A stretch of DNA of 41,798 bases from IMG/VR virus record IMGVR_UViG_3300045988_016066, positions 1 through 41,798 of that record. One strand, 5' to 3'. Numbering within the stretch: position 1 is the stretch's first letter; the number at the start of each line of letters is the position of its first letter. This document shows, piece after piece, positions 1 to 41,798 of this stretch. Made by a program: the position numbers and the translations under genes. The stretch is from a virus. The notes beneath the pieces were generated by a model. The model saw only the letters and a list, made by a program, of their open reading frames with translations. It searched no databases and was not told the DNA's origin.

Positions 1-54
1 GATCGTAAAACCACGCGCCGAGCTTCTGCTTTCGCTCCTCGCCGTTGCCCCACT
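1..54. repeat. Terminal direct repeat, left copy (identical to 41745..41798)
   Basis: gatcgtaaaaccacgcgccgagcttctgctttcgctcctcgccgttgccccact occurs at both window ends in the same orientation. Confidence 0.95.
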
Positions 55-718
55 TCCCGTCAAGCACCTCCTGCGCCATCGCCGGAATGCTCACAAGCAC
101 CCCGTCTTTCCCATCGGGATCCGTAGGGGAGGGGCTCTGCTCCTCCCGCTCCCCGAAGTACGAAAGCGGGACGTGCATGATATCAAGGTCAAGTGGCTCC
201 CCGCGGTACTGGTGAAAGATGCATTTCCCAGACAGATCGGGATAATGCTCCCCGTCGTTCCAGCCCCACGCCGCGATCCATTTGTCGTAGCCGGTATTCC
301 CGATATGCTCGTCAAACCAGCTCTGCGACGCATATACGCCCGTTCTGTTCCCTGCCTCTTCCATAGCCGCGCAGAACGTTTTGCACATGGCGGTGATTGT
401 CTCGTTAGACGGGAAGCCGTTCGTCTGCTTGTACCCGTCCGCGTCCTCCATGTCGAACCAAACGCCGAGACGCGGCTTCCGGCCATTGAGAAAGCGCAGA
501 CACCGCTCCGCCTCCAATTTAGCCGTCTGCACATTCAGCGCATAGCTGTACCAGTAGATGCCCCACGGGATACCGAGCGCGTCACATTTGGCAATGTTGC
601 GCTCCGCCCATTTGTCGGCATTTCGGATGCCGTAGCCGCCGCGGATGATGACGAAGCCATCCTTGTACGGCGTGAAATCGAAATCGCCCTGATGCTCGGA
701 AACGTCAATACCGTTCAT
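1..718 (-). CDS. Endolysin, GH25 muramidase domain (5' 239 codons of a gene that wraps the junction and ends at 41704)
   Basis: Absent from the ORF track because it runs off the window. ATG at 718 gives MNGIDVSEHQGDFDFTPYKDGFVIIRGGYG...LGVWFDMEDADGY...VYASQSWF (GH25-type DxSxxQG and D-x-E motifs). The frame stays open through position 1. Confidence 0.85.
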   Translation of the reverse strand, partial: MNGIDVSEHQGDFDFTPYKDGFVIIRGGYGIRNADKWAERNIAKCDALGIPWGIYWYSYALNVQTAKLEAERCLRFLNGRKPRLGVWFDMEDADGYKQTNGFPSNETITAMCKTFCAAMEEAGNRTGVYASQSWFDEHIGNTGYDKWIAAWGWNDGEHYPDLSGKCIFHQYRGEPLDLDIMHVPLSYFGEREEQSPSPTDPDGKDGVLVSIPAMAQEVLDGKWGNGEERKQKLGAWFYD

Positions 719-1221
719 TTCCATGTCCCTCCTGCTTTGAATTTTGCCACGGCGTCCTTCCATCCGCTGCCGGTCTTGACCTTGACTTGCGCGGGCTTCC
801 ATCCGCCGCCGGTTTTTATATAAACCGTCGCGCCGTGCAGCGCGGGGGCGGTAAAGGTCGCGGTTTGAACAGCTACCACGTTGTTCACGCAGCCGACCTT
901 TGCGGCTATCGTTACGCCCTCGCCAGCATCACCTACGAAATAGAACGTTGTCGTGCCCTTTGATACGGCGAAGGACGTGTCCTCCGTTCCGGTAACGTCG
1001 CCAATGTCGCACCGGAGCTTCCATTTCTCCGGAGGGTAATACGTCCCGTAGCTGCCGTCGCCGCTCGTCAGCTCGGCTTTGACAGCAAATTGTCTGCCGT
1101 TCAGTCGTGCGATATGAAGCGTTCCGGAAAGGCTCCAATGGTTCGCTCTTCCATAAATGCTTTTTTCCTGCTCCCAAGCGCTGCCGCCTGGAAGCTCCGG
1201 CGCTGTCTGTGACCATGCCAT
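715..1221 (-). CDS. Tail-fibre module protein with C-terminal GGxWK repeats (receptor-binding accessory?)
   Basis: 168-aa ORF. Its stop overlaps the endolysin ATG (ATGA). C-terminus is YIKTGGGWKPAQVKVKTGSGWKDAVAKFKAGGTWK. The role is inferred from position only. Confidence 0.55.
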   Translation of the reverse strand: MAWSQTAPELPGGSAWEQEKSIYGRANHWSLSGTLHIARLNGRQFAVKAELTSGDGSYGTYYPPEKWKLRCDIGDVTGTEDTSFAVSKGTTTFYFVGDAGEGVTIAAKVGCVNNVVAVQTATFTAPALHGATVYIKTGGGWKPAQVKVKTGSGWKDAVAKFKAGGTWK

Positions 1222-1231
1222 TCAGATCACC

Positions 1232-2434
1232 TCACTCCGAATACATGAGATAAATATCCCCGTCGCTGCCGAGCTCGGCGCCCGGCTCCGTCGTTCCGGC
1301 GTAGATGTGCCGCACCTGATCGGCGGAAAGGCCGAACTTCGTATACGGAATATCGTTCGCGAGCTTCTCGGCGGTCACGGCGTTCGGCGCGAGCAGCGCC
1401 GTCGTGATGGCAAGCCCCAAAATCTTCGCTGTCGTAACCACCCCGTCGCCAAGATTCGCGGTGCCGACCGCACCCGGCGCGTCAGACAATGCGCCCAGAT
1501 TTGCCCGCGCCCCCGCCGCGTCCTTCGCGCCCGTGCCGCCGGAATCAACGGGCAGCGCCGTGGTTTTAAAGGCCGCGCGGATTTTTGACACGATGTTAGA
1601 CCAAGGGGTTTTCCGATTCAGCGATACGGAAACATCATAGAACGGGAAATAGTCCCCGTCCGCAAGCGTCGCTTCTGCGGCAAGATCTTTTGTCGCCGCC
1701 TGTTTCGCTTCAATCGCATCCGGAATCGTAGTTTCATCGTCTGCGCTAACGTGGATATCGTCGCCGGTTAACGTCACGTTGCCGGAGGCGTCCGGCGATT
1801 TCGTGTTCACTGACACGACAGAGCCGGAGCCGTTCATGCCGTTATAGACGGGGAATGTGGTAAACTCCCCATTGTAGAACGTGATTTTGTATGTGTCAGT
1901 CGTACCGGCGGCGTGTGTGCCGCTTTGCAGCGTAATGGACGCTATACCGTTGCCGTTCTTTACGTTAAACGTGGAGGTCGTTCCGTCCGTGAGCGTAACG
2001 GTGTAGGTGTCCGTCAAGCCGCTCGTTCCGGTTTTGGCAATGCTCTTGATGGATGAACCGTTTGTCACGGTAAAGTTGGTGCTTGTGTTATCCGAGAACG
2101 AGATTTTGTAAGTGTCCACAAGACCGGACGTGCTGATTTTTGCAACACTTGTGATTGCCCGACCATCCGTTCCCTTGTCGCCCTTTGCGCCGGTCGCGCC
2201 GCGTACCGAGGTCGTCTTTACCTCCGTATCGTCAGCCATGATAAACGTCAGGGTATAGTCATCGTTTAGGGTAATGCTCTTAATGCCGCCATGACCGTCA
2301 AGAGCCGTTGCAAGGTCGTTGATAAGCACCTGCCCGGTCAGGGACTTTGCCTGTCCTGCCTGTTCCATAACAAACAGGTCTGTCGTTGTCACGGTTGATG
2401 CTCTCGGAAGCTCGCCTACTGTTTTGTCCGCCAA
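1232..2434 (-). CDS. Tail fibre / receptor-binding protein
   Basis: 400 aa with a TTG start 6 nt after AAGGAGGGC. Has a short collagen-like GATGAKGDKGTDG and three ~35-aa repeats (I.S[IV]AK..TSGL.DTY.[IV].[FL].D.T.T.F.V.NG). It is the last large gene of the tail module. Confidence 0.75.
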   Translation of the reverse strand: MADKTVGELPRASTVTTTDLFVMEQAGQAKSLTGQVLINDLATALDGHGGIKSITLNDDYTLTFIMADDTEVKTTSVRGATGAKGDKGTDGRAITSVAKISTSGLVDTYKISFSDNTSTNFTVTNGSSIKSIAKTGTSGLTDTYTVTLTDGTTSTFNVKNGNGIASITLQSGTHAAGTTDTYKITFYNGEFTTFPVYNGMNGSGSVVSVNTKSPDASGNVTLTGDDIHVSADDETTIPDAIEAKQAATKDLAAEATLADGDYFPFYDVSVSLNRKTPWSNIVSKIRAAFKTTALPVDSGGTGAKDAAGARANLGALSDAPGAVGTANLGDGVVTTAKILGLAITTALLAPNAVTAEKLANDIPYTKFGLSADQVRHIYAGTTEPGAELGSDGDIYLMYSE

Positions 2435-2437
2435 GGA

Positions 2438-2569
2438 TTAGCCCTCCTTTGTTTCCGCTGCAATCAATTTCTCAATAAGCAGCTTGATATAAACGAGCTT
2501 CTCGAAATTCTCCCATCCATCGACGCGGAGAGTGCCGAGAAGCTCCTTGATTTTGTTAAGCTCGTTCAT
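2438..2569 (-). CDS. Small hypothetical protein (43 aa)
   Basis: Not in the ORF track (under 60 aa). Sequence MNELNKIKELLGTLRVDGWENFEKLVYIKLLIEKLIAAETKEG. Has an ATGA overlap with the upstream gene and GGAGGAAG upstream, and fills the gap before the fibre gene. Confidence 0.45.
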   Translation of the reverse strand: MNELNKIKELLGTLRVDGWENFEKLVYIKLLIEKLIAAETKEG

Positions 2570-2832
2570 TCTTCCTCCCCGGCGAAAAGCCGACGAAGAG
2601 TTACGCGTATACCATCGTCCTGTATTGCTATTCCCAAAAGTTTGACAAACCCGGTATATTCGTAAATTTCTCCGTTATTATCGTATTGTATTGTTTCGAG
2701 ATTGCTCTTTTGGGAGAAGAAATCTGCAATCTCCATAACAGATACGCCGGTGATAACAATATGCATGTTCCCGGCAGTGCTTACGCCGAAAAAGGAACAT
2801 TCAAAAGTTTTTCCGTTTGCAGTAATCATCAA
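2566..2832 (-). CDS. Hypothetical tail-module protein
   Basis: 88-aa ORF, ATGA-coupled on both sides inside the tail operon. Confidence 0.55.
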   Translation of the reverse strand: MMITANGKTFECSFFGVSTAGNMHIVITGVSVMEIADFFSQKSNLETIQYDNNGEIYEYTGFVKLLGIAIQDDGIRVTLRRLFAGEEE

Positions 2833-4067
2833 GCCCTGTTTCCTCTCTTCAAAACAATGTGTTGAACGCCGCTTTTATCTGTGATTGTGTCCCAAAAAGA
2901 ATAGTAATTCTGGAAAACCAACGTTCCTGCTTTCACGTAGCCTGCCTTTGCATAACCGACACTTAACGCTCCGGTTGAAAAGTCGCTGAAATCATATCCG
3001 TTTGCTAACCCTGTATTTATCCAGTTGTTTGTGTTGGCAGAGGTTATTGTTCCTCCGCCTATCTGACCGCCGGATATGTATCCCGCATACTCTCCATTTT
3101 GCGTGCCGGTTTGAATGCGATTTGCAAACACATTCCCGGTGAACGTTCCGTCCGTTGCGTATAGTTGGCCGTAGCTGTTTACGCGGAATTTGCCGCCGCC
3201 GAGGGCGATGCCATCTGTCCCGATGTACACACCGTCCACCGTCCCGTACAGTTCCGACAGCTTGTTATATATGGCGTTCTGTGTGATAGTAAACCCGCTG
3301 TCTTTGCTTCCAATGAACCCGGATGTTGCCGTTATCTTGCCGGTGATGTCTACACCGTCTTTCGTCGCCCTGAACACTTCCTGCCCGGAGCTTTCCAGAA
3401 CAAACCCGTCCGCCGTCAGCGACCAACCAAAAGAGGCGGAATTGCCGCCGGTCTGCGTCACTCTCGCGGCGATCTCCTGCGCGTGCAGTTCCAATGCCGC
3501 CCGCATTTCCGCTTCGCTTGCTTCCCTGGCTGTGACCTCTGCCTGAATGCTCGCGGCATTAACTCTAAGGCTTGCTCGTGTCTCGGCAAACTGCCGTTTG
3601 GTTTTACGGTCGGCAGGAGATTTATATGGGTACTCGTGGTCAACCGCGTTCTCCTGCGGTGCGGAGATACGCGCCGCCATCATCGTGGAGAAATTGGTTT
3701 CTTTTACATAGATGCCGGAAAAAACGCCGTTAATGGTAACGCCGTCGCCAAGCTCCGCCGCAGGGTCAAGCTTCGCCCATTCTGTGTCATACGGACGATA
3801 GACAAATTCCCTGATGCTCTCTAAGATGTCGTTTGCCATCTGTTGAGAACCCCACGGGCAGTCAAGCTCTAAGACGTTGTCCCCGCGCCCAGCCTCATAG
3901 TAGGAATCGTCGTCCACGTTGATGCGGACTTTTGTATACTTCGGAAGTTCGGGTGTCGTTGTGTATCCCTTTGCGCTTCTTCCGACAAAAACCGATTCAG
4001 ACAAGGATTCTGTCACCTCCGAACGTGAGGACATACCCGGCAGTATCCACGAGATAGTGCGTCTCAA
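2829..4067 (-). CDS. Tail-tip / baseplate structural protein (central coiled coil, Gly-rich C-terminal part)
   Basis: 412-aa ORF with coiled coil RASLRVNAASIQAEVTAREASEAEMRAALELHAQEIAARV. The more likely start is TTG at 4004 (GGAGGTG 9 nt upstream) rather than 4067. Confidence 0.7.
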   Translation of the reverse strand: MRRTISWILPGMSSRSEVTESLSESVFVGRSAKGYTTTPELPKYTKVRINVDDDSYYEAGRGDNVLELDCPWGSQQMANDILESIREFVYRPYDTEWAKLDPAAELGDGVTINGVFSGIYVKETNFSTMMAARISAPQENAVDHEYPYKSPADRKTKRQFAETRASLRVNAASIQAEVTAREASEAEMRAALELHAQEIAARVTQTGGNSASFGWSLTADGFVLESSGQEVFRATKDGVDITGKITATSGFIGSKDSGFTITQNAIYNKLSELYGTVDGVYIGTDGIALGGGKFRVNSYGQLYATDGTFTGNVFANRIQTGTQNGEYAGYISGGQIGGGTITSANTNNWINTGLANGYDFSDFSTGALSVGYAKAGYVKAGTLVFQNYYSFWDTITDKSGVQHIVLKRGNRA

Positions 4068-4767
4068 CGCCGATTTCGTTTAGCCGGACAAGATGGAGCT
4101 TTCCATCGTCTGACATGATGAAGTTTCCGGCATACATCGCGGCAATATACCCGAGGATTTCCCGCATGGCATACCCTCCGGGATACTGCACCGGATACCC
4201 GCGCTGCATGATGTCAAACGTGCGTGCATCGACCTCCACGCCCATATGCCCAGCAACAAGGCTTACAACATCAATGTCCGTTTTTGGCCATTCGCCGATG
4301 TCCCCATTCACGGGAAAATCGTTCTCGGCCTTCAACATCGCGTCGTATCCGTGGAATACGATTTCGTCCGTGCTCTCTCCGTCGGAGCGCGTGTCTATAT
4401 AGAAAACGCCCTTCGGTATCCACTCGCTTTCCTTCGTGTCATTCACGGCACGGATAAACGGCTTGATGGAGGACATTCTCTTGATCGTCGCCGTCGGCTT
4501 TACCATCGTGACATCGATTTCCGCGGCTACACAGCACCCGACCATCGGCTTGTCGTCCGTGAAAAGGTGCTGCGTGGTCTTGATCTCTTTGAGCATGTTC
4601 CCGCCGTATCCGCCGGAATCGGAATCGTAATAAATCCTCGTCCCGCCAAACGTGATATAATCGGCGTGCTCATCGATCAAATAAAACTCGTCGCCGATGA
4701 CGAGCTTGTTCTCGAACCAATGCGTACCGGCGACGATTTCCTTGTAGGTTGCGCTTGTGTTCTGCAT
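3997..4767 (-). CDS. Tail-tip protein (Tal/hub position)
   Basis: 256-aa ORF, second gene after the tape measure. Assignment is by position. Confidence 0.6.
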   Translation of the reverse strand: MQNTSATYKEIVAGTHWFENKLVIGDEFYLIDEHADYITFGGTRIYYDSDSGGYGGNMLKEIKTTQHLFTDDKPMVGCCVAAEIDVTMVKPTATIKRMSSIKPFIRAVNDTKESEWIPKGVFYIDTRSDGESTDEIVFHGYDAMLKAENDFPVNGDIGEWPKTDIDVVSLVAGHMGVEVDARTFDIMQRGYPVQYPGGYAMREILGYIAAMYAGNFIMSDDGKLHLVRLNEIGVETHYLVDTAGYVLTFGGDRILV

Positions 4768-4769
4768 GG

Positions 4770-5135
4770 CTATCTCTCCACAAGGGCGAGCGCATCAATG
4801 TTCCAGCGTTCTTTCCCATCACCGAAAGATGTATCGACCGTAGCCTTGCCGGTGCTGTTGTACATCGTCGTGACTTGAGTACCCTTTAACCACGGGTTTG
4901 TGTATGTTACTTCGACGTACTCCGGCATAAGCGTCGGAAGAACGATCTCGGCGTCTTTGGTGTACAGCGGCTTAAATGTTGCATCAATGCGGAATTTTGT
5001 TGCGATCCTCGCCCGGTGCATCGTGTAATCCATCGTGCGCCCTGCGTCCGAGCTGTCGCCGTCCTCTCTGGTCACGGTGTACCCGCCGCCGTCAAGATAC
5101 GGAAGCATATCAACGCCGTTGACAATCAGCTTCAT
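4770..5135 (-). CDS. Distal-tail-protein-like small protein
   Basis: 121-aa ORF with an ATGA overlap to the tape measure stop. Assignment is by position. Confidence 0.55.
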   Translation of the reverse strand: MKLIVNGVDMLPYLDGGGYTVTREDGDSSDAGRTMDYTMHRARIATKFRIDATFKPLYTKDAEIVLPTLMPEYVEVTYTNPWLKGTQVTTMYNSTGKATVDTSFGDGKERWNIDALALVER

Positions 5136-7285
5136 TTACCGCGCCCCCTGTTCCGCTCCTCGGTATAGGTGTACATGATTTCACCGACCTTGCGCTTATC
5201 AAGGTAAACGTCGCTCGGTTTGATTTGTTCGTTGCCACGCGCAGTTAAACGGTCGAGAAGCGCGTCCAGCTTACTTTCAAACTCTGGGGATATACCATAC
5301 CCATACCCGGAGGAAAACGCATTAGGCGGCACTACACCGCCCATAGCAACGGCGGGCATTCTCATGCTCAAACCGGCGAACTTATCCGTCATCCGGTCAA
5401 CAATGCCGTCCGCAACCATCGACACCCACTGCGTGTTTCTCTCAAGCGGAATGACGGCCTCCGAGCCATCTTCGCCGGCAATAAACGGAGTGCCCTTTTT
5501 GACGATGCCGCCCTTGGCGAGGCGCGGGATAGATACAGCGCTTGCCCGCCAGTTTATACCGCCGCCGCCGAAGAATTGCAAAACGCTGCTGAACGCCCCG
5601 ACGAGGTTATTGAACATCGTAATAACGCCGTTAACAAACGCTTCCACAGTGCCAAGGATACTGTTGATAAGTGAAGCGCCCCAACGTTTTATTTCAACCC
5701 ATACGTCGATCCATGCGCTCTTGATCTTGTCAAGCGCCGCCGACCAATCGCCGGTGGCGAAACCGTATACAACAGCGGCCAGCGTTTCAAAGATTGCCTT
5801 TATAAGTGACAATGCCGTGCGAATAGCGCCGACGATATTGTTAAAAGAATACTGAACGACGCCGTAAAGCAGAATGAATACTTGAGAAAGGACGTTGCCC
5901 TTTTCGGAAAGCGTTTTCAGCGCATTGTCGAACCACCCATTGACTATGCCGCTGATCTTGTCGAAAAACGCTGTGATGTCATCCCACCACCCGGACAGGA
6001 ATGAACCGAGAGCAAGGAACGCTCCGATTGCAAGCGGTATCCATGATCCGGTGAGAAGGGCAAGACCGATACCGATTTTAAGAAACCCGGTTGACATCTC
6101 CGCGCACATGTCTTTCGTAAGGCTTCCGGTGTTGATGAAATTTTTAAAAGCATCAATCAAATCCAGAGTGCCGAAAAGAACCAGCGCAATACTCGCGGCA
6201 GTTTTCCCGAACGCAAGCCCGATAGCAAGTGCTGCTATCCCCTCCAACAGGTTTTTGATAAGCCCGAGGTTGTTCTTGATCTTGTCGCTGATGGCTACAT
6301 CTTCGTACTTGATCCCGCTGCCGGAACCGCCCCCGCCGCCACCGGAGGACGAATCCTGCGCAATGGTCAGCGTATCAATGCCCATGAGCTGCTTTTTCAT
6401 TTCCTTTGCAGCGCCAGCGCCGGAGGATAGATTGTCGCTCAACTTTCCAGTGTTGGTTATGGCCCGCTTGAATGTGCTTTTCCCACTAAGAGCCGCAAAG
6501 AACGCCGCGATAGCGTCCACCGCCTTTGTGAGCCAGCCGATGAGCGTCTGCAATACAGGGATAACCGCGGTAAGTATCGGGGCGAACGCCGCACCCCATG
6601 ATGCTTTTAGCCCCTGTAAAGACGCTTTCAGTTCGTTAATGCTTTTCCGTGTCTCCGGGTCATTATCGGCATAAGCCTTAACCGCTTCAACGGTGTATTG
6701 CTTGAGCTTTCGGAAAAGGACGAACAGCGAGCGGATGCCGATGCCGTATTTGAGCAGATTCTTTATTCCGCTCTTAATGGACTGCTGCGCACCTTCCATC
6801 GCTGCCTTGAGGTCAGCACCTTTAGACGCATCGGTGATTGTCTGCGTCAGCTCCCCGGCTCTTTTTTTCTGTTCTTCAAGCTCCGCTGTCTGCTGTTTCA
6901 GCTTGTCAACGATTTTCGCGTCCTGCGCTTCAAGCCTCTGTGCGGCTTTCTCTTTCTCCGCGAGAATCTTTTCCTGCTCGGCAAGCTGCGCTTTGATTTC
7001 CGCCTGCCGCTGGGTCTCTTCGATCCATGTCTGCGGGTCAGCATTGGCGTTAATTGCGGTTTTTGCCTCGCTCTCGGCCAATGAGGATTTCAGCTTTTCG
7101 ACCTTGTCATAGGCCTGCGCCGCTTCGTCCTGCGCCTGTTTGAGCTGTTCAACGATGGGTGCGCGTTTCGCCTCGCCGCTCTCTATTTTCTTTTTGAGCC
7201 TGTCCATGTCGCGTTGGAGCTTATCCAATTCTTTGGCGGCTTGCCCGGCGTCGATTTCTACTGGGAATCTAAGTTCTGTCGCCAT
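5132..7285 (-). CDS. Tail tape measure protein
   Basis: 717 aa. Has a long N-terminal coiled coil (LKKKIESGEAKRAPIVEQLKQAQDEAAQ...), a Gly run SSSGGGGGGSGSG and several hydrophobic segments. Lies between the chaperones and the tail tip genes. Confidence 0.9.
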   Translation of the reverse strand: MATELRFPVEIDAGQAAKELDKLQRDMDRLKKKIESGEAKRAPIVEQLKQAQDEAAQAYDKVEKLKSSLAESEAKTAINANADPQTWIEETQRQAEIKAQLAEQEKILAEKEKAAQRLEAQDAKIVDKLKQQTAELEEQKKRAGELTQTITDASKGADLKAAMEGAQQSIKSGIKNLLKYGIGIRSLFVLFRKLKQYTVEAVKAYADNDPETRKSINELKASLQGLKASWGAAFAPILTAVIPVLQTLIGWLTKAVDAIAAFFAALSGKSTFKRAITNTGKLSDNLSSGAGAAKEMKKQLMGIDTLTIAQDSSSGGGGGGSGSGIKYEDVAISDKIKNNLGLIKNLLEGIAALAIGLAFGKTAASIALVLFGTLDLIDAFKNFINTGSLTKDMCAEMSTGFLKIGIGLALLTGSWIPLAIGAFLALGSFLSGWWDDITAFFDKISGIVNGWFDNALKTLSEKGNVLSQVFILLYGVVQYSFNNIVGAIRTALSLIKAIFETLAAVVYGFATGDWSAALDKIKSAWIDVWVEIKRWGASLINSILGTVEAFVNGVITMFNNLVGAFSSVLQFFGGGGINWRASAVSIPRLAKGGIVKKGTPFIAGEDGSEAVIPLERNTQWVSMVADGIVDRMTDKFAGLSMRMPAVAMGGVVPPNAFSSGYGYGISPEFESKLDALLDRLTARGNEQIKPSDVYLDKRKVGEIMYTYTEERNRGRGK

Positions 7286-7289
7286 CGCA

Positions 7290-7829
7290 TCACGTCCATT
7301 TCTTCAACATTTCTTCGTCCTCTGCCGTGTACTTCGTCGGTATTGTTACTAAGTCCCGATTCTGCCGCAGCCATTCCCGCTCGTATTTTTCGAGCTTTTT
7401 GCCTTTGGCAAGTTTCGAGCGCAGCGACACGATTTGCGAGAATGCGCAGTCCCCGCCTATCTCCATGTACGCACCCATGAACGTCCACCAATGGAGATAT
7501 TCGACCGAGCGGCATTCGTAGCCGAGAACACGGTTGACCGGCGCGACGATATATGGGAAGTCCTTTTCCCAGTCTACAAGACGGGCTGATTTCGTCCCGT
7601 GCGGCTGTCCGAGGTCGATGAACCAGAAGCACTTCTCCAATGCTTCCGAATAGTCCGTCAGTGTTTCCCAATCGGGAAAAATCGTCTGTATTGTCGCCTC
7701 CGCCTTATCCGCATCGGAAAAATCAGGGTCATTCAAGACCTCTATGAGATCGAGAATAACCCTGTAATCCGAGCGTATCGCATGGTCTGCACCGCCGACG
7801 GAAAGCGACATCGGCAGGGAGTAGATCAT
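7290..7829 (-). CDS. Tail assembly protein, phage Gp15-family-like (T-like partner of the chaperone pair)
   Basis: 179 aa, MIYSLPMSLSVGGADHAIRSDYRVILDLIEVLNDPDFSD. Has an ATGA overlap with the upstream chaperone. Its frame is open for 17 codons upstream of its ATG. Confidence 0.65.
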   Translation of the reverse strand: MIYSLPMSLSVGGADHAIRSDYRVILDLIEVLNDPDFSDADKAEATIQTIFPDWETLTDYSEALEKCFWFIDLGQPHGTKSARLVDWEKDFPYIVAPVNRVLGYECRSVEYLHWWTFMGAYMEIGGDCAFSQIVSLRSKLAKGKKLEKYEREWLRQNRDLVTIPTKYTAEDEEMLKKWT

Positions 7830-8245
7830 TTCTTGAATTTTGCGAGATACTTTTGCAGCTTCGGATTCGTCTTTTTCTTTTCAGCCGTAAAGGTATCGTT
7901 CATGTTGTCGATGAGGCAGAGCATCAGGTTGCACCACACGGGCAGACCGTCCGCCATCGCGTAGGTGTTCATCGTGCCATACAGGGGAGTGCAAACGTCA
8001 AAGCCGAAAAGACCGTTGATAAGCTCTCGCATCTCCCCGTCCATCGCACGGGCGGCAGCAAAGATTTTCTTCGCGTCGTTCTCCCCGGCGAGCATCGCCT
8101 GGTATTTGTCCTGCTGCTTGTCCATCGCGTCAAACGCATTAAAAACGCGCTCGATAAAGTCAATGTCGGTGAGGTTGAGCAACACCGTCACCTTTCCGTT
8201 GATGGAGATTTCCTGTACTCCGGTATCATGTCTAAGTTCAAGCAT
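7826..8245 (-). CDS. Tail assembly chaperone (G-like)
   Basis: 139-aa acidic ORF between the major tail and tape measure genes. Confidence 0.65.
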   Translation of the reverse strand: MLELRHDTGVQEISINGKVTVLLNLTDIDFIERVFNAFDAMDKQQDKYQAMLAGENDAKKIFAAARAMDGEMRELINGLFGFDVCTPLYGTMNTYAMADGLPVWCNLMLCLIDNMNDTFTAEKKKTNPKLQKYLAKFKK

Positions 8246-8263
8246 TGCTTAACCTCCTGAAAA

Positions 8264-8773
8264 TTAGGTCTCCGGCGTAAACTCGATAGCGCCGCTAGTG
8301 CCCTTCGTGGCCGTGCCCTTCGTGCGCTTGCCGCCGTAGGTCACATTGATGGGCATTCCGACGCTGCCGCCGCCCTCACCGCCGAGACCAGTGACCTCGA
8401 CCATGCAGGATTCGTAGCGCTCGGCGAATCCAGCGTAAGTGTGGACGATGAGCATGTCCATAGCCGCAAGCGCCATCGCGTCCTGATCGACAACGGCGAG
8501 CTTCCAAATCTTCTGCTGCGCCGCGTCGCCGCTGTCCAGCTCGCACGGCTCGAAAGACTGCGTAATGACAGGCTTCTTCATCGTGCCGTAGGTATCGCCG
8601 AGAATGTCTTTCTTGCTCTCGGTAGACCAGTCGTATTCCTCGGAGCTGTCCTCCACGCGCTTGCCGATCACCGACCAAACAGGAGCGGAACTCGTGCCGG
8701 TATTCAGATAAGCGAGAAGCAGCTCACGCGCCACAGTCTGCCCCGCAGTAGTGGTAAACGTGTATTCAGCCAT
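8264..8773 (-). CDS. Major tail protein
   Basis: 169 aa, MAEYTFTTTAGQTVARELLLAYLNTGTSSAPVWSVIGKRVEDSSEEYDWS. Sits in the canonical position upstream of the chaperone pair. Confidence 0.7.
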   Translation of the reverse strand: MAEYTFTTTAGQTVARELLLAYLNTGTSSAPVWSVIGKRVEDSSEEYDWSTESKKDILGDTYGTMKKPVITQSFEPCELDSGDAAQQKIWKLAVVDQDAMALAAMDMLIVHTYAGFAERYESCMVEVTGLGGEGGGSVGMPINVTYGGKRTKGTATKGTSGAIEFTPET

Positions 8774-8776
8774 TCG

Positions 8777-9226
8777 TTAAATCACCTCGTAAATTAAAGT
8801 TAAGAGGATCTGGTGATCCTCTATGTCTCCCTCGTATCTGGCAAAAAGAGCCGCCGCCGTGTCGCGTTTGACCTTGCGCACGCGGATACCGTCCGCAATC
8901 GTCAGACTGCCCGCGTTTGCCTCTGCCCACGCGCCGTATGCATCCAGCACCTCATCCGCGCTCATTCTCTCGTCTGCGTTCTTCGCCGGGACGCGATAAA
9001 TAAGTTTGAACTGGTACTGTGCCTGATACGAGCCGTCGATAAACTGCTTGGTTTTGTACGCCGCCTGAATGGTAGATATACATAAACCGCTTTTCTCACC
9101 CAGCCATTCAAAGTCAAGCTTGGAAAGCGGCTTATCCGGGTACGCATTCAGCCATTGCCGAACGGCGCGGCTCACGTCTGCATTTTCTTCCGCAGACACT
9201 AAAGTTTTAGGTTTTTTCTCATCCAA
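8777..9226 (-). CDS. Head-tail joining / tail completion protein
   Basis: 149-aa ORF, third of four small genes between the capsid and major tail genes. Confidence 0.6.
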   Translation of the reverse strand: MDEKKPKTLVSAEENADVSRAVRQWLNAYPDKPLSKLDFEWLGEKSGLCISTIQAAYKTKQFIDGSYQAQYQFKLIYRVPAKNADERMSADEVLDAYGAWAEANAGSLTIADGIRVRKVKRDTAAALFARYEGDIEDHQILLTLIYEVI

Positions 9227-9650
9227 GGGACGAAATCACCGCCTTTTCTGCGACACGCGCCCACTTGTCGCCGTTTTTCTTGTAGGATGCGTCCATCCAA
9301 TGGGATTGAGCTTGCGGGTGCATGTCCGTAGTAAAAACAAGGTCTTTCGCCGTCGGAGTGAGCGTTGCGCCCTTGTGCCAGCGCAATCCTACATCCGGTA
9401 TGTTCATTGGGCCTTTACCAGTGGCGGCGTCAACCATGACCTTGCCCTCGTACAGATATCGGGCTTGGTCGCCGGTATAGACGATCTCGTTTCCATCCGT
9501 CCGCGCCATGTTGGAGAAAACGCCCGTCAGCGCAGGGACAAAGGGAATCGTGTCTTTCAGCGCTTGCGTTGCAACAACGATCTCCGCCGCTTTACAGGCG
9601 GATTTGAAGTCTTCCCCGCTCACGGTCTTGATCTTTAGCGTGATCCTCAT
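9219..9650 (-). CDS. Head-tail joining protein (HK97 gp10-like position)
   Basis: 143-aa ORF overlapping its neighbours by 4-8 nt. Confidence 0.6.
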   Translation of the reverse strand: MRITLKIKTVSGEDFKSACKAAEIVVATQALKDTIPFVPALTGVFSNMARTDGNEIVYTGDQARYLYEGKVMVDAATGKGPMNIPDVGLRWHKGATLTPTAKDLVFTTDMHPQAQSHWMDASYKKNGDKWARVAEKAVISSLG

Positions 9651-10084
9651 TTCCCACCGACCTGCCAGTGCATCATATCGCCGCCAAAATCACGGACATC
9701 AACCGTGCTTACGTCAAAGGCATAATCGTATTTCTCTTGCAGCTGCGCAAGGCTCATCATTTCGGAGACCTCGCCTTTGACAAAGTAGGTTGAAGTGGAA
9801 TTGCTATGCCCGCCGCTGTCCAGCGTCCACAAACCCTGTTGGTTCTCCGCCGCATAGAACGCTTTTGGCTCGACATACGTTTTCTTATCCCCGGTCGTAC
9901 TGACCGCATCAACGGAAAAGGGGATGTAAAGAGTAGCGGCGTCAGCGTCGGCAAGCCCCGTCTTTGCAACGTTCGTTCCCTTGGACACATCCAGCAGCAC
10001 CCCACGCAGGATGGTGATGCTGTTGTGCATCTTTAGATCATCGTCCTCATAGGAGTTAAAGACCGTGACAACATGTGGAAACAC
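9647..10084 (-). CDS. Head closure / head-tail joining protein
   Basis: 145-aa ORF in the connector gene block. Confidence 0.6.
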   Translation of the reverse strand: MFPHVVTVFNSYEDDDLKMHNSITILRGVLLDVSKGTNVAKTGLADADAATLYIPFSVDAVSTTGDKKTYVEPKAFYAAENQQGLWTLDSGGHSNSTSTYFVKGEVSEMMSLAQLQEKYDYAFDVSTVDVRDFGGDMMHWQVGGK

Positions 10085-10457
10085 AACGCTGACCTCCTCT
10101 GTATAAAAGCCCCGTCCACGCCAGATAGTCCATGCAGATGTTTTCCAGCGTTTTCCGGGCGGCTTCCGCCGTCTCCGTGCCGCTTGCGTATGTTTTGCTC
10201 CACGCGCCTACGGTCTGGCTCTTGACCTCACCGCCGCTCATGCTCTGCGCTTTGGCGTTCTCAATGATCTGGTACTGTTCCGCCAGCGCACAACAGCACA
10301 TCGCAAGCGCGTTGTCATCGTCCGGATAATCCTTCGCCTTGCCTATCGTGTAATAGTCGATAAAGGAGCTTGCCCGCGTTGCTGCGCGGGCAAACTCCTG
10401 TTCCGTCAGGGCGCTACCGAAATAAGTATCGGTGTAAAACGTGTATGTTGCGTACAT
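10056..10457 (-). CDS. Head-tail connector/adaptor (gp6-like)
   Basis: MYATYTFYTDTYFGSALTEQEFARAATRASSFIDYYT resembles the N-terminus of gp6-like connector proteins. It is the first gene after the major capsid gene. Confidence 0.65.
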   Translation of the reverse strand: MYATYTFYTDTYFGSALTEQEFARAATRASSFIDYYTIGKAKDYPDDDNALAMCCCALAEQYQIIENAKAQSMSGGEVKSQTVGAWSKTYASGTETAEAARKTLENICMDYLAWTGLLYRGGQRCVSTCCHGL

Positions 10458-10475
10458 CTGCGCCCCTCCAGCTTA

Positions 10476-11696
10476 TCAGCCCACGGTAACGGCAGCCGTG
10501 CCGGACTTCGTGCCGTCCTGCTTGGAAGTCGCGGTAACGGTCAGCGCAGTATTCGTCTCGTTGGAGGCGATAGTCAGCGTGCCGTTCTCGTCGATCTTCG
10601 TTCCAGCCTTAACAGCAGCCGTGCCGGAAACACTCCACAGCACGCCATTAGACACCGCACCCTCGCCGGTCACAGCGGCGGAAAATGCCTTGCTAGCGCC
10701 CTTAGCAACGGTAGCGGTGGCCGGGGTTACGGTAACGGTGTTGACCGTACCGGCGGGAGCATAAACCGCGAACGGGCAGTACTTCGACAGGGTGTCGTTG
10801 TACGCCGTCTTCGGGTTCGGGATTTCCCAGCCGAGACGCATAACCGCACGCAGAGCGACCATGTCATTCTGCATGAGGTTGTAAACGATGGAGTTGTCGG
10901 AAGGATCCTGCACAACGCCCTGATCGAAAATCTTAAACGTAATGTCCTGACGGATGGAGTACACCAGCTCCGACCAGTCACCGGCAAACATAAGCGCCTT
11001 GGCAGTGTCAAAAGCGCCGTTGCGCGGGAAGTACATAGGAGAGCCGTCCAGCGCATAAGGCGTCGCGCCCTGCATATCGGTTTTGAAGATGGGATTGCCG
11101 TTCAGGTCTTTCAGACCGCGCAGCTTCGCGCGCATCTGGATAGCGGACATAATGCCGTTGACGAGATAGCCGCTCTCTTCGACCTTGGCAATCACGCCGC
11201 CCTCGGCGAGAAGGTCGTCATAAATGTACGGCGTCGCCGCCACGACGGAACCGGCCTTCGTGCAAGTCTCAAGGACGCTATCGCGCCAAGAGGTGGGCTT
11301 GTTCGTACCGAACAGGATAGCACCGTCAATGACCTTGCCGAACGCCTCGACCAGACGCGGGCGGACTTCGCCCCAGATGTCATAGTCGGCGTCGTCAAGC
11401 ACCGCCTCCGGAATGGGGACGATGACGGCGATCTCTTCGGCATAGATTTTCTTCTTGTCCCACTTCATCTTAGTGGTCTGCTTCATGCCGGTATCGCCGT
11501 TCACGAAGTAGGCGGTGGGAAGCATGTCCAGAACGTTCATCGTCTGGGTCTTGCTCGTCATGTTGGGGAGGCGGCGTCCCATCTGGAGGACGGCGCTGCC
11601 CTCGGTCACGCCCTGGATGATCTCACGGGTGACAGGTTCCGGGATAAGCCCGGAAAGGTCAGTTCTGTTTACAATGTTAGTAGCCATATTAGTCAT
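10476..11696 (-). CDS. Major capsid protein (HK97 fold) with C-terminal Ig-like (Big_2-type) domain
   Basis: 406 aa. N-terminal ~310 aa are typical of an HK97-family MCP (LPNMTSKTQTMNVLDMLPTAYFV...EEIAVIVPIPEAVLDDADYDIW). C-terminal ~90 aa are TVTVTPATATVAKGASKAFSAAVTGEG...VLWSVSG...TVTATSKQDGTKSGTAAVTVG. Confidence 0.9.
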   Translation of the reverse strand: MTNMATNIVNRTDLSGLIPEPVTREIIQGVTEGSAVLQMGRRLPNMTSKTQTMNVLDMLPTAYFVNGDTGMKQTTKMKWDKKKIYAEEIAVIVPIPEAVLDDADYDIWGEVRPRLVEAFGKVIDGAILFGTNKPTSWRDSVLETCTKAGSVVAATPYIYDDLLAEGGVIAKVEESGYLVNGIMSAIQMRAKLRGLKDLNGNPIFKTDMQGATPYALDGSPMYFPRNGAFDTAKALMFAGDWSELVYSIRQDITFKIFDQGVVQDPSDNSIVYNLMQNDMVALRAVMRLGWEIPNPKTAYNDTLSKYCPFAVYAPAGTVNTVTVTPATATVAKGASKAFSAAVTGEGAVSNGVLWSVSGTAAVKAGTKIDENGTLTIASNETNTALTVTATSKQDGTKSGTAAVTVG

Positions 11697-11712
11697 GTTT
11701 ACCTCACAATTC

Positions 11713-12213
11713 TCATTTAAATTTGCCCCGAATAAGGGCGTTCATAGCGTCGTTCGTGCCATTAGCACTGTTGGCGCTGTTGCCGACGTGCGCGGACATA
11801 TCCACACGCACGGAGGCGGGTTTGCGATCTTTCAGAAACTCGTCGGCTGCCTTTTCAAAGCTCACCGTGTCCGTCACTTTCTGCCCGATCTTAAAGCAGT
11901 AAAATTCCAGCTCATCAGCCGAAACGCCTTTTGCGGTCAGATACTTTTCCCTCTCAAACTGCGTAACCTTCGCTTCGGCGGCAAGTCGCGCCGCCTTTTC
12001 GGTGTCGCGCTCTTTTTCAATGCCCTTGAGCTTGTCCGCTTCGCTCTGCTGATTGGCTTTCCAAGCCTTGTAAGCGTTCATTTCTTCCTCGCTGGGCATT
12101 CCTTTGGTTGCCCGTGCGAGACGCTTTGCAACGATGCTGTCTACCTCGGCCTGTGTAAAAGTAGCCTCGTTCCCGCCCTCGGCGGTGTTTGGATTGGTAT
12201 TCGGTTCTGCCAT
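11713..12213 (-). CDS. Capsid scaffolding protein
   Basis: Start trimmed to the ATG at 12213 (GGAGGAA 4 nt upstream). 166 aa, charged and helical (FTQAEVDSIVAKRLARATKG...EKERDTEKAARLAAEAKVTQFEREKY). Lies immediately upstream of the MCP gene. Confidence 0.75.
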   Translation of the reverse strand: MAEPNTNPNTAEGGNEATFTQAEVDSIVAKRLARATKGMPSEEEMNAYKAWKANQQSEADKLKGIEKERDTEKAARLAAEAKVTQFEREKYLTAKGVSADELEFYCFKIGQKVTDTVSFEKAADEFLKDRKPASVRVDMSAHVGNSANSANGTNDAMNALIRGKFK

Positions 12214-12219
12214 GATGAT

Positions 12220-12265
12220 TCCTCCGTTTTCCGCCCGTCGGCGTATTCCGTTTATGCCCGTCGGC
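12220..12265. repeat. Tandem ~23-bp direct repeat overlapping the scaffold gene RBS
   Basis: On the minus strand GCCGACGGGC-N3-AACGGA occurs twice: gccgacgggcataaacggaatac and gccgacgggcggaaaacggagga. Confidence 0.8.
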
Positions 12266-12305
12266 AAACAAAAAAGGAGCCTATCTCCGTTGAGACAAAC
12301 TCCTT
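12266..12305 (-). terminator. Terminator-like hairpin inside the head operon
   Basis: Minus strand reads aaggag-tttgTCTCaacgGAGAtaggc-ctcctt followed by ttttgtttg. Confidence 0.5.
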
Positions 12306-12477
12306 GAATGTTTATATATGCATGGCCGCTGTTGAGCAGTAGCGGCGCGGTATTTGTATCCCCCTCCGCAGGGGCAAGACAGAGGGAAAGGAAGGAAACC
12401 TCTGCCAAAGCAAGACCGTTATTTCTGTACCCGCCACAAGGTTAGGCGGCGCTCTCTGTTATGCTTTTATCGTTGGT

Positions 12478-13710
12478 TTATTTATTGGCCGCTTTCTGCG
12501 CCTCTCGCGCTTCTTTCGGCCCGAACTCTGCGATGTTTCCGCGCTCGTATTGTGGCCGCAATCCTGCCGCCTTGCTGAAAGCCTCGTATTCCTCGTTTAG
12601 ACGACGATACCGCACAGCCTTTGTGGTATACTCCTCATCGTCTCCGCGCCCCTTGGCGGCTATCAGCTCTCGTTTAACTTTACGCAGGGACGCTTCGACC
12701 TGTCTCTGCTTTTGTGTCGCCTCGTAAAAGGTGTATTGCTTGCCTTCAAACTCAAAAGGCGGCGGGTCGATGTTCTCCAATTCCTCATCGGTGTATGTCC
12801 GCTCGGAAACGCCCTCAATCCAGATGTGGTACATATGGCGGCAGTTAGCGCCACACAAGCCGTCCACCTCGTCAAGACCGCAGACCTCATATATAGACGG
12901 GTAAATATCGCCGGTACGGACGGAATAAATGCGCCCCTGCCATTTCTTGTGGCTCGCCCATGGCGTTTTACCCTCTCCATCTCGTGCCCCACGGTGCGCC
13001 GTAACCTCTCTGTACGGAGTGTCAAGCAACGTCGCCGTCTGCTCCGTGTACTGCCGGGAAAGCTGGGTAACGCCCGTCATAACAGCTCTGCGGGCGGCAA
13101 CGTCAACGCGGTTATGCCAGCCGGATTCATAGTCAACGTACTGCAAGCCGCTGTCCGTCAGCATCTTAGTTGCATCGCGGATCGCCACGTTATAGCTCTG
13201 CCCGCTCTCCACGCGCATCAAGGCGTCGTCAAGCACGCGCTGGTACATCCTTCCTATATCATCGACCTTTACCGTACCGTCCGGCGCTCTGTACGCAAAG
13301 CCCATGCTGCGGGTAATGTTCGTCAGTTCTCCGAGCGTCTGCATCTCGATAGCCCGTATCTCCTGCATGAACAGGTCGGCATTGAAATTGTTTTCGCCGA
13401 GAATAAGGTTGTCGTCGATCAGCGTATCAAAATACTGCTGGTTTCGTTGGACAGCCTTGTTCCATACGGTGTCAAACTCGCTCTGCGTGAGCTTTAGGGT
13501 CTTTTGGATATACTCATTGATTTTCTTGTAATCGTATCCCCGCCGCTGCAAAGACCGTATATGCTCTATCGCCGTCTCCGTCATTTCTCCGGTCATGGCA
13601 ACACGGGAGCATATGTCCTCAAGGATTTGCTCTTCTAAACGCTGATATAGCCGCATAAGCGGCAGGGGCAGGGAGTACATAAACTCCGGCGTGATTGGAT
13701 ATTTTGCCAT
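12478..13710 (-). CDS. Minor capsid / head morphogenesis protein (Phage_min_cap2-like, SPP1 gp7/MuF position)
   Basis: 410 aa, directly after the portal gene with a 1-nt overlap. Motifs: ...GWHNRVDVAARRAVMTGVTQLS...VTAHRGARDGEG...GLCGANCRH. Confidence 0.8.
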   Translation of the reverse strand: MAKYPITPEFMYSLPLPLMRLYQRLEEQILEDICSRVAMTGEMTETAIEHIRSLQRRGYDYKKINEYIQKTLKLTQSEFDTVWNKAVQRNQQYFDTLIDDNLILGENNFNADLFMQEIRAIEMQTLGELTNITRSMGFAYRAPDGTVKVDDIGRMYQRVLDDALMRVESGQSYNVAIRDATKMLTDSGLQYVDYESGWHNRVDVAARRAVMTGVTQLSRQYTEQTATLLDTPYREVTAHRGARDGEGKTPWASHKKWQGRIYSVRTGDIYPSIYEVCGLDEVDGLCGANCRHMYHIWIEGVSERTYTDEELENIDPPPFEFEGKQYTFYEATQKQRQVEASLRKVKRELIAAKGRGDDEEYTTKAVRYRRLNEEYEAFSKAAGLRPQYERGNIAEFGPKEAREAQKAANK

Positions 13711-15125
13711 TACTCATCGCCCGATACAAGGCTCTCCATCTGCGGCAGGGCGGCTTTTGCCGTTGCCTCGTCCTCATTCATATAACGCATACGAAACTCA
13801 TACGGCTGCATGATCCCCATCTGCACCATACGCGCATCTCGGTTAAACTCCGATTCCTTGTCCTCAATGATGGAATCGTCGAAATCAACCGTGATCTCAA
13901 CGTCCTCATTCAGCCCGGCATTCATATAAGCATTGCCCATTCGGAGAAGAACGCGGCACAGCTCAATGAGAACGCTTTCAAGGATGATCTCGTGCTTTTT
14001 GATCGTGCGGAACATCTCGGAGTTTTCGCTTATAATCTGCGTCGCTGTGGAGACGTTGCCATTGTCGTATTTGTAATGGTTCTCGCCAAAGCCACACTTG
14101 CTCGACAGGAGATTTAACATGTCCTGAATACCGGCGTTGTGTTCCGCCGTGCGGAGGTTCATGTTGATCTCTTTGATGATGTCGCCGTCCTGCCCGTCAG
14201 CGGGAAGAACGTAGAAAACAACGTCGCTCGTGTCAAAGAGCGGCTCGCCCGTGTGGAAATTCTTTGTTGCCTGCGGTTTGAGCATGACGCGCTTCTTGCC
14301 AAGCTGGAACTCGTTCACATAGCTGTCGTATGTCAGGTCAACGCCCTTTAGCTGATCTATGGCGTTCGCAAATACCGAAATGCCCATCGGCAGGGTTGCG
14401 TCAACGTTATTTACGATGTTCAGCCGGTCAATAACAAACATCCGCTGCGTGAACGGTGTATGCACGACCGGAGCTACATTTTCAAACCCCGGCACATCGG
14501 CAAGTTTCACCTCCGACAGGCTGCCCTTTGTGTCACGATACAAAAGGTTTTCGATGTCGTATGTGCCCTTTTCCGTCCGCTTGTGGATACAGATATAAAG
14601 GTAAGTGTCTTTCTTGACTGCCTTGTGAGAGCCGAACGCGCATTCGGTAACAATGCCGTTCTCCCATGTAAGGGGAAGGATAAGGTCAGCCGGGACATAG
14701 TCAATGCGGATCTCCCCGCCGCTGCCGTTCACCTTGCCCGTCTGCTCATCAACGGACGCATTAACGACCGTCGGAACATAAGCAACCGTGCCGCGAGCCG
14801 CCTTTATCTCCTGCATCTCGTTCGATTTGACGGTGAAGTTGTTCCGCTCAAAAACGGAATCAATGAAGTTCTGCTCTTTCTCCCCCTCAAGCGTTATCTT
14901 GCACTTTTCGTTCAGCAAGAGGTTCGCCCAGTCCTCGCAGACCTTTTTCGCCATGCCGAGAGAGTATAGGCGGCACGGGACGTACTTCATGCCGTTCCAG
15001 ATGCGGTACCGGTGGAATTGCTTCACGTAACCATCGTACCAGCTCTTCCAATTCTCTATGTAAGTGTAAAACTCTTCCGGTACGGTGGTGTACCCCCGTG
15101 CCAGCAAAACCTCGTAAATGTTCAT
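13710..15125 (-). CDS. Portal protein (SPP1 Gp6-like)
   Basis: 471 aa, abuts the TerL stop. N-terminus is YTYIENWKSWYDGYVKQFHRYRIWNGMKYVPCRLYSLGMAKKVCEDWANLLLNEK. Confidence 0.9.
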   Translation of the reverse strand: MNIYEVLLARGYTTVPEEFYTYIENWKSWYDGYVKQFHRYRIWNGMKYVPCRLYSLGMAKKVCEDWANLLLNEKCKITLEGEKEQNFIDSVFERNNFTVKSNEMQEIKAARGTVAYVPTVVNASVDEQTGKVNGSGGEIRIDYVPADLILPLTWENGIVTECAFGSHKAVKKDTYLYICIHKRTEKGTYDIENLLYRDTKGSLSEVKLADVPGFENVAPVVHTPFTQRMFVIDRLNIVNNVDATLPMGISVFANAIDQLKGVDLTYDSYVNEFQLGKKRVMLKPQATKNFHTGEPLFDTSDVVFYVLPADGQDGDIIKEINMNLRTAEHNAGIQDMLNLLSSKCGFGENHYKYDNGNVSTATQIISENSEMFRTIKKHEIILESVLIELCRVLLRMGNAYMNAGLNEDVEITVDFDDSIIEDKESEFNRDARMVQMGIMQPYEFRMRYMNEDEATAKAALPQMESLVSGDE

Positions 15126-16700
15126 TTATGCTTTCACTCCGTACAATCTGAAAACTTTCTCGAGCGCATAGCGCGTGCTGTCTATGGTGTGGTTGTCCTT
15201 GTCCGGGTATCCGCTTATCACATTTCCGTCCCGGTCTCGCTCAAATTCGTAATTTACAAACTCTCGGTAAACCGTCGGCGTCCTCTCCGGGTCAATAATG
15301 AGTTTTCGGTTTTGTAACCACTTCATCCCGTACTCGACGCTCCCCGGCCCCTTGATTGCCGAAAAAGCGTTTACACCGCTCGCCCGGAAGTCCGCAACGC
15401 TCTTCGGCTCCGCGCTATCGCAAGTCACGGGGAAATCGTCATATCCTCGGCTCTTTATCCACTCGGCATTGTCCGCGTTGCTCGTCTTGTTGTTGCAATG
15501 CTCATCAATAAAATATATCGTCTCATGCGCTACATCATAATGAACACGCACAAAGGCGAAAATGTCCGGGTAATATCCCCAGTCAACGCCTTGGTATATC
15601 CGGTCGAAGTGCTTTATCTCGTCGTCCGTTATCCGTCTTGCCTCTATGTTATCAAAAACGTTGCCGCCGTCGCCGTTCGGGATGCCGAGATATTCATGCT
15701 CGTATGCCGACGGATTAACCTCTTTCAGATGTTCAGCGTCGTTGAGAAACATCGTTCCGAGCCATTCGGCGGGAGCGTCCATATAGGTCGAGTGATGGAC
15801 AATGCGGTTTTTGTCCGGCTCTAAAAGCTGCTGATTCACCCAGTTTGCGCGGCTCTTTGGCGGGTTGTACGATCCGAAGAAATAGGAATCTACACCGCCG
15901 CGGAGTACCGATTGCTTAACGCTTCGTTCTTCTGCTGCACCGGCGAGCTGGTCTCGTTCCTCTATCCAGAGAATCCCTATATACCCGAATGGCGGCTTTA
16001 TTGATTTCAGCTTTACCGGATCGTCGCAACCTCGAAAATAAATCTTTTGCCCGGTCTTCTTGAGCGTGATCTCCGGCGGGTGGGTTTTGAAATCAAACTC
16101 GTTAGAAATCCCCATCTCGTTTATCGCCCATTGGATTTGAGAAAACACACTGTCCTTTAACGTGTTCGTCTGCTTTCGCACAACACAGGCGTGCATCATG
16201 GGGTTGTTTTTCAAAAGCTCCGTGAGCTTTTCCGATATATACGTCGATTTCAAGCCGCCGCGTCCGCCCTCAAAGATATAGTCCTTGTTCGGCTCGATCT
16301 GCCGGTTGATGTCAACAAACGCCTTGCCGATAAGGTCAGCGGGAATCCTGCACGGCTTATCCTCTGCCGCTGCGTCGTTTGTCCAGTTTTCCCACCGGTC
16401 AACAGCTCTGTCATCGCCGCTTATCGCCTTGCCGTATACGCCAGCGACAATGGCGGCATTACATGTCATATCCTCGTCGTCTATTGCAAGCCCTGTCCGC
16501 TGAATCTGCCCTTTCAGCTTTTCCGGCGCGGGCTGCTGCGCTATCGACTTTGCGAGGCTTGCAAGGCTCTTGTTAGCCCTCTTGGTCTCGCCTGAGGCTA
16601 TGCCGCCCTTTCGTCCATTTCTCGCGGCTTTCTCGCGGCTTTGATTCGCCGTGAACGCGTTCTTTTTTAAGTTCTCGTCCTGTTTGGGATTGCGTGGCAT
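15126..16700 (-). CDS. terL: Terminase large subunit (PBSX/Terminase_3-like) with ~110-aa TerS-like N-terminal extension
   Basis: Walker A is FEGGRGGLKS; also ...LWIEERDQ and a C-terminal nuclease region. N-terminus MPRNPKQDENLKK...NGRKGGIASGETKR...AIVAGVYGKAISGDDRAVDRW resembles small-terminase N-termini. Confidence 0.9.
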   Translation of the reverse strand: MPRNPKQDENLKKNAFTANQSREKAARNGRKGGIASGETKRANKSLASLAKSIAQQPAPEKLKGQIQRTGLAIDDEDMTCNAAIVAGVYGKAISGDDRAVDRWENWTNDAAAEDKPCRIPADLIGKAFVDINRQIEPNKDYIFEGGRGGLKSTYISEKLTELLKNNPMMHACVVRKQTNTLKDSVFSQIQWAINEMGISNEFDFKTHPPEITLKKTGQKIYFRGCDDPVKLKSIKPPFGYIGILWIEERDQLAGAAEERSVKQSVLRGGVDSYFFGSYNPPKSRANWVNQQLLEPDKNRIVHHSTYMDAPAEWLGTMFLNDAEHLKEVNPSAYEHEYLGIPNGDGGNVFDNIEARRITDDEIKHFDRIYQGVDWGYYPDIFAFVRVHYDVAHETIYFIDEHCNNKTSNADNAEWIKSRGYDDFPVTCDSAEPKSVADFRASGVNAFSAIKGPGSVEYGMKWLQNRKLIIDPERTPTVYREFVNYEFERDRDGNVISGYPDKDNHTIDSTRYALEKVFRLYGVKA

Positions 16701-16712
16701 GCCCTCCCTCCC

Positions 16713-16744
16713 TTGAAAATGAAAAAGCCGCGTAATGCGGCTTT
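16713..16744 (-). terminator. Intrinsic terminator 12 nt upstream of the TerL start codon
   Basis: Minus strand reads AAAGCCGC-attac-GCGGCTTT followed by ttcattttc. Only the RBS gggagggaggg separates it from the ATG at 16700. Confidence 0.8.
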
Positions 16745-16748
16745 GCTG

Positions 16749-17111
16749 TTATTTTTTGTACTTGTACCACGGCGATTTCTTTGTCGCCGCGTCTATGTTT
16801 CTATCTTCCCACCATTTAAGGTCTTTTTGCGCTTCTTTCGTCCTGCCGTTAAGCAAGTGTCTTGTCGCGCTGTATACAAGATCGTAATACAAGCGGTCTT
16901 GGCTGTACCGGGAATCGGCATAACGAATGTAAGCATCGGTAGCCCCGTAAAGTGCTTTCGTCGTTTCCGGCTTTGCCGTTATCTCGCCGTCTTTTATCGC
17001 TTTGTAAATCGTTCCCGCTTCTTTTCGGGTGATTTATCCGTGTTTATACGGTGTGTATTCTACTTTATCGCGCTTCGGAGAAATCCCGCTTGACGCCCCA
17101 CGCCCGCCCAT
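16749..17111 (-). pseudogene. Third MGGRGAxSG-family gene, interrupted by an in-frame TAA after codon 25
   Basis: ATG at 17111 gives MGGRGASSGISPKRDKVEYTPYKHG, then TAA at 17036..17034. The same frame stays open for 94 further codons with no Met (ITRKEAGTIYKAIKDGEITAKPE...WWEDRNIDAATKKSPWYKYKK) up to the TAA at 16751..16749. Confidence 0.6.
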
Positions 17112-17127
17112 TTTGTCACACCCTTCG

Positions 17128-17166
17128 TAAAATAAAATTCGCCGTTCTGAATTATCAAAACGGCGA
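17128..17166 (-). terminator. Intrinsic terminator after the second MGGRGAxSG gene
   Basis: Minus strand reads TCGCCGTT-ttgataattcag-AACGGCGA followed by attttatttta. The loop and tail also contain a possible TTGATA-18-TATTTT promoter. Confidence 0.65.
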
Positions 17167-17248
17167 TTGCTATTAAATTAAATAAAATGGCAAGCGGGCG
17201 GATTTCAACCGCCATCTCCGCTTTCGCGGCGTTTTCACTCGTAAACTA

Positions 17249-17641
17249 CTACTTGCCGCTTCTATTATTCCACACGCTTTTTACCCTGTCAACCAGCTTC
17301 TTTTCTTTTGCGCTCAGTTTCTTGGTTCCATGTTCATCATGGATGTAACCGTAGTGTGTATGCTCTTTTTCGCTCTTGCCATCGATAAAGTGCGGTTGCC
17401 CATTAAGGTCAATCGTTTTATATCGTTTGTTCTCTTTGTCGTAAAAAGAAATAAATTTTATTACATCCAGCCTGTTAACCGTAACGTATATGCGTCTTCT
17501 CGTCTGCGTCTCAAGCGGAGCTGTTGCACTGCCGGAAAGCTGGTATTTTACAAACTTAATGTTTCCATCCTGCAATATCGTTTTGTACTCGCTGCCGTAT
17601 GGGTGCTTTCCTGTGCCGCTTGCTGCGCCTCTGCCGCCCAC
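17249..17641 (-). CDS. MGGRGAxSG-family protein 2 (130 aa), function unknown
   Basis: GTG start overlapping the upstream TAG by 1 nt. MGGRGAASGTGKHPYGSEYKTILQDGNIKFVKYQL...HTHYGYIHDEHG. Confidence 0.75.
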   Translation of the reverse strand: MGGRGAASGTGKHPYGSEYKTILQDGNIKFVKYQLSGSATAPLETQTRRRIYVTVNRLDVIKFISFYDKENKRYKTIDLNGQPHFIDGKSEKEHTHYGYIHDEHGTKKLSAKEKKLVDRVKSVWNNRSGK

Positions 17642-17952
17642 TAACTAAACCTCTCCACCAGTTTCTTTTTTGCCAACCGAACGCGGCGGCGCTGCGCCAT
17701 CAAAGCGCGCATATCTCCGTCTTTAACGTCGCCTCGCTGTATGGCGCTGATCTCCGATTGCACGGAAGTCTCGAAATCCTGCACGCCTTTGTATACGGCC
17801 TGAACCTGTCTATCCGTTTTTGCGCTTTGAGCCGCTTTAACAAGCCTATCAGCTCTTTCCGTCACTCCGGGATAATGCCATTTGCCGCCGCTCTTCGTCC
17901 GCGGAAACTGCACAATATTTGATACTCCGCTGCTCGCTCCACGTCCGCCCAT
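17641..17952 (-). CDS. MGGRGAxSG-family protein 1 (103 aa), function unknown
   Basis: ATG overlaps the ParB-like gene stop by 1 nt. MGGRGASSGVSNIVQFPRTKSGGKWHYPG..., with a helical basic C-terminus. Confidence 0.75.
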   Translation of the reverse strand: MGGRGASSGVSNIVQFPRTKSGGKWHYPGVTERADRLVKAAQSAKTDRQVQAVYKGVQDFETSVQSEISAIQRGDVKDGDMRALMAQRRRVRLAKKKLVERFS

Positions 17953-18974
17953 CAGCTTTTCCCTCCGAATCTCTCCGTGTTATGGTTCGCAATGTAACTC
18001 ACTCCGCACGGGAATTTATATCCTATATCGCCGCCGTAACATACGACGTGCGACGGTTTCAACCGCTTTATTGCTTCTTCCATTCCGGCGAACCATATAC
18101 CACCGGCGTTTTTATCGCGCTTTACGCCTATCGTACTAACCGAAACTACACCGCCCGGCTCTATGCCGTCAAAGCAGAAATCAAAGCTCCGTTCGTCCGC
18201 CCATTGCAACGTGGGTATAACCGTTATGCCTGCGTCCTGCATGATCTGCCCGATCAACCGGGAGCGGTATACGTTCCATATCTGCATTGCAAGCGGCATA
18301 TCCAGATAAAGCGAAAAGTCCGGCGTGAGAACACAGTCGAACATACCCAGCTTATCAATATACTTGCCCGGCGTTGTCCATACTCTTTCAAATTGGTAAT
18401 CGTCGATATAGAAGTGTATGCCTTTGTCGTAGTCGTCGCTCGTGAGCATATAGTTAAAAGAGATCAAATCCTCCGGTATGTGGTCTGTTGCTTTCAATGT
18501 TGGCATGTCCCAATTGCCAGCGGCGCGTTCCGCGTCAAAATCGCGCAGATTCATTTTACTGTACGTCTTCTCTCGTTCGTCGCCGTAATAGCCGTCGTCC
18601 TCTTCTTCCTCCGGCTCATCGGCATAGCCGAGAAAACCGAGGTCAAGGCTCGGAAGCTCCAAGGATAGCATGTTCTTGTCAAAGCCGCTGTCCATCGTGG
18701 TCTTGTTGTGAGCGATGGTGTACTCCCGGCGCTGCTTGTCGGTCAGATGGTCGAGCCGTATGCACGGCGCTTCTTTTATCCCCATCTGCCGCAGGGCTTC
18801 AAATCTCCCATGGCCCTCTACAATGGTGTTAGATTTGCCCCATACAGCGATAGGGTCGTTCATTCCATACCGAGCGATGGATTCCTTGATCTCGTCGGTC
18901 TGCTCTTGCGGATGCTCTTTTGTGTTGTTGGCATACGGCTTTATCTCGTCCAGCCGCAGTGTGATTACTTCCAT
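17952..18974 (-). CDS. ParB-like N-terminal (nuclease/CTPase-fold) domain protein with DUF4417-like C-terminal domain
   Basis: LRLDEIKPYANNTKEHPQEQTDEIKESIARYGMNDPIAVWGKSNTIVEGHGRFEALRQMG (ParB N-domain). C-terminal IHFYIDDYQFERVW...VLTPDFSLYLDMPLAMQIWNVYRSRLIGQ. Start set at the ATG at 18974, because the ORF-track GTG at 19040 lies inside the terminator stem. Confidence 0.75.
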   Translation of the reverse strand: MEVITLRLDEIKPYANNTKEHPQEQTDEIKESIARYGMNDPIAVWGKSNTIVEGHGRFEALRQMGIKEAPCIRLDHLTDKQRREYTIAHNKTTMDSGFDKNMLSLELPSLDLGFLGYADEPEEEEDDGYYGDEREKTYSKMNLRDFDAERAAGNWDMPTLKATDHIPEDLISFNYMLTSDDYDKGIHFYIDDYQFERVWTTPGKYIDKLGMFDCVLTPDFSLYLDMPLAMQIWNVYRSRLIGQIMQDAGITVIPTLQWADERSFDFCFDGIEPGGVVSVSTIGVKRDKNAGGIWFAGMEEAIKRLKPSHVVCYGGDIGYKFPCGVSYIANHNTERFGGKS

Positions 18975-19022
18975 CTCCGCCGCCCCCTCCGCTGCGTACG
19001 GCTTTCCCGCCTCTCGGCTTCG

Positions 19023-19082
19023 CCCAAAATAAAAAGCCACGCTTTGGCGCTCGGTGATCGTCCGGCGTCTCTGCGTGGCTTT
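19023..19082 (-). terminator. Leader hairpin plus U-tract immediately downstream of the putative late promoter
   Basis: Minus strand reads AAAGCCACGC-(30 nt)-GCGTGGCTTT followed by ttattttggg. It begins about 4 nt after the predicted transcription start. Confidence 0.55.
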
Positions 19083-19092
19083 GGATGCTATT

Positions 19093-19136
19093 ATTATATC
19101 ACGGATTTTTGAAAAGTCACTGGCGCAAAACTGGCG
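19093..19136 (-). promoter_or_regulatory. Extended -10 promoter (TGaTATAAT) with GTGACT -35 and two upstream CGCCAGT direct repeats
   Basis: Minus strand reads taaCGCCAGTtttgCGCCAGTGACTtttcaaaaatccgTGaTATAAT. The repeats have an 11-bp period (19119..19125 and 19130..19136). Spacer is 16 nt. Confidence 0.65.
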
Positions 19137-19583
19137 TTATAGGTCAAACGAGCTGTATCTCGCGGTGCAGTAGCTCGACAATGCCCGTGTCGCCTTCTTC
19201 CAGACGGTCGTTTCGTCGATGATTCCAAGCTCGTCGCATAGCCGCTGCGAGCCATTTTTCTGCTTGTCGATGTACAAAACCTCAAGGATGCGCCGCTCAT
19301 CCTCAGTCAGCAACGCGAGCGCCTGCCGTGTGAGTTTGACGTCTTTCTCGGCAAACATCAGTTTGTCTTTCAGCGCGTCAACAGTAACGATGCTGTTGTT
19401 CATGCGTTCCTCATACGACGTGCCGCCGCCCTGCACCGGGGCCGTCCCCGTGGATGCGCTCTTGATGGATGTCATGCGCTCGCGCTCCATGTTGATCTCC
19501 TCCGGTATGGACAATATCGCCGCCTCGTTTTTCCGTAGGTTGAACTGGTCAGCCTTGCATTTCATTTTCCAGAGTTCGTTCAC
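19137..19583 (-). CDS. Late transcription regulator, sigma-70 region-4-like (ArpU/RinA/DUF1492 class)
   Basis: 148 aa, GTG start after GAGGTGA. C-terminal ...TRQALALLTEDERRILEVLYIDKQKNGSQRLCDELGIIDETTVWKKATRALSSY is an HTH of the sigma r4 type. Sits just upstream of the late region. Confidence 0.6.
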   Translation of the reverse strand: MNELWKMKCKADQFNLRKNEAAILSIPEEINMERERMTSIKSASTGTAPVQGGGTSYEERMNNSIVTVDALKDKLMFAEKDVKLTRQALALLTEDERRILEVLYIDKQKNGSQRLCDELGIIDETTVWKKATRALSSYCTARYSSFDL

Positions 19584-19648
19584 TTTATCACCTCGTCATT
19601 CAATGTTAAACGCTCTGCGCCGCGTTTTCGGATTTTACGCGCATCTTT

Positions 19649-20296
19649 TCATGCCTCCCACGAAACGCTTAACTTTGCCATGCTCACGGAGCCGAGAACG
19701 GAGAATACAAGGTTCAGCGCATCTGTGGTCGTGGTATTCTCGAAACAGAGGCTTCCGCTCTTGGGAGCGCCCCCCCTATTCTGTACCGGCGGAGCGTCAG
19801 GGGCTTTGACCTCCTCCGGCGGTTCTTCGTCTTCCTGCTCGGACGGTTTTGTTTCCGTCGGCGCTTCTACGGGATCGGCTTTTGGCTCTTCGGCGCAAAA
19901 GGCACGGAACCCGCCGTTGTTGGTATTCGCCCATCTTCCACGGTGCGGAAACTTGATGCCGAGCTTCTTTGTCTCCAAGCCCACCGTCTGAACAGAAACG
20001 CCGAACATGGCGGCAAGGTCTTTTTGCTGCACGTCGAAGCGCTCCTGTAGCTTCTCTATGTACTCCCGGCGCAAATCGTCCGGGAGTAACTTAAATTCTT
20101 TCCACTGCATGGGTCGATTGAGAGAGTATGTTTTTATTTCGCCGTTCATGGCTTCACGTTCCTTTCTTGTAAGATAATCTGACGGGAAGATGACTTTCCC
20201 GCCCTTTCCGGCGTGGGTGCGCTTATTGTGTATGCCACGCGCCGTTCGCTTCTTCTCTGCGCAGTCAGTAATGAAAACGTACTTTTCATCGTTCAC
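19649..20296 (-). CDS. DNA-binding protein with internal HTH and acidic/Pro-rich C-terminus, unknown role
   Basis: 215 aa. ...RREYIEKLQERFDVQQKDLAAMFGVSVQTVGLETKKLG...; the C-terminal half is EEPKADPVEAPTETKPSEQEDEEPPEEVKAPDAPP. Confidence 0.6.
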   Translation of the reverse strand: MNDEKYVFITDCAEKKRTARGIHNKRTHAGKGGKVIFPSDYLTRKEREAMNGEIKTYSLNRPMQWKEFKLLPDDLRREYIEKLQERFDVQQKDLAAMFGVSVQTVGLETKKLGIKFPHRGRWANTNNGGFRAFCAEEPKADPVEAPTETKPSEQEDEEPPEEVKAPDAPPVQNRGGAPKSGSLCFENTTTTDALNLVFSVLGSVSMAKLSVSWEA

Positions 20297-20298
20297 AG

Positions 20299-20475
20299 CT
20301 AAATATCTCCATACCGCTCGATTTGATATATCTCACCGTCTATGGTGTATATCGTTAAAGTCTCACATATCACCGGAGGAGACGACGCAGGAACGAAAAC
20401 CGTACCGTACCTTGTCCCGCAATACTCACACATGCCCCCGGTGATCGGAGCTCCACAGTTAAGGCAGTTTGTCAT
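20299..20475 (-). CDS. Small zinc-ribbon protein (58 aa)
   Basis: Internal ATG at 20475 gives MTNCLNCGAPITGGMCEYCGTRYG. The longer ORF-track N-terminus overlaps the upstream gene. Confidence 0.55.
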   Translation of the reverse strand: MTNCLNCGAPITGGMCEYCGTRYGTVFVPASSPPVICETLTIYTIDGEIYQIERYGDI

Positions 20476-20497
20476 ACCTCCCACCCGAACTCGTCCT

Positions 20498-20740
20498 TTA
20501 TGGCGTCGCACACACAAAAAAGCTGAACACAAGGAAACTGACACACGGTTGCGACCTTTTTGTTTCTTCGTTTCCCCAATAGACACAGTCTTTGCACCGC
20601 ACAACAGCGACCATCTCCGGCTTTGGCTTTACGGTTTTGCAGGAGACGCCTTTTACGCATACAAACTCCCGATCTTTTCCGGCGTGCTCGCAGCTGGAAG
20701 TGCAGTCCTTGCAGTTGTCACGCACGATCTTCGTTGCCAT
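20498..20740 (-). CDS. Small Cys-rich protein (80 aa)
   Basis: ATG at 20740 after GGAGAAAGGAAG. MATKIVRDNCKDCTSSCEHAGKDREFVCVKGVSCK...VVRCKDCVYWGNE. Confidence 0.55.
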   Translation of the reverse strand: MATKIVRDNCKDCTSSCEHAGKDREFVCVKGVSCKTVKPKPEMVAVVRCKDCVYWGNEETKRSQPCVSFLVFSFFVCATP

Positions 20741-21014
20741 TGTTCTTCCTTTCTCCGTAACTACAAAAATCATTATCGTTTGTTGTGAACGGTGTGTGCC
20801 AGCATCCACAATCACACCGCTCGTCTTCTGGGTCTCGGTGTTTACAGTCCTTGCAATGCACCACCGGCTCATATCCAAGCTGCACCGCCATGCGCTTAAA
20901 CTGGCTGCGGGTAGGGCGGTCAACATCGACAGTCGGAATCTTTTTCATTTCCTCGATTACCAGATCGGAAACGAATATTCTGTTCTGTGGGCTTTCTGCG
21001 TTAATCAAGCGCAT
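20718..21014 (-). CDS. Small Cys-rich protein (98 aa)
   Basis: ATG at 21014 after GAAGGAGGGAAAG. ...VVHCKDCKHRDPEDERCDCGCWHTPFTTNDNDFCSYGERK. Confidence 0.6.
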   Translation of the reverse strand: MRLINAESPQNRIFVSDLVIEEMKKIPTVDVDRPTRSQFKRMAVQLGYEPVVHCKDCKHRDPEDERCDCGCWHTPFTTNDNDFCSYGERKNNGNEDRA

Positions 21015-21252
21015 GGGCTTTCCCTCCTTCGTATTTTGCGATAAGCATATTGAGATCGCGCAGTCCGCGCATTGTGATAAGATTATCTTCGTACAGGTTG
21101 TCGCGGAGTGAAAGAAGTTCGGAGACGGGGACGGCGGCAACTGTGTCCTGCATCCTTATCCAACGTAAGAACTGCCCCATAATGACCGGATTGTATTTGA
21201 ATGCGGTCTTGACCTGCGATTCTTCGGCTTTTGCATCAATCAGCCTTGCCAT
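21001..21252 (-). CDS. Hypothetical protein (83 aa)
   Basis: ORF with a GGGGGGTG RBS, in the operon. Confidence 0.55.
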   Translation of the reverse strand: MARLIDAKAEESQVKTAFKYNPVIMGQFLRWIRMQDTVAAVPVSELLSLRDNLYEDNLITMRGLRDLNMLIAKYEGGKAHALD

Positions 21253-21309
21253 TCACTACACCCCCCATTCCACCGCCACACACAGCGGGGACATTTGCCG
21301 TAGCATGGT

Positions 21310-21771
21310 TTATGCATTGTCACCGTCTCCAATCTCAAATCTTAATTTCATTTGCGCTGGATAAAGATCGACCTCTGGGCGACGCTTTCCCGTCCAGCGC
21401 AGACCGCCAGCTTGCCCAACGCATTTCCAACCAGCGGCCTTTAGGCTCACACCAGATTCCGTGTCCAGTATGTAAGTGACAAGCTTGTGATACCCCATGG
21501 CTCGCGCCGCTCTCCATGCTGCGGCATAGAGCATAGAACAAGCGTTGTGTGTACCGTCCGTACAAAGCCGATTGACCTCAAGTGTCCAGCCATCATCAAG
21601 CACACGGCTCACCGGTCGCCCAACAATGGCAACACCGACGATTTTCTCACCGTCTGTGCATCCAATCGAAAACTTGTGTCCAACGACAGGCTTGTGATGC
21701 CGATGGTTCTGCTCAACAAATGCGTTTGCCTCCTTCAAGGTCATCGGGCACACCTCAAGCATCGCTGTCAC
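21310..21771 (-). CDS. GNAT-fold-like small protein (XF1762-family-like)
   Basis: MTLKEANAFVEQNHRHHKPVVGHKFSIGC...IVGVAIVGRPVSR...EVNRLCTDG. The likely true start is the ATG at 21744 (GAGGTG 6 nt upstream). Confidence 0.55.
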   Translation of the reverse strand: MTAMLEVCPMTLKEANAFVEQNHRHHKPVVGHKFSIGCTDGEKIVGVAIVGRPVSRVLDDGWTLEVNRLCTDGTHNACSMLYAAAWRAARAMGYHKLVTYILDTESGVSLKAAGWKCVGQAGGLRWTGKRRPEVDLYPAQMKLRFEIGDGDNA

Positions 21772-22060
21772 CGCCTTTATACTTCGGCATAGCCGCCCAT
21801 GCTTTCACGCCGTCCCAATCGCCGCGTGTTTCAAGCTCGAACAGGTTGTTGCATTCATCGCAGTCGATCATGCACAAGTCCTGCGAGACGCCCCAGCTTG
21901 TGGCGACAAGGATTTCCTGCCCGTCCTTCGGCATTTCGCATGAAAACATATATTCCGGGATTTCATAGTAAGTGTATTCGAGCTCGGCATACTCGGATTT
22001 TTCTTCTTCGGTCAACGGGCGCGTCGTGATCTCGTGCCAGATGATTTTTTCTTCAAACAT
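21755..22060 (-). CDS. DUF551-like protein (101 aa)
   Basis: ATG at 22060. MFEEKIIWHEITTRPLTEEE...WDGVKAWAAMPKYKG. Confidence 0.55.
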   Translation of the reverse strand: MFEEKIIWHEITTRPLTEEEKSEYAELEYTYYEIPEYMFSCEMPKDGQEILVATSWGVSQDLCMIDCDECNNLFELETRGDWDGVKAWAAMPKYKGGDSDA

Positions 22061-22256
22061 CGGTTCGCTGTCCTTTCGTTTTTTCCAAATCCGCAATGTT
22101 CAGCATTTCGATTGCAACCGAGCGGAGCAGGGCAACCTTAATGCATTCCAGCTCTTCTGGTGTCATGTCGTTGCTGTCGAATGTGGATGTCGGCTGGAAC
22201 TTTTCCACCAGCTTCTTGTAAATACGCTCACGGCGTTTGCATTCTTGGATCGTCAT
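22053..22256 (-). CDS. Hypothetical protein (67 aa)
   Basis: ATG at 22256 overlaps the upstream TGA (ATGA). MTIQECKRRERIYKKLVEKF. Confidence 0.5.
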   Translation of the reverse strand: MTIQECKRRERIYKKLVEKFQPTSTFDSNDMTPEELECIKVALLRSVAIEMLNIADLEKTKGQRTDV

Positions 22257-22549
22257 TCCGCACCGTCCATTTTCGCGCCGCAATGAGGACAGAACGCGCT
22301 CTCGCCCATAAACGTGTTGGGGTTCTGGCAGATGGAACAACTATAGGGCTGATAAAAATCGTGTAAAACGCCCTTCCAATTTTCCCTTTTTACGACAAGC
22401 GACACCCATTTCCCGTGCTGTGCAACTGGCGCATATTGGTTGCACTCTGCACAAGGTTGATTACCAGCCGCTCGACAAACGAGATAATGATTGCAGCTTG
22501 GGCAAATACCTTCTGCCCCTGCCTTGATTGTCTGGTGGATATCAATCAT
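22253..22549 (-). CDS. Zinc-ribbon protein, HGKWV...CPHCGA.M family (98 aa)
   Basis: ATG at 22549. ...CPSCNH...CAECNQYAPVAQHGKWVSL...YSCSICQNPNTFMGESAFCPHCGAKMDG. Paralog of 22542..22829. Confidence 0.6.
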   Translation of the reverse strand: MIDIHQTIKAGAEGICPSCNHYLVCRAAGNQPCAECNQYAPVAQHGKWVSLVVKRENWKGVLHDFYQPYSCSICQNPNTFMGESAFCPHCGAKMDGAE

Positions 22550-22829
22550 TTTCTTCACCCTCCACTCTCCATCTGTCCATAACCGCACCGCAATGAGGGC
22601 AGTAGGACGTTCGGTCAGCAAAACCGATTTCGCAAACAGAGCAGTACTGAATATCTCCTGCAAACTCTGCGTGAAATGTCACCCATTTTCCATGCCGTAC
22701 CGGCGCAACGTCGGCGGCAGGAATCCCTTCAACAAAGCACTTCAATGCAACAATTTCCGGCTTCCAGAGCGTATCCATGCAAGCGTCCAGATGGTTAATC
22801 ACCGTCTCGCGCTTTATGTATTCATCCAT
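22542..22829 (-). CDS. Zinc-ribbon protein, HGKWV...CPHCGA.M family (95 aa)
   Basis: ATG at 22829 after AAAGGAGAAAACG. ...APVRHGKWVTFHAEFAGDIQYCSVCEIGFADRTSYCPHCGAVMD. Confidence 0.6.
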   Translation of the reverse strand: MDEYIKRETVINHLDACMDTLWKPEIVALKCFVEGIPAADVAPVRHGKWVTFHAEFAGDIQYCSVCEIGFADRTSYCPHCGAVMDRWRVEGEEND

Positions 22830-23172
22830 CGTTTTCTCCTTTCGGTGGTTCGGGAAGCGGCATCCAATGAGTAACAAGGTCGTCTATGTCGTAATCTGTC
22901 CCATTGTCGTTCCAATTCCAGCAACCGCCGGAATATTCAGCAACTACAACAACCGTGTCATACCAGATTCCTTCTCCATGCGAACACCACTCGTCACAAG
23001 CCGTAACGATGTACATACCAGCCACATCCGGCAGTCTGTCCTTGACGCTGATCCATTGTGAGACGGAGGCGGCGGGAAGCGCCATGATAGTCTGTACGTT
23101 TTTTGCGCTGCACCCGTCCTGCATCAATCGCATAACCGCCGCTTCGCGTTCTATGTATTCAGCCATTGTCAT
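22822..23172 (-). CDS. DUF551-like protein (116 aa)
   Basis: ...WISVKDRLPDVAGMYIVTA...THWMPLPEPPKG, the typical DUF551 signature. Confidence 0.6.
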   Translation of the reverse strand: MTMAEYIEREAAVMRLMQDGCSAKNVQTIMALPAASVSQWISVKDRLPDVAGMYIVTACDEWCSHGEGIWYDTVVVVAEYSGGCWNWNDNGTDYDIDDLVTHWMPLPEPPKGENDG

Positions 23173-23326
23173 CGCCTCCGTCCGTCAGCACTTCTTTTTC
23201 AAGCGTTGCGCCGATAACTTCAATAGCGTCGATAATGCCGCAGCTTACGCTTTTGTCGAGGTCGAATATAGCGCCCTCGATGAAGCCTAACATGCGCTGA
23301 ATCGTTGAAAAGTCTTTGTGTGTCAT
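23159..23326 (-). CDS. Small hypothetical protein (55 aa)
   Basis: Not in the ORF track. ATGA overlap upstream. MTHKDFSTIQRMLGFIEGAIFDLDKSVSCGIIDAIEVIGATLEKEVLTDGGDDNG. Fills an otherwise empty 150-nt gap. Confidence 0.5.
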   Translation of the reverse strand: MTHKDFSTIQRMLGFIEGAIFDLDKSVSCGIIDAIEVIGATLEKEVLTDGGDDNG

Positions 23327-23553
23327 GGCGTTTCCCCCTCATAGTTGTCTTTCATCCCGTGATTTCTCCGGCAGCAGGAGCACTTCTGGTGACGCTTGCC
23401 GAGCCATTTACAGTTGTCGCAGGAAAGCGCGTCCTTTTCGAGCATCCGCAGCCAGTCACAGTCTGCCGGTTCGCAAGGATCGTCTGGATAGAGCTCGTTG
23501 CATAATTCGCAGATAATCGTCCGCGCTGTTTTAATTTTCGTGTATTCAGACAT
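23323..23553 (-). CDS. Small Cys-rich protein (76 aa)
   Basis: ATG at 23553 after GGGAGGG. MSEYTKIKTARTIICELCNELYPDDPCEPADCDW...CDNCKW...HQKCSCC. Confidence 0.55.
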   Translation of the reverse strand: MSEYTKIKTARTIICELCNELYPDDPCEPADCDWLRMLEKDALSCDNCKWLGKRHQKCSCCRRNHGMKDNYEGETP

Positions 23554-23555
23554 GG

Positions 23556-23879
23556 TCAGCCCTCCCAATCAATCGCCTGTCCGCAATGCTCGCAGTATGT
23601 GATTTTCTTACCACCGCCGATAAATTCCCAATGTCCAAGGGCGTAATCACATGCGGGACAAATTGCTTCTTTCGTAGGCGTTCCCCATGTCCTGTCAACG
23701 CCGCTGGTCGGCTTTTTCGGAATCTGCTTGTCCAGCGCCTCACACGCTATAAGACAAGCCTCGTCTACTGCCTTGCGCGATTTCTCTTTGCCGTGAAATC
23801 CGCCAAAGAACTCGATCTCAGCAAGAGCTTTCCGCGTAGTGTCCGGGTGAATGATTCGTTTTGCTTCTTTGTAGGTCAT
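23556..23879 (-). CDS. Zinc-ribbon protein (107 aa)
   Basis: ...AICPACDYALGHWEFIGGGKKITYCEHCGQAIDW. Confidence 0.55.
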   Translation of the reverse strand: MTYKEAKRIIHPDTTRKALAEIEFFGGFHGKEKSRKAVDEACLIACEALDKQIPKKPTSGVDRTWGTPTKEAICPACDYALGHWEFIGGGKKITYCEHCGQAIDWEG

Positions 23880-24073
23880 GCCGCGTCCTCACAGTAAAAT
23901 CTGGAAATGTCATCCATACGCCAGCGAACCGTGTCCGAAATAGTGGAATAGAGATACCCACCTTCCATGTGTACGGATTTCACACCGTATACCTGCCGCG
24001 GATTAGTAAAAGGCCCAAACTGTTTTTTCATGCGTGCCTCAACCTCGTCCTTGAAGATAATGGTCAGTTTCAT
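23876..24073 (-). CDS. Hypothetical protein (65 aa)
   Basis: ATG at 24073 overlaps the upstream TGA (ATGA). MKLTIIFKDEVEARMKKQFGPF. Confidence 0.5.
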   Translation of the reverse strand: MKLTIIFKDEVEARMKKQFGPFTNPRQVYGVKSVHMEGGYLYSTISDTVRWRMDDISRFYCEDAA

Positions 24074-24588
24074 TCCATCGCCTCCAATGCTTTCTCCGCT
24101 TCCTTCGATGGTGCGTTTAACCAAGCTAAGATATCCGAATAATCCTCAGAAAAATTCAATTCATCTTCAAACCCAAGTTTTTTATACAGCATTCTGCAAA
24201 GCTCTTTTTGGGTATCGTAAAGCTGTTTCGCCAACTGCTGATTTGTCGCAGTCCTCATGCGGTCTGCATTGGTCAACGCTTTGTTAGACGGCAGCACCTC
24301 CAGCCGACCGGCCTTGTCGGCCTCGGCCAGCTCGCGTAAGCGGGTATAACTGCAAATGCTCTCCAAATCAGCAAGACGCATCAGCTTCAGCGCGATCTCG
24401 TCTGCCTTATCTTTCGGCAGAACTTTCTCCGGTTCAAGCCCCGTATCCTCGTAGGCTTTCAGCCGCTCCCACACCTTGCGCTGGCTGCAGGCACCATCGG
24501 GGCAGTATTTCCCGAAGCGAGTGTAACTGCATTTGGCTATGTCGCAGAGGTTGCCGCCGAACGTCAGGCGGTCTTTCGGTTCAATCAT
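24070..24588 (-). CDS. Hypothetical protein (172 aa)
   Basis: ORF in the operon. N-terminal Cys cluster (CDIAKCSYTRFGKYCPDGAC) and a helical remainder. Confidence 0.6.
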   Translation of the reverse strand: MIEPKDRLTFGGNLCDIAKCSYTRFGKYCPDGACSQRKVWERLKAYEDTGLEPEKVLPKDKADEIALKLMRLADLESICSYTRLRELAEADKAGRLEVLPSNKALTNADRMRTATNQQLAKQLYDTQKELCRMLYKKLGFEDELNFSEDYSDILAWLNAPSKEAEKALEAME

Positions 24589-25231
24589 TCGTCAGCCTCC
24601 CTAATTCCTTTTCGTATTTGCAGAACGACATGTCGCAGTCCTTCCTATCCGCGCACACGCTGCAATCGTGCGTTTTTGAAAAACGGAAAAACTCTGCGGC
24701 GGTTCTTGCCGGGTAAACCTTTCGGACGGCGGTTTTCTCGGTTTTTGGCTTCTTGACTTCCACAGGCGCTTTTTTCGGCTTTCTGCCCTGCCTCATGTGT
24801 TCGGCTCTGGCATCTCTCACTTCGTTTGCGAGACAGCCGCAGGATCGCGTTTGTCCGTAAATGATGTTGTTCTGCATGATGACTTTTTCCGTTCCGCAGT
24901 CACACCGGACGCGCCAGAAAATAAAGCCCTTCCTGTCCGGCACATCAGCAAGACCGAGGACGACGAGCCGCCCGAACCGCTGACCTGTCAGGTCTTTTCT
25001 CGGTCGCGCTTTCCGAGCTTCCCTCGCCTTTTCGAGCTTTGCCCGCGAAGCATCGGAGTTCAGACAGCCGCAGGATCTCGTTTTTCCGCTCCGCAGGGAA
25101 TACCCGGCGGCAACCTTTTCTTTTCCGCAATCGCATTTGCAGAGCCAGTGCACACCGTCGTGCTCGGAGTGGTCGTATCGTATGACCGTCAGGCGTCCGA
25201 AGCGCTGCCCGGTCAGGTCAATTCGTTTCAT
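24581..25231 (-). CDS. Protein with two tandem LTGQRFGRL...CxCxCG...SCGC zinc modules (putative DNA binding)
   Basis: IDLTGQRFGRLTVIRYD...WLCKCDCGKEKV...GKTRSCGC and KDLTGQRFGRLVVLGL...WRVRCDCGTEKV...GQTRSCGC. Confidence 0.65.
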   Translation of the reverse strand: MKRIDLTGQRFGRLTVIRYDHSEHDGVHWLCKCDCGKEKVAAGYSLRSGKTRSCGCLNSDASRAKLEKAREARKARPRKDLTGQRFGRLVVLGLADVPDRKGFIFWRVRCDCGTEKVIMQNNIIYGQTRSCGCLANEVRDARAEHMRQGRKPKKAPVEVKKPKTEKTAVRKVYPARTAAEFFRFSKTHDCSVCADRKDCDMSFCKYEKELGRLTND

Positions 25232-25662
25232 CCGAGCCTCCGCTTGGCGTAGAGTGCCATAAGTAAAGATTCCGCCACCCCGTCATGCTCCTTGCGGCAG
25301 CCCGGCGGGATCAAATTCACGCCGGGGAAGAGCCGCTTGCAGACTTCGATGGACGTGTTCTTGTCCGCCGTGACGGAAAATTCCTTCTTCCACTTCTGCG
25401 GGCGGACGAGCTCATAGGGGATCTCGTATGCTTCGAGCATCCCTTGAAGCCACCCGAAGCCCTCGCCGAAGTGGAACATGGATGTAACCCCCTGCCCCGG
25501 CATGGCGCTGACGTGCTCCAAGCAGCACACCGCCTTTTCGCCGCGCAGATCGGATAGGACACAGCGGTAGGTGTCTTTGTCATACCGGAACGTCTGGACT
25601 TCCTCCCCGTTCAGAATGGCAAGAGCGCCGTTCTTGCCGGGGTCTATACCGACGTAGATCAT
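25228..25662 (-). CDS. RuvC-like Holliday junction resolvase
   Basis: MIYVGIDPGKNGALAIL...VCCLEHVSAMPGQG, a RuvC-type IGIDPG-like motif with an acidic catalytic pattern. Confidence 0.7.
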   Translation of the reverse strand: MIYVGIDPGKNGALAILNGEEVQTFRYDKDTYRCVLSDLRGEKAVCCLEHVSAMPGQGVTSMFHFGEGFGWLQGMLEAYEIPYELVRPQKWKKEFSVTADKNTSIEVCKRLFPGVNLIPPGCRKEHDGVAESLLMALYAKRRLG

Positions 25663-26093
25663 CGGGTATCACCTCCCCAAATCACAACCATGCTCGGAAA
25701 CGGTGCGCTGTTTGTTGCGTTTCCGAATTTCAGCCGCCCGCGAACAAAGCGTATCTCGGCTTTGCCGTAAATGAACTCGTGGAACCATCGTGTGTCCGTT
25801 CGAGCCGGAAGAAGCATAACAACGGTATTTCCATGCACCGAGTGTTCCTCCCACGCTTTCTGTACCCACTTTCCAATCTCGCGCCCGTAAGGGGGATTGC
25901 AGAATACCGTGTGTCCACCCCACGGACAAGTGAGCCCGTTTTGTTGTTTTGTGAAGAACGTCTCGCATTTGTGGTTTGTTTCGTCTGCCGCTGGGTCAAG
26001 CGTGAAATTGAACTCTTTGTTCAGCTCGTCAAAGAATCCCTGCGGCGTAGCCCATTCGTCGGTGGCGGAACTGAACATTACTTCTCGGTTCAT
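25659..26093 (-). CDS. dam: Phage Dam-type N6-adenine DNA methyltransferase
   Basis: DEWATPQGFFDELNKEFNFTLDPAAD...GLTCPWGGHTVFCNPPYGREIGKWVQKA (NPPY motif; small T1/phage Dam family). Confidence 0.8.
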   Translation of the reverse strand: MNREVMFSSATDEWATPQGFFDELNKEFNFTLDPAADETNHKCETFFTKQQNGLTCPWGGHTVFCNPPYGREIGKWVQKAWEEHSVHGNTVVMLLPARTDTRWFHEFIYGKAEIRFVRGRLKFGNATNSAPFPSMVVIWGGDTR

Positions 26094-26839
26094 TCTTCTG
26101 CCTCTACGATCTCGCCGTTTCTGGCGGCAAATTCCTTTTCCGTCTGGCGGATGATGCTGCTGCCGTAGGAATCGCGCGTCAGAGCGAAGAACTCTTCGGG
26201 CGTCAGCTCATCGCTTTCGATGTCAACTCCATGCCGCCGGGCAAACTCGCGACGCCCCTGCTCGCAGCTCCCGGTCAGGCGGTGATGCCACGAGAAAAAG
26301 TCCATGGCCGGGCGTTTGACACCGGGCTTTAACTCGGCACAAAACGCCTCGATGCGCTCTTCCGTCGGCATATCGTCAAACAGTTTTTCGAGAAGAGCCT
26401 CCAGCGCCTTGTGCAGTGTCTCTCCGTGGGCAAACGAGTTTCCCTGCTTACACACAAAGGTCGGGGCAAGTGAAAAATCGGGGCCAACGATAAAGCCCTT
26501 GGCAACGTTGCCGATGATGCGCATGAGGATCGTCGGCACGCCGTCGATCATATCGACCGGTTGACCGTTAAGGGATTTTAAGCCGTCGCCGTAGCCGGAG
26601 CCGTAGCCGGAGCCGTCGCCGTAGCCGGAGCCGTAGCCGGAGCCGTAGCCGGAGCCGTCGCCGTAGCCGGAGCCGTAGCCGGAGCCGTCGCCGTAGCCGT
26701 AGCCGGAGCCGGAGCCGTAGCCGGAGCCGTCGCCGTAGCCGGAGCCGTAGCCGGAGCCGTCGCCGTAGTCGTAGCCGTAGCCGGAGCCGTCATTGTGAAA
26801 ATCCGTATGGAGGAAAGCCTCCCGCGTCAGCACTTCCAT
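26090..26839 (-). CDS. Protein with N-terminal (GSGYGD)n low-complexity array and conserved C-terminal domain, function unknown
   Basis: Start set at the ATG at 26839 (MEVLTREAF...). Residues ~17-90 are GSGYGYDYGDGSGYGSGYGDGSGYGSGSGYGYGDGSGYGSGYGDG.... The C-terminal domain is ...FAHGETLHKALEAL...FFSWHHRLTGSCEQGRREFARRHG. Confidence 0.7.
   Translation of the reverse strand: MEVLTREAFLHTDFHNDGSGYGYDYGDGSGYGSGYGDGSGYGSGSGYGYGDGSGYGSGYGDGSGYGSGYGSGYGDGSGYGSGYGDGLKSLNGQPVDMIDGVPTILMRIIGNVAKGFIVGPDFSLAPTFVCKQGNSFAHGETLHKALEALLEKLFDDMPTEERIEAFCAELKPGVKRPAMDFFSWHHRLTGSCEQGRREFARRHGVDIESDELTPEEFFALTRDSYGSSIIRQTEKEFAARNGEIVEAEE
26582..26790. repeat. Coding tandem repeat, 12/18-nt units (gtagccggagcc / gtcgccgtagccggagcc)
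   Basis: About 210 nt of near-perfect repeats, read directly. On the minus strand they encode Gly-Ser-Gly-Tyr(-Gly-Asp). Confidence 0.95.
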
Positions 26840-27126
26840 TCGCGCACCGCCTTGATGCTCGCTTCGGCCTTCTCCGTGCAGGGGATGATCTCGATGGCGT
26901 CGAGAATCGTGATCTCCTCCACCGGTGCCGGGAACTTGCAGCTTCCCGGATCGCTCGTTCCGTCGATGGCAAGCTGGGAAATGCTTGCTGCGCCGTCCCA
27001 AAACCAGATTCTGCGGCAGTCGGTGAGCTGAACTTCCCGCCCATCTCTGGCGGCGAGGGTTCCAGCGAACACGCCGGAGCGGTCTCCGCGAATGATTACA
27101 TACTTTCCGATGTTGTTTTCTTTCAT
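26827..27126 (-). CDS. Conserved phage hypothetical protein (99 aa)
   Basis: MKENNIGKYVIIRGDRSGVFAGTLAARDGREVQLTDCRRIWFWDGAASISQLA. I recognise this pattern as a recurrent phage family of unknown function. Confidence 0.6.
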   Translation of the reverse strand: MKENNIGKYVIIRGDRSGVFAGTLAARDGREVQLTDCRRIWFWDGAASISQLAIDGTSDPGSCKFPAPVEEITILDAIEIIPCTEKAEASIKAVREWKC

Positions 27127-27133
27127 GATTTTG

Positions 27134-27886
27134 TTACTCCTTTTCGTTCTGTTTATTTTCGATATTTGCTAAAATTCTTCGTAGCCGCTCTGAATCGTCT
27201 TCATGCGGCATACGGGCGGGAGCGGTTTTCTTCGGCGCTTCCGGCTCATCCTTGAGCGGGAAAACGCCCTGCCAGCCGCGCTGGATGCTCTGGTTGAGTA
27301 TGGCGATCTTCTTCTCGTCATCGCCGGGGGCGAGCTTTTCCAGCTCGGAAAGCGTGAGAGCAAGGGCGCGGTCGGTAAGCGGTTTGCGCATCTTTTTCCG
27401 CATTTCCGCAAAATCGTTCAAAGCCACATCCAGCGCGGACACGCGCGCCTTCGGATTGGATTCGGATTCGGATTCGGATTCGGATTGGATTACGGGAACA
27501 TTTGCGTGCATTTGCTCGCAATTGCTTGCAATTGTATGCAATTGATTGCAAGTCGCATTTTCCGGGGCGGGAAATCTGCTTTTCTTGTTGCGGATATTTT
27601 GATGCGACTGCCAGTTTGGGAAGTGCAGGTAGGGCTTTCCGTCTACTTCGTAGAGGCCAACGCAGCCTGCACCCGCCAACGCGTTAAGAGCGGCATCTAT
27701 ATCCTTGTTTGTGATCCTGTCCCGAAGGGGGAAGCACGTCCCCTTTATCACGGCGGGGCGAGCATCGCCCCTGCCGTAATCGTCCACGTAGGTTATGAGA
27801 GATACCCAAAGCCGGAATTGGAAATCCGACAGGGAGTTTACCTTTTCCGAAAACCGAATGCTGTCTTTAATCAGTCTGTTCGGCAT
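27134..27886 (-). CDS. Replication initiator / replisome organizer-like protein
   Basis: 250 aa. N-terminal winged-helix-like IKDSIRFSEKVNSLSDFQFRLWVSLITYVDDYGRGDARP...LYEVDGKPYLHFPNWQSHQNIR. Has a central SESESESES linker. The gene contains an iteron array. Confidence 0.65.
   Translation of the reverse strand: MPNRLIKDSIRFSEKVNSLSDFQFRLWVSLITYVDDYGRGDARPAVIKGTCFPLRDRITNKDIDAALNALAGAGCVGLYEVDGKPYLHFPNWQSHQNIRNKKSRFPAPENATCNQLHTIASNCEQMHANVPVIQSESESESESNPKARVSALDVALNDFAEMRKKMRKPLTDRALALTLSELEKLAPGDDEKKIAILNQSIQRGWQGVFPLKDEPEAPKKTAPARMPHEDDSERLRRILANIENKQNEKE
27451..27490. repeat. Hexamer tandem repeat (tcggat)n encoding (Ser-Glu)n linker
   Basis: tcggattggattcggattcggattcggattcggattggat. Confidence 0.9.
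27501..27550. promoter_or_regulatory. Putative origin iterons: five 10-bp-phased repeats aTTGnnTGCA inside the initiator gene
   Basis: tttgcgtgca tttgctcgca attgcttgca attgtatgca attgattgca, with an exact 10-nt period. Confidence 0.6.
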
Positions 27887-27898
27887 GGTGCGCCCCCG

Positions 27899-28282
27899 TC
27901 AGAACGGAAGCTGTCCGTCATCCTCGACCGGCGCTAGGTTCGCGCGCTCGTAGGCTTCCTTCTGGTCGGGCTTGTCCTTTTTGCCGCCGCAGAAGCTGAC
28001 CTCATCCGCGACGATCTCCGTTGACCGGCGGGCGTTGCCGTTTTTATCCGTCCAATCGCGGTTCTGGATGCGGCCTCGGATGCAGATCATGTCGCCCTTG
28101 GAAAACCACTTGGAGACGAATTCGCCCGTCTCACGCCATGCGGTTATGTCGAAGAAGTCCGTGCCCTCCTTGAAGCGGTCAACGGCGATCGCAAACGACG
28201 CGACCGGCGTGTTGTTCGCCGTGTAACGCTTCTCCGGGTCTCGTGTAAGGCGTCCCATGAGGACGCATGTGTTCATTGCCAT
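27899..28282 (-). CDS. ssb: Single-stranded DNA-binding protein
   Basis: MNTCVLMGRLTRDPEKRYTANNTPVASFAIAVDR...ITAWRETGEFVSKWFSKGDMICIRGRIQNRDW, with the acidic tip DDGQLPF. Confidence 0.9.
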   Translation of the reverse strand: MAMNTCVLMGRLTRDPEKRYTANNTPVASFAIAVDRFKEGTDFFDITAWRETGEFVSKWFSKGDMICIRGRIQNRDWTDKNGNARRSTEIVADEVSFCGGKKDKPDQKEAYERANLAPVEDDGQLPF

Positions 28283-28605
28283 CTTGGATCATCCTTTCGG
28301 TAAATTAGATTTTGTTCGTCCCAGCATCGATAGTGGGCTTTGAGATAGTCCCGGCAGTAGTGCCCGATCTCCTGCCGCATTGTCGCCGTGCCGTTGTCGA
28401 ATGCATCATGGCAGAGGCGGCAGAGGGTCAATACGTTTTCTTCGATACCCAATCCCCCGCGGGAACGGGGGATGTAATGGGCTTCGGGGAAAGCGTAAAT
28501 GGATTTACAATAAACGCAGCAATGATGGTCGCGTTCCCATACGCGCTCTTTGACGGCATTGGGAATGGCGCACGCCTTAGCGCGCTTGGAAGATATCCGC
28601 TTCAT
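28273..28605 (-). CDS. HNH endonuclease
   Basis: ATG at 28605 (ATGA overlap). ...HHCCVYCKS...EAHYIPRSRGGLGIEENVLTLCRLCHDAFDNG. Confidence 0.8.
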   Translation of the reverse strand: MKRISSKRAKACAIPNAVKERVWERDHHCCVYCKSIYAFPEAHYIPRSRGGLGIEENVLTLCRLCHDAFDNGTATMRQEIGHYCRDYLKAHYRCWDEQNLIYRKDDPRWQ

Positions 28606-29369
28606 ATTCCCTCCATCGTCATCTGGCCGTCTGGCTCTACGGTGAGCATCTGTTCCTGCGCCTTGCGGCACATATCCCGCATTATCTCAAAGCCGTACCC
28701 GTTCCGGCCTGTTTCCATGCAAGCCCGGAGGGTTGCTCCACTTCCCGCGACCGGGTCGATCACAACGTCGCCGGGGTCGGTAAAGATCTCAATGAGCCGC
28801 TTTAAGAGGTTCACGGGCTTCTGCGTTGGGTGAATCTTTGGGTATTGCTTTCCGTCCCGTCGCCACTCGAACCAGTTGAAGATCATCTTTCCGCCGTTAT
28901 TGAATTTTGGGAGCTTGTCCCGGTAGAGGACAACGGCGTATTCTGTAGCGCCTACGATCTTCATATTGGCCTTGAGGACTTGCGCGGAATAGTTCTTGAC
29001 GAAAACAAGCGGATAGGAATGCCGAAAGCCGTATTTCAGCCCGTACTGTACGACCGTGGGAATTTGCTCAAATGCGCAGAAAACGATCATTGCCGGGGCT
29101 TTACCTCGTTCCTTCGGCTCTTTTTTCAAGAGCCGGTTGCAGAAGTGAAAATACTCGGCAATGTTAAAGTTGCCGTCCGAATTAAAGAACGCTTTCCCGG
29201 CTTTCTTGCTCTTGCCGTTCTTGTTGTCGCCGCCGACGTACCACATCGGATTGGAGGCGTAAGCGTTCGCACCGAGGTTGTACGGAATGTCCGCGATCAC
29301 AAGCTGCGCTTTCGGTATGTTGTACTTCTTGAAATTCTGGAAGTTGTCGTTGAAGAGCTCGATTTTCAT
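28602..29369 (-). CDS. DNA methyltransferase, beta class (N6-adenine or N4-cytosine)
   Basis: ATG at 29369 (ATGA overlap). Motif IV is LVIADIPYNLG and lies N-terminal to motif I (VVIDPVAGSGATLRAC). Confidence 0.8.
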   Translation of the reverse strand: MKIELFNDNFQNFKKYNIPKAQLVIADIPYNLGANAYASNPMWYVGGDNKNGKSKKAGKAFFNSDGNFNIAEYFHFCNRLLKKEPKERGKAPAMIVFCAFEQIPTVVQYGLKYGFRHSYPLVFVKNYSAQVLKANMKIVGATEYAVVLYRDKLPKFNNGGKMIFNWFEWRRDGKQYPKIHPTQKPVNLLKRLIEIFTDPGDVVIDPVAGSGATLRACMETGRNGYGFEIMRDMCRKAQEQMLTVEPDGQMTMEGI

Positions 29370-29878
29370 TTTTTCTTCCTCGCCTCCCATTCGCCCAGCA
29401 GGGCGGCGAGCTTGTCCGGCGGCATGGTCTCGATGCCAACCGCTTTCGCGTCCTGTATCAGGTTGTCTATAAGGCGGCTCATCGTGGAGCTGGAAAAGAC
29501 CGAAGAACCGTAGTAGAGGATCACATTCACGCAGTCGGGTATCCTGGACGCGGTGACCTCAGATTGCCAGCCGAGGCCGTTTGATGCCCAGACTTGCCGC
29601 AGCTCTTCCGCCGCCGATGACTGGATGCAGACGATCTTCATGTTACCGCCAACGTCGCGGACGGCGCGGCGGTAGACTTCGGACGACGGAACGCCGGTTG
29701 CTTTGGCGAGCTTGTCGATCAATGTCCAGGCATAAGCGTTTGCGTCGAGGCTGCGTATGTTTTTTGGCTTGATCTCATATTCCCCCGGCGTGAACGCGTA
29801 GGCAAAGTGCCTCGCGTCCACGTCTGCGGTATGGAGCTTGAGATAGCCGCCCTCCCAGATTGCCTTGTCAACCTTCAT
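29366..29878 (-). CDS. NinB/Orf-like recombination mediator
   Basis: ATG at 29878 (ATGA overlap). ...IRSLDANAYAWTLIDKLAKATG... and ...GSSVFSSSTMSRLIDNLIQDAKAVGIE parallel lambda NinB RSLDQNRKLWACLGDV / STSRMRVGEFAELLE. Confidence 0.55.
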   Translation of the reverse strand: MKVDKAIWEGGYLKLHTADVDARHFAYAFTPGEYEIKPKNIRSLDANAYAWTLIDKLAKATGVPSSEVYRRAVRDVGGNMKIVCIQSSAAEELRQVWASNGLGWQSEVTASRIPDCVNVILYYGSSVFSSSTMSRLIDNLIQDAKAVGIETMPPDKLAALLGEWEARKKK

Positions 29879-30618
29879 GCTTTTTTCTGACAGCTCATAC
29901 AGAGCGGGCGTCCAAACTTTCGTGCGCTGTAATCGTGGACTTTTTCGGAAATGCTCGCTCCGCAATCGGCACACACGGGAGAAAACGGTTTATCGTTCCC
30001 TCCGATGATGATGTTGTCAGGCTTCTTCGTCTCTGCTTTCACAGGCGGCTCATATTCTGCGTTCAGGTCAGGGCGTGTATCCTTTGGAAAGCTCCGTTTC
30101 GGGTAGGAAAACACAACGCGCCCGTCAACGGAGATCTCCAGCGATTTGATGCGCTCTGATGTGTCGTATTCGATTTTCGTTACATCGAAAGCGTCGTAGC
30201 ATTCCCATTTGCCGGATCGCTCGTTCTGTTTCAGCTTCTTGCATTTTTCGGCTTCGATAAAGATTTTCGGCGAGGAATACAGCTCACGCCCGATGCCATG
30301 CTTGGAACCGGCACGTTTGAAAGCGTCGGAGGCGCGGCCTTTTTCCGCTTCGGTGTTGCTCTCCGTTCCCGCATCCCATTTCCAAACAAGATGACCGTCG
30401 CCGAAATCGACGCCGATTCCGCCGTACAGAGTGCCGTCGATCAGCTTGAAGTCGTTCTCCCATTTGTCACTGCCGACCGTTTCATCCAGAAGGTCAGCAT
30501 CAGTTCGGGCCGTTTTGTAAAGAAGAATGGCAACGGATGTTGCTACGCCGTTTCTCTCATAGATTTTCTGGATGCGGCACTCGATCTCGTCCGGGCGGAG
30601 GAGGCGAAAACGCTTCAT
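29875..30618 (-). CDS. Rad52/Sak-like single-strand annealing protein with C-terminal zinc ribbon
   Basis: ...WKWDAGTESNTEAEKGRASDAFKRAGSKHGIGRELYS (Rad52/22 signature). C-terminus is CADCGASISEKVHDYSARKFGRPLCMSCQ. Confidence 0.8.
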   Translation of the reverse strand: MKRFRLLRPDEIECRIQKIYERNGVATSVAILLYKTARTDADLLDETVGSDKWENDFKLIDGTLYGGIGVDFGDGHLVWKWDAGTESNTEAEKGRASDAFKRAGSKHGIGRELYSSPKIFIEAEKCKKLKQNERSGKWECYDAFDVTKIEYDTSERIKSLEISVDGRVVFSYPKRSFPKDTRPDLNAEYEPPVKAETKKPDNIIIGGNDKPFSPVCADCGASISEKVHDYSARKFGRPLCMSCQKKA

Positions 30619-30887
30619 TCCGCCGCCTCCTTTACCTCCGCGAGCTTCTGCCGAAGATCGGCAAGCTCGGATTCCAGCGCCTTGATTTTCTGCCCGCTGC
30701 GGTAGGCTTCCGAGCCCCAGCGCGTAGCATCATCTTTTTCCGCTTCGAGCTTCTTTTCCATTTCGTAATAGTCGGCAATCAGCTTCCGGTACTCGCTCGA
30801 CCGGATGGGGATGTAAATGTCGTCCGTTTCCTTTCGGTTCAGCTCGGCGGTGGCGTTGAGCATGATTTTGATTTTGCGTTCTTCCAT
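30615..30887 (-). CDS. Coiled-coil hypothetical protein (90 aa)
   Basis: ORF in the operon, ATGA-coupled to the annealase gene. Confidence 0.55.
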   Translation of the reverse strand: MEERKIKIMLNATAELNRKETDDIYIPIRSSEYRKLIADYYEMEKKLEAEKDDATRWGSEAYRSGQKIKALESELADLRQKLAEVKEAAE

Positions 30888-30901
30888 TATTCAAACTCCT
30901 T

Positions 30902-31414
30902 TCATTTAATCGCAATGGACATGTTCTGTACGAAACGGGCGCAGGGGATTTCCTCGCCAGATGTTAGCCGCGCTTTGATGGCGGTCTTGTCCACCTCCGG
31001 CTGCTTATAACGAAGGAGGTCTTCGTTGCCGGAGGTCTGCGCCCACTCAACAAAGCAGTCATCAACTTCGACTGCGGAGGACTTGCGGAACGAAACGGCG
31101 CATTTTGCAGTCTGGAACTTCTCGCCCTGCAAGGCGTATGTAAGATAGTCTTTCAGTCGTTCGACTTTCTTCTCGGTTGTCTTGCGGCGGGCGGAAAGAG
31201 CCGTTTCCTCTTCTTTGAGGGCCTTTGCGTCGGCGGTAAGGTTCTTGATGCAACAGGCGATGTTCTCAACCTTTGCGTCCCGCTCCATCAGAAGCGCGTC
31301 TAACGCTTCATTGTCTACCGTAATCTCGCCAGTATCAGGATCAACCGCATTTACGAGAGCCTCAATGCTCTTGTCGATTTCGTAGAGTGTCATTCCTTTT
31401 GCCTCCATTGACAT
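30902..31414 (-). CDS. Siphovirus Gp157-like protein
   Basis: MTLYEIDKSIEALVNAVDPDTGEI...DALLMERDAKVENIACCIKNLTADAKALKEEETALSARRK. The best start is probably the ATG at 31393 (GGAGG 9 nt upstream). Confidence 0.7.
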   Translation of the reverse strand: MSMEAKGMTLYEIDKSIEALVNAVDPDTGEITVDNEALDALLMERDAKVENIACCIKNLTADAKALKEEETALSARRKTTEKKVERLKDYLTYALQGEKFQTAKCAVSFRKSSAVEVDDCFVEWAQTSGNEDLLRYKQPEVDKTAIKARLTSGEEIPCARFVQNMSIAIK

Positions 31415-31695
31415 TATTTAAAATTTGTGGTACCATTCGGATGGTTGTTATTCCTATAGAGAGCGTCGTCGGTGTCATCTCCACCGGCGGCGCTTTCGCC
31501 TTTTTCCGCCCATGTGGTGGAGCATTCGGACTGTGCGAGCCATGCCAGAACGAGGGATTCAAGAAATGTCTGCATGGATGCGATTCCGTTTCTTTCCAGC
31601 GCCTGTTTAACGCGCTGTGCGGTGCTTTCGGTCAACCGGCACTGTAACCGTATGGGCTTGACGCGGCGCGCTGTGCGGGGCTTTCGCTGCGTCAC
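31414..31695 (-). CDS. Ribbon-helix-helix (CopG/Arc-like) protein
   Basis: RVKPIRLQCRLTESTAQRVKQALERNGIASMQTFLESLVLAWL, a beta-alpha-alpha pattern. Confidence 0.55.
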   Translation of the reverse strand: MTQRKPRTARRVKPIRLQCRLTESTAQRVKQALERNGIASMQTFLESLVLAWLAQSECSTTWAEKGESAAGGDDTDDALYRNNNHPNGTTNFK

Positions 31696-31710
31696 GGCGT
31701 CATATATTTC

Positions 31711-31839
31711 CTACGCTCTGGCGCAAAATTTCACGCCGTAGTCGTTCGTGTGGAGAGCCATGCTCACCGTGCCCTTATTGGCTTTCGGGAACTCTTCCCG
31801 GAGGGCGGCGGCGATGGCCGTGTAACGTGTGTCGTTCAA
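31711..31839 (-). CDS. Small hypothetical protein (42 aa, TTG start)
   Basis: Not in the ORF track. AAAGGAGGA 5 nt upstream. (M)NDTRYTAIAAALREEFPKANKGTVSMALHTNDYGVKFCARA. Confidence 0.35.
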   Translation of the reverse strand: MNDTRYTAIAAALREEFPKANKGTVSMALHTNDYGVKFCARA

Positions 31840-32045
31840 TGCCGTCCTCCTTTCATGATCGACGTGTCCGGCATTTGAAACCAGCGGCAGCAGTCATCGG
31901 CAAGACTGGAAAATCCGTAGACGGCGAAGATTCCCTCGATGACGGCAAAGCCGAGACCGTTTCCGAATTTCCAGACGAAGAAGATCACAGCCGCCAGAAG
32001 CGTCATGATCACGGTGGTGGCGAAGGTTGCCTTTCGTTTTGTCAT
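31836..32045 (-). CDS. Small membrane protein (69 aa, two TM segments)
   Basis: ATG at 32045. MTKRKATFATTVIMTLLAAVIFFVWKFGNGLGFAVIEGIFAVYGFSSL. Confidence 0.55.
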   Translation of the reverse strand: MTKRKATFATTVIMTLLAAVIFFVWKFGNGLGFAVIEGIFAVYGFSSLADDCCRWFQMPDTSIMKGGRH

Positions 32046-32055
32046 GGTTGTTTTC

Positions 32056-32277
32056 CTACTTTCTGCGGCGGTGCGCCGCTTTTTGTACTCTCTTTGTGAT
32101 ATCGATGGTGTAATCGGCGATCGGGTGCAGCTTTGTCCGAGCTTCCCGCCGGGCATTACATCCGGCCTTGAATTCCGCATAACGGGGGCAGGATGCATGG
32201 CAGCCGACGAAGCGCTCGGAACAGTCCTTACACGGGGCGATCATCGGTTGTGTCGGGCGACTGCTTAGGGGCGGCAT
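32056..32277 (-). CDS. Small Cys-rich protein
   Basis: ...MIAPCKDCSERFVGCHASCPRYAEFKAGCNARREART. The start is uncertain (32277 or 32244). Confidence 0.5.
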   Translation of the reverse strand: MPPLSSRPTQPMIAPCKDCSERFVGCHASCPRYAEFKAGCNARREARTKLHPIADYTIDITKRVQKAAHRRRK

Positions 32278-32425
32278 TGTGCGCTACTGAAAAGATCGCC
32301 CATAGCATGTCAAAGGCCGTCTTTCCGCGGCTGTCCAACTGCGGCGGGATAACCCCGGCCTTTACCGCTTCGGAAAATGCAAGGTCTTTGTCCTGCATGA
32401 TCTCGTCGTAAGTGGGTTCGCTCAT
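32228..32425 (-). CDS. Hypothetical early protein (65 aa)
   Basis: ORF with an ATGA overlap upstream. Confidence 0.5.
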   Translation of the reverse strand: MSEPTYDEIMQDKDLAFSEAVKAGVIPPQLDSRGKTAFDMLWAIFSVAHNAAPKQSPDTTDDRPV

Positions 32426-32574
32426 GCTTTGTCCTCCTTCGGCTCCTCAGTCAGCGCCTCGGGGTGCCTGTGAATGTAATTTCGTAGAAGCTCGCACCAT
32501 AGAGTGTCGCGCTGCTCCTGCGTGATTTTCTGGGGCTTGACCGCCCCAGTGTTTCGGTTGATGACGATGGGCAT
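32422..32574 (-). CDS. Hypothetical early protein (50 aa)
   Basis: ATG at 32574 after GAAGGGAGAAG. MPIVINRNTGAVKPQKITQEQRDTLWCELLRNYIHRHPE. Confidence 0.5.
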   Translation of the reverse strand: MPIVINRNTGAVKPQKITQEQRDTLWCELLRNYIHRHPEALTEEPKEDKA

Positions 32575-32633
32575 TTTATTCTTCTCCCTTCTTCTCGGAT
32601 TTGATGCCGTCAAGTCTGCCCTGTAAGCGGTTG

Positions 32634-32819
32634 TTACCGCTCGATATCGAGCACCTTTGCAATCGCGTTGGCAATCTTGTCGTTCTCGCGGTTGCCCGCC
32701 ATGAATGCGTTGATCGTGCTGACGGAGTATCCCGTCATCTTGGCAATGTCGCCATTGGTAAGCCGCCGCAGCTTCTTCTGCTCGGCGATCTTACCGCGGA
32801 AAAGCTCGTAAATTTCCAT
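32634..32819 (-). CDS. Cro-like XRE-family HTH regulator (61 aa), first gene of the leftward early operon
   Basis: ATG at 32819. MEIYELFRGKIAEQKKLRRLTNGDIAKMTGYSVSTINAFMAGNRENDKIANAIAKVLDI. Confidence 0.75.
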   Translation of the reverse strand: MEIYELFRGKIAEQKKLRRLTNGDIAKMTGYSVSTINAFMAGNRENDKIANAIAKVLDIER

Positions 32820-32827
32820 CACCCCCT

Positions 32828-33054
32828 TGTGCGCGTTTTGTAAAAAACATTGACTTTTTGCGGCAAAAAGATTATTGTGAAAGTGCCAGCAATCACAATA
32901 CGATTTTGCAGCTTTTTCGGAAATCCTTTCCGTTAAGGCTTGGTTTTCTATTGCCTTTTTCGTGCAACGGCTTTTACAAATTGCATTATACATTTACTTC
33001 GTGCGTTTTGCAATGTTTTATACGCACAAAGTTAACATTTGTACAGACGCACAA
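32828..33054. promoter_or_regulatory. Genetic-switch region: overlapping divergent promoters, 17-bp palindrome and repeated TTGTGCG(T) boxes
   Basis: Plus strand has TTGACT(32851)-17-TATTGT(32879). Minus strand has TTGCCG(32867..32862)-18-TACAAA(32843..32838). Palindrome ctttttgcGgcaaaaag is at 32855..32871. The boxes are ttgtgcgcg 32828, ttcgtgcgt 32998, acgcacaaa 33022 and acgcacaaa 33047. Confidence 0.55.
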
Positions 33055-33101
33055 AAAAGCAGCCCCGCAATTAGCGGAGCTGCACAAAGGGGATAATATC
33101 A

Positions 33102-33428
33102 ATGATTCCAATACGTGCCAAAAGAATTTTGAAGGAACTTCGAGATGAGGAAAGCGGCTCTTTGTCTATCGCCGAGCTTGAGACGCGGACGGGGTTTTCG
33201 TATCAGAAAGTGCGGAACTTGTGCGACTGTCTGATTGATATGGGTCTCGTTCTGCGCGGCACGCCAAAGGCTTATACATCGGATTATGTTGTTATCACCG
33301 CCAAAGGAAGATATAGACCTATTTATATTTTCAATGCCGGAGCGGATTTTCTCGCAAGGAGCGTCGTTGTCCCGATTCTTGTTTCTGTTGCGGCGGCGAT
33401 CATTGTTCTGTTAGTTCAGAGCGCGTAA
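33102..33428 (+). CDS. Membrane-anchored winged-helix protein (108 aa)
   Basis: AAAGGGGA RBS. LSIAELETRTGFSYQKVRNLCDCLIDMGLVLRG (wHTH) and a C-terminal TM segment VVVPILVSVAAAIIVLLV. Confidence 0.65.
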   Translation: MIPIRAKRILKELRDEESGSLSIAELETRTGFSYQKVRNLCDCLIDMGLVLRGTPKAYTSDYVVITAKGRYRPIYIFNAGADFLARSVVVPILVSVAAAIIVLLVQSA

Positions 33429-33763
33429 GGGTTGTTAATATAGATTTCGTCCGGGTCGATTATAAAACGGCTGGTTCCGTATGTGTGCTCGGCGTAGTTG
33501 CTGACTGTCCACTCGGATTTCTCAAAATCCTTGCAATCTACATCCTTCCGGCAAGCGATAGCAAAGGCGCGTCTTTTATAAACGTACACGAAACAATGTT
33601 TGCAGCCGGTACACTCAATGCCCTTTAACGGTAGCATTCCTTTTTCCGTCGCTTCTTTTATTGCCTTGTTAAATGATTTTTCCGTTTCGAGAGAAACTGT
33701 AAGCTCGTTCAGTTTTTCTTTCAGCTCCGAATTTTCCCTTTCAAGCTGATTTCTCGTTTTCAT
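33416..33763 (-). CDS. Coiled-coil plus Cys-cluster protein (115 aa), unknown
   Basis: AAAGGAGGA RBS. N-terminal coiled coil, then GIECTGCKHCFVYVYKRRAFAIACRKDVDCKDF. Convergent with 33102..33428. Confidence 0.65.
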   Translation of the reverse strand: MKTRNQLERENSELKEKLNELTVSLETEKSFNKAIKEATEKGMLPLKGIECTGCKHCFVYVYKRRAFAIACRKDVDCKDFEKSEWTVSNYAEHTYGTSRFIIDPDEIYINNPYAL

Positions 33764-33785
33764 CGTCGTATCCTCCTTTTATTTC

Positions 33786-33809
33786 GTCGGCTTGAAATAC
33801 TGCGTCCCC
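33786..33809. repeat. Left arm of 24-bp long-range inverted repeat
   Basis: gtcggcttgaaatactgcgtcccc pairs with 33988..34011 (23 Watson-Crick pairs plus one G-U on the plus-strand RNA). Confidence 0.9.
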
Positions 33810-33813
33810 TCGG

Positions 33814-33951
33814 ATGGGAGGTGGGAAAATCAAGAGATTCTATACAGATTCGTTTGCCGAGGCGATCTCGCTCATCGCCAAAGGCTGGAAGCTGGATAGT
33901 GTCGCTTATTTCGTCAACGGCGACGGGATAAGCATCATCCTATCTAAGTAA
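33814..33951 (+). CDS. Micro-ORF A (45 aa), paralog of micro-ORF B
   Basis: MGGGKIKRFYTDSFAEAISLIAKGWKLDSVAYFVNGDGISIILSK. Entirely enclosed by the 24-bp inverted repeat. No clear SD. Confidence 0.35.
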   Translation: MGGGKIKRFYTDSFAEAISLIAKGWKLDSVAYFVNGDGISIILSK

Positions 33952-33987
33952 CCTAATCCAAGCGCTTTTATATCCCCCGCAGACTTC

Positions 33988-34021
33988 GGGGATGCAGTAT
34001 TTCAAGCCGACCTGTTTTTTT
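33988..34021 (+). terminator. Right arm of the 24-bp inverted repeat followed by T7 (terminator-like on plus strand)
   Basis: ggggatgcagtatttcaagccgac ctg ttttttt. A local alternative hairpin atcccc-cgcagacttc-ggggat (33972..33993) competes for the same GGGGAT. Confidence 0.5.
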
Positions 34022-34050
34022 AACACTGTGCGTCCTTCCGGGAGAAGGTG

Positions 34051-34212
34051 ATGTGCATAAAGACTGTTACAACGTACAATGCCGCCGAAGCAAAGCGCCT
34101 AATTGCTAACGGCTACGTTCTGGACAGCTTATTTTATTTTGCAAGACAATTAAAACATCTACAACGTGCGTGTGTCAAGGAGAACCATATATGTTTTATG
34201 ACAATGTTTTAA
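34051..34212 (+). CDS. Micro-ORF B (53 aa), paralog of micro-ORF A
   Basis: GGGAGAAGGTG precedes the ATG. MCIKTVTTYNAAEAKRLIANGYVLDSLFYFARQ.... 15/31 identities with ORF A (IK..T...AEA..LIA.G..LDS..YF). Overlaps the repressor start. Confidence 0.35.
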   Translation: MCIKTVTTYNAAEAKRLIANGYVLDSLFYFARQLKHLQRACVKENHICFMTMF

Positions 34213-34520
34213 AACTCTGTGAGGCTCGGGGCGTAAAGATCACAAACGTAATAACCGAGCTTGGCTTTAGTCAAGGGAATCTGTCTAATTGGAAAAACGG
34301 ACGCGTTCCGCGTGCTGATTCAATAAGGAAACTCGCCGACTACTTCGGCGTACCTGTTGATGCTCTGATATACGGCGACGGTGCTGCCAGCAATCCGGCC
34401 CCGGCCATCATTGCAGGTGTTTCGGATACCAAGAGAGAACTGATCGAGCTGATTCTTTCCCTGCCGGATGATAAGGTCAAGATTCTGCATCAGATAACAA
34501 AAGCTGCACTTGATTTATAA
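34191..34520 (+). CDS. XRE-family HTH repressor (CI-like, 109 aa)
   Basis: ATG at 34191 after AAGGAGAACC. MFYDNVLKLCEARGVKITNVITELGFSQGNLSNWKNGRVPRADSIRKLADYFGVPVDALIYG, plus a C-terminal helical tail. Confidence 0.8.
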   Translation: MFYDNVLKLCEARGVKITNVITELGFSQGNLSNWKNGRVPRADSIRKLADYFGVPVDALIYGDGAASNPAPAIIAGVSDTKRELIELILSLPDDKVKILHQITKAALDL

Positions 34521-34587
34521 ACCATTCAAACTGTTCCTCCGTCATCTGGCAAATCATTTCTACAAGCTCCTTTCGCTCTTCTTCCAT
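34477..34587 (-). CDS. Antisense micro-ORF (36 aa) with strong SD, overlapping the repressor 3' end
   Basis: aataAGGAGGTcgaaATG. MEEERKELVEMICQMTEEQFEWFINQVQLLLSDAES. Confidence 0.3.
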   Translation of the reverse strand: MEEERKELVEMICQMTEEQFEWFINQVQLLLSDAES

Positions 34588-34627
34588 TTCGACCTCCTTA
34601 TTTTATTGCCTTTCGACAAATTTCGCC

Positions 34628-34656
34628 TTGATTCTATCGGTAAAAAGAGTTATTCT
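34628..34656 (+). promoter_or_regulatory. Putative promoter for the Sie-like gene
   Basis: TTGATT-17 nt-TATTCT, 42 nt upstream of the ATG at 34699. Confidence 0.45.
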
Positions 34657-34698
34657 AAACATATCCACAACAAAAATTAAAGGAAAGGGAATAGCACT

Positions 34699-35139
34699 AT
34701 GAAAAATGGGAAAATGGTTGTATGCAAGTGCTGCGGCGCAGAAATCGCAAAGAGCGCTAAGGTATGCCCTAATTGCGGAGCGCGGCGCGGTCGTAAGTGG
34801 TGGCAGATTGTTCTTGGCATTATTATTTTGATTTCCGGCATTGGTACGTTAGCCGGAACGTTCGGCGATTATACGGCATCGTCTCCGAGCGCAACAGCGA
34901 AGCCGGACACTACAATTTCAATGTCCGAATTTAAGCGTATCGAAACCGGAATGACATACGACGAGGTTGTTGAGATCGTGGGGACAGACGGCGAACTCTC
35001 TACCTCCGTCGATATGTTCGGAAGCGAGCTGAAAACGGAAATGTACGTCTGGCGCGGGAACGGTTCAATAGGCTCAAACGCGAACGTTACATTTCAAGGC
35101 GGTACGGTCATTGCGAAATCACAGGTAGGGCTTAAATAA
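34699..35139 (+). CDS. Zinc-ribbon / single-TM protein with extracytoplasmic domain (superinfection-exclusion candidate)
   Basis: VCKCCGAEIAKSAKVCPNCGA, TM segment WWQIVLGIIILISGIGTLAGTF, then an ~85-aa domain (SMSEFKRIETGMTYDEVVEIVG...VWRGNGSIGSNANVTFQGG). Lies between the repressor and integrase. Confidence 0.7.
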   Translation: MKNGKMVVCKCCGAEIAKSAKVCPNCGARRGRKWWQIVLGIIILISGIGTLAGTFGDYTASSPSATAKPDTTISMSEFKRIETGMTYDEVVEIVGTDGELSTSVDMFGSELKTEMYVWRGNGSIGSNANVTFQGGTVIAKSQVGLK

Positions 35140-35142
35140 ATC

Positions 35143-35174
35143 GCCCCGGCATTGGCGGCAACCTCTGCCGGGGC
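35143..35174 (+). terminator. GC-rich hairpin after the Sie-like gene (no U-tract)
   Basis: GCCCCGGCA-ttggcggcaacctc-TGCCGGGGC. Confidence 0.4.
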
Positions 35175-35330
35175 ATCGGGGATGTGGTAAACCGACACGT
35201 CTGCCACGATTCAAGCGTACCCCGTTCTGTTTATAAAGTCCATGTTGTAAATCACAAATCAGGAGGAAAATTCAAGAACCGTTCCCAAAACTGTTGGGAA
35301 ATCCAACAACTGAATGGAGATGTAAAAAAA

Positions 35331-35891
35331 GTGTCCGCGCTCACAGACCTACAGCCTTACTTAGATGATTATCCCACCAAAATTCGCAAGGCGAAAAATG
35401 CCAGCGGCTTCACCCTGCAAGAGTTGTCTGACCTGTCCGGCGTACCCTATAACAACGTATGCGACACAAATGCAGGGCGGGTCAAGCACCCGCTCCTTTT
35501 TTATGCCGCTGCCACTTGCAAGGTATTGAATCTATCACTGAATGAGCTTGTCGGTCTGGATGAACAGCCGGACACGCAGTATGTCCATGAGCTGGAATTG
35601 GAGAACGTGCGGTTATCCGGCGAGGTAAAGCATCTGCAAGAAATGAACGCAGGGATGAAAAAGCAGGTGGAAACGCACACAAGGACGATTTATATGCTCA
35701 TCGGCGTATGCAGTATTCTTTTATGTGCCGTTGTGTGGTACGTCATTTTTGACATTCAGGTAGAGACCGCCGGGATTTTCCGCTCGGCGGGGACAAGCGT
35801 TTTTGCGGGCGTCCTCGCCCTGATACTGAACGCAGCCGTCGCAACTATCATTTACGCGTTCAAAAGCATCCGCAAAGGGAGAAAGAAATGA
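35331..35891 (+). CDS. Membrane-tethered XRE-family HTH protein (coiled coil plus two C-terminal TM segments)
   Basis: IRKAKNASGFTLQELSDLSGVPYNNVCD...LNLSLNELVG. TM segments are IYMLIGVCSILLCAVVWYVIF and VFAGVLALILNAAVATIIYAF. Stop overlaps the integrase ATG (ATGA). The GTG at 35331 is chosen as start and is uncertain (the ORF track starts at 35184). Confidence 0.6.
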   Translation: MSALTDLQPYLDDYPTKIRKAKNASGFTLQELSDLSGVPYNNVCDTNAGRVKHPLLFYAAATCKVLNLSLNELVGLDEQPDTQYVHELELENVRLSGEVKHLQEMNAGMKKQVETHTRTIYMLIGVCSILLCAVVWYVIFDIQVETAGIFRSAGTSVFAGVLALILNAAVATIIYAFKSIRKGRKK

Positions 35892-37516
35892 GACTGACAC
35901 ACGGAGCGTACATTCTTGCGCGCTTCTCAACCGACAACCAGGAGGTAGACAGCATCGACGTGCAGGTGCAGAAGTGCCGCGAGTGGTGCGCACGGGAGCA
36001 TCTGCCTGTGCTGGACGTGTTCGCTGACGAGGCTACATCCGGCATGAAGAACACGCGGCCGGAGTATTCACGCATGATGCGCCAGCTCGCCGACGGCGGC
36101 GCGGACACGGTTGTTATCTACGATCAGTCACGAATGTTCCGCAAGCTGACGGCATGGTTTCAATTCCGCGAACAGATGGCGTGCTACGGTGTGCGCGTTG
36201 TTGCCGTGACGCAGCCGATCATCGGCGGCGATCTGCGCGACCCGATGACGTTTCTGTCCGAGGGCAGCATGGCTCTGATGAATCAGATGTGGGTGCTTCA
36301 AACGCGGCAGAAGGTAATCGAAAAGATGCGTTACATGGCGGAACAGGGAAAGCACACCGGCGGAAAGCCGCCGCTTGGGTACGACGTAGAGGACGAGCGC
36401 CTTGTCATCAACGAGGATGAGGCTGAAACCGTACGTGAGATATTCCGGCAGTACGCCGCGGGGAAATCGTATCGGGAAATAATAAAATGGCTGAACGATT
36501 CCGGGAAGCGCACCAAACGCGGCGGATGCTTCGGAACGAACAGCCTGCATGACCTGTTGAAAAATGAGAAGTATATCGGGAATATTGTGTACGGCAGGAG
36601 CGAGCGCCGACCGGACGGTACGCGAAATTCGCATTCTTTTTCTATCAGAACCATGCGGATGGAGAACGCCGTCCCGGCAATCATCGACCGTGAAACGTGG
36701 GAAAGGGTGCAGAAGAAGATGGAAGATAACCGACGTGTGCAGGCTGGCAGGCCACCGAAGGCACGAGAATACCCGCTCAAGGGGAAAGTGTTCTGCCGCG
36801 AATGCAAAAGCGCCATGACGATCGTCAGCTCGAAAAAGACGTATTACTATTACGCGTGTTCAGGGAAAAAGCGAACCGGGCAATGTGATAATCCGCAGAT
36901 CGGCGCAGGAGAGCTGGAAAACATCGTCGCTGATGCTATACGCGAAATCCTGGGAAATCCGGGAAACATAGAAAACATTATCAGCATTATCCGAGAAGAG
37001 AAAAACGAAATAATCAACGTCGCCACACAGCGGATGCAAATTCTTCTCGCCCGAAGGATGGAAATCAACCGGCAGCTCGAAGCGGGAACAAATGCGATTC
37101 TTGCGGGGCTGCACAGCCAGACATTGAAAACGAAGATGCAGGAGCTTGAAGAAGAGCTTGCGGAAATTGACCAGCAAATGACAACGCTGAAACACAGCGC
37201 CGATGGTACGCAGATACCAGAGGATCGCCTTAGGGCGCTGTTAAACGCCGCAGGAGACGATATAAACGCGCTTTTGTCGTTGGTAATGCGCGTGGAAGTC
37301 GGCAAAGACAAAATCGTTGTATGGACGCTTCTGGACGCAGACCCTGACGGACATTTTGACTTTTCCGAAGATGGAATAAACATTGACTTACAGCCGGTAG
37401 ACCGAGGGGACGAAAATTCAGGGTGTCCCCTCACCGGTACCATGAATTTCCATAACTTTTTCATCGCAGGCGGGCTACTAAGATTCAGCATACCGCGAAA
37501 GAAACGCTGGGGTTAA
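35888..37516 (+). CDS. int: Large serine recombinase (phage integrase)
   Basis: 542 aa. N-terminal resolvase domain GAYILARFSTDNQEVDSIDVQ (catalytic Ser context), recombinase domain, zinc-ribbon CRECKSAM...YYACSGKKRTGQC, and a C-terminal coiled coil. Confidence 0.9.
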   Translation: MRLTHGAYILARFSTDNQEVDSIDVQVQKCREWCAREHLPVLDVFADEATSGMKNTRPEYSRMMRQLADGGADTVVIYDQSRMFRKLTAWFQFREQMACYGVRVVAVTQPIIGGDLRDPMTFLSEGSMALMNQMWVLQTRQKVIEKMRYMAEQGKHTGGKPPLGYDVEDERLVINEDEAETVREIFRQYAAGKSYREIIKWLNDSGKRTKRGGCFGTNSLHDLLKNEKYIGNIVYGRSERRPDGTRNSHSFSIRTMRMENAVPAIIDRETWERVQKKMEDNRRVQAGRPPKAREYPLKGKVFCRECKSAMTIVSSKKTYYYYACSGKKRTGQCDNPQIGAGELENIVADAIREILGNPGNIENIISIIREEKNEIINVATQRMQILLARRMEINRQLEAGTNAILAGLHSQTLKTKMQELEEELAEIDQQMTTLKHSADGTQIPEDRLRALLNAAGDDINALLSLVMRVEVGKDKIVVWTLLDADPDGHFDFSEDGINIDLQPVDRGDENSGCPLTGTMNFHNFFIAGGLLRFSIPRKKRWG

Positions 37517-37535
37517 TCCCCAGCGTTTTCTTTTT
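37502..37535 (+). terminator. Intrinsic terminator of the integrase operon (stop codon in the loop)
   Basis: AAACGCTGGGG-ttaat-CCCCAGCGTTT followed by tcttttt. Confidence 0.8.
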
Positions 37536-37564
37536 GAAAAATTTCCTTTTTCCCAAATTTCTTA

Positions 37565-37593
37565 TTGACATATCACCAACTTGGTGGTAATAT
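37565..37593 (+). promoter_or_regulatory. Near-consensus promoter TTGACA-17-TAATAT with a 6-1-6 palindrome in the spacer (also an attP candidate)
   Basis: TTGACAtatCACCAAcTTGGTGgTAATATaat. The imperfect dyad extends to tattgacatatcaccaa/ttggtggtaatataata (12 of 17 positions). Confidence 0.6.
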
Positions 37594-37647
37594 AATAGAC
37601 GTAAACAGAAAATACAGAGGGGTTGAGCCCCGGAAAGGAACAAAAAA

Positions 37648-37920
37648 ATGAAATTTGAAATCATCGACAACCGCGAGCTTGATCTGAAAGGCAAGGGGTA
37701 CAAATGGAGCGACGCACCGTTGCAGTACGACAAAACCGTCCTTGACGACATCCGCCGCACCCGCGGCGAGAATTACGCCGACGACCTGAGCGACAATCTT
37801 TTCGACGGCTACTCCCCGATCTGCCGCGGCGAAGACGGCGAGCTGTACTCCGTGCTCTTCGACTTCGGCGGCGACGCTCCGCGCCCGGTGTTCTGGTGCA
37901 AGGTGGCAGTAAATGAGTGA
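37648..37920 (+). CDS. Acidic hypothetical protein (90 aa), first gene of a two-gene module
   Basis: GAAAGGAAC RBS. MKFEIIDNRELDLKGKGYKWSDAPLQYDKTVLDDIRRTRGENYADDLSDNLFDGYSPICRGEDGELYSVLFDFGGD. Confidence 0.65.
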   Translation: MKFEIIDNRELDLKGKGYKWSDAPLQYDKTVLDDIRRTRGENYADDLSDNLFDGYSPICRGEDGELYSVLFDFGGDAPRPVFWCKVAVNE

Positions 37921-38089
37921 GATCAAGGCGCTGCGTGAATCGACCGGGCTCACGCAGCGCGCCTTTGCAGAGCTGCTTGGAATCCCGAAACGAAGCATTG
38001 AAAACTGGGAGAGCGGTGTTTCCAAACCGCCGGAGTACGTCGTCCGGCTGATTGCATTTTACATTGCGAACAAGGAAAAGGAGGGCTGA
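37913..38089 (+). CDS. Small XRE-family HTH protein (58 aa)
   Basis: Not in the ORF track. Overlaps the upstream stop by 8 nt. MSEIKALRESTGLTQRAFAELLGIPKRSIENWESGVSKPPEYVVRLIAFYIANKEKEG. Confidence 0.75.
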   Translation: MSEIKALRESTGLTQRAFAELLGIPKRSIENWESGVSKPPEYVVRLIAFYIANKEKEG

Positions 38090-38110
38090 AAAGCCCTCCT
38101 TTTTGCTTTG
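38079..38110. terminator. Bidirectional terminator between the convergent plus-strand module and the minus-strand cassette
   Basis: AGGAGGGCT-gaaa-AGCCCTCCT followed by ttttgctttg. The upstream flank gives TTTCCTT on the other strand. Confidence 0.8.
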
Positions 38111-38111
38111 C

Positions 38112-38666
38112 TCACTCAACGATGCATTCATAATACCGGACAAGCTTATCCTCGTCCGCGTCCTTATCGCAAAGGAACGCTTCGGCAAGGTCGGCGTAAA
38201 ACTCCGTGTTGTTGACGTTGAATTTCTTTGCCACCTTGTAATAGTCCGAATACAGCATGTTCATGGCGACGTAGAACTCCATCGGATCACAGTCTATTTT
38301 CTTCTGCTCAAGAAGATTCTTGGTCTGGTCATAGCTCCAATGCGCGCCCCTGCTGCCGTCCTCATTCTCAAGGCCACGCATCCACTCGTCCGCCATTTCG
38401 CGGGTCATGCGGTCGTACCCTCCGGCATAGCCGCGGTCGTACTCGCCGCCGTAGCTCTCGCCCATACGAGGCTCGTAGGAGAATCCAATTCGGCGGCGGT
38501 CGTCGTAGTAGTCCGTGTATTCGTCGCGGTAGTCATTACGCGGAGCATAGCGCCCGTTGTTGTAATGCTCGCGGCCTCGGCTGTCGCGGTATCTGTCCTG
38601 CGGCTCATAGTCACGGTTATTCTGTATCTGGTAGTCTCGGATTCGTCTTATTCTGTCCGCTCTCAT
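38112..38666 (-). CDS. Cassette protein 5: Arg/Asp/Tyr-rich low-complexity N-terminus plus globular C-terminal domain, unknown
   Basis: 184 aa. RDYQIQNNRDYEPQDRYRDSRGREHYNNGRYAPRNDYRDEYTDYYDDRRR..., then MTREMADEWMRGLENEDGSRGAHWSYDQTKNLLEQKKIDCDP. Confidence 0.7.
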   Translation of the reverse strand: MRADRIRRIRDYQIQNNRDYEPQDRYRDSRGREHYNNGRYAPRNDYRDEYTDYYDDRRRIGFSYEPRMGESYGGEYDRGYAGGYDRMTREMADEWMRGLENEDGSRGAHWSYDQTKNLLEQKKIDCDPMEFYVAMNMLYSDYYKVAKKFNVNNTEFYADLAEAFLCDKDADEDKLVRYYECIVE

Positions 38667-39052
38667 GTCGTCGCTCCTGTCTCCGCGTTAATGGCGGTAA
38701 GATCATTGCTCGGCGAGCAGCACGGCTTCCCGATCATTCGGAACGTGCCGCCCGTGGCGTTGGTGACTACAATCGTGCTGTACTTCGTCCGCGTCCGCAC
38801 ACCACATGCAGTTACGGGAGCGCAGCAACGATTCGTCAGCGGGAACTGCGCCGTTCCCGCGCCGATGGTAAACACGACAGGTGCGTTAATCGTCGCCGTC
38901 GTTGGGATGCTCTGCGCCAGAACGATACAGTATTTTTCACCGTTGGAATAGTTGCCGTCCGGGAGGTTGACAACCAGATTTCCGCCGGTAAACGTGATCG
39001 ACTGGCTAAGGATCAGCCTTTTGCAAAGCTGACATACAGGTTTGCAAGCCAT
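38663..39052 (-). CDS. Cassette protein 4: Cys-rich beta-type protein (129 aa), unknown
   Basis: AAAGGAG RBS. MACKPVCQLCKRLILSQSITFTGGNLVVNLPDGNYSNGEKYCIV...NRCCAPVTACG...GKPCCSPS (10 Cys). Confidence 0.7.
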   Translation of the reverse strand: MACKPVCQLCKRLILSQSITFTGGNLVVNLPDGNYSNGEKYCIVLAQSIPTTATINAPVVFTIGAGTAQFPLTNRCCAPVTACGVRTRTKYSTIVVTNATGGTFRMIGKPCCSPSNDLTAINAETGATT

Positions 39053-39067
39053 TTTTAACTCCTTTCA

Positions 39068-39087
39068 GGGGCGGGATGTCCCGCCCC
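39068..39087 (-). other. Intercistronic GC hairpin
   Basis: GGGGCGGG-atgt-CCCGCCCC between cassette genes 3 and 4, with no U-tract. Confidence 0.6.
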
Positions 39088-39097
39088 GATCACATTT

Positions 39098-39817
39098 TCA
39101 GCACCCGCAACAGGTGTTCTGGTTGCAGCAGTAAGGGTTCTGCACCTGATACGCGGGAACGGGGGACGGGCGCAGCGCGTTAATGAGCGTCGCGTTCTGG
39201 GCACTCTGGGACGCGGCCAGACGCAGCGCCTGGTTGTCCGCTTCAAGGCTCTGAATCTTGCTCTGCGTGAGGAAATCGAGGATAGCGCGGGTTCCGGCGT
39301 TCTGGTTGTCCGTGATGTCGCGAGCAGCATTCTGGATGGTGTTCCGAGTATCGCACGCCTGCGTAGCCATGTCATAGCGCACCTGCGCGATAGCCTGCCG
39401 ATTCTCGCAGCAGCAGTTCTGGTTCTGCATCTGCATGGCGTTAAGCTGCTGCATGAGCGCCGCCTGCTGATTGCATCGGGCAAGCTCCGCCGCAGAGAAT
39501 CCGCTCGTCACGGCCTGCGTCACACCGGCAAAGCCGTTAAGCATTCCGGTATTCATCGCGTAGAAGCCGTCACAAACGCCATTGTTCACCGCGTCGATCT
39601 TGCGCTCAATGTTCGCATAGTCAGAGGTAAGAACATAGCCATCGACTACACCGCCGGAATTACCGCCGCCGCCGAAGCCATAGCCGCCGTTGCCCCAACC
39701 GAAAATCAGCGCAAAGATGATGATAGCCCACCAACCGTCACCGCCGAACATCCCGCCGCGGTTGGAATTTCCGTCGCCCTGTCCGGCGAGGAATCCGCTC
39801 ATAAAATCGTCTGCCAT
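39098..39817 (-). CDS. Cassette protein 3: Gly-rich N-terminus, one TM, Gln/Asn-rich helical region, Cys clusters (239 aa), unknown
   Basis: ATG at 39817 after ATAGGAG. MADDFMSGFLAGQGDGNSNRGGMFGGDGWWAIIIFALIFGWGNGGYGFGGGGNSGG...NQNCCCENRQ...YCCNQNTCCGC. Confidence 0.7.
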   Translation of the reverse strand: MADDFMSGFLAGQGDGNSNRGGMFGGDGWWAIIIFALIFGWGNGGYGFGGGGNSGGVVDGYVLTSDYANIERKIDAVNNGVCDGFYAMNTGMLNGFAGVTQAVTSGFSAAELARCNQQAALMQQLNAMQMQNQNCCCENRQAIAQVRYDMATQACDTRNTIQNAARDITDNQNAGTRAILDFLTQSKIQSLEADNQALRLAASQSAQNATLINALRPSPVPAYQVQNPYCCNQNTCCGC

Positions 39818-39825
39818 AGAAAAAA

Positions 39826-39914
39826 CTCCTATCAGTTTATTTACATCCGGGCGCGCGCCTCCCGTCTGCATTCGAGAAGCGGCTTTTTGTCAAGATGCCG
39901 TAAACTGATAGGAG
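39826..39914 (-). promoter_or_regulatory. 14-bp perfect long-range inverted repeat that pairs the SD of cassette gene 3 (followed by U6)
   Basis: Minus-strand RNA: CUCCUAUCAGUUUA (39914..39901) - 61 nt - UAAACUGAUAGGAG (39839..39826) - UUUUUUCU - AUG. Confidence 0.75.
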
Positions 39915-39919
39915 AGTGT

Positions 39920-40141
39920 TTATTTAAGCCCTAATCCTCGGGCGATTTCGTCCACGGTCGTTCCGCGTTCCTTCGCCATATTCTCCGCCATCTGCCGGAT
40001 CTGGTCGGGCGTCTTGCCCTGTACCATCTTTAATGCCTGTTGCGCTCGCGGATCACGTCCCGCCATCTGCTGTATTAGCGTCATCGGGTTTCCGCCGGTA
40101 CGGGCGAGGTTAATCAAGTTGAAAATCGGATTATTCATCAT
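39920..40141 (-). CDS. Cassette protein 2: small helical protein (73 aa), unknown
   Basis: MMNNPIFNLINLARTGGNPMTLIQQMAGRDPRAQQALKMVQGKTPDQIRQMAENMAKERGTTVDEIARGLGLK. Confidence 0.65.
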   Translation of the reverse strand: MMNNPIFNLINLARTGGNPMTLIQQMAGRDPRAQQALKMVQGKTPDQIRQMAENMAKERGTTVDEIARGLGLK

Positions 40142-40484
40142 CGTCTTCTACCCTCCGGCGCTTTTTCGCTGTCAGCTCCGCACGAAGCGCGTCAAGGTCG
40201 GCTTTCGTCGCGTACTCTACAGTCGGAGTTTGTTCCGGGGTGAAGAGCTTGAAATCAAAGAAGTCGGAAGCGCCTGTCTGCTGGTTAAATCGTTTCAGGT
40301 ATATCATTCCGTGCCCGATGTCCGGCATAACGACGCCGAGAGAAAAGTAGTCCGTGCTCGTGGCAATAGCCTCTTCGCGGCTCGTGACCGGCTTGCAGAC
40401 GTATCCGGGAGCAATCTGCTGCATTGTTTGCGGCCTCTGATATCCGCCGTAAAACTGCTGTGGCTGTTGGTAGTAGTTTTCCAT
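40131..40484 (-). CDS. Cassette protein 1: Gln/Tyr-rich N-terminus, charged C-tail (117 aa), unknown
   Basis: ATG at 40484 after GAAAGGA. MENYYQQPQQFYGGYQRPQTMQQIAPGYVCKPVTSREEAIATSTDYFSLGVVMPDIGHGMIYLKRFNQQTGASDFFDF. Confidence 0.65.
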   Translation of the reverse strand: MENYYQQPQQFYGGYQRPQTMQQIAPGYVCKPVTSREEAIATSTDYFSLGVVMPDIGHGMIYLKRFNQQTGASDFFDFKLFTPEQTPTVEYATKADLDALRAELTAKKRRRVEDDDE

Positions 40485-40517
40485 TGCTTCACGTCCTTTC
40501 CTCTTACATTGTCGCAC

Positions 40518-40550
40518 AAAAAAAGAGGGCTAACCCATCGGTTAGCCCTC
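40518..40550 (-). terminator. Strong intrinsic terminator separating the lysis/sigma-like genes from the cassette
   Basis: Minus strand reads GAGGGCTAACC-gatg-GGTTAGCCCTC followed by TTTTTTT. Confidence 0.85.
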
Positions 40551-40570
40551 AATAATCCATCAGAAACCCA

Positions 40571-40834
40571 TCATTCGATTGCAGCGGCGATCTTGTCCTT
40601 GATCGCCCGTATACGGCGCTCGACTTTCTCTGTGCCGTACAGTTCCGTGTCCGTCTGCATGGCGAAGGAGATTTGCAAAACGCTCATGCCCTTTGCCCGC
40701 AGACGGAAGATTTTTAATTCCTCATCGGTAAAGCCGCAGTCTCGCTCAAACTGTTCGCGCAGCTCTCGCGGGAATTGCAGCTTATTTTTTGTCCCCGGCG
40801 TTGTTAAACTCCGTAGGAGGCTCTCTGTCGTCAT
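40571..40834 (-). CDS. Small sigma-70 region-4 / LuxR-like HTH protein
   Basis: ...FERDCGFTDEELKIFRLRAKGMSVLQISFAMQTDTELYGTEKVERRIRAIKDKI. The N-terminal 18 aa look non-native, so this may be the 3' part of a frameshifted gene. Confidence 0.6.
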   Translation of the reverse strand: MTTESLLRSLTTPGTKNKLQFPRELREQFERDCGFTDEELKIFRLRAKGMSVLQISFAMQTDTELYGTEKVERRIRAIKDKIAAAIE

Positions 40835-40934
40835 TGGCTACACTCTCCATATATGCGTTAAAAAGTGTCTCTGCGAGGCTTTCAGACGCCTCGACGCCAT
40901 TGATGCGGCAGAACGTTTTTACGGATTCTTTCAT
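40782..40934 (-). CDS. 50-aa ORF that may be the 5' part of the sigma-like gene
   Basis: Not in the ORF track. MKESVKTFCRINGVEASESLAETLFNAYMESVANDDREPPTEFNNAGDKK ends at GAC AAA AAA TAA. The +1 frame continues as the 40571..40834 ORF. Confidence 0.4.
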   Translation of the reverse strand: MKESVKTFCRINGVEASESLAETLFNAYMESVANDDREPPTEFNNAGDKK

Positions 40935-40973
40935 CTTTCCGTAGTGTCGGTTTACAAGACTTTAGATTTTCTG

Positions 40974-41294
40974 TCAGGCGGCGTTGAACTTGTCGTTCAT
41001 TTCCTTAACGGCAGCTTCGAGGAGAACTTTCAGCTCGTATTCCGTGGTCTTGATGCCTTTCTGGTCGAGCATGGAGGCAGCAACGGCCATGGCACGGGAA
41101 AGCTTCTCGTCGCCGTGGATATCCTTATACACCTGTTCAATATACGCAACGGTAGTTGCCGCTACCTTGCGTTTCGTGTCGGTGTTGACGTACTTTTCGT
41201 ACAGCTTCGCGGCGTAGGACGCGGCAATGCCGCAGACGGCGAGGATGATGTACTTAATAATTTCCAGACCGTAGGTAGTGATAATTTCGTTCAT
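40974..41294 (-). CDS. Holin, LL-H family-like
   Basis: 106 aa. N-terminal TM IIKYIILAVCGIAASYAA, then ...VAYIEQVYKDIHGDEKLSRAMAVAASMLDQKGIKTTEYELKVLLEAAVKEM. Confidence 0.7.
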   Translation of the reverse strand: MNEIITTYGLEIIKYIILAVCGIAASYAAKLYEKYVNTDTKRKVAATTVAYIEQVYKDIHGDEKLSRAMAVAASMLDQKGIKTTEYELKVLLEAAVKEMNDKFNAA

Positions 41295-41306
41295 TGCAAA
41301 TTCTCC

Positions 41307-41693
41307 TTACTTCAAAAAATCATTTTTCTTTAGATGTCCGGCGTAGACGCTGTTAAGGTGCTGGATGGTGTTTGCGGCGCGGTTGTTCTCGTACTGCGGG
41401 TGGCCAGAGCAGTAGTCCTCATATCGGTCAACGTCCCGGAGAACGTCCGCCCAATGCTCGGCGGTGTGCAAGACGCCCTGCCGCACCTCATCCCCAAAGC
41501 GGAGGATGCGGCTTCGCGCCTCGTCAGCGCGGCAGGCGGCGTCGTCCTCGATGTGCTTTACGAGCTTACCGTCGAGAGCGTCCAAACGCTTCACGATCTC
41601 GTTGTTGTTCTTACGGTTGGCGAGGATCAGCGAGAAGATGCCAGCAACGGCAGCCCCGCCGCATGCGGTGATGATTGCCTTTATGATTTCCAT
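41307..41693 (-). CDS. Membrane-anchored lysis-cassette protein (holin/antiholin accessory?)
   Basis: 128 aa. N-terminal TM IIKAIITACGGAAVAGIFSLILA, then ...ARSRILRFGDEVRQG...DVDRYEDYC. Lies between the endolysin and the holin. Confidence 0.6.
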   Translation of the reverse strand: MEIIKAIITACGGAAVAGIFSLILANRKNNNEIVKRLDALDGKLVKHIEDDAACRADEARSRILRFGDEVRQGVLHTAEHWADVLRDVDRYEDYCSGHPQYENNRAANTIQHLNSVYAGHLKKNDFLK

Positions 41694-41703
41694 TTATTTC
41701 TCC

Positions 41704-41798
41704 TACTTTACTCCGAGGATACGGTTCACTTCGCCCTGCACGAGATCGTAAAACCACGCGCCGAGCTTCTGCTTTCGCTCCTCGCCGTTGCCCCACTT
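41704..41798 (-). CDS. Endolysin 3' end (CW_7/Cpl-7-like wall-binding repeat), continuation of 1..718
   Basis: Reading across the junction gives ...AQEVLDGKWGNGEERKQKLGAWFYDLVQGEVNRILGVK, then TAG at 41706..41704. The total protein is 252 aa. Confidence 0.8.
41745..41798. repeat. Terminal direct repeat, right copy (identical to 1..54)
   Basis: Read directly from the sequence. Confidence 0.95.

Follow-up and report, generated by a model that had tools for sequence, protein, structure and literature searches.

A predicted late promoter followed directly by a terminator-like hairpin in an Ltr-type temperate phage

Genes and signals of the late region

We analyzed a 41,798-nt viral sequence (the window; IMG/VR record IMGVR_UViG_3300045988_016066), which comes from an Ltr-type temperate phage of a gut bacterium, with a host in the Clostridia (Oscillospiraceae/Ruminococcaceae). 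The features below are given in the direction of transcription, from a small regulator gene through the large terminase gene (TerL) to the gap ahead of the scaffold gene.

19137..19583, minus strand: probable late transcriptional regulator gene, 148 aa, LtrB/DUF1492-like by profile matches and structure model
19119..19136, minus strand: probable Ltr operator CGCCAGT-N4-CGCCAGT, with an 11-bp period, which begins 1 nt past the stop codon of the 148-aa gene
19093..19120, minus strand: predicted late promoter GTGACT-16-TGaTATAAT (extended −10), called from sequence, with the −10 kept in relatives
19085..19090, minus strand: conserved TAGCAT (TAnnRT), 2 nt past the −10 and including the predicted start at ~19086
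19026..19082, minus strand: terminator t1, 10-bp stem, 30-nt loop and T-rich tract
18975..19018, minus strand: conserved leader block GCCGAGAGGCGGGAAAGCCGTACGCAGCGGAGGGGGCGGCGG, which takes in the ribosome-binding site for the first late gene
17952..18974, minus strand: first late gene, ParB_N + DUF4417 (nuclease-like; Pfam DUF4417 1.2e-73; phrog_940)
17641..17952, minus strand: small protein 1, 103 aa, MGGRGASSG N-terminus
17249..17641, minus strand: small protein 2, 130 aa, (M/V)GGRGAASG N-terminus, phrog_9479
17264..17292, minus strand: promoter-like TTGACA-17-TGgAATAAT (11/12 plus TG), ending ~7 nt before the tRNA-like element
17183..17259, minus strand: tRNA-like small RNA, a cloverleaf in which a 4-bp stem and GAAA tetraloop replace the anticodon arm
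17129..17166, minus strand: terminator t2, 17166..17139 plus ATTTTATTTT, 12-bp stem, following the tRNA-like RNA
16749..17111, minus strand: small protein 3 (MGGRGASSG...), broken by an in-frame TAA at 17036..17034
16714..16744, minus strand: terminator t3, 16744..16724 plus TTCATTTTC, ahead of the TerL start
15126..16700, minus strand: TerL gene, 524 aa, Pfam Terminase_3 and Terminase_3C
12264..12305, minus strand: terminator-like t4, within the 265 nt that separate the gene for minor capsid protein 2 from that for the scaffold

The start codon of the ParB_N-DUF4417 gene is the ATG at 18974, which corrects the original prediction. Small protein 2 shares 42% identity with Streptococcus phage Javan23 gp0033, and the promoter-like sequence lies within the 3′ end of its gene, which also overlaps the tRNA-like RNA. 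Relatives of small protein 3 carry CAA (Gln) at the position of the TAA. TerL has a 120-aa N-terminal extension, with a phrog_2412 match on residues 8-110.

Regulator, operator and promoter

The 148-aa protein (stop codon at 19139..19137, minus strand) matches Pfam DUF1492 marginally (21.7 bits, cutoff 21.5) and also matches phrog_36 and phrog_248 ('transcriptional activator'), with a weak match to ArpU. Its AF2 model (pLDDT 85.8) has a pair of long helices at the N-terminus and, at the C-terminus, a sigma-region-4-like domain, which Foldseek aligns with the SigL and SigD domains that bind the −35 (rmsd 1.6-1.9, TMt 0.70-0.78). Similarity to Q proteins was found neither in sequence by profile search nor in fold by Foldseek. 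Its assignment as a distant member of the Ltr (RinA/ArpU) late-activator superfamily, closest to LtrB/DUF1492, is well supported by these profile and model matches, and would make it, as a regulator, not new for this phage group. The original prediction had expected the antiterminator to be new for this group, and had named as candidates the 148-aa protein and a 215-aa helix-turn-helix protein, in the second of which profile searches detected no helix-turn-helix and no family. Its statement that Q-like and N-like genes are not recognisable agrees with our search, in which no Q, N, NusG-like or additional sigma gene was found among ~30 ORFs.

Experiments have established that the Ltr protein is the sole phage factor on which expression of the late operon depends, and that it binds 7-nt direct repeats located just past the stop codon of its own gene (PMC3753634). 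The CGCCAGT copies (19136..19130 and 19125..19119, minus strand) match this operator in type and position, and the pair occurs only once in the window. They lie at about −50..−33 relative to the predicted start, which is placed ~7 nt past the −10. Judging from sequence, the 148-aa protein most likely binds both repeats, which reach into the −35 position of the TGnTATAAT promoter. In relatives, repeat variants follow variants of the C-terminal helix-turn-helix of the regulator, a pattern for which physical linkage alone could account.

The promoter itself is made up of GTGACT (19120..19115), a 16-nt spacer that takes in TG (19101..19100), and TATAAT (19098..19093), all on the minus strand. The original prediction had described this promoter after the sigma-r4-like gene, preceded by two direct repeats with an 11-bp period, and both are borne out by the coordinates. 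Its claim that this is the best promoter in the window does not hold by hexamer score, which is 10/12 against 11/12 for the sequence at 17292..17264; it is the window's only TGnTATAAT-NN-TAnnnT site. The TAnnRT element occurs in ~21/25 lineages (inspected by eye), with varying inner bases, and in 7/7 Streptococcus phages examined, and may represent either the start region or a further −10-like element resembling a sigma pause site. The sequence features give good support to this site as the single late promoter of the phage.

This layout agrees with published Ltr control (RinA, ArpU, LtrA, LtrB/DUF1492, LtrC; PMC3152322, PMC3753634, PMC13123087), where the small regulator gene is likewise last before the packaging module, the whole late region depends on one late promoter, and a terminator lies in the gap between ltr and the first late gene. 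Streptococcus LtrB phages share with the window phage the operator core (C/A)CAGT and the signature TGnTAnnnT-NN-TAnnRT, whereas the host clade here, compared with published Ltr systems, is Oscillospiraceae-like gut Clostridia.

Terminators downstream of the late promoter

The stem of t1 is formed by AAAGCCACGC (19082..19073) pairing with GCGTGGCTTT (19042..19033), and its T-rich tract TTTTTATTTT (19035..19026) overlaps the final three stem bases (dG −27.3, z −2.9). The original prediction had placed a 10-bp stem and U-tract ~4 nt past the start, and we find the stem from about +5. Terminator strengths throughout are predictions, and the 30-nt loop of t1 is unusual. The leader block at 18975..19018 is retained even with a different downstream gene, and partly retained in L039 and L075.

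Further downstream, the T tract of t3 ends 12-13 nt before the TerL ATG (16700), matching the claim of two more terminators, the last ~12 nt from that ATG. Both t2 and t3 are among the best minus-strand terminator-like sites (31 sites vs 14.3 +/- 3.9 in shuffles). The highly conserved t2 has its inner hairpin inverted in one relative (L077), and t3 travels with an inserted small-gene cassette. Related TerL genes are all preceded by a hairpin and T tract, in at least five sequence versions, one of them inverted; the original prediction had noted that the space between the last terminator and TerL in the window has room for a ribosome-binding site and none for a promoter, and in all relatives, too, a promoter would not fit there. 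A promoter scan of 16745..17250, where the original prediction would have allowed a promoter to overturn it, found none that bypasses the terminators. The t4 region is conserved in relatives, and no promoter-like site was found near it, ahead of the scaffold and capsid genes. Since every related TerL stands behind a terminator and a fourth hairpin precedes the scaffold and capsid genes, late RNA must cross several terminators, which extends by t4 the earlier argument that TerL is reached only by crossing them.

Promoter, repeats and hairpin are kept in 37/37 IMG/VR relatives and in most of 80 metagenome relatives. The order of repeats, extended −10, TAnnRT, and hairpin plus U tract recurs in relatives with 32-99% protein identity, including lineages at 32-68% (L039, L075, L082, L122, L141, L142, L145, L148, L149, L152, L153, L154 and L157), and in the Streptococcus DUF1492 phages Sfi21, Javan509, phi7917 and Javan231; the −10 TGnTAnnnT is kept across the same range and in Streptococcus LtrB phages. 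The t1 sequence is nearly invariant in close relatives, and other hairpins and U tracts substitute for it in divergent ones, where 14/15 leaders fold (dG −13.5 to −26.7, z −2.5 to −7.3) with a T-rich tract after each. In phi7917 and L145-type leaders the U tract adjoins the ribosome-binding site, so that no promoter can follow the terminator there. By these sequence comparisons, the promoter, repeat and hairpin features are more than chance, the order of promoter then terminator is real and conserved far beyond the window phage, and the hairpin sequence turns over while its structure persists.

The tRNA-like RNA ahead of t2 scores just below cutoff against Rfam tRNA (28.5 bits, cutoff 29) and below cutoff against SpF41_sRNA (40.1 bits, cutoff 52), and ARAGORN called no tRNA at 17183..17259. 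It folds with z −4.1, and a covariance model built here (R1) finds 23 strong matches and 8 variants; the alignment is 94% paired with 7/19 pairs compensatory, values reached by 0/500 shuffles. SpF41_sRNA (RF02435, Streptococcus) is likewise a tRNA-like cloverleaf plus terminator. Both elements overlap the 3′ end of a phrog_9479-type gene just upstream of terminase genes, behind a consensus extended −10 promoter-like sequence, and the window element differs in its below-cutoff score and host class. From these likenesses, t2 is part of a tRNA-like sRNA unit related to SpF41. The sRNA gene may have its own promoter, with equivalents in variants and Javan23 (TTGCAA/TGgTATGAT, TTGAAA/TGgTACAAT, TTGAAA/TGGTATAAT); the promoter-like sequence at 17264..17292 could partly be a by-product of conserved codons. 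Terminators t2 and t3 belong to inserted units (the sRNA gene and the small-gene cassette) and may be weak or incidental.

Passage of late transcription through the terminators

A stop signal always lies right after the late promoter, and the regulator may thus also help the polymerase ignore stop signals. As a whole explanation, we tentatively favor, at slightly less than an even chance, a late switch with Ltr-dependent, Q-like processive antitermination. In this scheme the 148-aa Ltr protein most likely binds the CGCCAGT repeats at the single late promoter. Sequence and comparison give good support to a late transcript that folds into a GC-rich hairpin with a U tract inside its first ~60 nt, and that still has t2, t3 and t4 to cross before the terminase, scaffold and capsid genes are reached. 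On this account t1 would block read-through from the early/middle operon containing the ltr gene and would also halt basal firing of the late promoter, while a polymerase starting with Ltr bound would become terminator-resistant in a promoter-specific, Q-like manner. The sigma-4-like domain may remain bound to the beta-flap, close to the RNA exit channel, and TAnnRT past the −10 may be a sigma-dependent pause or loading site. The processive antitermination itself is what we infer.

The antitermination reading of the original prediction gains from the crossed terminators and the conserved order, and loses in that the regulator is a known one and published Ltr proteins are initiation activators. 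A Phi13 reporter spanning −200..+50 is Ltr-dependent (PMC13123087), so LtrC, at least, does activate initiation, and we found no paper proposing that an Ltr protein makes polymerase terminator-resistant. In the Ltr papers the terminator is placed, or taken to lie, ahead of the promoter, whereas in the sequence here, and in Sfi21 and phi7917, it comes after. In 80alpha, TGGCAGT-N4-TGGCAGT directly follows rinA with a −10-like hexamer 20 nt on, a spacing as here, and the intrinsic terminator lies downstream of repeats and hexamer, which we count for antitermination; the 5′-triphosphate end mapped downstream of the terminator in 80alpha and phi11 counts against it. Also in favor, RinA depends on sequences that lie >155 bp upstream from this 5′ end.

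It is a real possibility, though one we rate well under even, that Ltr only activates initiation and that t1-t4 are partial terminators through which a strong promoter supplies enough read-through. In that case t1 would insulate against read-through from the upstream operon without dedicated antitermination, and would owe its place past the promoter to the need for the operator to adjoin the ltr gene. The published role of Ltr proteins and the Phi13 reporter fit this, as do the interrupted U tracts of several terminators (e.g. UUUGCUAUU), the long t1 loop and the arrival of t2 and t3 with mobile cassettes. However, four serial terminators precede the most abundant virion proteins, and at 80% termination each, <1% of transcription would get through. 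Published reporters without Ltr show no detectable read-through from the plasmid promoter, which implies an efficient terminator, and L075, L141 and phi7917 have canonical strong terminators in the place of t1. In most lineages the hairpin starts 4-10 nt into the predicted transcript, and some Streptococcus leaders have tRNA or tRNA-like elements, which are processing sites, in its place, as would suit a 5′ stabilizer or processing element of the late mRNA that protects against 5′ exonuclease and does not terminate effectively; this is unlikely, as a stabilizer would not need the U-rich tract (5-9 T in 10) that follows the stem in 14/14 folded lineages, and published data demand a terminator between ltr and the late gene.

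A cis-acting leader RNA could instead confer terminator resistance, as in HK022 put and Tn916 canT, with Ltr only starting transcription. A Gram-positive mobile element does have a processive RNA antiterminator with insulating terminators (PMC11658703), and close relatives preserve the block at 19018..18975 and the 30-nt loop to an unusual degree. We consider this quite improbable, given that an Rfam search matched no family, that divergent leaders share only the hairpin and U tract, and that the ~5 nt ahead of t1 leave no RNA element that could act on it. Promoter, hairpin and U tract are also the anatomy of an sRNA gene, and Rfam gives a weak ctRNA-like match on the opposite strand (25 bits, E 1.2). 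A stand-alone ~60-nt sRNA gene, with the late genes transcribed from elsewhere, is nevertheless very improbable: relatives do not conserve the sequence of the hairpin, no other late promoter was found, and the operator lies where published Ltr operators do.

Among systems outside the Ltr group, the insulating terminators of canT and put must likewise be overridden, in Tn916 for the late/transfer genes of a mobile element, but canT and put are cis RNAs transcribed ahead of the terminators, whereas the leader here conserves only the terminator hairpin. TP901-1 Alt (Lactococcus), from a different protein family, binds direct repeats at −76..−32 of P-late ahead of terS, likewise upstream of the late start, and the accounts consulted report no promoter-proximal terminator. 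Compared with lambda Q/PR′/tR′ (also Q21 and Q82), the repeats here lie upstream rather than between −35 and −10 or downstream, the −10-like element lies at about −4..+2 rather than +1..+6, and the terminator at about +65 rather than +194, with antitermination here the inferred part. As in lambda, the target promoter comes immediately after the gene of its regulator, which is predicted to bind DNA at that promoter with a terminator close behind, a single late operon contains internal terminators, and regulator and operator are swapped as a pair between phages.

Late control region and its regulator

All genes in the late-control part of the window are encoded on the minus strand. The gene for a 148-aa protein, the predicted late regulator (ltr), ends the early/replication module and lies directly upstream of the packaging module, an arrangement shared by the relatives. 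The original prediction of two repeats, a promoter and three terminators (t1 to t3) was confirmed in position for each element; a further terminator-like hairpin (t4) precedes the scaffold gene.

Features of the late control region
20296..19649, minus: 215-aa ORF without a family match
19583..19137, minus: ORF of the 148-aa regulator, followed by a 162-nt gap
19136..19130 and 19125..19119, minus: CGCCAGT repeats
19120..19093, minus: promoter, GTGACT-16-TGaTATAAT
19082..19073 and 19042..19033, minus: 10-bp stem of t1, with a 30-nt loop (dG −27.3, z −2.9)
18974..17952, minus: ParB_N-DUF4417 gene, the first after the 162-nt gap
17952..17641 and 17641..17249, minus: small ORFs whose products start with MGGRGASSG or VGGRGAASG
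Between the second small ORF (17641..17249) and the third (17111..16749), minus: gap with a structured RNA
17166..17139, minus: t2
17111..16749, minus: third MGGRGASSG ORF, with an in-frame TAA
16744..16724, minus: t3, its T tract ending 12-13 nt ahead of the TerL ATG
16700..15126, minus: TerL, followed by portal, minor capsid protein 2, scaffold and major capsid genes
12305..12274, minus: t4, a terminator-like hairpin of 14 pairs in the gap before the scaffold and capsid genes

The regulator can be identified from DUF1492, PHROG and weak ArpU matches together with a sigma-4-like fold. The Pfam DUF1492 match is marginal (21.7 bits, cutoff 21.5), the PHROG matches (phrog_36, 6.9e-10; phrog_248, 5e-07) are annotated as transcriptional regulator or activator, and the ArpU model TIGR01637 scores 16 bits, under its cutoff. 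The AlphaFold model (pLDDT 85.8) has two long helices at the N-terminus and, at the C-terminus, a three-helix domain, which in Foldseek superposes on the −35-binding region 4 of the ECF sigma factors SigL and SigD (rmsd 1.6-1.9, target TM 0.70-0.78). A sequence search of solved structures with the protein profile returned noise only. The protein falls within the Ltr superfamily of late regulators of Gram-positive phages (RinA, ArpU, LtrA, LtrB or LtrC), the DUF1492 part of this assignment being marginal, and no second Ltr copy was found in the window. DUF1492 proteins form the LtrB family of this superfamily (Quiles-Puchalt et al. 2013, PMC3753634). Ltr proteins are the sole phage factor required for late-operon expression, and they bind 7-nt direct repeats directly past their own coding sequence (PMC3753634; Ferrer et al. 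2011, PMC3152322).

The two CGCCAGT copies have an 11-bp period, begin 1 nt past the ltr stop codon and, experimental proof aside, are the predicted Ltr operator. This exact operator does not recur elsewhere in the window, which fits a single late promoter. The GTGACT site had been ranked as the best promoter of the window, but its hexamer score of 10/12 is exceeded by the 11/12 of a TTGACA-17-TGgAATAAT sequence at 17292..17264. A conserved TAnnRT element (TAGCAT in the window, 19090..19085) follows the −10 by 2 nt, at about −4..+2, a position different from that of the lambda pause; it could be a sigma-dependent pause/loading site or simply a start-site motif with a pyrimidine-purine step at −1/+1. 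Each of the four hairpins has the GC-rich stem and subsequent U tract of an intrinsic terminator, the 30-nt loop of t1 being atypical, and the T-rich tract of t1, TTTTTATTTT (19035..19026), shares the last three stem bases. Judged from its sequence, the region is a new, distant member of the known Ltr/LtrB late control in a gut Clostridia phage, with an Ltr-type regulator, an operator, one predicted late promoter and a conserved promoter-proximal terminator, and with more putative terminators before the terminase and capsid genes.

Conservation of the promoter and terminator order

In the close relatives (37 IMG/VR loci and about 45 metagenome loci, protein identity 72-99%) the −10, the t1 hairpin including its loop, the U tract and the subsequent 45-nt leader block are nearly invariant. 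The flanking genes vary, the downstream gene being the same ParB-DUF4417 gene, a different ParB-like gene or another. Several repeat variants occur upstream of the −35, each paired with one C-terminal helix-turn-helix variant of the protein, a pairing that physical linkage alone could explain. A search of genome contigs yielded only 3 loci, and scanning viral contigs with the conserved leader block returned the same contigs plus one new. The "phages" collection contained no close relatives at the DNA level, only DUF4417 fragments, and gave two weak matches at the protein level.

Distant loci (protein identity 32-68%), from a Ruminococcaceae MAG and human-gut metagenomes, keep the layout with different sequences. 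Their operators are two or three direct repeats with an 11-bp period (GCGACAGT, GGGCA, CCGGAA, GCGGA, GGGACA, GCGCCA), followed by an extended −10 TGnTAnnnT, two or three bases, TAnnRT, a GC-rich hairpin and a U-rich tract that often adjoins the first late gene's ribosome-binding site. Fourteen of the 15 folded leaders have a dG of −13.5 to −26.7 and a z of −2.5 to −7.3, and by our own count the 10 nt after the stem contain 5-9 T residues (14/14 of these leaders). Loops range from 4 to 30 nt and stems cannot be aligned across lineages, so conservation lies in the terminator shape of the structure and not in its sequence. Two loci carry an inserted cassette of opposite-strand genes, located between the promoter and the late genes in L078 and between ltr and its operator in L081, so that in the latter the operator and promoter remain with the late operon.

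A paralogue of the regulator (47-49% identity, L130-L139) is found elsewhere, before a small membrane-protein gene and without the repeat-promoter-hairpin layout; L100 and L132 share one 52-kb contig, which thus holds both paralogues. Among the relatives, L075 (2185-2721) and L078 (1079-1546) encode an additional protein like sigma-70, with r2 plus r4 or with r4 only, a few genes upstream of the Ltr gene; no gene of this kind was found in the window.

We examined seven Streptococcus DUF1492 phages (Sfi21, Javan509, phi7917, Javan231, DCC1738, phiARI0462 and Javan362), all of which have the signature TGnTAnnAT-NN-TAnnRT-CAA(G/A)A past the ltr stop. Javan509 and phi7917 have (A/G)ACAGT repeats with a period of about 11 bp and the same core as in the window. 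A hairpin and U tract directly follow the promoter signature in 4/7 phages (dG −15 to −25), and the other three have a tRNA or tRNA-like element in the leader, in the two pneumococcal phages immediately past the promoter. In phi7917, 18 nt separate the end of the U tract from the first late ATG, which leaves no room for the promoter downstream of the terminator. In the S. aureus phage 80alpha, of the RinA family, the rinA stop codon is followed by TGGCAGT-N4-TGGCAGT and, 20 nt past the repeats, by a −10-like TATTAT at the spacing seen in the window; an intrinsic terminator lies about 65 nt beyond. The 80alpha 5′ end was mapped past this terminator, and RinA requires sequences >155 bp upstream of that end, by a mechanism termed "more complex" (Ferrer et al., PMC3152322). 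As in the Ltr systems, the window has a terminator between ltr and its first late gene. The comparison suggests that, from Streptococcus dairy phages to gut Clostridia phages, the late promoter adjoins the operator and an intrinsic terminator always follows.

Activation and possible antitermination at the late promoter

The terminator t1 would insulate the late operon from the early/middle operon, whose last gene is ltr, and polymerase starting at the late promoter with Ltr bound would get through it; neither a further promoter nor a further known antiterminator or sigma gene was found. We put it at slightly under an even chance that Ltr also makes the polymerase terminator-resistant, in the manner of lambda Q, and speculate that its sigma-4-like domain could stay on the beta-flap by the RNA exit channel. 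The other reading, somewhat less likely in our view, is that strong activation of the promoter is enough because the terminators leak. In phage Phi13 (LtrC), the repeats lie at −107..−42 of the mapped start and a −200..+50 reporter is Ltr-dependent (PMC13123087), so Ltr proteins do activate initiation at a repeat-adjoining promoter. We lean slightly towards Q-like resistance over leaky terminators because very distant phages retain the order of promoter and then terminator, the t1 position is taken by canonical strong terminators in several lineages, published reporters give no read-through without Ltr, and four terminators precede the most abundant virion proteins.

Antitermination at t1 by an RNA element is unlikely: only about 5 nt precede the hairpin, leaders are not conserved across lineages, and Rfam gave no match, with nothing at gathering thresholds in the whole window and only a chance-level ctRNA match in the t1 region at E-value thresholds. 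An antiterminator fold between the 30-nt loop of t1 and the downstream leader was likewise rejected (full-leader z −1.9, nothing convincing). A pac/cos packaging site in the strongly conserved t1 loop, conceivable in principle, was set aside because divergent relatives retain only the hairpin and U tract. The likeness to lambda PR′-tR′ with Q that had been proposed holds for the predicted layout, a promoter followed by a terminator blocking the late operon, but not for the protein, which is outside the Q families (Q-lambda, Q21, Q82). As anticipated, Pfam gave no Q-family match among the ~30 ORFs, and the best 50 Foldseek matches listed for the 148-aa protein include no Q protein.

We tentatively extend the Q-like reading to the family: the Ltr "late activators" (LtrB/DUF1492, perhaps RinA and others) may act as processive antiterminators that load at the promoter, and so be a Gram-positive functional counterpart of lambda Q of sigma-4-like type. 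With the same reservation, Ltr would bind the late-promoter repeats, join RNA polymerase and carry it across the conserved promoter-proximal terminator and the later ones, which if true would explain why the RinA site lies >155 bp ahead of the mapped 5′ end, on the other side of a terminator. A literature search outside subscription journals found no paper proposing antitermination for Ltr proteins (RinA, ArpU, Ltr), so the family-wide promoter-then-terminator order appears undescribed. These proteins govern particle production, lysis, and pathogenicity-island and virulence-gene transfer in many Gram-positive phages, and their mechanism has so far been described only as "activation". The order of the elements yields a direct test, namely whether the Ltr protein alters the fraction of read-through, and the old puzzle of RinA acting from far upstream across a terminator becomes a simple testable question. 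A change would reveal a new processive-antiterminator family built on a sigma-region-4 fold; no change would point to a conserved insulator design, useful for annotation and phage engineering.

Structured RNA, terminators and small genes near TerL

The terminator t2 is not free-standing, as a 70-nt cloverleaf (17257..17188) lies directly upstream. The cloverleaf scores under the cutoff for both Rfam tRNA (28.5 bits, cutoff 29) and SpF41_sRNA RF02435 (40.1 bits, cutoff 52), and it is rejected by ARAGORN because its anticodon arm consists of 4 bp capped by a GAAA tetraloop. An arm of 4 bp with a GNRA/GNNA tetraloop, lacking the 7-nt anticodon loop of tRNA, is present in 7/7 variants. A covariance model identified 23 copies in relatives, and also 8 sequence variants; once a SpF41 copy from Streptococcus was included, 94% of cells pair, 7/19 pairs are compensatory and 0/500 shuffles match. 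The cloverleaf always lies just upstream of a terminator and the TerL ribosome-binding site and overlaps the stop codon of a phrog_9479-type gene, within whose last codons most variants are preceded by a consensus extended −10 promoter-like sequence. The RNA with its promoter-like sequence and terminator maps to 17183..17292 (minus) in the window and to 4342-4448 and 4353-4461 in the related loci L165 and L166. True SpF41 copies in phages Str01 and Javan23 (about 95-100 bits; 94.7-99.6) have the same neighbors as in the window, and the Javan23 protein upstream of the copy is 42% identical to that of the window. We take the predicted tRNA-like RNA to be a distant relative of SpF41_sRNA; it could be a decoy or a signal for processing, or have some other role.

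Real tRNA genes (Thr-UGU, Gly-UCC, Gln, Met) occupy the same zone in other relatives. Near the late promoter, tRNAs (Thr-UGU, Gly-UCC, Gln-UUG, or annotated odd) occur at L141 2197-2270, L142 3616-3689, L150 3555-3629, L010 6443-6514, L153 3723-3797, L149 2232-2386 and L172 1193-1276, mostly in the late leader between promoter and terminase genes, that of L149 lying just upstream of ltr. A degenerate tRNA-Gly copy is kept in L007, L009 and L083.

The terminator t3 accompanies the third small gene, and where that gene is missing t2 itself abuts the TerL ribosome-binding site. Each of the roughly 25 related TerL genes inspected is preceded by a hairpin and T tract. This structure comes in five versions or more, and one of them has its inner part inverted with the structure kept (L077, about 7040-7075, GTTCTGAATTATCAAAAC versus GTTTTGATAATTCAGAAC in L075 and L122), strong evidence of selection on the structure itself. 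The structured gap holding t4, a strong terminator-like hairpin (265 nt for the gap, 12213..12477, minus), separates the minor capsid protein 2 and scaffold genes; no promoter-like site was found near t4, and some relatives have 120-350-nt insertions just upstream of the gap hairpin.

TerL residues 1-120 (16700..16340) form a basic N-terminal extension (phrog_2412) that is absent from the L031 TerL match. This extension may represent a fused TerS-like domain, since a gene for a separate small terminase subunit was not observed. At many loci, the region from the ParB-like gene to TerL exchanges cassettes for small proteins that all start with MGGRGASSG and have unrelated bodies; Streptococcus phage Javan23 encodes a homologue of one of them at 42% identity. 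Their common N-terminus may serve as a tag for targeting or processing, or as a handle for recombination. Decoding of the in-frame TAA of the third MGGRGASSG gene (17036..17034) by the cloverleaf as a suppressor tRNA was rejected, given the missing anticodon loop and the CAA of relatives at that codon; with CAA (Gln) in L033, L102 and L119, the window's copy has a nonsense mutation.

Follow-up and report, generated by a model that had tools for sequence, protein, structure and literature searches.

A putative DUF4417-coupled polymorphic effector module with GGRG-tagged cargo beside a phage terminase gene

The internal proteins IPI-III and Alt of phage T4 share a short N-terminal peptide ahead of unrelated, small and basic bodies. 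This capsid-targeting sequence is a hydrophobic/acidic peptide of about 10 residues that the prohead protease removes at an L-x-E site. MuF polymorphic toxins (Zhang et al. 2012, PMC3482391; Jamet et al. 2017, PMC5576092) combine a constant phage module with variable toxins (ART, Tox-PL1, RNases) encoded beside terminase, portal and head genes. Their delivery by the head is predicted, and immunity genes are sometimes adjacent. The polyvalent proteins of Iyer et al. 2017 (PMC5512222) are single giant polypeptides of 2-15 effector domains, for which entry into the host together with the DNA is predicted as infection begins. DpdA works on DNA with the ParB-fold ATPase DpdB (PMC10164549). Leaders of the L27/Prp type, for which the site MLxx(D/N)LQ(F/L)F'A has been published (PMC9405229), also occur on the capsid and scaffold proteins of phage 80alpha (PMC9405229, PMC5744158).

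Here we analyse a stretch of viral DNA of 41,798 nucleotides (IMG/VR record IMGVR_UViG_3300045988_016066, positions 1 to 41,798), called the window below. A first-pass annotation had pointed to three tandem genes that share only an N-terminal MGGRGAxSG peptide and lie between a ParB-like gene and the terminase gene. We find that such tagged genes belong, together with DUF4417, to a module that is widespread in phages and apparently undescribed: no earlier description of a DUF4417–GGRG module was found in the literature searched.

The tagged genes of the window and their neighbours

The three genes lie on the minus strand. The first, g1 (17641..17952), starts with ATG and encodes a protein of 103 aa and pI 10.75 (N-terminus MGGRGASSGVSN) with a basic, helical-looking body; its tag codons 2-9 (GGRGASSG) occupy 17926..17949. 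The second, g2 (17249..17641), starts with GTG and encodes 130 aa with a pI of 9.82 (N-terminus MGGRGAASGTGK), the tag GGRGAASG being encoded at 17615..17638. The third, g3 (16749..17111), starts at 17111, its frame opens with MGGRGASSGISP, and its tag GGRGASSG is encoded at 17085..17108. A degenerate DNA pattern of the tag has exactly 3 matches in the window and none in 100 dinucleotide-preserving shuffles. The codons differ between the copies just as listed at first pass (in the order g1, g2, g3: Gly3 GGA, GGC, GGG; Arg CGT, AGA, CGT; residue 7 AGC, GCA, TCA). The overlaps of 1 nt were likewise confirmed, with TGATG joining the stop of the upstream ParB_N–DUF4417 gene to the start of g1 and TAGTG at the g1/g2 junction. 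The divergence of the bodies also stands: they have no detectable mutual similarity, and the tag-stripped sequences fall into separate blastp clusters.

All three tagged N-termini are thus present, but 16749..17111 is not an intact gene, because an in-frame TAA (17034..17036, minus strand), overlooked at first pass, interrupts it at codon 26. Two close relatives, L108 and L208, have CAA (Gln) at this codon and encode an intact protein of 120 aa; g3 of the window is therefore either a nonsense mutant (pseudogene) or the result of a sequencing error. The gene is also chimeric. L208 has a fourth tagged gene (135 aa), which the window lacks; the region upstream of g3 and the first ~18 nt of g3 correspond to that fourth gene, and the recombination junction lies inside the tag codons. 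The fourth cassette was lost in the window's own lineage by recombination inside tag-coding DNA.

The body of g2 is not unique: its family (f0; phrog_9479, E=6.9e-37) is the most frequent among the cargo, with 547 homologues and with R4, G5, G9 and H84/H94/H96/H101 invariant. This PHROG, a family without an assigned function, is its sole family match, and g2 matches nothing in Pfam or NCBIfam. The family of g1 is rare, and a homologue search returned near-identical proteins only. Searches of Pfam, PHROG and NCBIfam gave no family for g1 or g3 and no recognised toxin domain in any of the three. No candidate immunity gene was identified within the window. Structure prediction, which had been suggested for the bodies, yielded a model of g2 (pLDDT 77.7) with residues 1-11, which include the tag, disordered; a Foldseek comparison of this model with the PDB gave nothing significant (best, LolA-like proteins at E≈0.07), and a search of PDB sequences gave no match.

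The upstream gene (17952..19040, minus strand, 362 aa) is a ParB_N–DUF4417 fusion. It matches Pfam DUF4417 at E=1.4e-73; ParB_N is matched at E=6e-4, below the Pfam cut-off, along with several ParB-like PHROG families. At first pass this ParB-like gene was treated as mere context; it is the conserved partner of the tagged genes. Upstream of the module lies a DUF1492/ArpU-type late transcription activator (19137..19583, minus strand), which is syntenic in related loci. The downstream boundary is the large terminase TerL (15126..16700, minus strand; Terminase_3, Terminase_3C). A consensus scan, the only source for these elements, placed terminator-like hairpins on the minus strand between g2 and g3 (17139..17166, a 12-bp stem with a T-run) and between g3 and TerL (16724..16744). 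TerL carries a TerS-like N-terminal extension of ~120 aa (phrog_2412 on residues 8-110); comparable TerS-TerL fusions occur in locus L001, and TerS of relatives is either separate or fused to TerL. The idea that a small tagged gene is the small terminase was dropped, as the TerS-like segment is already fused to the TerL of the window. The annotated head genes that lie between portal and capsid code for a minor capsid protein and for a scaffold-like protein, with no sign of a prohead protease. A gene of the Mom family/XF1762 family elsewhere in the window is a further candidate DNA-modification gene.

The GGRG tag, its cargo and DUF4417 in related phages

The survey of the tag and its linkage covered about 200 related loci overall. 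At 120 viral loci, at least 20 blastp-unrelated protein families share an N-terminus of (M)GGRG and then small residues, and many of these loci hold tandem tagged genes, 2-5 each. The first-pass view of a short N-terminal tag on polymorphic cargo beside packaging and head genes is borne out by these families. The tagged proteins are small and basic (pI 9.7-10.8). Among 231 unique genes, the third positions of tag codons 2-5 have an entropy of 1.5-1.76 bits and the tag Arg is encoded by AGN in 124 and by CGN in 107. Conservation at the level of the peptide, proposed from the three copies of the window, thus extends to the whole set; selection acts on the tag peptide, while its synonymous sites vary freely. 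GGRG is retained both in Firmicutes phages and in high-GC actinophages, and also internally, after leaders or in fusions.

Twelve related cargo genes encode a leader of about 9-10 residues, M..(D/N)(L/I)Qx(F/L), that ends exactly before GGRG, and one metalloprotease family has members both with and without a leader at this place. Leaders that end exactly at GGRG, taken with the disorder of the tag, point to an exposed N-terminus. In some cargo GGRG is internal, after a domain of ~80 aa or in a fusion to DUF4417, so that not all cargo has the tag at a free N-terminus unless processing exposes it in these cases. In actinophage cargo the tag is followed by Gly-rich disordered linkers of ~75 aa. 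The tag resembles the mature L27 N-terminus, the TerL Walker A motif (GGRGGLKS) and a TerS-like KGGxASG motif, as a resemblance only. For many tagged genes the start codon is wrongly placed in public records (e.g. A25 gp23, D29 gp2 and Gordonia phage Anon gp2), and a literature search with the string MGGRG returned nothing relevant.

The cargo of relatives includes toxins above Pfam thresholds, such as ADPrib_exo_Tox in Trixie gp2 and the Gln_amidase/Tox-PL1 glutamine deamidase in Luchador gp2; the toxin Pfams above cut-off are PF03496, PF15644, PF00545 and PF15535. HExxH metalloproteases also occur among the tagged proteins, and family f5 gives a weak ART-PolyVal/PARP signal. IPP54 gp32 was considered as a JAMM protein on account of an HxHx7SxxD-like motif and dropped, as it has no Pfam match. 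In mycobacteriophage Echild, a gene that its annotator labelled "immunity protein" adjoins a cargo gene. The toxin and effector domains of relatives are in line with the early guess of host-takeover or anti-defence factors; no recognised toxin domain is present in g1, g2 or g3.

A database search for the tag and its neighbourhood, as first proposed, showed that the widespread tag tracks DUF4417. DUF4417 lies on the same strand in 85 of 98 loci ascertained through the tag (median gap 78 nt), and a same-strand tag ORF is found in 75 of 80 genome loci ascertained through DUF4417. The f0 family of g2 is present in only 35 of these 80 loci. Two different gene orders both keep DUF4417 and the tagged genes together. 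In most lineages the two lie inside the packaging/head operon; in LilDestine, a mycobacteriophage of cluster J, tRNA genes surround the pair, which is ~10 kb from the right end and off the annotated head genes. Furthermore, DUF4417 is fused in one ORF to an MGGRGSGGG-cargo (P0341), to barnase (PF00545), to Ntox37 (PF15535) and to an f2-like body, with a Gly-rich junction in each case.

DUF4417 comprises 3,892 clusters at 50% identity and includes gene 1 of D29/L5-type mycobacteriophages. Existing annotations of its members include "DNA modification methylase" and "nuclease", and none of the papers found that mention the family assigns it a function. The ParB_N–DUF4417 protein of the window was predicted with a pLDDT of 91.8. 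With Foldseek, the top non-self PDB fold for the DUF4417 model was TGT (prob 0.85-0.96) and the top BFVD matches were phage DpdA-like proteins (prob about 1.0), at TM values of about 0.5-0.55 and E of 2e-3 to 1e-1. Homology to TGT at the sequence level was looked for and not found: the DUF4417 profile matched no PDB sequence at E≤10, and hhalign against E. coli TGT gave a probability of 0.14. We therefore claim the relation to TGT and DpdA as a fold resemblance only. Conserved acidic and polar residues of DUF4417 are H39, D43, D44, D71, S73, Y75 and D121.

Candidate roles of the module

The reading to which we give slightly better than an even chance is a polymorphic effector system coupled to DUF4417, with g1, g2 and the broken g3 as variable cargo delivered with the DNA or the capsid. 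The constant part would be the ParB_N–DUF4417 protein, encoded immediately upstream of the cargo genes, and the variable part 1-5 small, basic and mutually unrelated proteins, each starting with the disordered (M)GGRG tag. The tag would serve as the handle or junction by which DUF4417 recognises or couples its cargo, probably by physical contact and perhaps through a free N-terminus. DUF4417 would in this way be the counterpart of MuF or of the other N-terminal trafficking domains of polymorphic toxins. Judged from its model, it may be a DNA-acting barrel of the TGT/DpdA type joined to a ParB-type NTPase. The late packaging/head operon setting and the look of a DNA-acting barrel make loading for delivery the most likely purpose: the effectors or toxins would be loaded with the phage DNA or capsid and carried to the next host. 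In favour of this reading are the tag on unrelated bodies and its conservation as a peptide, the reciprocal linkage to DUF4417, the fusions, the toxin cargo, the signs of an exposed N-terminus, the fold of DUF4417 and the loss of a cassette within tag DNA. Counting against it are the Str01 virion proteome discussed below, the LilDestine pair away from annotated head genes, a TGT/DpdA likeness confined to structure, the lack of a recognised toxin domain in g1-g3 and of an identified immunity gene in the window, and the cargo with internal GGRG.

A covalent version of such coupling, in which DUF4417 is a TGT/DpdA-like transglycosylase powered by the ParB-type NTPase and uses the Gly amine or the invariant Arg of the tag as nucleophile, seems to us rather unlikely. 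The cargo would be linked to the phage DNA or to DUF4417 itself, and the conjugates would travel with the genome. Two independent structure libraries give TGT/DpdA as the nearest fold, DpdB/DpdA is a precedent for pairing a ParB fold with a TGT-like one, and the conserved DUF4417 residues named above sit at strand ends as in barrel enzymes. It would also suit this proposal that the g2 family never varies at R4, G5 and G9, that the leaders end exactly before GGRG and that the DUF4417–cargo fusions allow both parts to work as one polypeptide. However, the proposal is purely inferential and sequence-level homology to TGT is absent. We know of no enzyme of the TGT fold that takes a protein as the incoming nucleophile, and a folded protein attached to DNA must pass the portal channel or stay outside it. 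Its narrower form, a minimal transglycosylase that joins the exposed GGRG either to the DNA of the phage or to the C-terminus of DUF4417 itself so that the cargo is dragged into the capsid and injected, is also improbable. If true, covalent coupling would be a new route of protein delivery and a new protein–nucleic-acid linkage.

The first-pass annotation had proposed, by analogy, a capsid-targeting or cleavage tag of the T4 kind. The scaffold or prohead core would recognise the tag, a protease would perhaps clip it, and DUF4417, for instance as a nuclease or an enzyme of DNA modification, would merely happen to be encoded next to it. The position in the packaging/head operon of most lineages, the small basic proteins (pI 9.7-10.8), the tag disordered in the g2 model and effector-type cargo like the packaged ARTs and MuF toxins (PMC9503650) all suit it. 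Against it, the tag follows DUF4417 and no particular head gene: both gene orders keep the pair, the cluster J pair lies away from the annotated head genes, and DUF4417–cargo fusions occur. In addition, the tag is Gly-rich and contains no site of the L-x-E type, and the annotated head genes of the window include no prohead protease. The virion presence that this tag was expected to confer found no support in an existing proteome of Streptococcus phage Str01, in which the g2 homologue APZ81907 and DUF4417 are both missing from the 12 proteins listed, a weak negative; the virion proteome of the cluster J phage Omega covers left-arm structural proteins only and was not counted as evidence on the module. 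We consider a T4-like role unlikely.

Alternatively, the tagged proteins could, instead of being delivered, assist a DUF4417 enzyme of DNA modification or anti-restriction as its regulatory subunits, specificity subunits or pseudo-substrates. The enzyme-like character of DUF4417, its fusion to ParB_N and its occasional annotation as "DNA modification methylase" or "nuclease" would suit such a role; the f0 family is conserved with its four-His cluster as a fixed subunit would be, and the Mom-family/XF1762-family gene is another candidate for DNA modification. ART, barnase, Ntox37 and Tox-PL1 would make poor specificity subunits, however; f0 is found in fewer than half of the DUF4417 loci (35/80), and several unrelated partners occur in one phage, so that we hold this role to be quite unlikely.

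Very doubtful is the proposal that the proteins are bacteriocin-like toxins freed at lysis to attack neighbouring cells, with the tag and Gly-rich linker as import segment (compare the disordered N-termini of colicins) and DUF4417 as a maturation helper. Polymorphic-toxin domains, the annotated immunity gene of Echild, the ~75-aa linkers of actinophage cargo and a late expression that would fall together with lysis are in line with it. It is opposed by the lack of a receptor-binding domain and by the small, linker-free proteins of the window, and it leaves unexplained both the strict pairing with a ParB-fused protein that resembles a DNA enzyme and the position by the packaging genes. Finally, a nucleic-acid role of the tag DNA, as a linker at which cassettes recombine or a G-rich element of translation initiation, would fit the cassette deletion in the window lineage and the G-rich composition near the ribosome-binding site, but is made extremely improbable by nearly unconstrained synonymous positions, about equal Arg codon classes and a motif kept from Firmicutes phages to high-GC actinophages and at internal sites after leaders or in fusions.

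The module gives a functional context to a large family without an assigned function and accounts for hundreds of "hypothetical" small genes by the terminase in gut, streptococcal and actinobacterial phages. N-terminal GGRG beside DUF4417 is a simple rule for finding phage effectors and toxins, and the module is directly testable in tractable phages such as D29, L5 and A25. A tag that proved to be a portable loading signal could serve to bring chosen proteins into phage particles, and coupling that proved covalent would represent new biochemistry.

Comparison with described systems

As in T4, a short common N-terminal peptide precedes unrelated small basic bodies encoded among late genes; injection with the DNA is only suspected here. 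In contrast to the T4 sequence, the tag is rich in Gly, Arg and Ser, lacks L-x-E, apparently persists at the N-terminus of the mature protein and varies together with DUF4417 and not with head proteins. The 12 leader-bearing cargo genes match the published P-side motif of the L27/Prp site directly before the tag, and cleavage there is predicted; the P1' residue is Gly (GGRG) and not Ala-Ser or His-Lys-Lys, and no such leader is found in g1, g2, g3 or any other protein of the window.

The pairing of a TGT-like and a ParB-like fold in the ParB_N–DUF4417 protein may be seen as a parallel, by analogy, to DpdA with DpdB. The two parts are fused in the window and the likeness is one of fold only. 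The neighbours of DUF4417 are tagged proteins and not base-synthesis genes, and no preQ0-synthesis gene turned up in the annotated part of the window.

The polyvalent proteins also bring a ParB-type domain together with ART, zincin metallopeptidase and other effector domains. Their single giant polypeptides would here be "split", mostly into separate small tagged genes; the parts are separate genes in the window, and only in certain relatives are DUF4417 and one toxin joined in a single protein. DUF4417 is not mentioned in the passages searched of Iyer et al. 2017 (PMC5512222).

With the MuF toxins the module shares a constant part with variable toxins, a location beside terminase, portal and head genes, a predicted delivery by the phage head and, at times, a neighbouring gene annotated as immunity gene. 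The constant part differs, being DUF4417 (with or without ParB_N) plus a GGRG tag of 5-9 residues; the system is mostly divided over separate genes, and one phage has several cargos. The MuF analogy drawn at first pass does not extend to the proteins themselves: g1-g3 have no MuF domain, and the MuF-like PF06152 minor capsid protein of the window (12478..13710) is a separate gene free of any toxin. In the passages searched of Zhang et al. 2012 (PMC3482391), DUF4417 is not given as a trafficking mode and Ntox37 is listed with T2SS and T7SS only; neither the tag nor a link to DUF4417 is mentioned in the passages searched of the surveys on polymorphic toxins, polyvalent proteins and NAD/ADPr. The general definition of polymorphic toxins in Zhang et al. 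2012 describes a constant module with variable bodies, and here one tag precedes at least 20 unrelated bodies and fusions occur. Recognised toxin families are found above Pfam cut-offs in the relatives and not in g1, g2 or g3. Recombination at the junction of conserved and variable parts, a further mark of polymorphic toxins, is seen in the window itself, where the crossover of g3 falls within the DNA of the tag.

Tagged genes of the window and the interrupted g3

Five consecutive minus-strand genes encode, in this order, a protein fusing ParB_N to the Pfam family DUF4417 (17952..19040, 362 aa), the tagged proteins g1 (17641..17952, 103 aa, ATG start), g2 (17249..17641, 130 aa, GTG start) and g3 (16749..17111), and the large terminase, TerL (15126..16700). 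The first-pass annotation had described three tandem genes sharing only an N-terminal nonapeptide. The tag is indeed present on all three (g1 MGGRGASSG, g2 MGGRGAASG, g3 MGGRGASSG), but g3 is not intact: an in-frame TAA, overlooked in that annotation, occupies codon 26 (17034..17036, minus strand). Its other observations were confirmed. The nonapeptide is encoded by different codons in each copy, 1-nt overlaps join DUF4417 to g1 (TGATG) and g1 to g2 (TAGTG), and the tag-stripped bodies have no mutual similarity. Scanning with a degenerate DNA version of the tag gave three matches in the window and none in 100 shuffles. All three products are basic (pI 10.75, 9.82 and 9.67 for g1, g2 and g3).

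Codon 26 of g3 is CAA in close relatives, the loci L208 and L209 recovered via g1, where four tandem tagged genes lie 3' of ParB-DUF4417: g1, g2, a 135-aa gene and an intact 120-aa g3. The region upstream of the window g3 and its first ~18 nt match the 135-aa gene of L208, and the match then switches to the g3 of L208 (recombinant 5' end at 17085..17131, minus strand; counterpart L208 3842..4611). Recombination within tag-coding DNA has therefore deleted one cassette in this lineage. Cassette deletion would have come first, followed by a nonsense codon in the surviving g3, unless the latter is a sequencing error. Terminator-like hairpins lie on either side of g3 (17139..17166 and 16724..16744, minus strand), and a strong sigma-70-like promoter match (11/12, extended -10) is found inside the 3' end of g2 (17264..17292, minus strand); transcription or attenuation of g3 may be separate from that of g1-g2.

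The g2 protein belongs to the commonest tagged family (547 homologues, phrog_9479 match), in which four histidines are invariant. Its predicted fold is beta-rich with residues 1-11 disordered, and neither sequence nor fold searches found relatives in the PDB. The homologue search with g1 returned near-identical relatives only. A g2-family gene is also present in a decayed prophage remnant kept on 22 contigs (L003-L005, ~7786..8862); it has fragments of DUF4417, the TerL N-terminus and a minor capsid gene on its flanks and directly adjoins a type I-C CRISPR-Cas locus.

Association of the tag with DUF4417

Viral contigs were scanned with the degenerate tag pattern, the first 120 matching loci (a biased sample) were taken, and simple rules served to call tag ORFs. 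This search found the tag on unrelated bodies in at least 120 viral loci. In nearly all tag-bearing ORFs of the 120 loci a start codon lies immediately 5' of GGRG; many loci carry 2-5 tandem tagged genes, and stripping the tag leaves at least 20 families unrelated by blastp, ~80-260 aa long. Conservation centres on (M)GGRG and the small residues (A/S/G/T) that come after it, and in the g2 family it extends to G9.

A DUF4417 homologue was found in 85 of 98 tag-ascertained loci, in every case on the same strand, and the gap has a median of 78 nt and does not exceed 1 kb; in most of the other 13 the sequence ends near the tag gene. For the reverse test we used the best 80 DUF4417 matches as genome loci, a biased sample found without the tag, from bins of Firmicutes, Actinobacteria and Bacteroidales. 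The strict motif was present in an ORF at 43 of these loci, and a looser tag in an ORF on the DUF4417 strand at 75. The genes are arranged either as activator–ParB/DUF4417–tag genes–TerL–portal or as TerL–portal–tag genes–DUF4417–minor capsid protein, and DUF4417 and the tag genes stay together in both orders. The DUF4417 family comprises 3,892 clusters at 50% identity (E≤1e-3). No function is assigned to it in the searchable open literature, where the one mention of substance names ParB-CTPase–DUF4417 fusions among those enriched in phages, with role unknown (bioRxiv 10.1101/2025.10.10.680097).

The terminase P-loop, GGRG(S/G)xKS in the window, L018, L022, L053 and other loci, has GGRG in common with the tag and gave false positives in motif scans; this likeness is probably a coincidence. 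In the window TerL, Walker A lies at about residue 145 and reads YIFEGGRGGLKST. Residues 1-120 form an N-terminal extension of ~120 aa (phrog_2412) with the motif NGRKGGIASGETKR, which loosely resembles the GGRGASSG tag. Motifs of this type (KGGxASGxxRR) open separate TerS-like ORFs in related loci, which suggests that the window TerL is a TerS–TerL fusion.

Effector domains, fusions and leaders

Cultured phages with members of the g2 family and of DUF4417 are found among Streptococcus phages (A25, Str01, A1, phiST1 and phiNJ2) and Javan prophages, and further examples are Dorea phage DO134P1 and Roseburia phage Jekyll. The RefSeq start of A25 gp23 (L126, NC_028697, ~4001..4411) is nine codons late and hides the tag; the real ORF starts with MGGRGASSGMSDKG, and there is an overlap between it and the end of gp22, which encodes DUF4417. 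Hundreds of cluster A mycobacteriophages, D29 among them, and Gordonia phages also have DUF4417 as gene 1 (or 2). The following gene in these actinophages encodes MG(G/K)RG, a Gly-rich linker of ~75 residues and an effector domain at the end. Annotated starts that are too late omit tag and linker in D29 (L216, NC_001900, 1063..2097), Gordonia phage Anon (L217, 1071..1964), Echild (L219, ~1333..2358) and Trixie (L222, ~1178..2125), and an in-frame upstream start restores both. The domains are an ADP-ribosyltransferase in Trixie gp2 (PF03496, 67 bits), a Tox-PL1 glutamine deamidase in Luchador gp2 (PF15644, 47 bits), DUF3626 in D29 gp2 (PF12294, 30.9 bits) and, from a reading of the sequence and the annotator's label, an HExxH metalloprotease in Rahalelujah gp2 and Anon gp2; a Pfam search of Rahalelujah gp2 gave no match. 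The gene after the tagged cargo of Echild is labelled "immunity protein" by the annotator of the record. In D29, the extended gp2 and the acidic tail of gp1 share ~140 nt, read in different frames; either overprinting or a gp1–gp2 frameshift fusion could account for this.

A C-terminal extension of 60 residues or more is present in 19 of 267 DUF4417 proteins. In about 10 of the 19, a Gly-rich junction (GGRGSG, GMGSAG, GGGSAG or GGGSGS) leads into a cargo domain such as barnase (PF00545) or Ntox37 (PF15535), both above Pfam cut-offs, or a body of f2, one of the blastp families of tagged proteins. These gene fusions argue that DUF4417 functions as a unit with the tagged proteins; the tag is the counterpart of the DUF4417–cargo junction. 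A subset of DUF4417 proteins, represented by P0305, P0301, P0272 and P0344, has a ~95-aa C-terminal extension (…ENPGxI…DDWEDLxQExxLKSL…TWxxNF) that resembles a sigma factor or an ArpU-like region more than cargo.

Twelve related cargo genes encode a leader of 9-10 residues ending exactly at the GGRG boundary (for example MLKLDLQHF, MKIDLQLF, MRMNLQFF and MVMKINLQFF). These leaders fit the motif published for L27/Prp cleavage, MLxx(D/N)LQ(F/L)F'A(S/H)KK (PMC9405229). The leader-bearing loci are mostly from Firmicutes; the phyla with long L27 and Prp are Firmicutes, Tenericutes and Fusobacteria (PMC9405229). One metalloprotease family occurs in two forms, with GGRG preceded by Met alone or by a leader. 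Since Met removal is expected before Gly, both forms would start with GGRG. The leaders and the paired forms speak for an exposed N-terminus. The motif is internal in the DUF4417 fusions, and it follows an N-terminal domain of ~80 residues in some ~250-aa proteins encoded 3' of DUF4417 (Streptococcus phage IPP54, L224 3072..3818; downstream ORFs of L136, L169, L186 and L191). Internal GGRG counts against a universally exposed N-terminus; such proteins would have to be processed for the motif to become exposed. A string in IPP54 gp32, HNHPNGSNFSSTD, resembles a JAMM metalloprotease motif; a Pfam search of this protein gave no match.

DUF4417 fold and possible delivery of the tagged proteins

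The DUF4417 model (pLDDT 91.8) places invariant H, D, S, Y and W residues near strand ends. Foldseek against the PDB ranked tRNA-guanine transglycosylases (TGT) first (prob 0.85-0.96, TM ~0.55), and against BFVD it returned three self-family matches and then phage "queuine tRNA-ribosyltransferase" (DpdA-like; prob ~1.0, E ~2e-3). A profile search against PDB sequences and hhalign gave no sequence-level support for a DUF4417–TGT relation, so that the TGT/DpdA likeness offers a lead but falls short of a classification. DpdA puts preQ0 into DNA, aided by the ParB-fold ATPase DpdB (PMC10164549); the fusion of ParB_N to DUF4417 in the window is a suggestive parallel to this TGT-like and ParB-fold pair. 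The same phage carries a candidate DNA-modification gene (21313..21771, minus strand, 153 aa) matching the Pfam Mom family (E=5e-7) and the NCBIfam XF1762 family (E=2e-66).

We firmly place g1-g3 among the variable components of a set of tagged proteins coupled to DUF4417. The set behaves like a polymorphic toxin/effector system: its N-terminal element is conserved, its bodies are unrelated, relatives have toxin domains, and turnover proceeds by junction recombination. It would be a polymorphic effector system whose trafficking module is new; that new chemistry is involved has a small probability. The open-access text of the searchable literature yielded no account of the tag or of a DUF4417–cargo link.

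Covalent coupling is an unlikely alternative. That the tag is a pure capsid-targeting signal, close to what the first-pass annotation had proposed, seems distinctly unlikely. It is improbable that the tagged proteins are enzyme subunits, and there is only a slim chance that they are bacteriocins released at lysis. A signal in the DNA in place of a peptide function is scarcely credible: among 231 unique genes, entropy at the third positions of codons 2-5 is 1.5-1.76 bits and the tag Arg codons are divided between AGN (124) and CGN (107), a pattern indicating that selection on the tag acts at the peptide level.

For an effector set coupled to DUF4417, the purpose of the coupling would be delivery of the tagged proteins with DNA or capsid. 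The usual position in a late packaging/head operon, the basic cargo and the ParB-/DpdA-like features of the partner point to such delivery, as do the precedents of T4 internal proteins, polyvalent proteins and MuF toxins. Weak but real evidence against it comes from two phages. The Str01 virion proteome, in which 12 proteins are listed, contains neither the g2 homologue nor DUF4417 (PMC6195288). In the cluster J Mycobacterium phage LilDestine (L218 2402..3450), the DUF4417–tag pair is gp114/gp115 and lies among tRNA genes, ~10 kb from the right genome end and away from the annotated packaging/head genes.

Follow-up and report, generated by a model that had tools for sequence, protein, structure and literature searches.

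A cassette of five co-oriented genes with unusual amino acid composition lies near one end of a 41,798-nucleotide viral stretch of DNA (IMGVR_UViG_3300045988_016066; here called the window), between two strong hairpin terminators and directly downstream of the holin gene. The locus raises the question of whether these genes are orphan moron or lysogenic-conversion cargo, as a sequence-only reading had suggested, or whether they belong to the lytic cycle of the phage itself. We found that the genes are one copy of a very widespread, uncharacterized module that also occurs in crAss-like gut phages and in a phage seen only in lytic growth, and we consider a role in the lytic cycle to be more likely than lysogenic conversion, while a specific role at the cell membrane is proposed only tentatively.

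Gene content and evidence for coding

The features of the locus are as follows.

40571..40834 (-), sig, encoding an 87-amino-acid sigma-70 region-4/GerE-like HTH protein, the last gene before the terminator and a candidate regulator of the module
40525..40550 (-), intrinsic terminator with an 11-bp stem, 7 G-C pairs, and a following T7, which closes the late/lysis operon
40508..40516 (-), extended -10-like element TGCGACAAT immediately after the T tract, a candidate promoter of the module (inferred)
40131..40484 (-), g1, 117 amino acids from the ATG, with a Gln/Tyr/Pro-rich N terminus, a small conserved domain, and a charged C-terminal helix
39920..40141 (-), g2, a 73-amino-acid helical protein whose start overlaps the end of g1 by 11 nt
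39815..39919 (-), structured leader RNA of g3
39098..39817 (-), g3, 239 amino acids, the core protein of the module
39068..39087 (-), G+C-rich hairpin between g3 and g4 without a T run, possibly an mRNA stabilizer or processing site (inferred)
38663..39052 (-), g4, a 129-amino-acid beta-rich protein with 9 Cys
38112..38666 (-), g5, 184 amino acids, with an N-terminal R/D/Y-rich low-complexity region and a C-terminal DUF7841 domain
38076..38110 (approximate, both strands), bidirectional terminator hairpin that closes both the module and the convergent plus-strand HTH gene at 37913..38089

The observation of a compact, terminator-bracketed five-gene cassette was confirmed. The genes are tightly packed, with gaps of -11, 102, 45, and -4 nt, and all five are coding and under purifying selection, as dN/dS against two related loci was 0.05 to 0.25 (g1, 0.05; g2, 0.12 to 0.25; g4, 0.08 to 0.10; g5, 0.07 to 0.09). 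Because the homologues of g3 are 239 to 241 amino acids long, the upstream ATG at 39871 is probably not its start. The upstream terminator was found by a terminator scan and folds at -22.3 kcal/mol (z, -5.7). The downstream hairpin, which was missed by the scan because its stem absorbs the T run, folds at -27.3 kcal/mol on the minus strand and -26.5 kcal/mol on the plus strand (z, about -4.7 and -4.6), and the hairpin between g3 and g4 folds at -19.6 kcal/mol (z, -3.5). The upstream terminator is conserved in the related loci L001 and L005, and a strict terminator lies just before g1 in 19 of 70 related loci, against about 4% expected, even though the terminator sequences are unrelated to one another. 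After the T tract, other lineages carry TATACT, TATATT, or GAGAAT, followed by AATCAGAAA and the ribosome-binding site. No -35 box was seen, and the candidate promoter is inferred from sequence alone.

The compositional descriptions given by the sequence-only reading were essentially right, with two corrections: g4 has 9 Cys residues rather than 10, and the R/D/Y-rich part of g5 is its N-terminal 85 residues rather than a tail. The statement that none of the proteins could be placed in a family does not hold for g3 or g5. g5 matches Pfam DUF7841 (PF25223) over residues 81 to 180 (E, 1.8e-30; 106 bits against a cutoff of 25.2), and the homologues in L001 to L004, L092, and L093 carry the same hit. 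g3 matches phrog_16490, a family of unknown function, with an E value of 5.2e-41 over residues 34 to 252 of the long ORF.

For the HTH gene upstream, the copy in the window has no Pfam hit at an E value of ≤0.01, whereas of 24 aligned homologues, 11 hit Sigma70_r4_2, 10 hit Sigma70_r4 (best E, 1.5e-09), and 6 hit GerE. The sequence-only description of a sigma-region-4-like gene at this position rests on the family rather than on the window copy.

Protein families and predicted structures

The genes are not orphans. g3 belongs to a family with over 8,000 clusters at 90% identity and 1,590 clusters at 50% identity, of which all those listed are 123 to 333 amino acids long, with no fusions. The protein has a Gly/Trp-rich hydrophobic anchor (about residues 28 to 42), a helix at 65 to 134, a CCC hinge at 135 to 137, a second helix at 138 to 215, and a Pro-rich tail ending in CCNQNTCCGC. 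The AlphaFold2 model (mean pLDDT, 61, reaching 70 to 91 over residues 140 to 220) predicts helices at 30 to 39, 65 to 134, and 138 to 215 with a break at the CCC, and a structural search with it returned no neighbors. The hydrophobic core of the putative anchor is short, at about 13 residues between Trp residues. As judged by eye, none of g1, g2, g4, and g5 has an N-terminal signal sequence or lipobox, which leaves g3 as the only membrane anchor.

g4 has about 2,059 homologues, with C7, C10, and C42 invariant and C3 near-invariant. Its AlphaFold2 model is unusable (pLDDT, 46), the Foldseek results obtained with it were noise, and no PDB sequence hit was found. g1 gave only a weak hit to phrog_21718 and no Pfam or PDB relatives, and no family was found for g2. 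The two parts of g5 occur in other lineages as one protein, as two adjacent proteins, or in swapped order.

The sequence-only reading had likened the set to self-assembling, cross-linkable spore-coat or envelope proteins. This analogy rests on composition only, namely, the Cys-rich g4, the Tyr/Arg/Asp-rich g5, and the Gly-rich hydrophobic segment of g3. No hits to Cot (CotY/Z, CotG/C), Exs (ExsY), or Cde (CdeC/M) families were found for g1 to g5 in Pfam or NCBIfam at an E value of ≤1, g3 did not hit the NCBIfam model of the YjcZ-type tiny Gly-rich sporulation membrane proteins (TIGR01732) at the same threshold, and PDB profile searches were empty. The only echo of the spore idea is a set of nonsignificant C1q/BclA-like hits (E, 0.5 to 2.6) for C0, an alternative protein that replaces g4 in other lineages and is not encoded in the window. 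The module core also occurs in crAss-like and Bacteroides phages, whose hosts do not sporulate, and in viruses assigned to archaea, and the full module occurs in a phage seen only in lytic growth (see below). This reading is close to refuted.

Conservation and distribution of the module

In 83 related loci, the gene order is fixed: sigma-region-4-like HTH, (terminator), g1, g2, g3, small beta protein, and disordered R/D/Y-rich protein with or without DUF7841. Homologues of sig lie just upstream of g1 in 27 of the 83 loci, g1 is present directly upstream of g2/g3 in 76, g2 lies between g1 and g3 in 55, and g4 follows g3 in 24. Elsewhere the place of g4 is taken by unrelated small beta proteins, namely, C0 (phrog_20016), C18, and gp24 of crAss-like phages; hhalign showed no relation between C0 and g4. 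Genome hits are mostly from Oscillospiraceae, Lachnospiraceae, and Bacilli.

Wherever holin and endolysin genes are recognizable, the module sits immediately after them. This is the case in the window (Phage_holin_6_1), in L001 to L004 (NlpC_P60/PG_binding endolysin and Dp1 holin), in the 58-kb phage PQ006096 (r1t holin and a C39-like peptidase), and in Butyrivibrio phage Ceridwen (glucosaminidase endolysin). In the cultured Bacteroides phage C3_41T2LP, however, the g3 homologue follows recombination and replication genes rather than lysis genes.

The module is not confined to temperate phages. Ceridwen, a cultured phage that has been seen only in lytic growth and is regarded as virulent by its authors (PMC7372960), carries g1, g3, C0, and C5, a Cys-His-Asp protein associated with the module (hhalign, 99.1 to 99.9%). 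PQ006096 has its own DNA polymerase and helicase, and no integrase was detected in it. The core of the module (DUF7841 protein, g3, and small beta protein) occurs in crAss-like Bacteroidota phages and in viruses assigned to methanogenic archaea, and g3 and DUF7841 homologues were also found in a cultured Bacteroides uniformis phage. In crAss-like cr52_1, gp22 matches the DUF7841 domain of g5 (99.6%) and carries a C-terminal R/D/E/Y-rich region, while gp23 matches g3 (99.95%; E, 1.7e-37). The g3 homologue in vir215 was annotated as phrog_16490 by its authors. gp23 carries two in-frame TAG codons, and TAG-recoded genes are translated late (PMC9523058); the module lies in the tail/endolysin region of cr52_1. 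The timing of expression is inferred, and the TAG argument applies to the crAss-like homologue only.

These findings argue against the proposal that the cassette is a moron with a lysogenic-conversion role, or a superinfection-exclusion cassette that would be expressed from the prophage, with g3 and its partners altering the envelope or blocking DNA entry by other phages. In favor of that proposal are the position at the extreme prophage end, next to host DNA or the integrase, the bracketing by terminators, and the -10-like element that follows the upstream one. A SIR2-STAND defense gene neighboring the module in L068 shows that this end is a cargo hotspot, and exclusion proteins are useful to virulent phages too. 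Against it, besides the distribution described above, the synteny is fixed across very divergent phages rather than patchy, the G+C content is not anomalous (0.559 against 0.531), the crAss homologue carries late-gene TAG recoding, and PADLOC models gave no hit at an E value of ≤1 for g1 to g5, sig, or the 128-amino-acid lysis-region protein. We regard the moron reading as unlikely.

A counterdefense or host takeover function related to the polyvalent protein theme, in which associated small peptidases would process or activate the other products, was also considered. C5 (phrog_3754) lies adjacent to the module in 36 of 83 loci, always directly before g1 or directly after the module, has invariant Cys, His, and Asp residues, and occurs in 174 phage records across phyla. 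HExxH proteins (C8/C20, PolyVal-like) follow the module in other lineages, and an annotated PolyVal metallopeptidase follows the g3 homologue in C3_41T2LP. Neither peptidase gene is present in the window, however, the link to polyvalent proteins rests on an annotation label and on general background, and late-region placement and TAG recoding fit poorly with early host takeover. This reading appears improbable.

A structured leader RNA upstream of g3

The sequence-only suggestion that g3 has its own RNA switch-like element is supported to the extent that a covarying structured leader is present. Its outer stem, P1 (CUCCUAUCAGUUUA / UAAACUGAUAGGAG), pairs with the g3 ribosome-binding site, P2 is a hairpin with the conserved loop CUUGAnAAAAA, and P3 is a G+C-rich hairpin followed by UGUAAAUAAA. 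The minimum free energy is -43.6 kcal/mol (z, -4.1), and RNAalifold gave 21 pairs, 12 of them with compensatory changes. In the alignment, 87.7% of cells are paired, against 74.1% in shuffles and 34 to 47% in slid controls. A covariance model found the leader in 11 loci, including one that was not in the seed. A search against Rfam gave no hit at gathering score in the whole window, and at an E value of ≤10 in 39700..40000 it gave only one irrelevant snoRNA hit on the opposite strand.

Proposed role in the lytic cycle

The interpretation offered by the sequence-only reading is only partly supported: the discrete unit, its position, the sigma-region-4-like gene upstream (as judged from its family), the RNA leader, and the compositional descriptions stand, whereas the orphan, lysogenic-conversion, and spore-coat readings are not supported. 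The explanation that we favor is that the five genes are the local copy of an ancient, conserved phage module acting in the lytic cycle. What the analysis establishes is the fixed gene order, with the structured leader between g2 and g3, the purifying selection on all five genes, the presence of the module in a phage seen only in lytic growth and of its core in crAss-like phages, the hydrophobic N-terminal anchor of g3 with two long helices broken at a conserved CCC, and the RNA stem that pairs with the g3 ribosome-binding site. The remainder, including any function at the membrane, is inference. In this view the module is a separate, very late transcription unit, since the late/lysis operon ends at the terminator, and the HTH protein encoded just before it may switch on the promoter that overlaps the T tract. 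g3 would be translated only when its leader is opened, the likely trigger being a ribosome terminating at the g2 stop codon, which lies 5 to 11 nt before the 5′ arm of P1 in most lineages, with a protein partner as the alternative. g3 would then insert into the cytoplasmic membrane and nucleate an assembly with the Cys-rich beta protein g4, possibly through shared Cys/metal clusters, and with the disordered proteins g5 and g1, and this assembly would act at the envelope at the end of infection, in lysis timing, envelope disruption, or release.

We consider it somewhat more likely than not that this is a conserved lytic-cycle module rather than a moron, whereas the specific membrane and lysis or egress role is tentative at best. 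No homology or structural match ties any of the proteins to a known lysis, egress, or membrane-remodeling factor, the phages already carry canonical holins, and monoderm hosts need no spanin. The outermost position next to host DNA in prophages and the terminators of its own are also typical of morons.

Alternatively, the proteins could form a virion-associated fiber or decoration, in which g3 would trimerize into a coiled-coil shaft anchored by its Gly/Trp-rich end, the variable small beta protein (g4, C0, C18, or crAss gp24) would be a separately encoded head domain attached through the Cys clusters, and g1, g2, and the DUF7841 protein would be assembly factors. g3 is a long two-helix coiled coil in the predicted model, and its crAss homologues have been labeled "spike protein/glycoprotein" or "outer capsid protein/viral fiber," although these labels are coiled-coil-level guesses. 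The position 4 protein is replaced by unrelated beta proteins between lineages, as receptor-binding heads are, and the only PDB hits for the C0 profile are C1q/TNF-like proteins, cerebellin-4 and BclA, but these are not significant and are not for g4. In cr52_1 and vir215 the module lies next to tail genes and a reverse transcriptase gene, and the late-gene TAG recoding of the crAss homologue would fit as well. In Firmicutes phages, by contrast, the module lies outside the tail block, behind the lysis genes and often behind a terminator, sequestration of the ribosome-binding site and a dedicated regulator are unusual for structural genes, and no solved virion protein matches by sequence or fold. 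We regard this alternative as unlikely.

It is also conceivable, though doubtful on present evidence, that this is an undescribed and very widespread late module of tailed viruses, shared in full or in its g3-centered core by Clostridia siphophages, crAss-like phages, Bacteroides phages, and viruses assigned to methanogenic archaea, which would build a membrane-anchored coiled-coil/Cys-cluster assembly needed at the end of infection. The module would then be a further component of lysis or egress beside holin, endolysin, and spanin, with its core gene gated by a new class of structured leader RNA and by a dedicated sigma-region-4-like regulator.

Comparison with known phage systems

The inner-membrane subunit of two-component spanins (lambda Rz type) has an N-terminal membrane anchor followed by two long helices separated by a hinge, conserved Cys, a gene next to those for holin and endolysin, and a C-terminal end that could dock a small partner. 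g3 corresponds to this architecture in its predicted model, but the match is architectural only: there is no sequence relation, no spanin PHROG or Pfam hit was found for g3, no partner carries a lipoprotein signal by eye, most hosts are monoderm and have no outer membrane to span, and g3 is much more Gln/Asn-rich and ends in a Cys cluster. T4 holin T with its antiholins RI/RIII (class III holin, lysis inhibition system) offers a second analogy of architecture, with one N-terminal transmembrane segment, a large C-terminal domain containing Cys, and small accessory proteins encoded nearby that could regulate it. g3 has no Pfam holin-T hit, its C-terminal part is an extended coiled coil rather than a globular domain, and these phages already encode canonical holins (LLH, Dp1, and r1t).

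BclA/C1q-TNF-like exosporium fiber heads and the Cys-rich ExsY/CotY proteins resemble the set in composition, as Cys-rich small proteins, and through the subthreshold C1q-like hits of C0; g4 itself shows no such similarity, and the module also occurs in phages of nonsporulating hosts. In the com-mom translational activation of phage Mu and in RNA phage-type translational coupling, a stem sequesters the ribosome-binding site of the downstream gene, and for g3 such a stem could be opened by an upstream-encoded small protein or by ribosomes terminating just before it. There is no sequence relation, and the g3 leader has three helices with conserved loop motifs. Classical morons and lysogenic-conversion cassettes of Gram-positive prophages, which lie downstream of lysis genes and next to att, share with the module its position and its bracketing by terminators. 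The module has no toxin, defense, or surface protein domains and differs further in its ordinary G+C content, in its presence in a phage seen only in lytic growth and in crAss-like phages, and in a multigene synteny that is conserved over hundreds of lineages.

Genome context of the five-gene cassette

The window is a siphovirus-type temperate phage genome. The features that define its layout and surround the cassette are the following.

15126..16700, minus strand, large terminase
13710..15125, minus strand, portal
10476..11696, minus strand, major head protein
5132..7285, minus strand, tape measure
35888..37516, plus strand, serine recombinase
40974..41294, minus strand, LLH-type holin
40571..40834, minus strand, 87-aa helix-turn-helix (HTH) gene
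40525..40550, minus strand, strong terminator (-22.3 kcal/mol, z -5.7)
40484..40131, minus strand, g1
40141..39920, minus strand, g2
39815..39919, structured RNA between g2 and g3
39817..39098, minus strand, g3
39068..39087, minus strand, G+C-rich 8-bp hairpin between g3 and g4
39052..38663, minus strand, g4
38666..38112, minus strand, g5
about 38076..38110, bidirectional terminator, shared with a convergent HTH gene

Homologues of g3 are 239 to 241 aa, and g3 therefore probably starts at MADDF (39817) and not at the upstream ATG. All five genes are under purifying selection, with dN/dS of 0.05-0.25 against two related loci. The observation made in a sequence-only reading, of five tightly packed, co-oriented genes between two strong terminators, is thus correct, although two of its details need fixing: g4 has 9 Cys rather than 10, and the R/D/Y-rich part of g5 is N-terminal rather than a tail. 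The hairpin between g3 and g4 has no T run (-19.6 kcal/mol, z -3.5) and may act in mRNA stability or processing.

No endolysin is recognizable next to the holin. The 128-aa protein upstream of the holin (41307..41693, minus strand; phrog_37604) has homologues lying between the endolysin and holin genes in four related loci (L001 to L004), and two ORFs at the other end of the window (91..534 and 715..1221, both minus strand) have no PHROG hit; the endolysin gene may lie across the window ends or be of a new type. Converging on the cassette and sharing its terminator are a 90-aa ORF with no family (37648..37920, plus strand) and, overlapped at its start by that ORF, a gene for a 58-aa XRE/HTH_3 protein (37913..38089, plus strand) that also weakly hits MqsA antitoxin and YdaS. 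The two could be a toxin-antitoxin-like or regulatory pair. In the lysogeny region, a 146-aa protein (34699..35139, plus strand) matches phrog_6148, "beta-lactamase-inhibitor protein BLIP" (E 3.8e-15), and phrog_37750, and it is a more conventional candidate for prophage cargo than the five-gene cassette.

A conserved gene module

The genes are not the orphans that had been proposed from sequence alone. The g5 product carries Pfam DUF7841 (E 1.8e-30), and g3 belongs to phrog_16490 (E 5e-41). Otherwise, Pfam, PHROG, NCBIfam, and PADLOC scans of the five proteins and their neighbors gave only PHROGs of unknown function. Searches with g3 saturated at about 8000 clusters, and the family has more than 8000 clusters, at 90% identity; a full scan of 1.84 billion cluster representatives found 1590 relatives (50%-identity clusters) at E<=1e-3 and 826 at E<=1e-10, those listed being 123 to 333 aa with none fused to another domain. 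About 2059 homologues of g4 were found. Single g3 variants are seen on more than 600 contigs, some of them inside contigs of hundreds of kilobases, which indicates prophages. The module is therefore among the commonest unexplained gene sets in gut phages.

To examine synteny, we collected 83 loci around g3 homologues from reference genomes and metagenomes and searched their ORFs iteratively with the window proteins. Of these loci, 76 contain g1, 55 contain g2, 24 contain g4, 25 contain g5, and 27 contain the HTH gene, and the order and strand are always the same. Where g4 is missing, g3 is followed by another small beta-rich protein with Cys-Cys motifs, either of family C0 (phrog_20016; 37 loci) or of family C18. 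Where g5 is missing, a protein with an R/G/Y/D-rich low-complexity core follows (families C7, C9, or C10), sometimes with a separate short DUF7841 protein after it. The module follows the lysis genes wherever these are recognizable, and after it comes a tyrosine or serine recombinase gene, host DNA, or an oppositely oriented replication block.

In 36 of the loci (among them L017:2102-2485 and L060:11876-12235), a 120- to 130-aa protein of family C5 (phrog_3754) is attached to one end of the module, either directly before g1 or directly after the last gene; it is not in this window. C5 has invariant Asn, Asp-Cys, Arg, His, and Asp and has no Pfam or PDB relative. It occurs in 174 phage records, including 122 of Pseudomonas phages, 23 of Bacillus phages, and the Lak megaphages, and is sometimes annotated as "putative peptidase." HExxH proteins follow the module in other lineages. 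A counter-defense module tied to these associated peptidases is one alternative reading, which we consider improbable.

The Pfam context of locus L068, from an Oscillospiraceae isolate genome, was uninformative apart from an 807-aa SIR2 plus STAND NTPase protein (L068:12185-14608, minus strand), which lies directly beyond the cassette on the opposite strand and has the look of a defense gene. In this locus, g1 and the HTH gene were not detected, and the upstream genes look rearranged.

Putative regulatory elements

A strict intrinsic terminator lies just before g1 in 19 of 70 loci, against about 4% expected. The terminator sequences are unrelated to one another, and three loci have two terminators in tandem. 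Directly after the T tract, many lineages have a -10-like hexamer and then AATCAGAAA before the ribosome-binding site, and the window has TGCGACAAT at 40516..40508. The family of the HTH gene is sigma-70 region-4/GerE-like; 11 of 24 members hit Sigma70_r4_2, although the window copy itself does not reach threshold.

In the structured RNA between g2 and g3, a 14-bp outer stem pairs with the g3 ribosome-binding site. An alignment of 10 loci gave 21 consensus pairs, 12 of them with compensatory changes, and 87.7% of cells pair, against 74.1% in shuffles and 34-47% when partners are slid. A covariance model recovered the element in 11 loci, including one not used to build it; all 11 belong to the sublineage that has g4, and most also have a DUF7841 protein. 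Rfam has nothing like it, and an E-value scan of the leader against Rfam also gave nothing. The leader is a candidate new cis-regulatory RNA with clear covariation. The idea that TTGACA in the leader is a -35 box was dropped, because the element 17 nt downstream is a poor -10 and the motif sits in the loop of a covarying hairpin. In most loci with the element, the 5' arm of the outer stem starts 5 to 11 nt after the g2 stop codon, and translational coupling is therefore a reasonable, but inferred, mechanism.

Lineages that lack the window-type leader (L006 to L023, L077, and others) carry other short palindromic G+C-rich hairpins 20 to 60 nt upstream of the g3 start, for example, AUCGUGGCCACGAU and CCGGCCGG, followed by GAUAAA or UGUAAAUA-like sequence just before the g3 ribosome-binding site, and several have other stems that pair with the ribosome-binding site. 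This suggests a wider family of g3 leaders than our covariance model captures.

Sequence and structure predictions for the proteins

An AlphaFold2 model of g3, built with a 98-sequence alignment, is plausible and helical. It comprises a short hydrophobic helix at residues 30-39, a helix at 65-134, a break at the nearly invariant CCC (residues 135-137), a helix at 138-215 with pLDDT of 70-91, and a disordered Pro-rich tail with a Cys cluster. Foldseek comparison of this model with PDB and BFVD found no neighbors, the best hits being vimentin at E 6.6 and a LysM protein at E 0.24. The model of g4, built with 31 sequences, is unusable (pLDDT 46), and Foldseek searches with it returned noise.

No PDB, Pfam, or NCBIfam relatives were found for g1, g2, g3, or g4. 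Pfam scans of 68 g3 homologues and 68 g1 homologues gave nothing consistent, and PDB sequence and profile searches for g1, g3, g4, g5, C0, and C5 gave nothing significant. The C0 profile gave only subthreshold hits, all to C1q/TNF-like proteins, including BclA. This is a lead for C0 only, and hhalign comparisons among the alternative proteins that follow g3 (g4, C0, C18, and gp24 of a crAss-like phage) found no relation.

Distribution among phages

Protein searches of GenBank phages showed that the module is not confined to temperate Clostridia phages. In the cultured Butyrivibrio phage Ceridwen, which has the full module, the order is endolysin, two small ORFs, a predicted terminator, C5, g1, a 66-aa ORF, g3, and C0 (hhalign, 99.1-99.9%). 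Its authors saw only lytic growth and regard it as virulent (PMC7372960). PQ006096, a 58-kb circular phage with its own DNA polymerase and helicase, has the module after its holin and endolysin, and no integrase was found in it by annotation or by tblastn.

The DUF7841 domain of g5 also hits crAss-like phages. In the crAss-like phage cr52_1 (NC_055888.1; locus L087, 2668..6557), gp22 consists of DUF7841 plus a C-terminal R/D/E/Y-rich region, gp23 is a full-length g3 homologue (99.95%, E 1.7e-37) with the same Gly/Trp anchor, CCC, ASQxAQ, PVPAY, and terminal GCGC motifs, and gp24 is another small beta-rich protein. The module sits in the tail/endolysin region of this genome. In-frame TAG codons are very uneven across neighboring genes, with 2 in gp20, 7 in gp21, 0 in gp22, 2 in gp23, 0 in gp24, and 7 in gp25. 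TAG-recoded genes of such phages are translated late in infection (PMC9523058). A search of the peptide tables of the crAss metaproteomics paper found no module peptides. The labels "RNA polymerase sigma factor/ubiquitin-like protein" (gp22) and "spike protein/glycoprotein" (gp23) in the crAss records look unfounded; these genes are the DUF7841 and g3 homologues. A virion fiber with a separately encoded head remains a rival explanation of the module, but an unlikely one in our estimate.

A g3 homologue also occurs in the cultured Bacteroides uniformis phage C3_41T2LP (OR296439.1; locus L089, 6725..9970), where it follows RecT, YqaJ, and HNH genes and is followed, after four small ORFs, by an annotated "PolyVal metallopeptidase" gene, which echoes the HExxH genes that follow the module in Firmicutes phages. 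Further g3 homologues occur in viruses assigned to Methanomassiliicoccales. The module links phages that otherwise share little, namely, temperate Clostridia siphophages, crAss-like podophages, and viruses assigned to archaea, and this points to a basic step of infection that current models (holin, endolysin, spanin, and structural genes) do not name. As Ceridwen and C3_41T2LP are both cultured, the question is accessible to direct testing.

Proposed role of the module

The module, or at least its core, is conserved across phages of sporulating and nonsporulating hosts and of monoderm and diderm hosts, and it occurs both in temperate phages and in phages seen only in lytic growth. It shows ordinary composition, as well as late-gene recoding in the one lineage where that can be read. 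These facts argue that it serves the phage's own lytic cycle, and they argue against lysogenic conversion and, strongly, against spore remodeling. The interpretation offered by the sequence-only reading, a moron or lysogenic-conversion cassette that might remodel the surface or spore or act in exclusion, mostly fails; an exclusion or conversion cassette is unlikely, and spore remodeling is very improbable.

Within the lytic cycle, several features fit a membrane-anchored assembly formed at the very end of infection and connected with lysis or release. Among the five proteins, g3 is the only one with a predicted membrane anchor; in Firmicutes phages, the module lies directly behind the holin and endolysin genes wherever these are recognizable; a putative dedicated regulator is encoded as the last gene of the late operon; and translation of the membrane protein would be gated by its leader. 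The gene order, the purifying selection, the phylogenetic spread, and the covarying stem that pairs with the g3 ribosome-binding site are results of the analysis, whereas the timing of expression, the action of the regulator, the gating of g3 translation, the assembly at the membrane, and every other step of the mechanism are inferred from sequence and prediction. We consider it more likely than not that this is a lytic-cycle module, but the envelope or lysis role is no more than possible, and the explanation as a whole is tentative.

For annotation, these results warn against reading a position downstream of lysis, bracketing by terminators, and odd composition as the signature of a moron and against trusting labels such as "spike protein" or "sigma factor/ubiquitin-like" now attached to these genes in crAss records.

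Comparison with known systems

The families of the module exist in databases only as "unknown function," and literature searches on DUF7841, the PHROG identifiers, the cultured Bacteroides phage, and Cys-rich prophage cassettes found no paper that describes it; we regard the module as new in kind. In its predicted architecture, g3 resembles an i-spanin (an anchor, two helices with a hinge, and Cys) and, more loosely, a class III holin with accessory proteins. It does not qualify as either, since there is no sequence relation, no lipoprotein partner was seen, and the hosts are mostly monoderm. The g3 leader, for its part, works on paper like Mu com-mom or like coupled translation in RNA phages.
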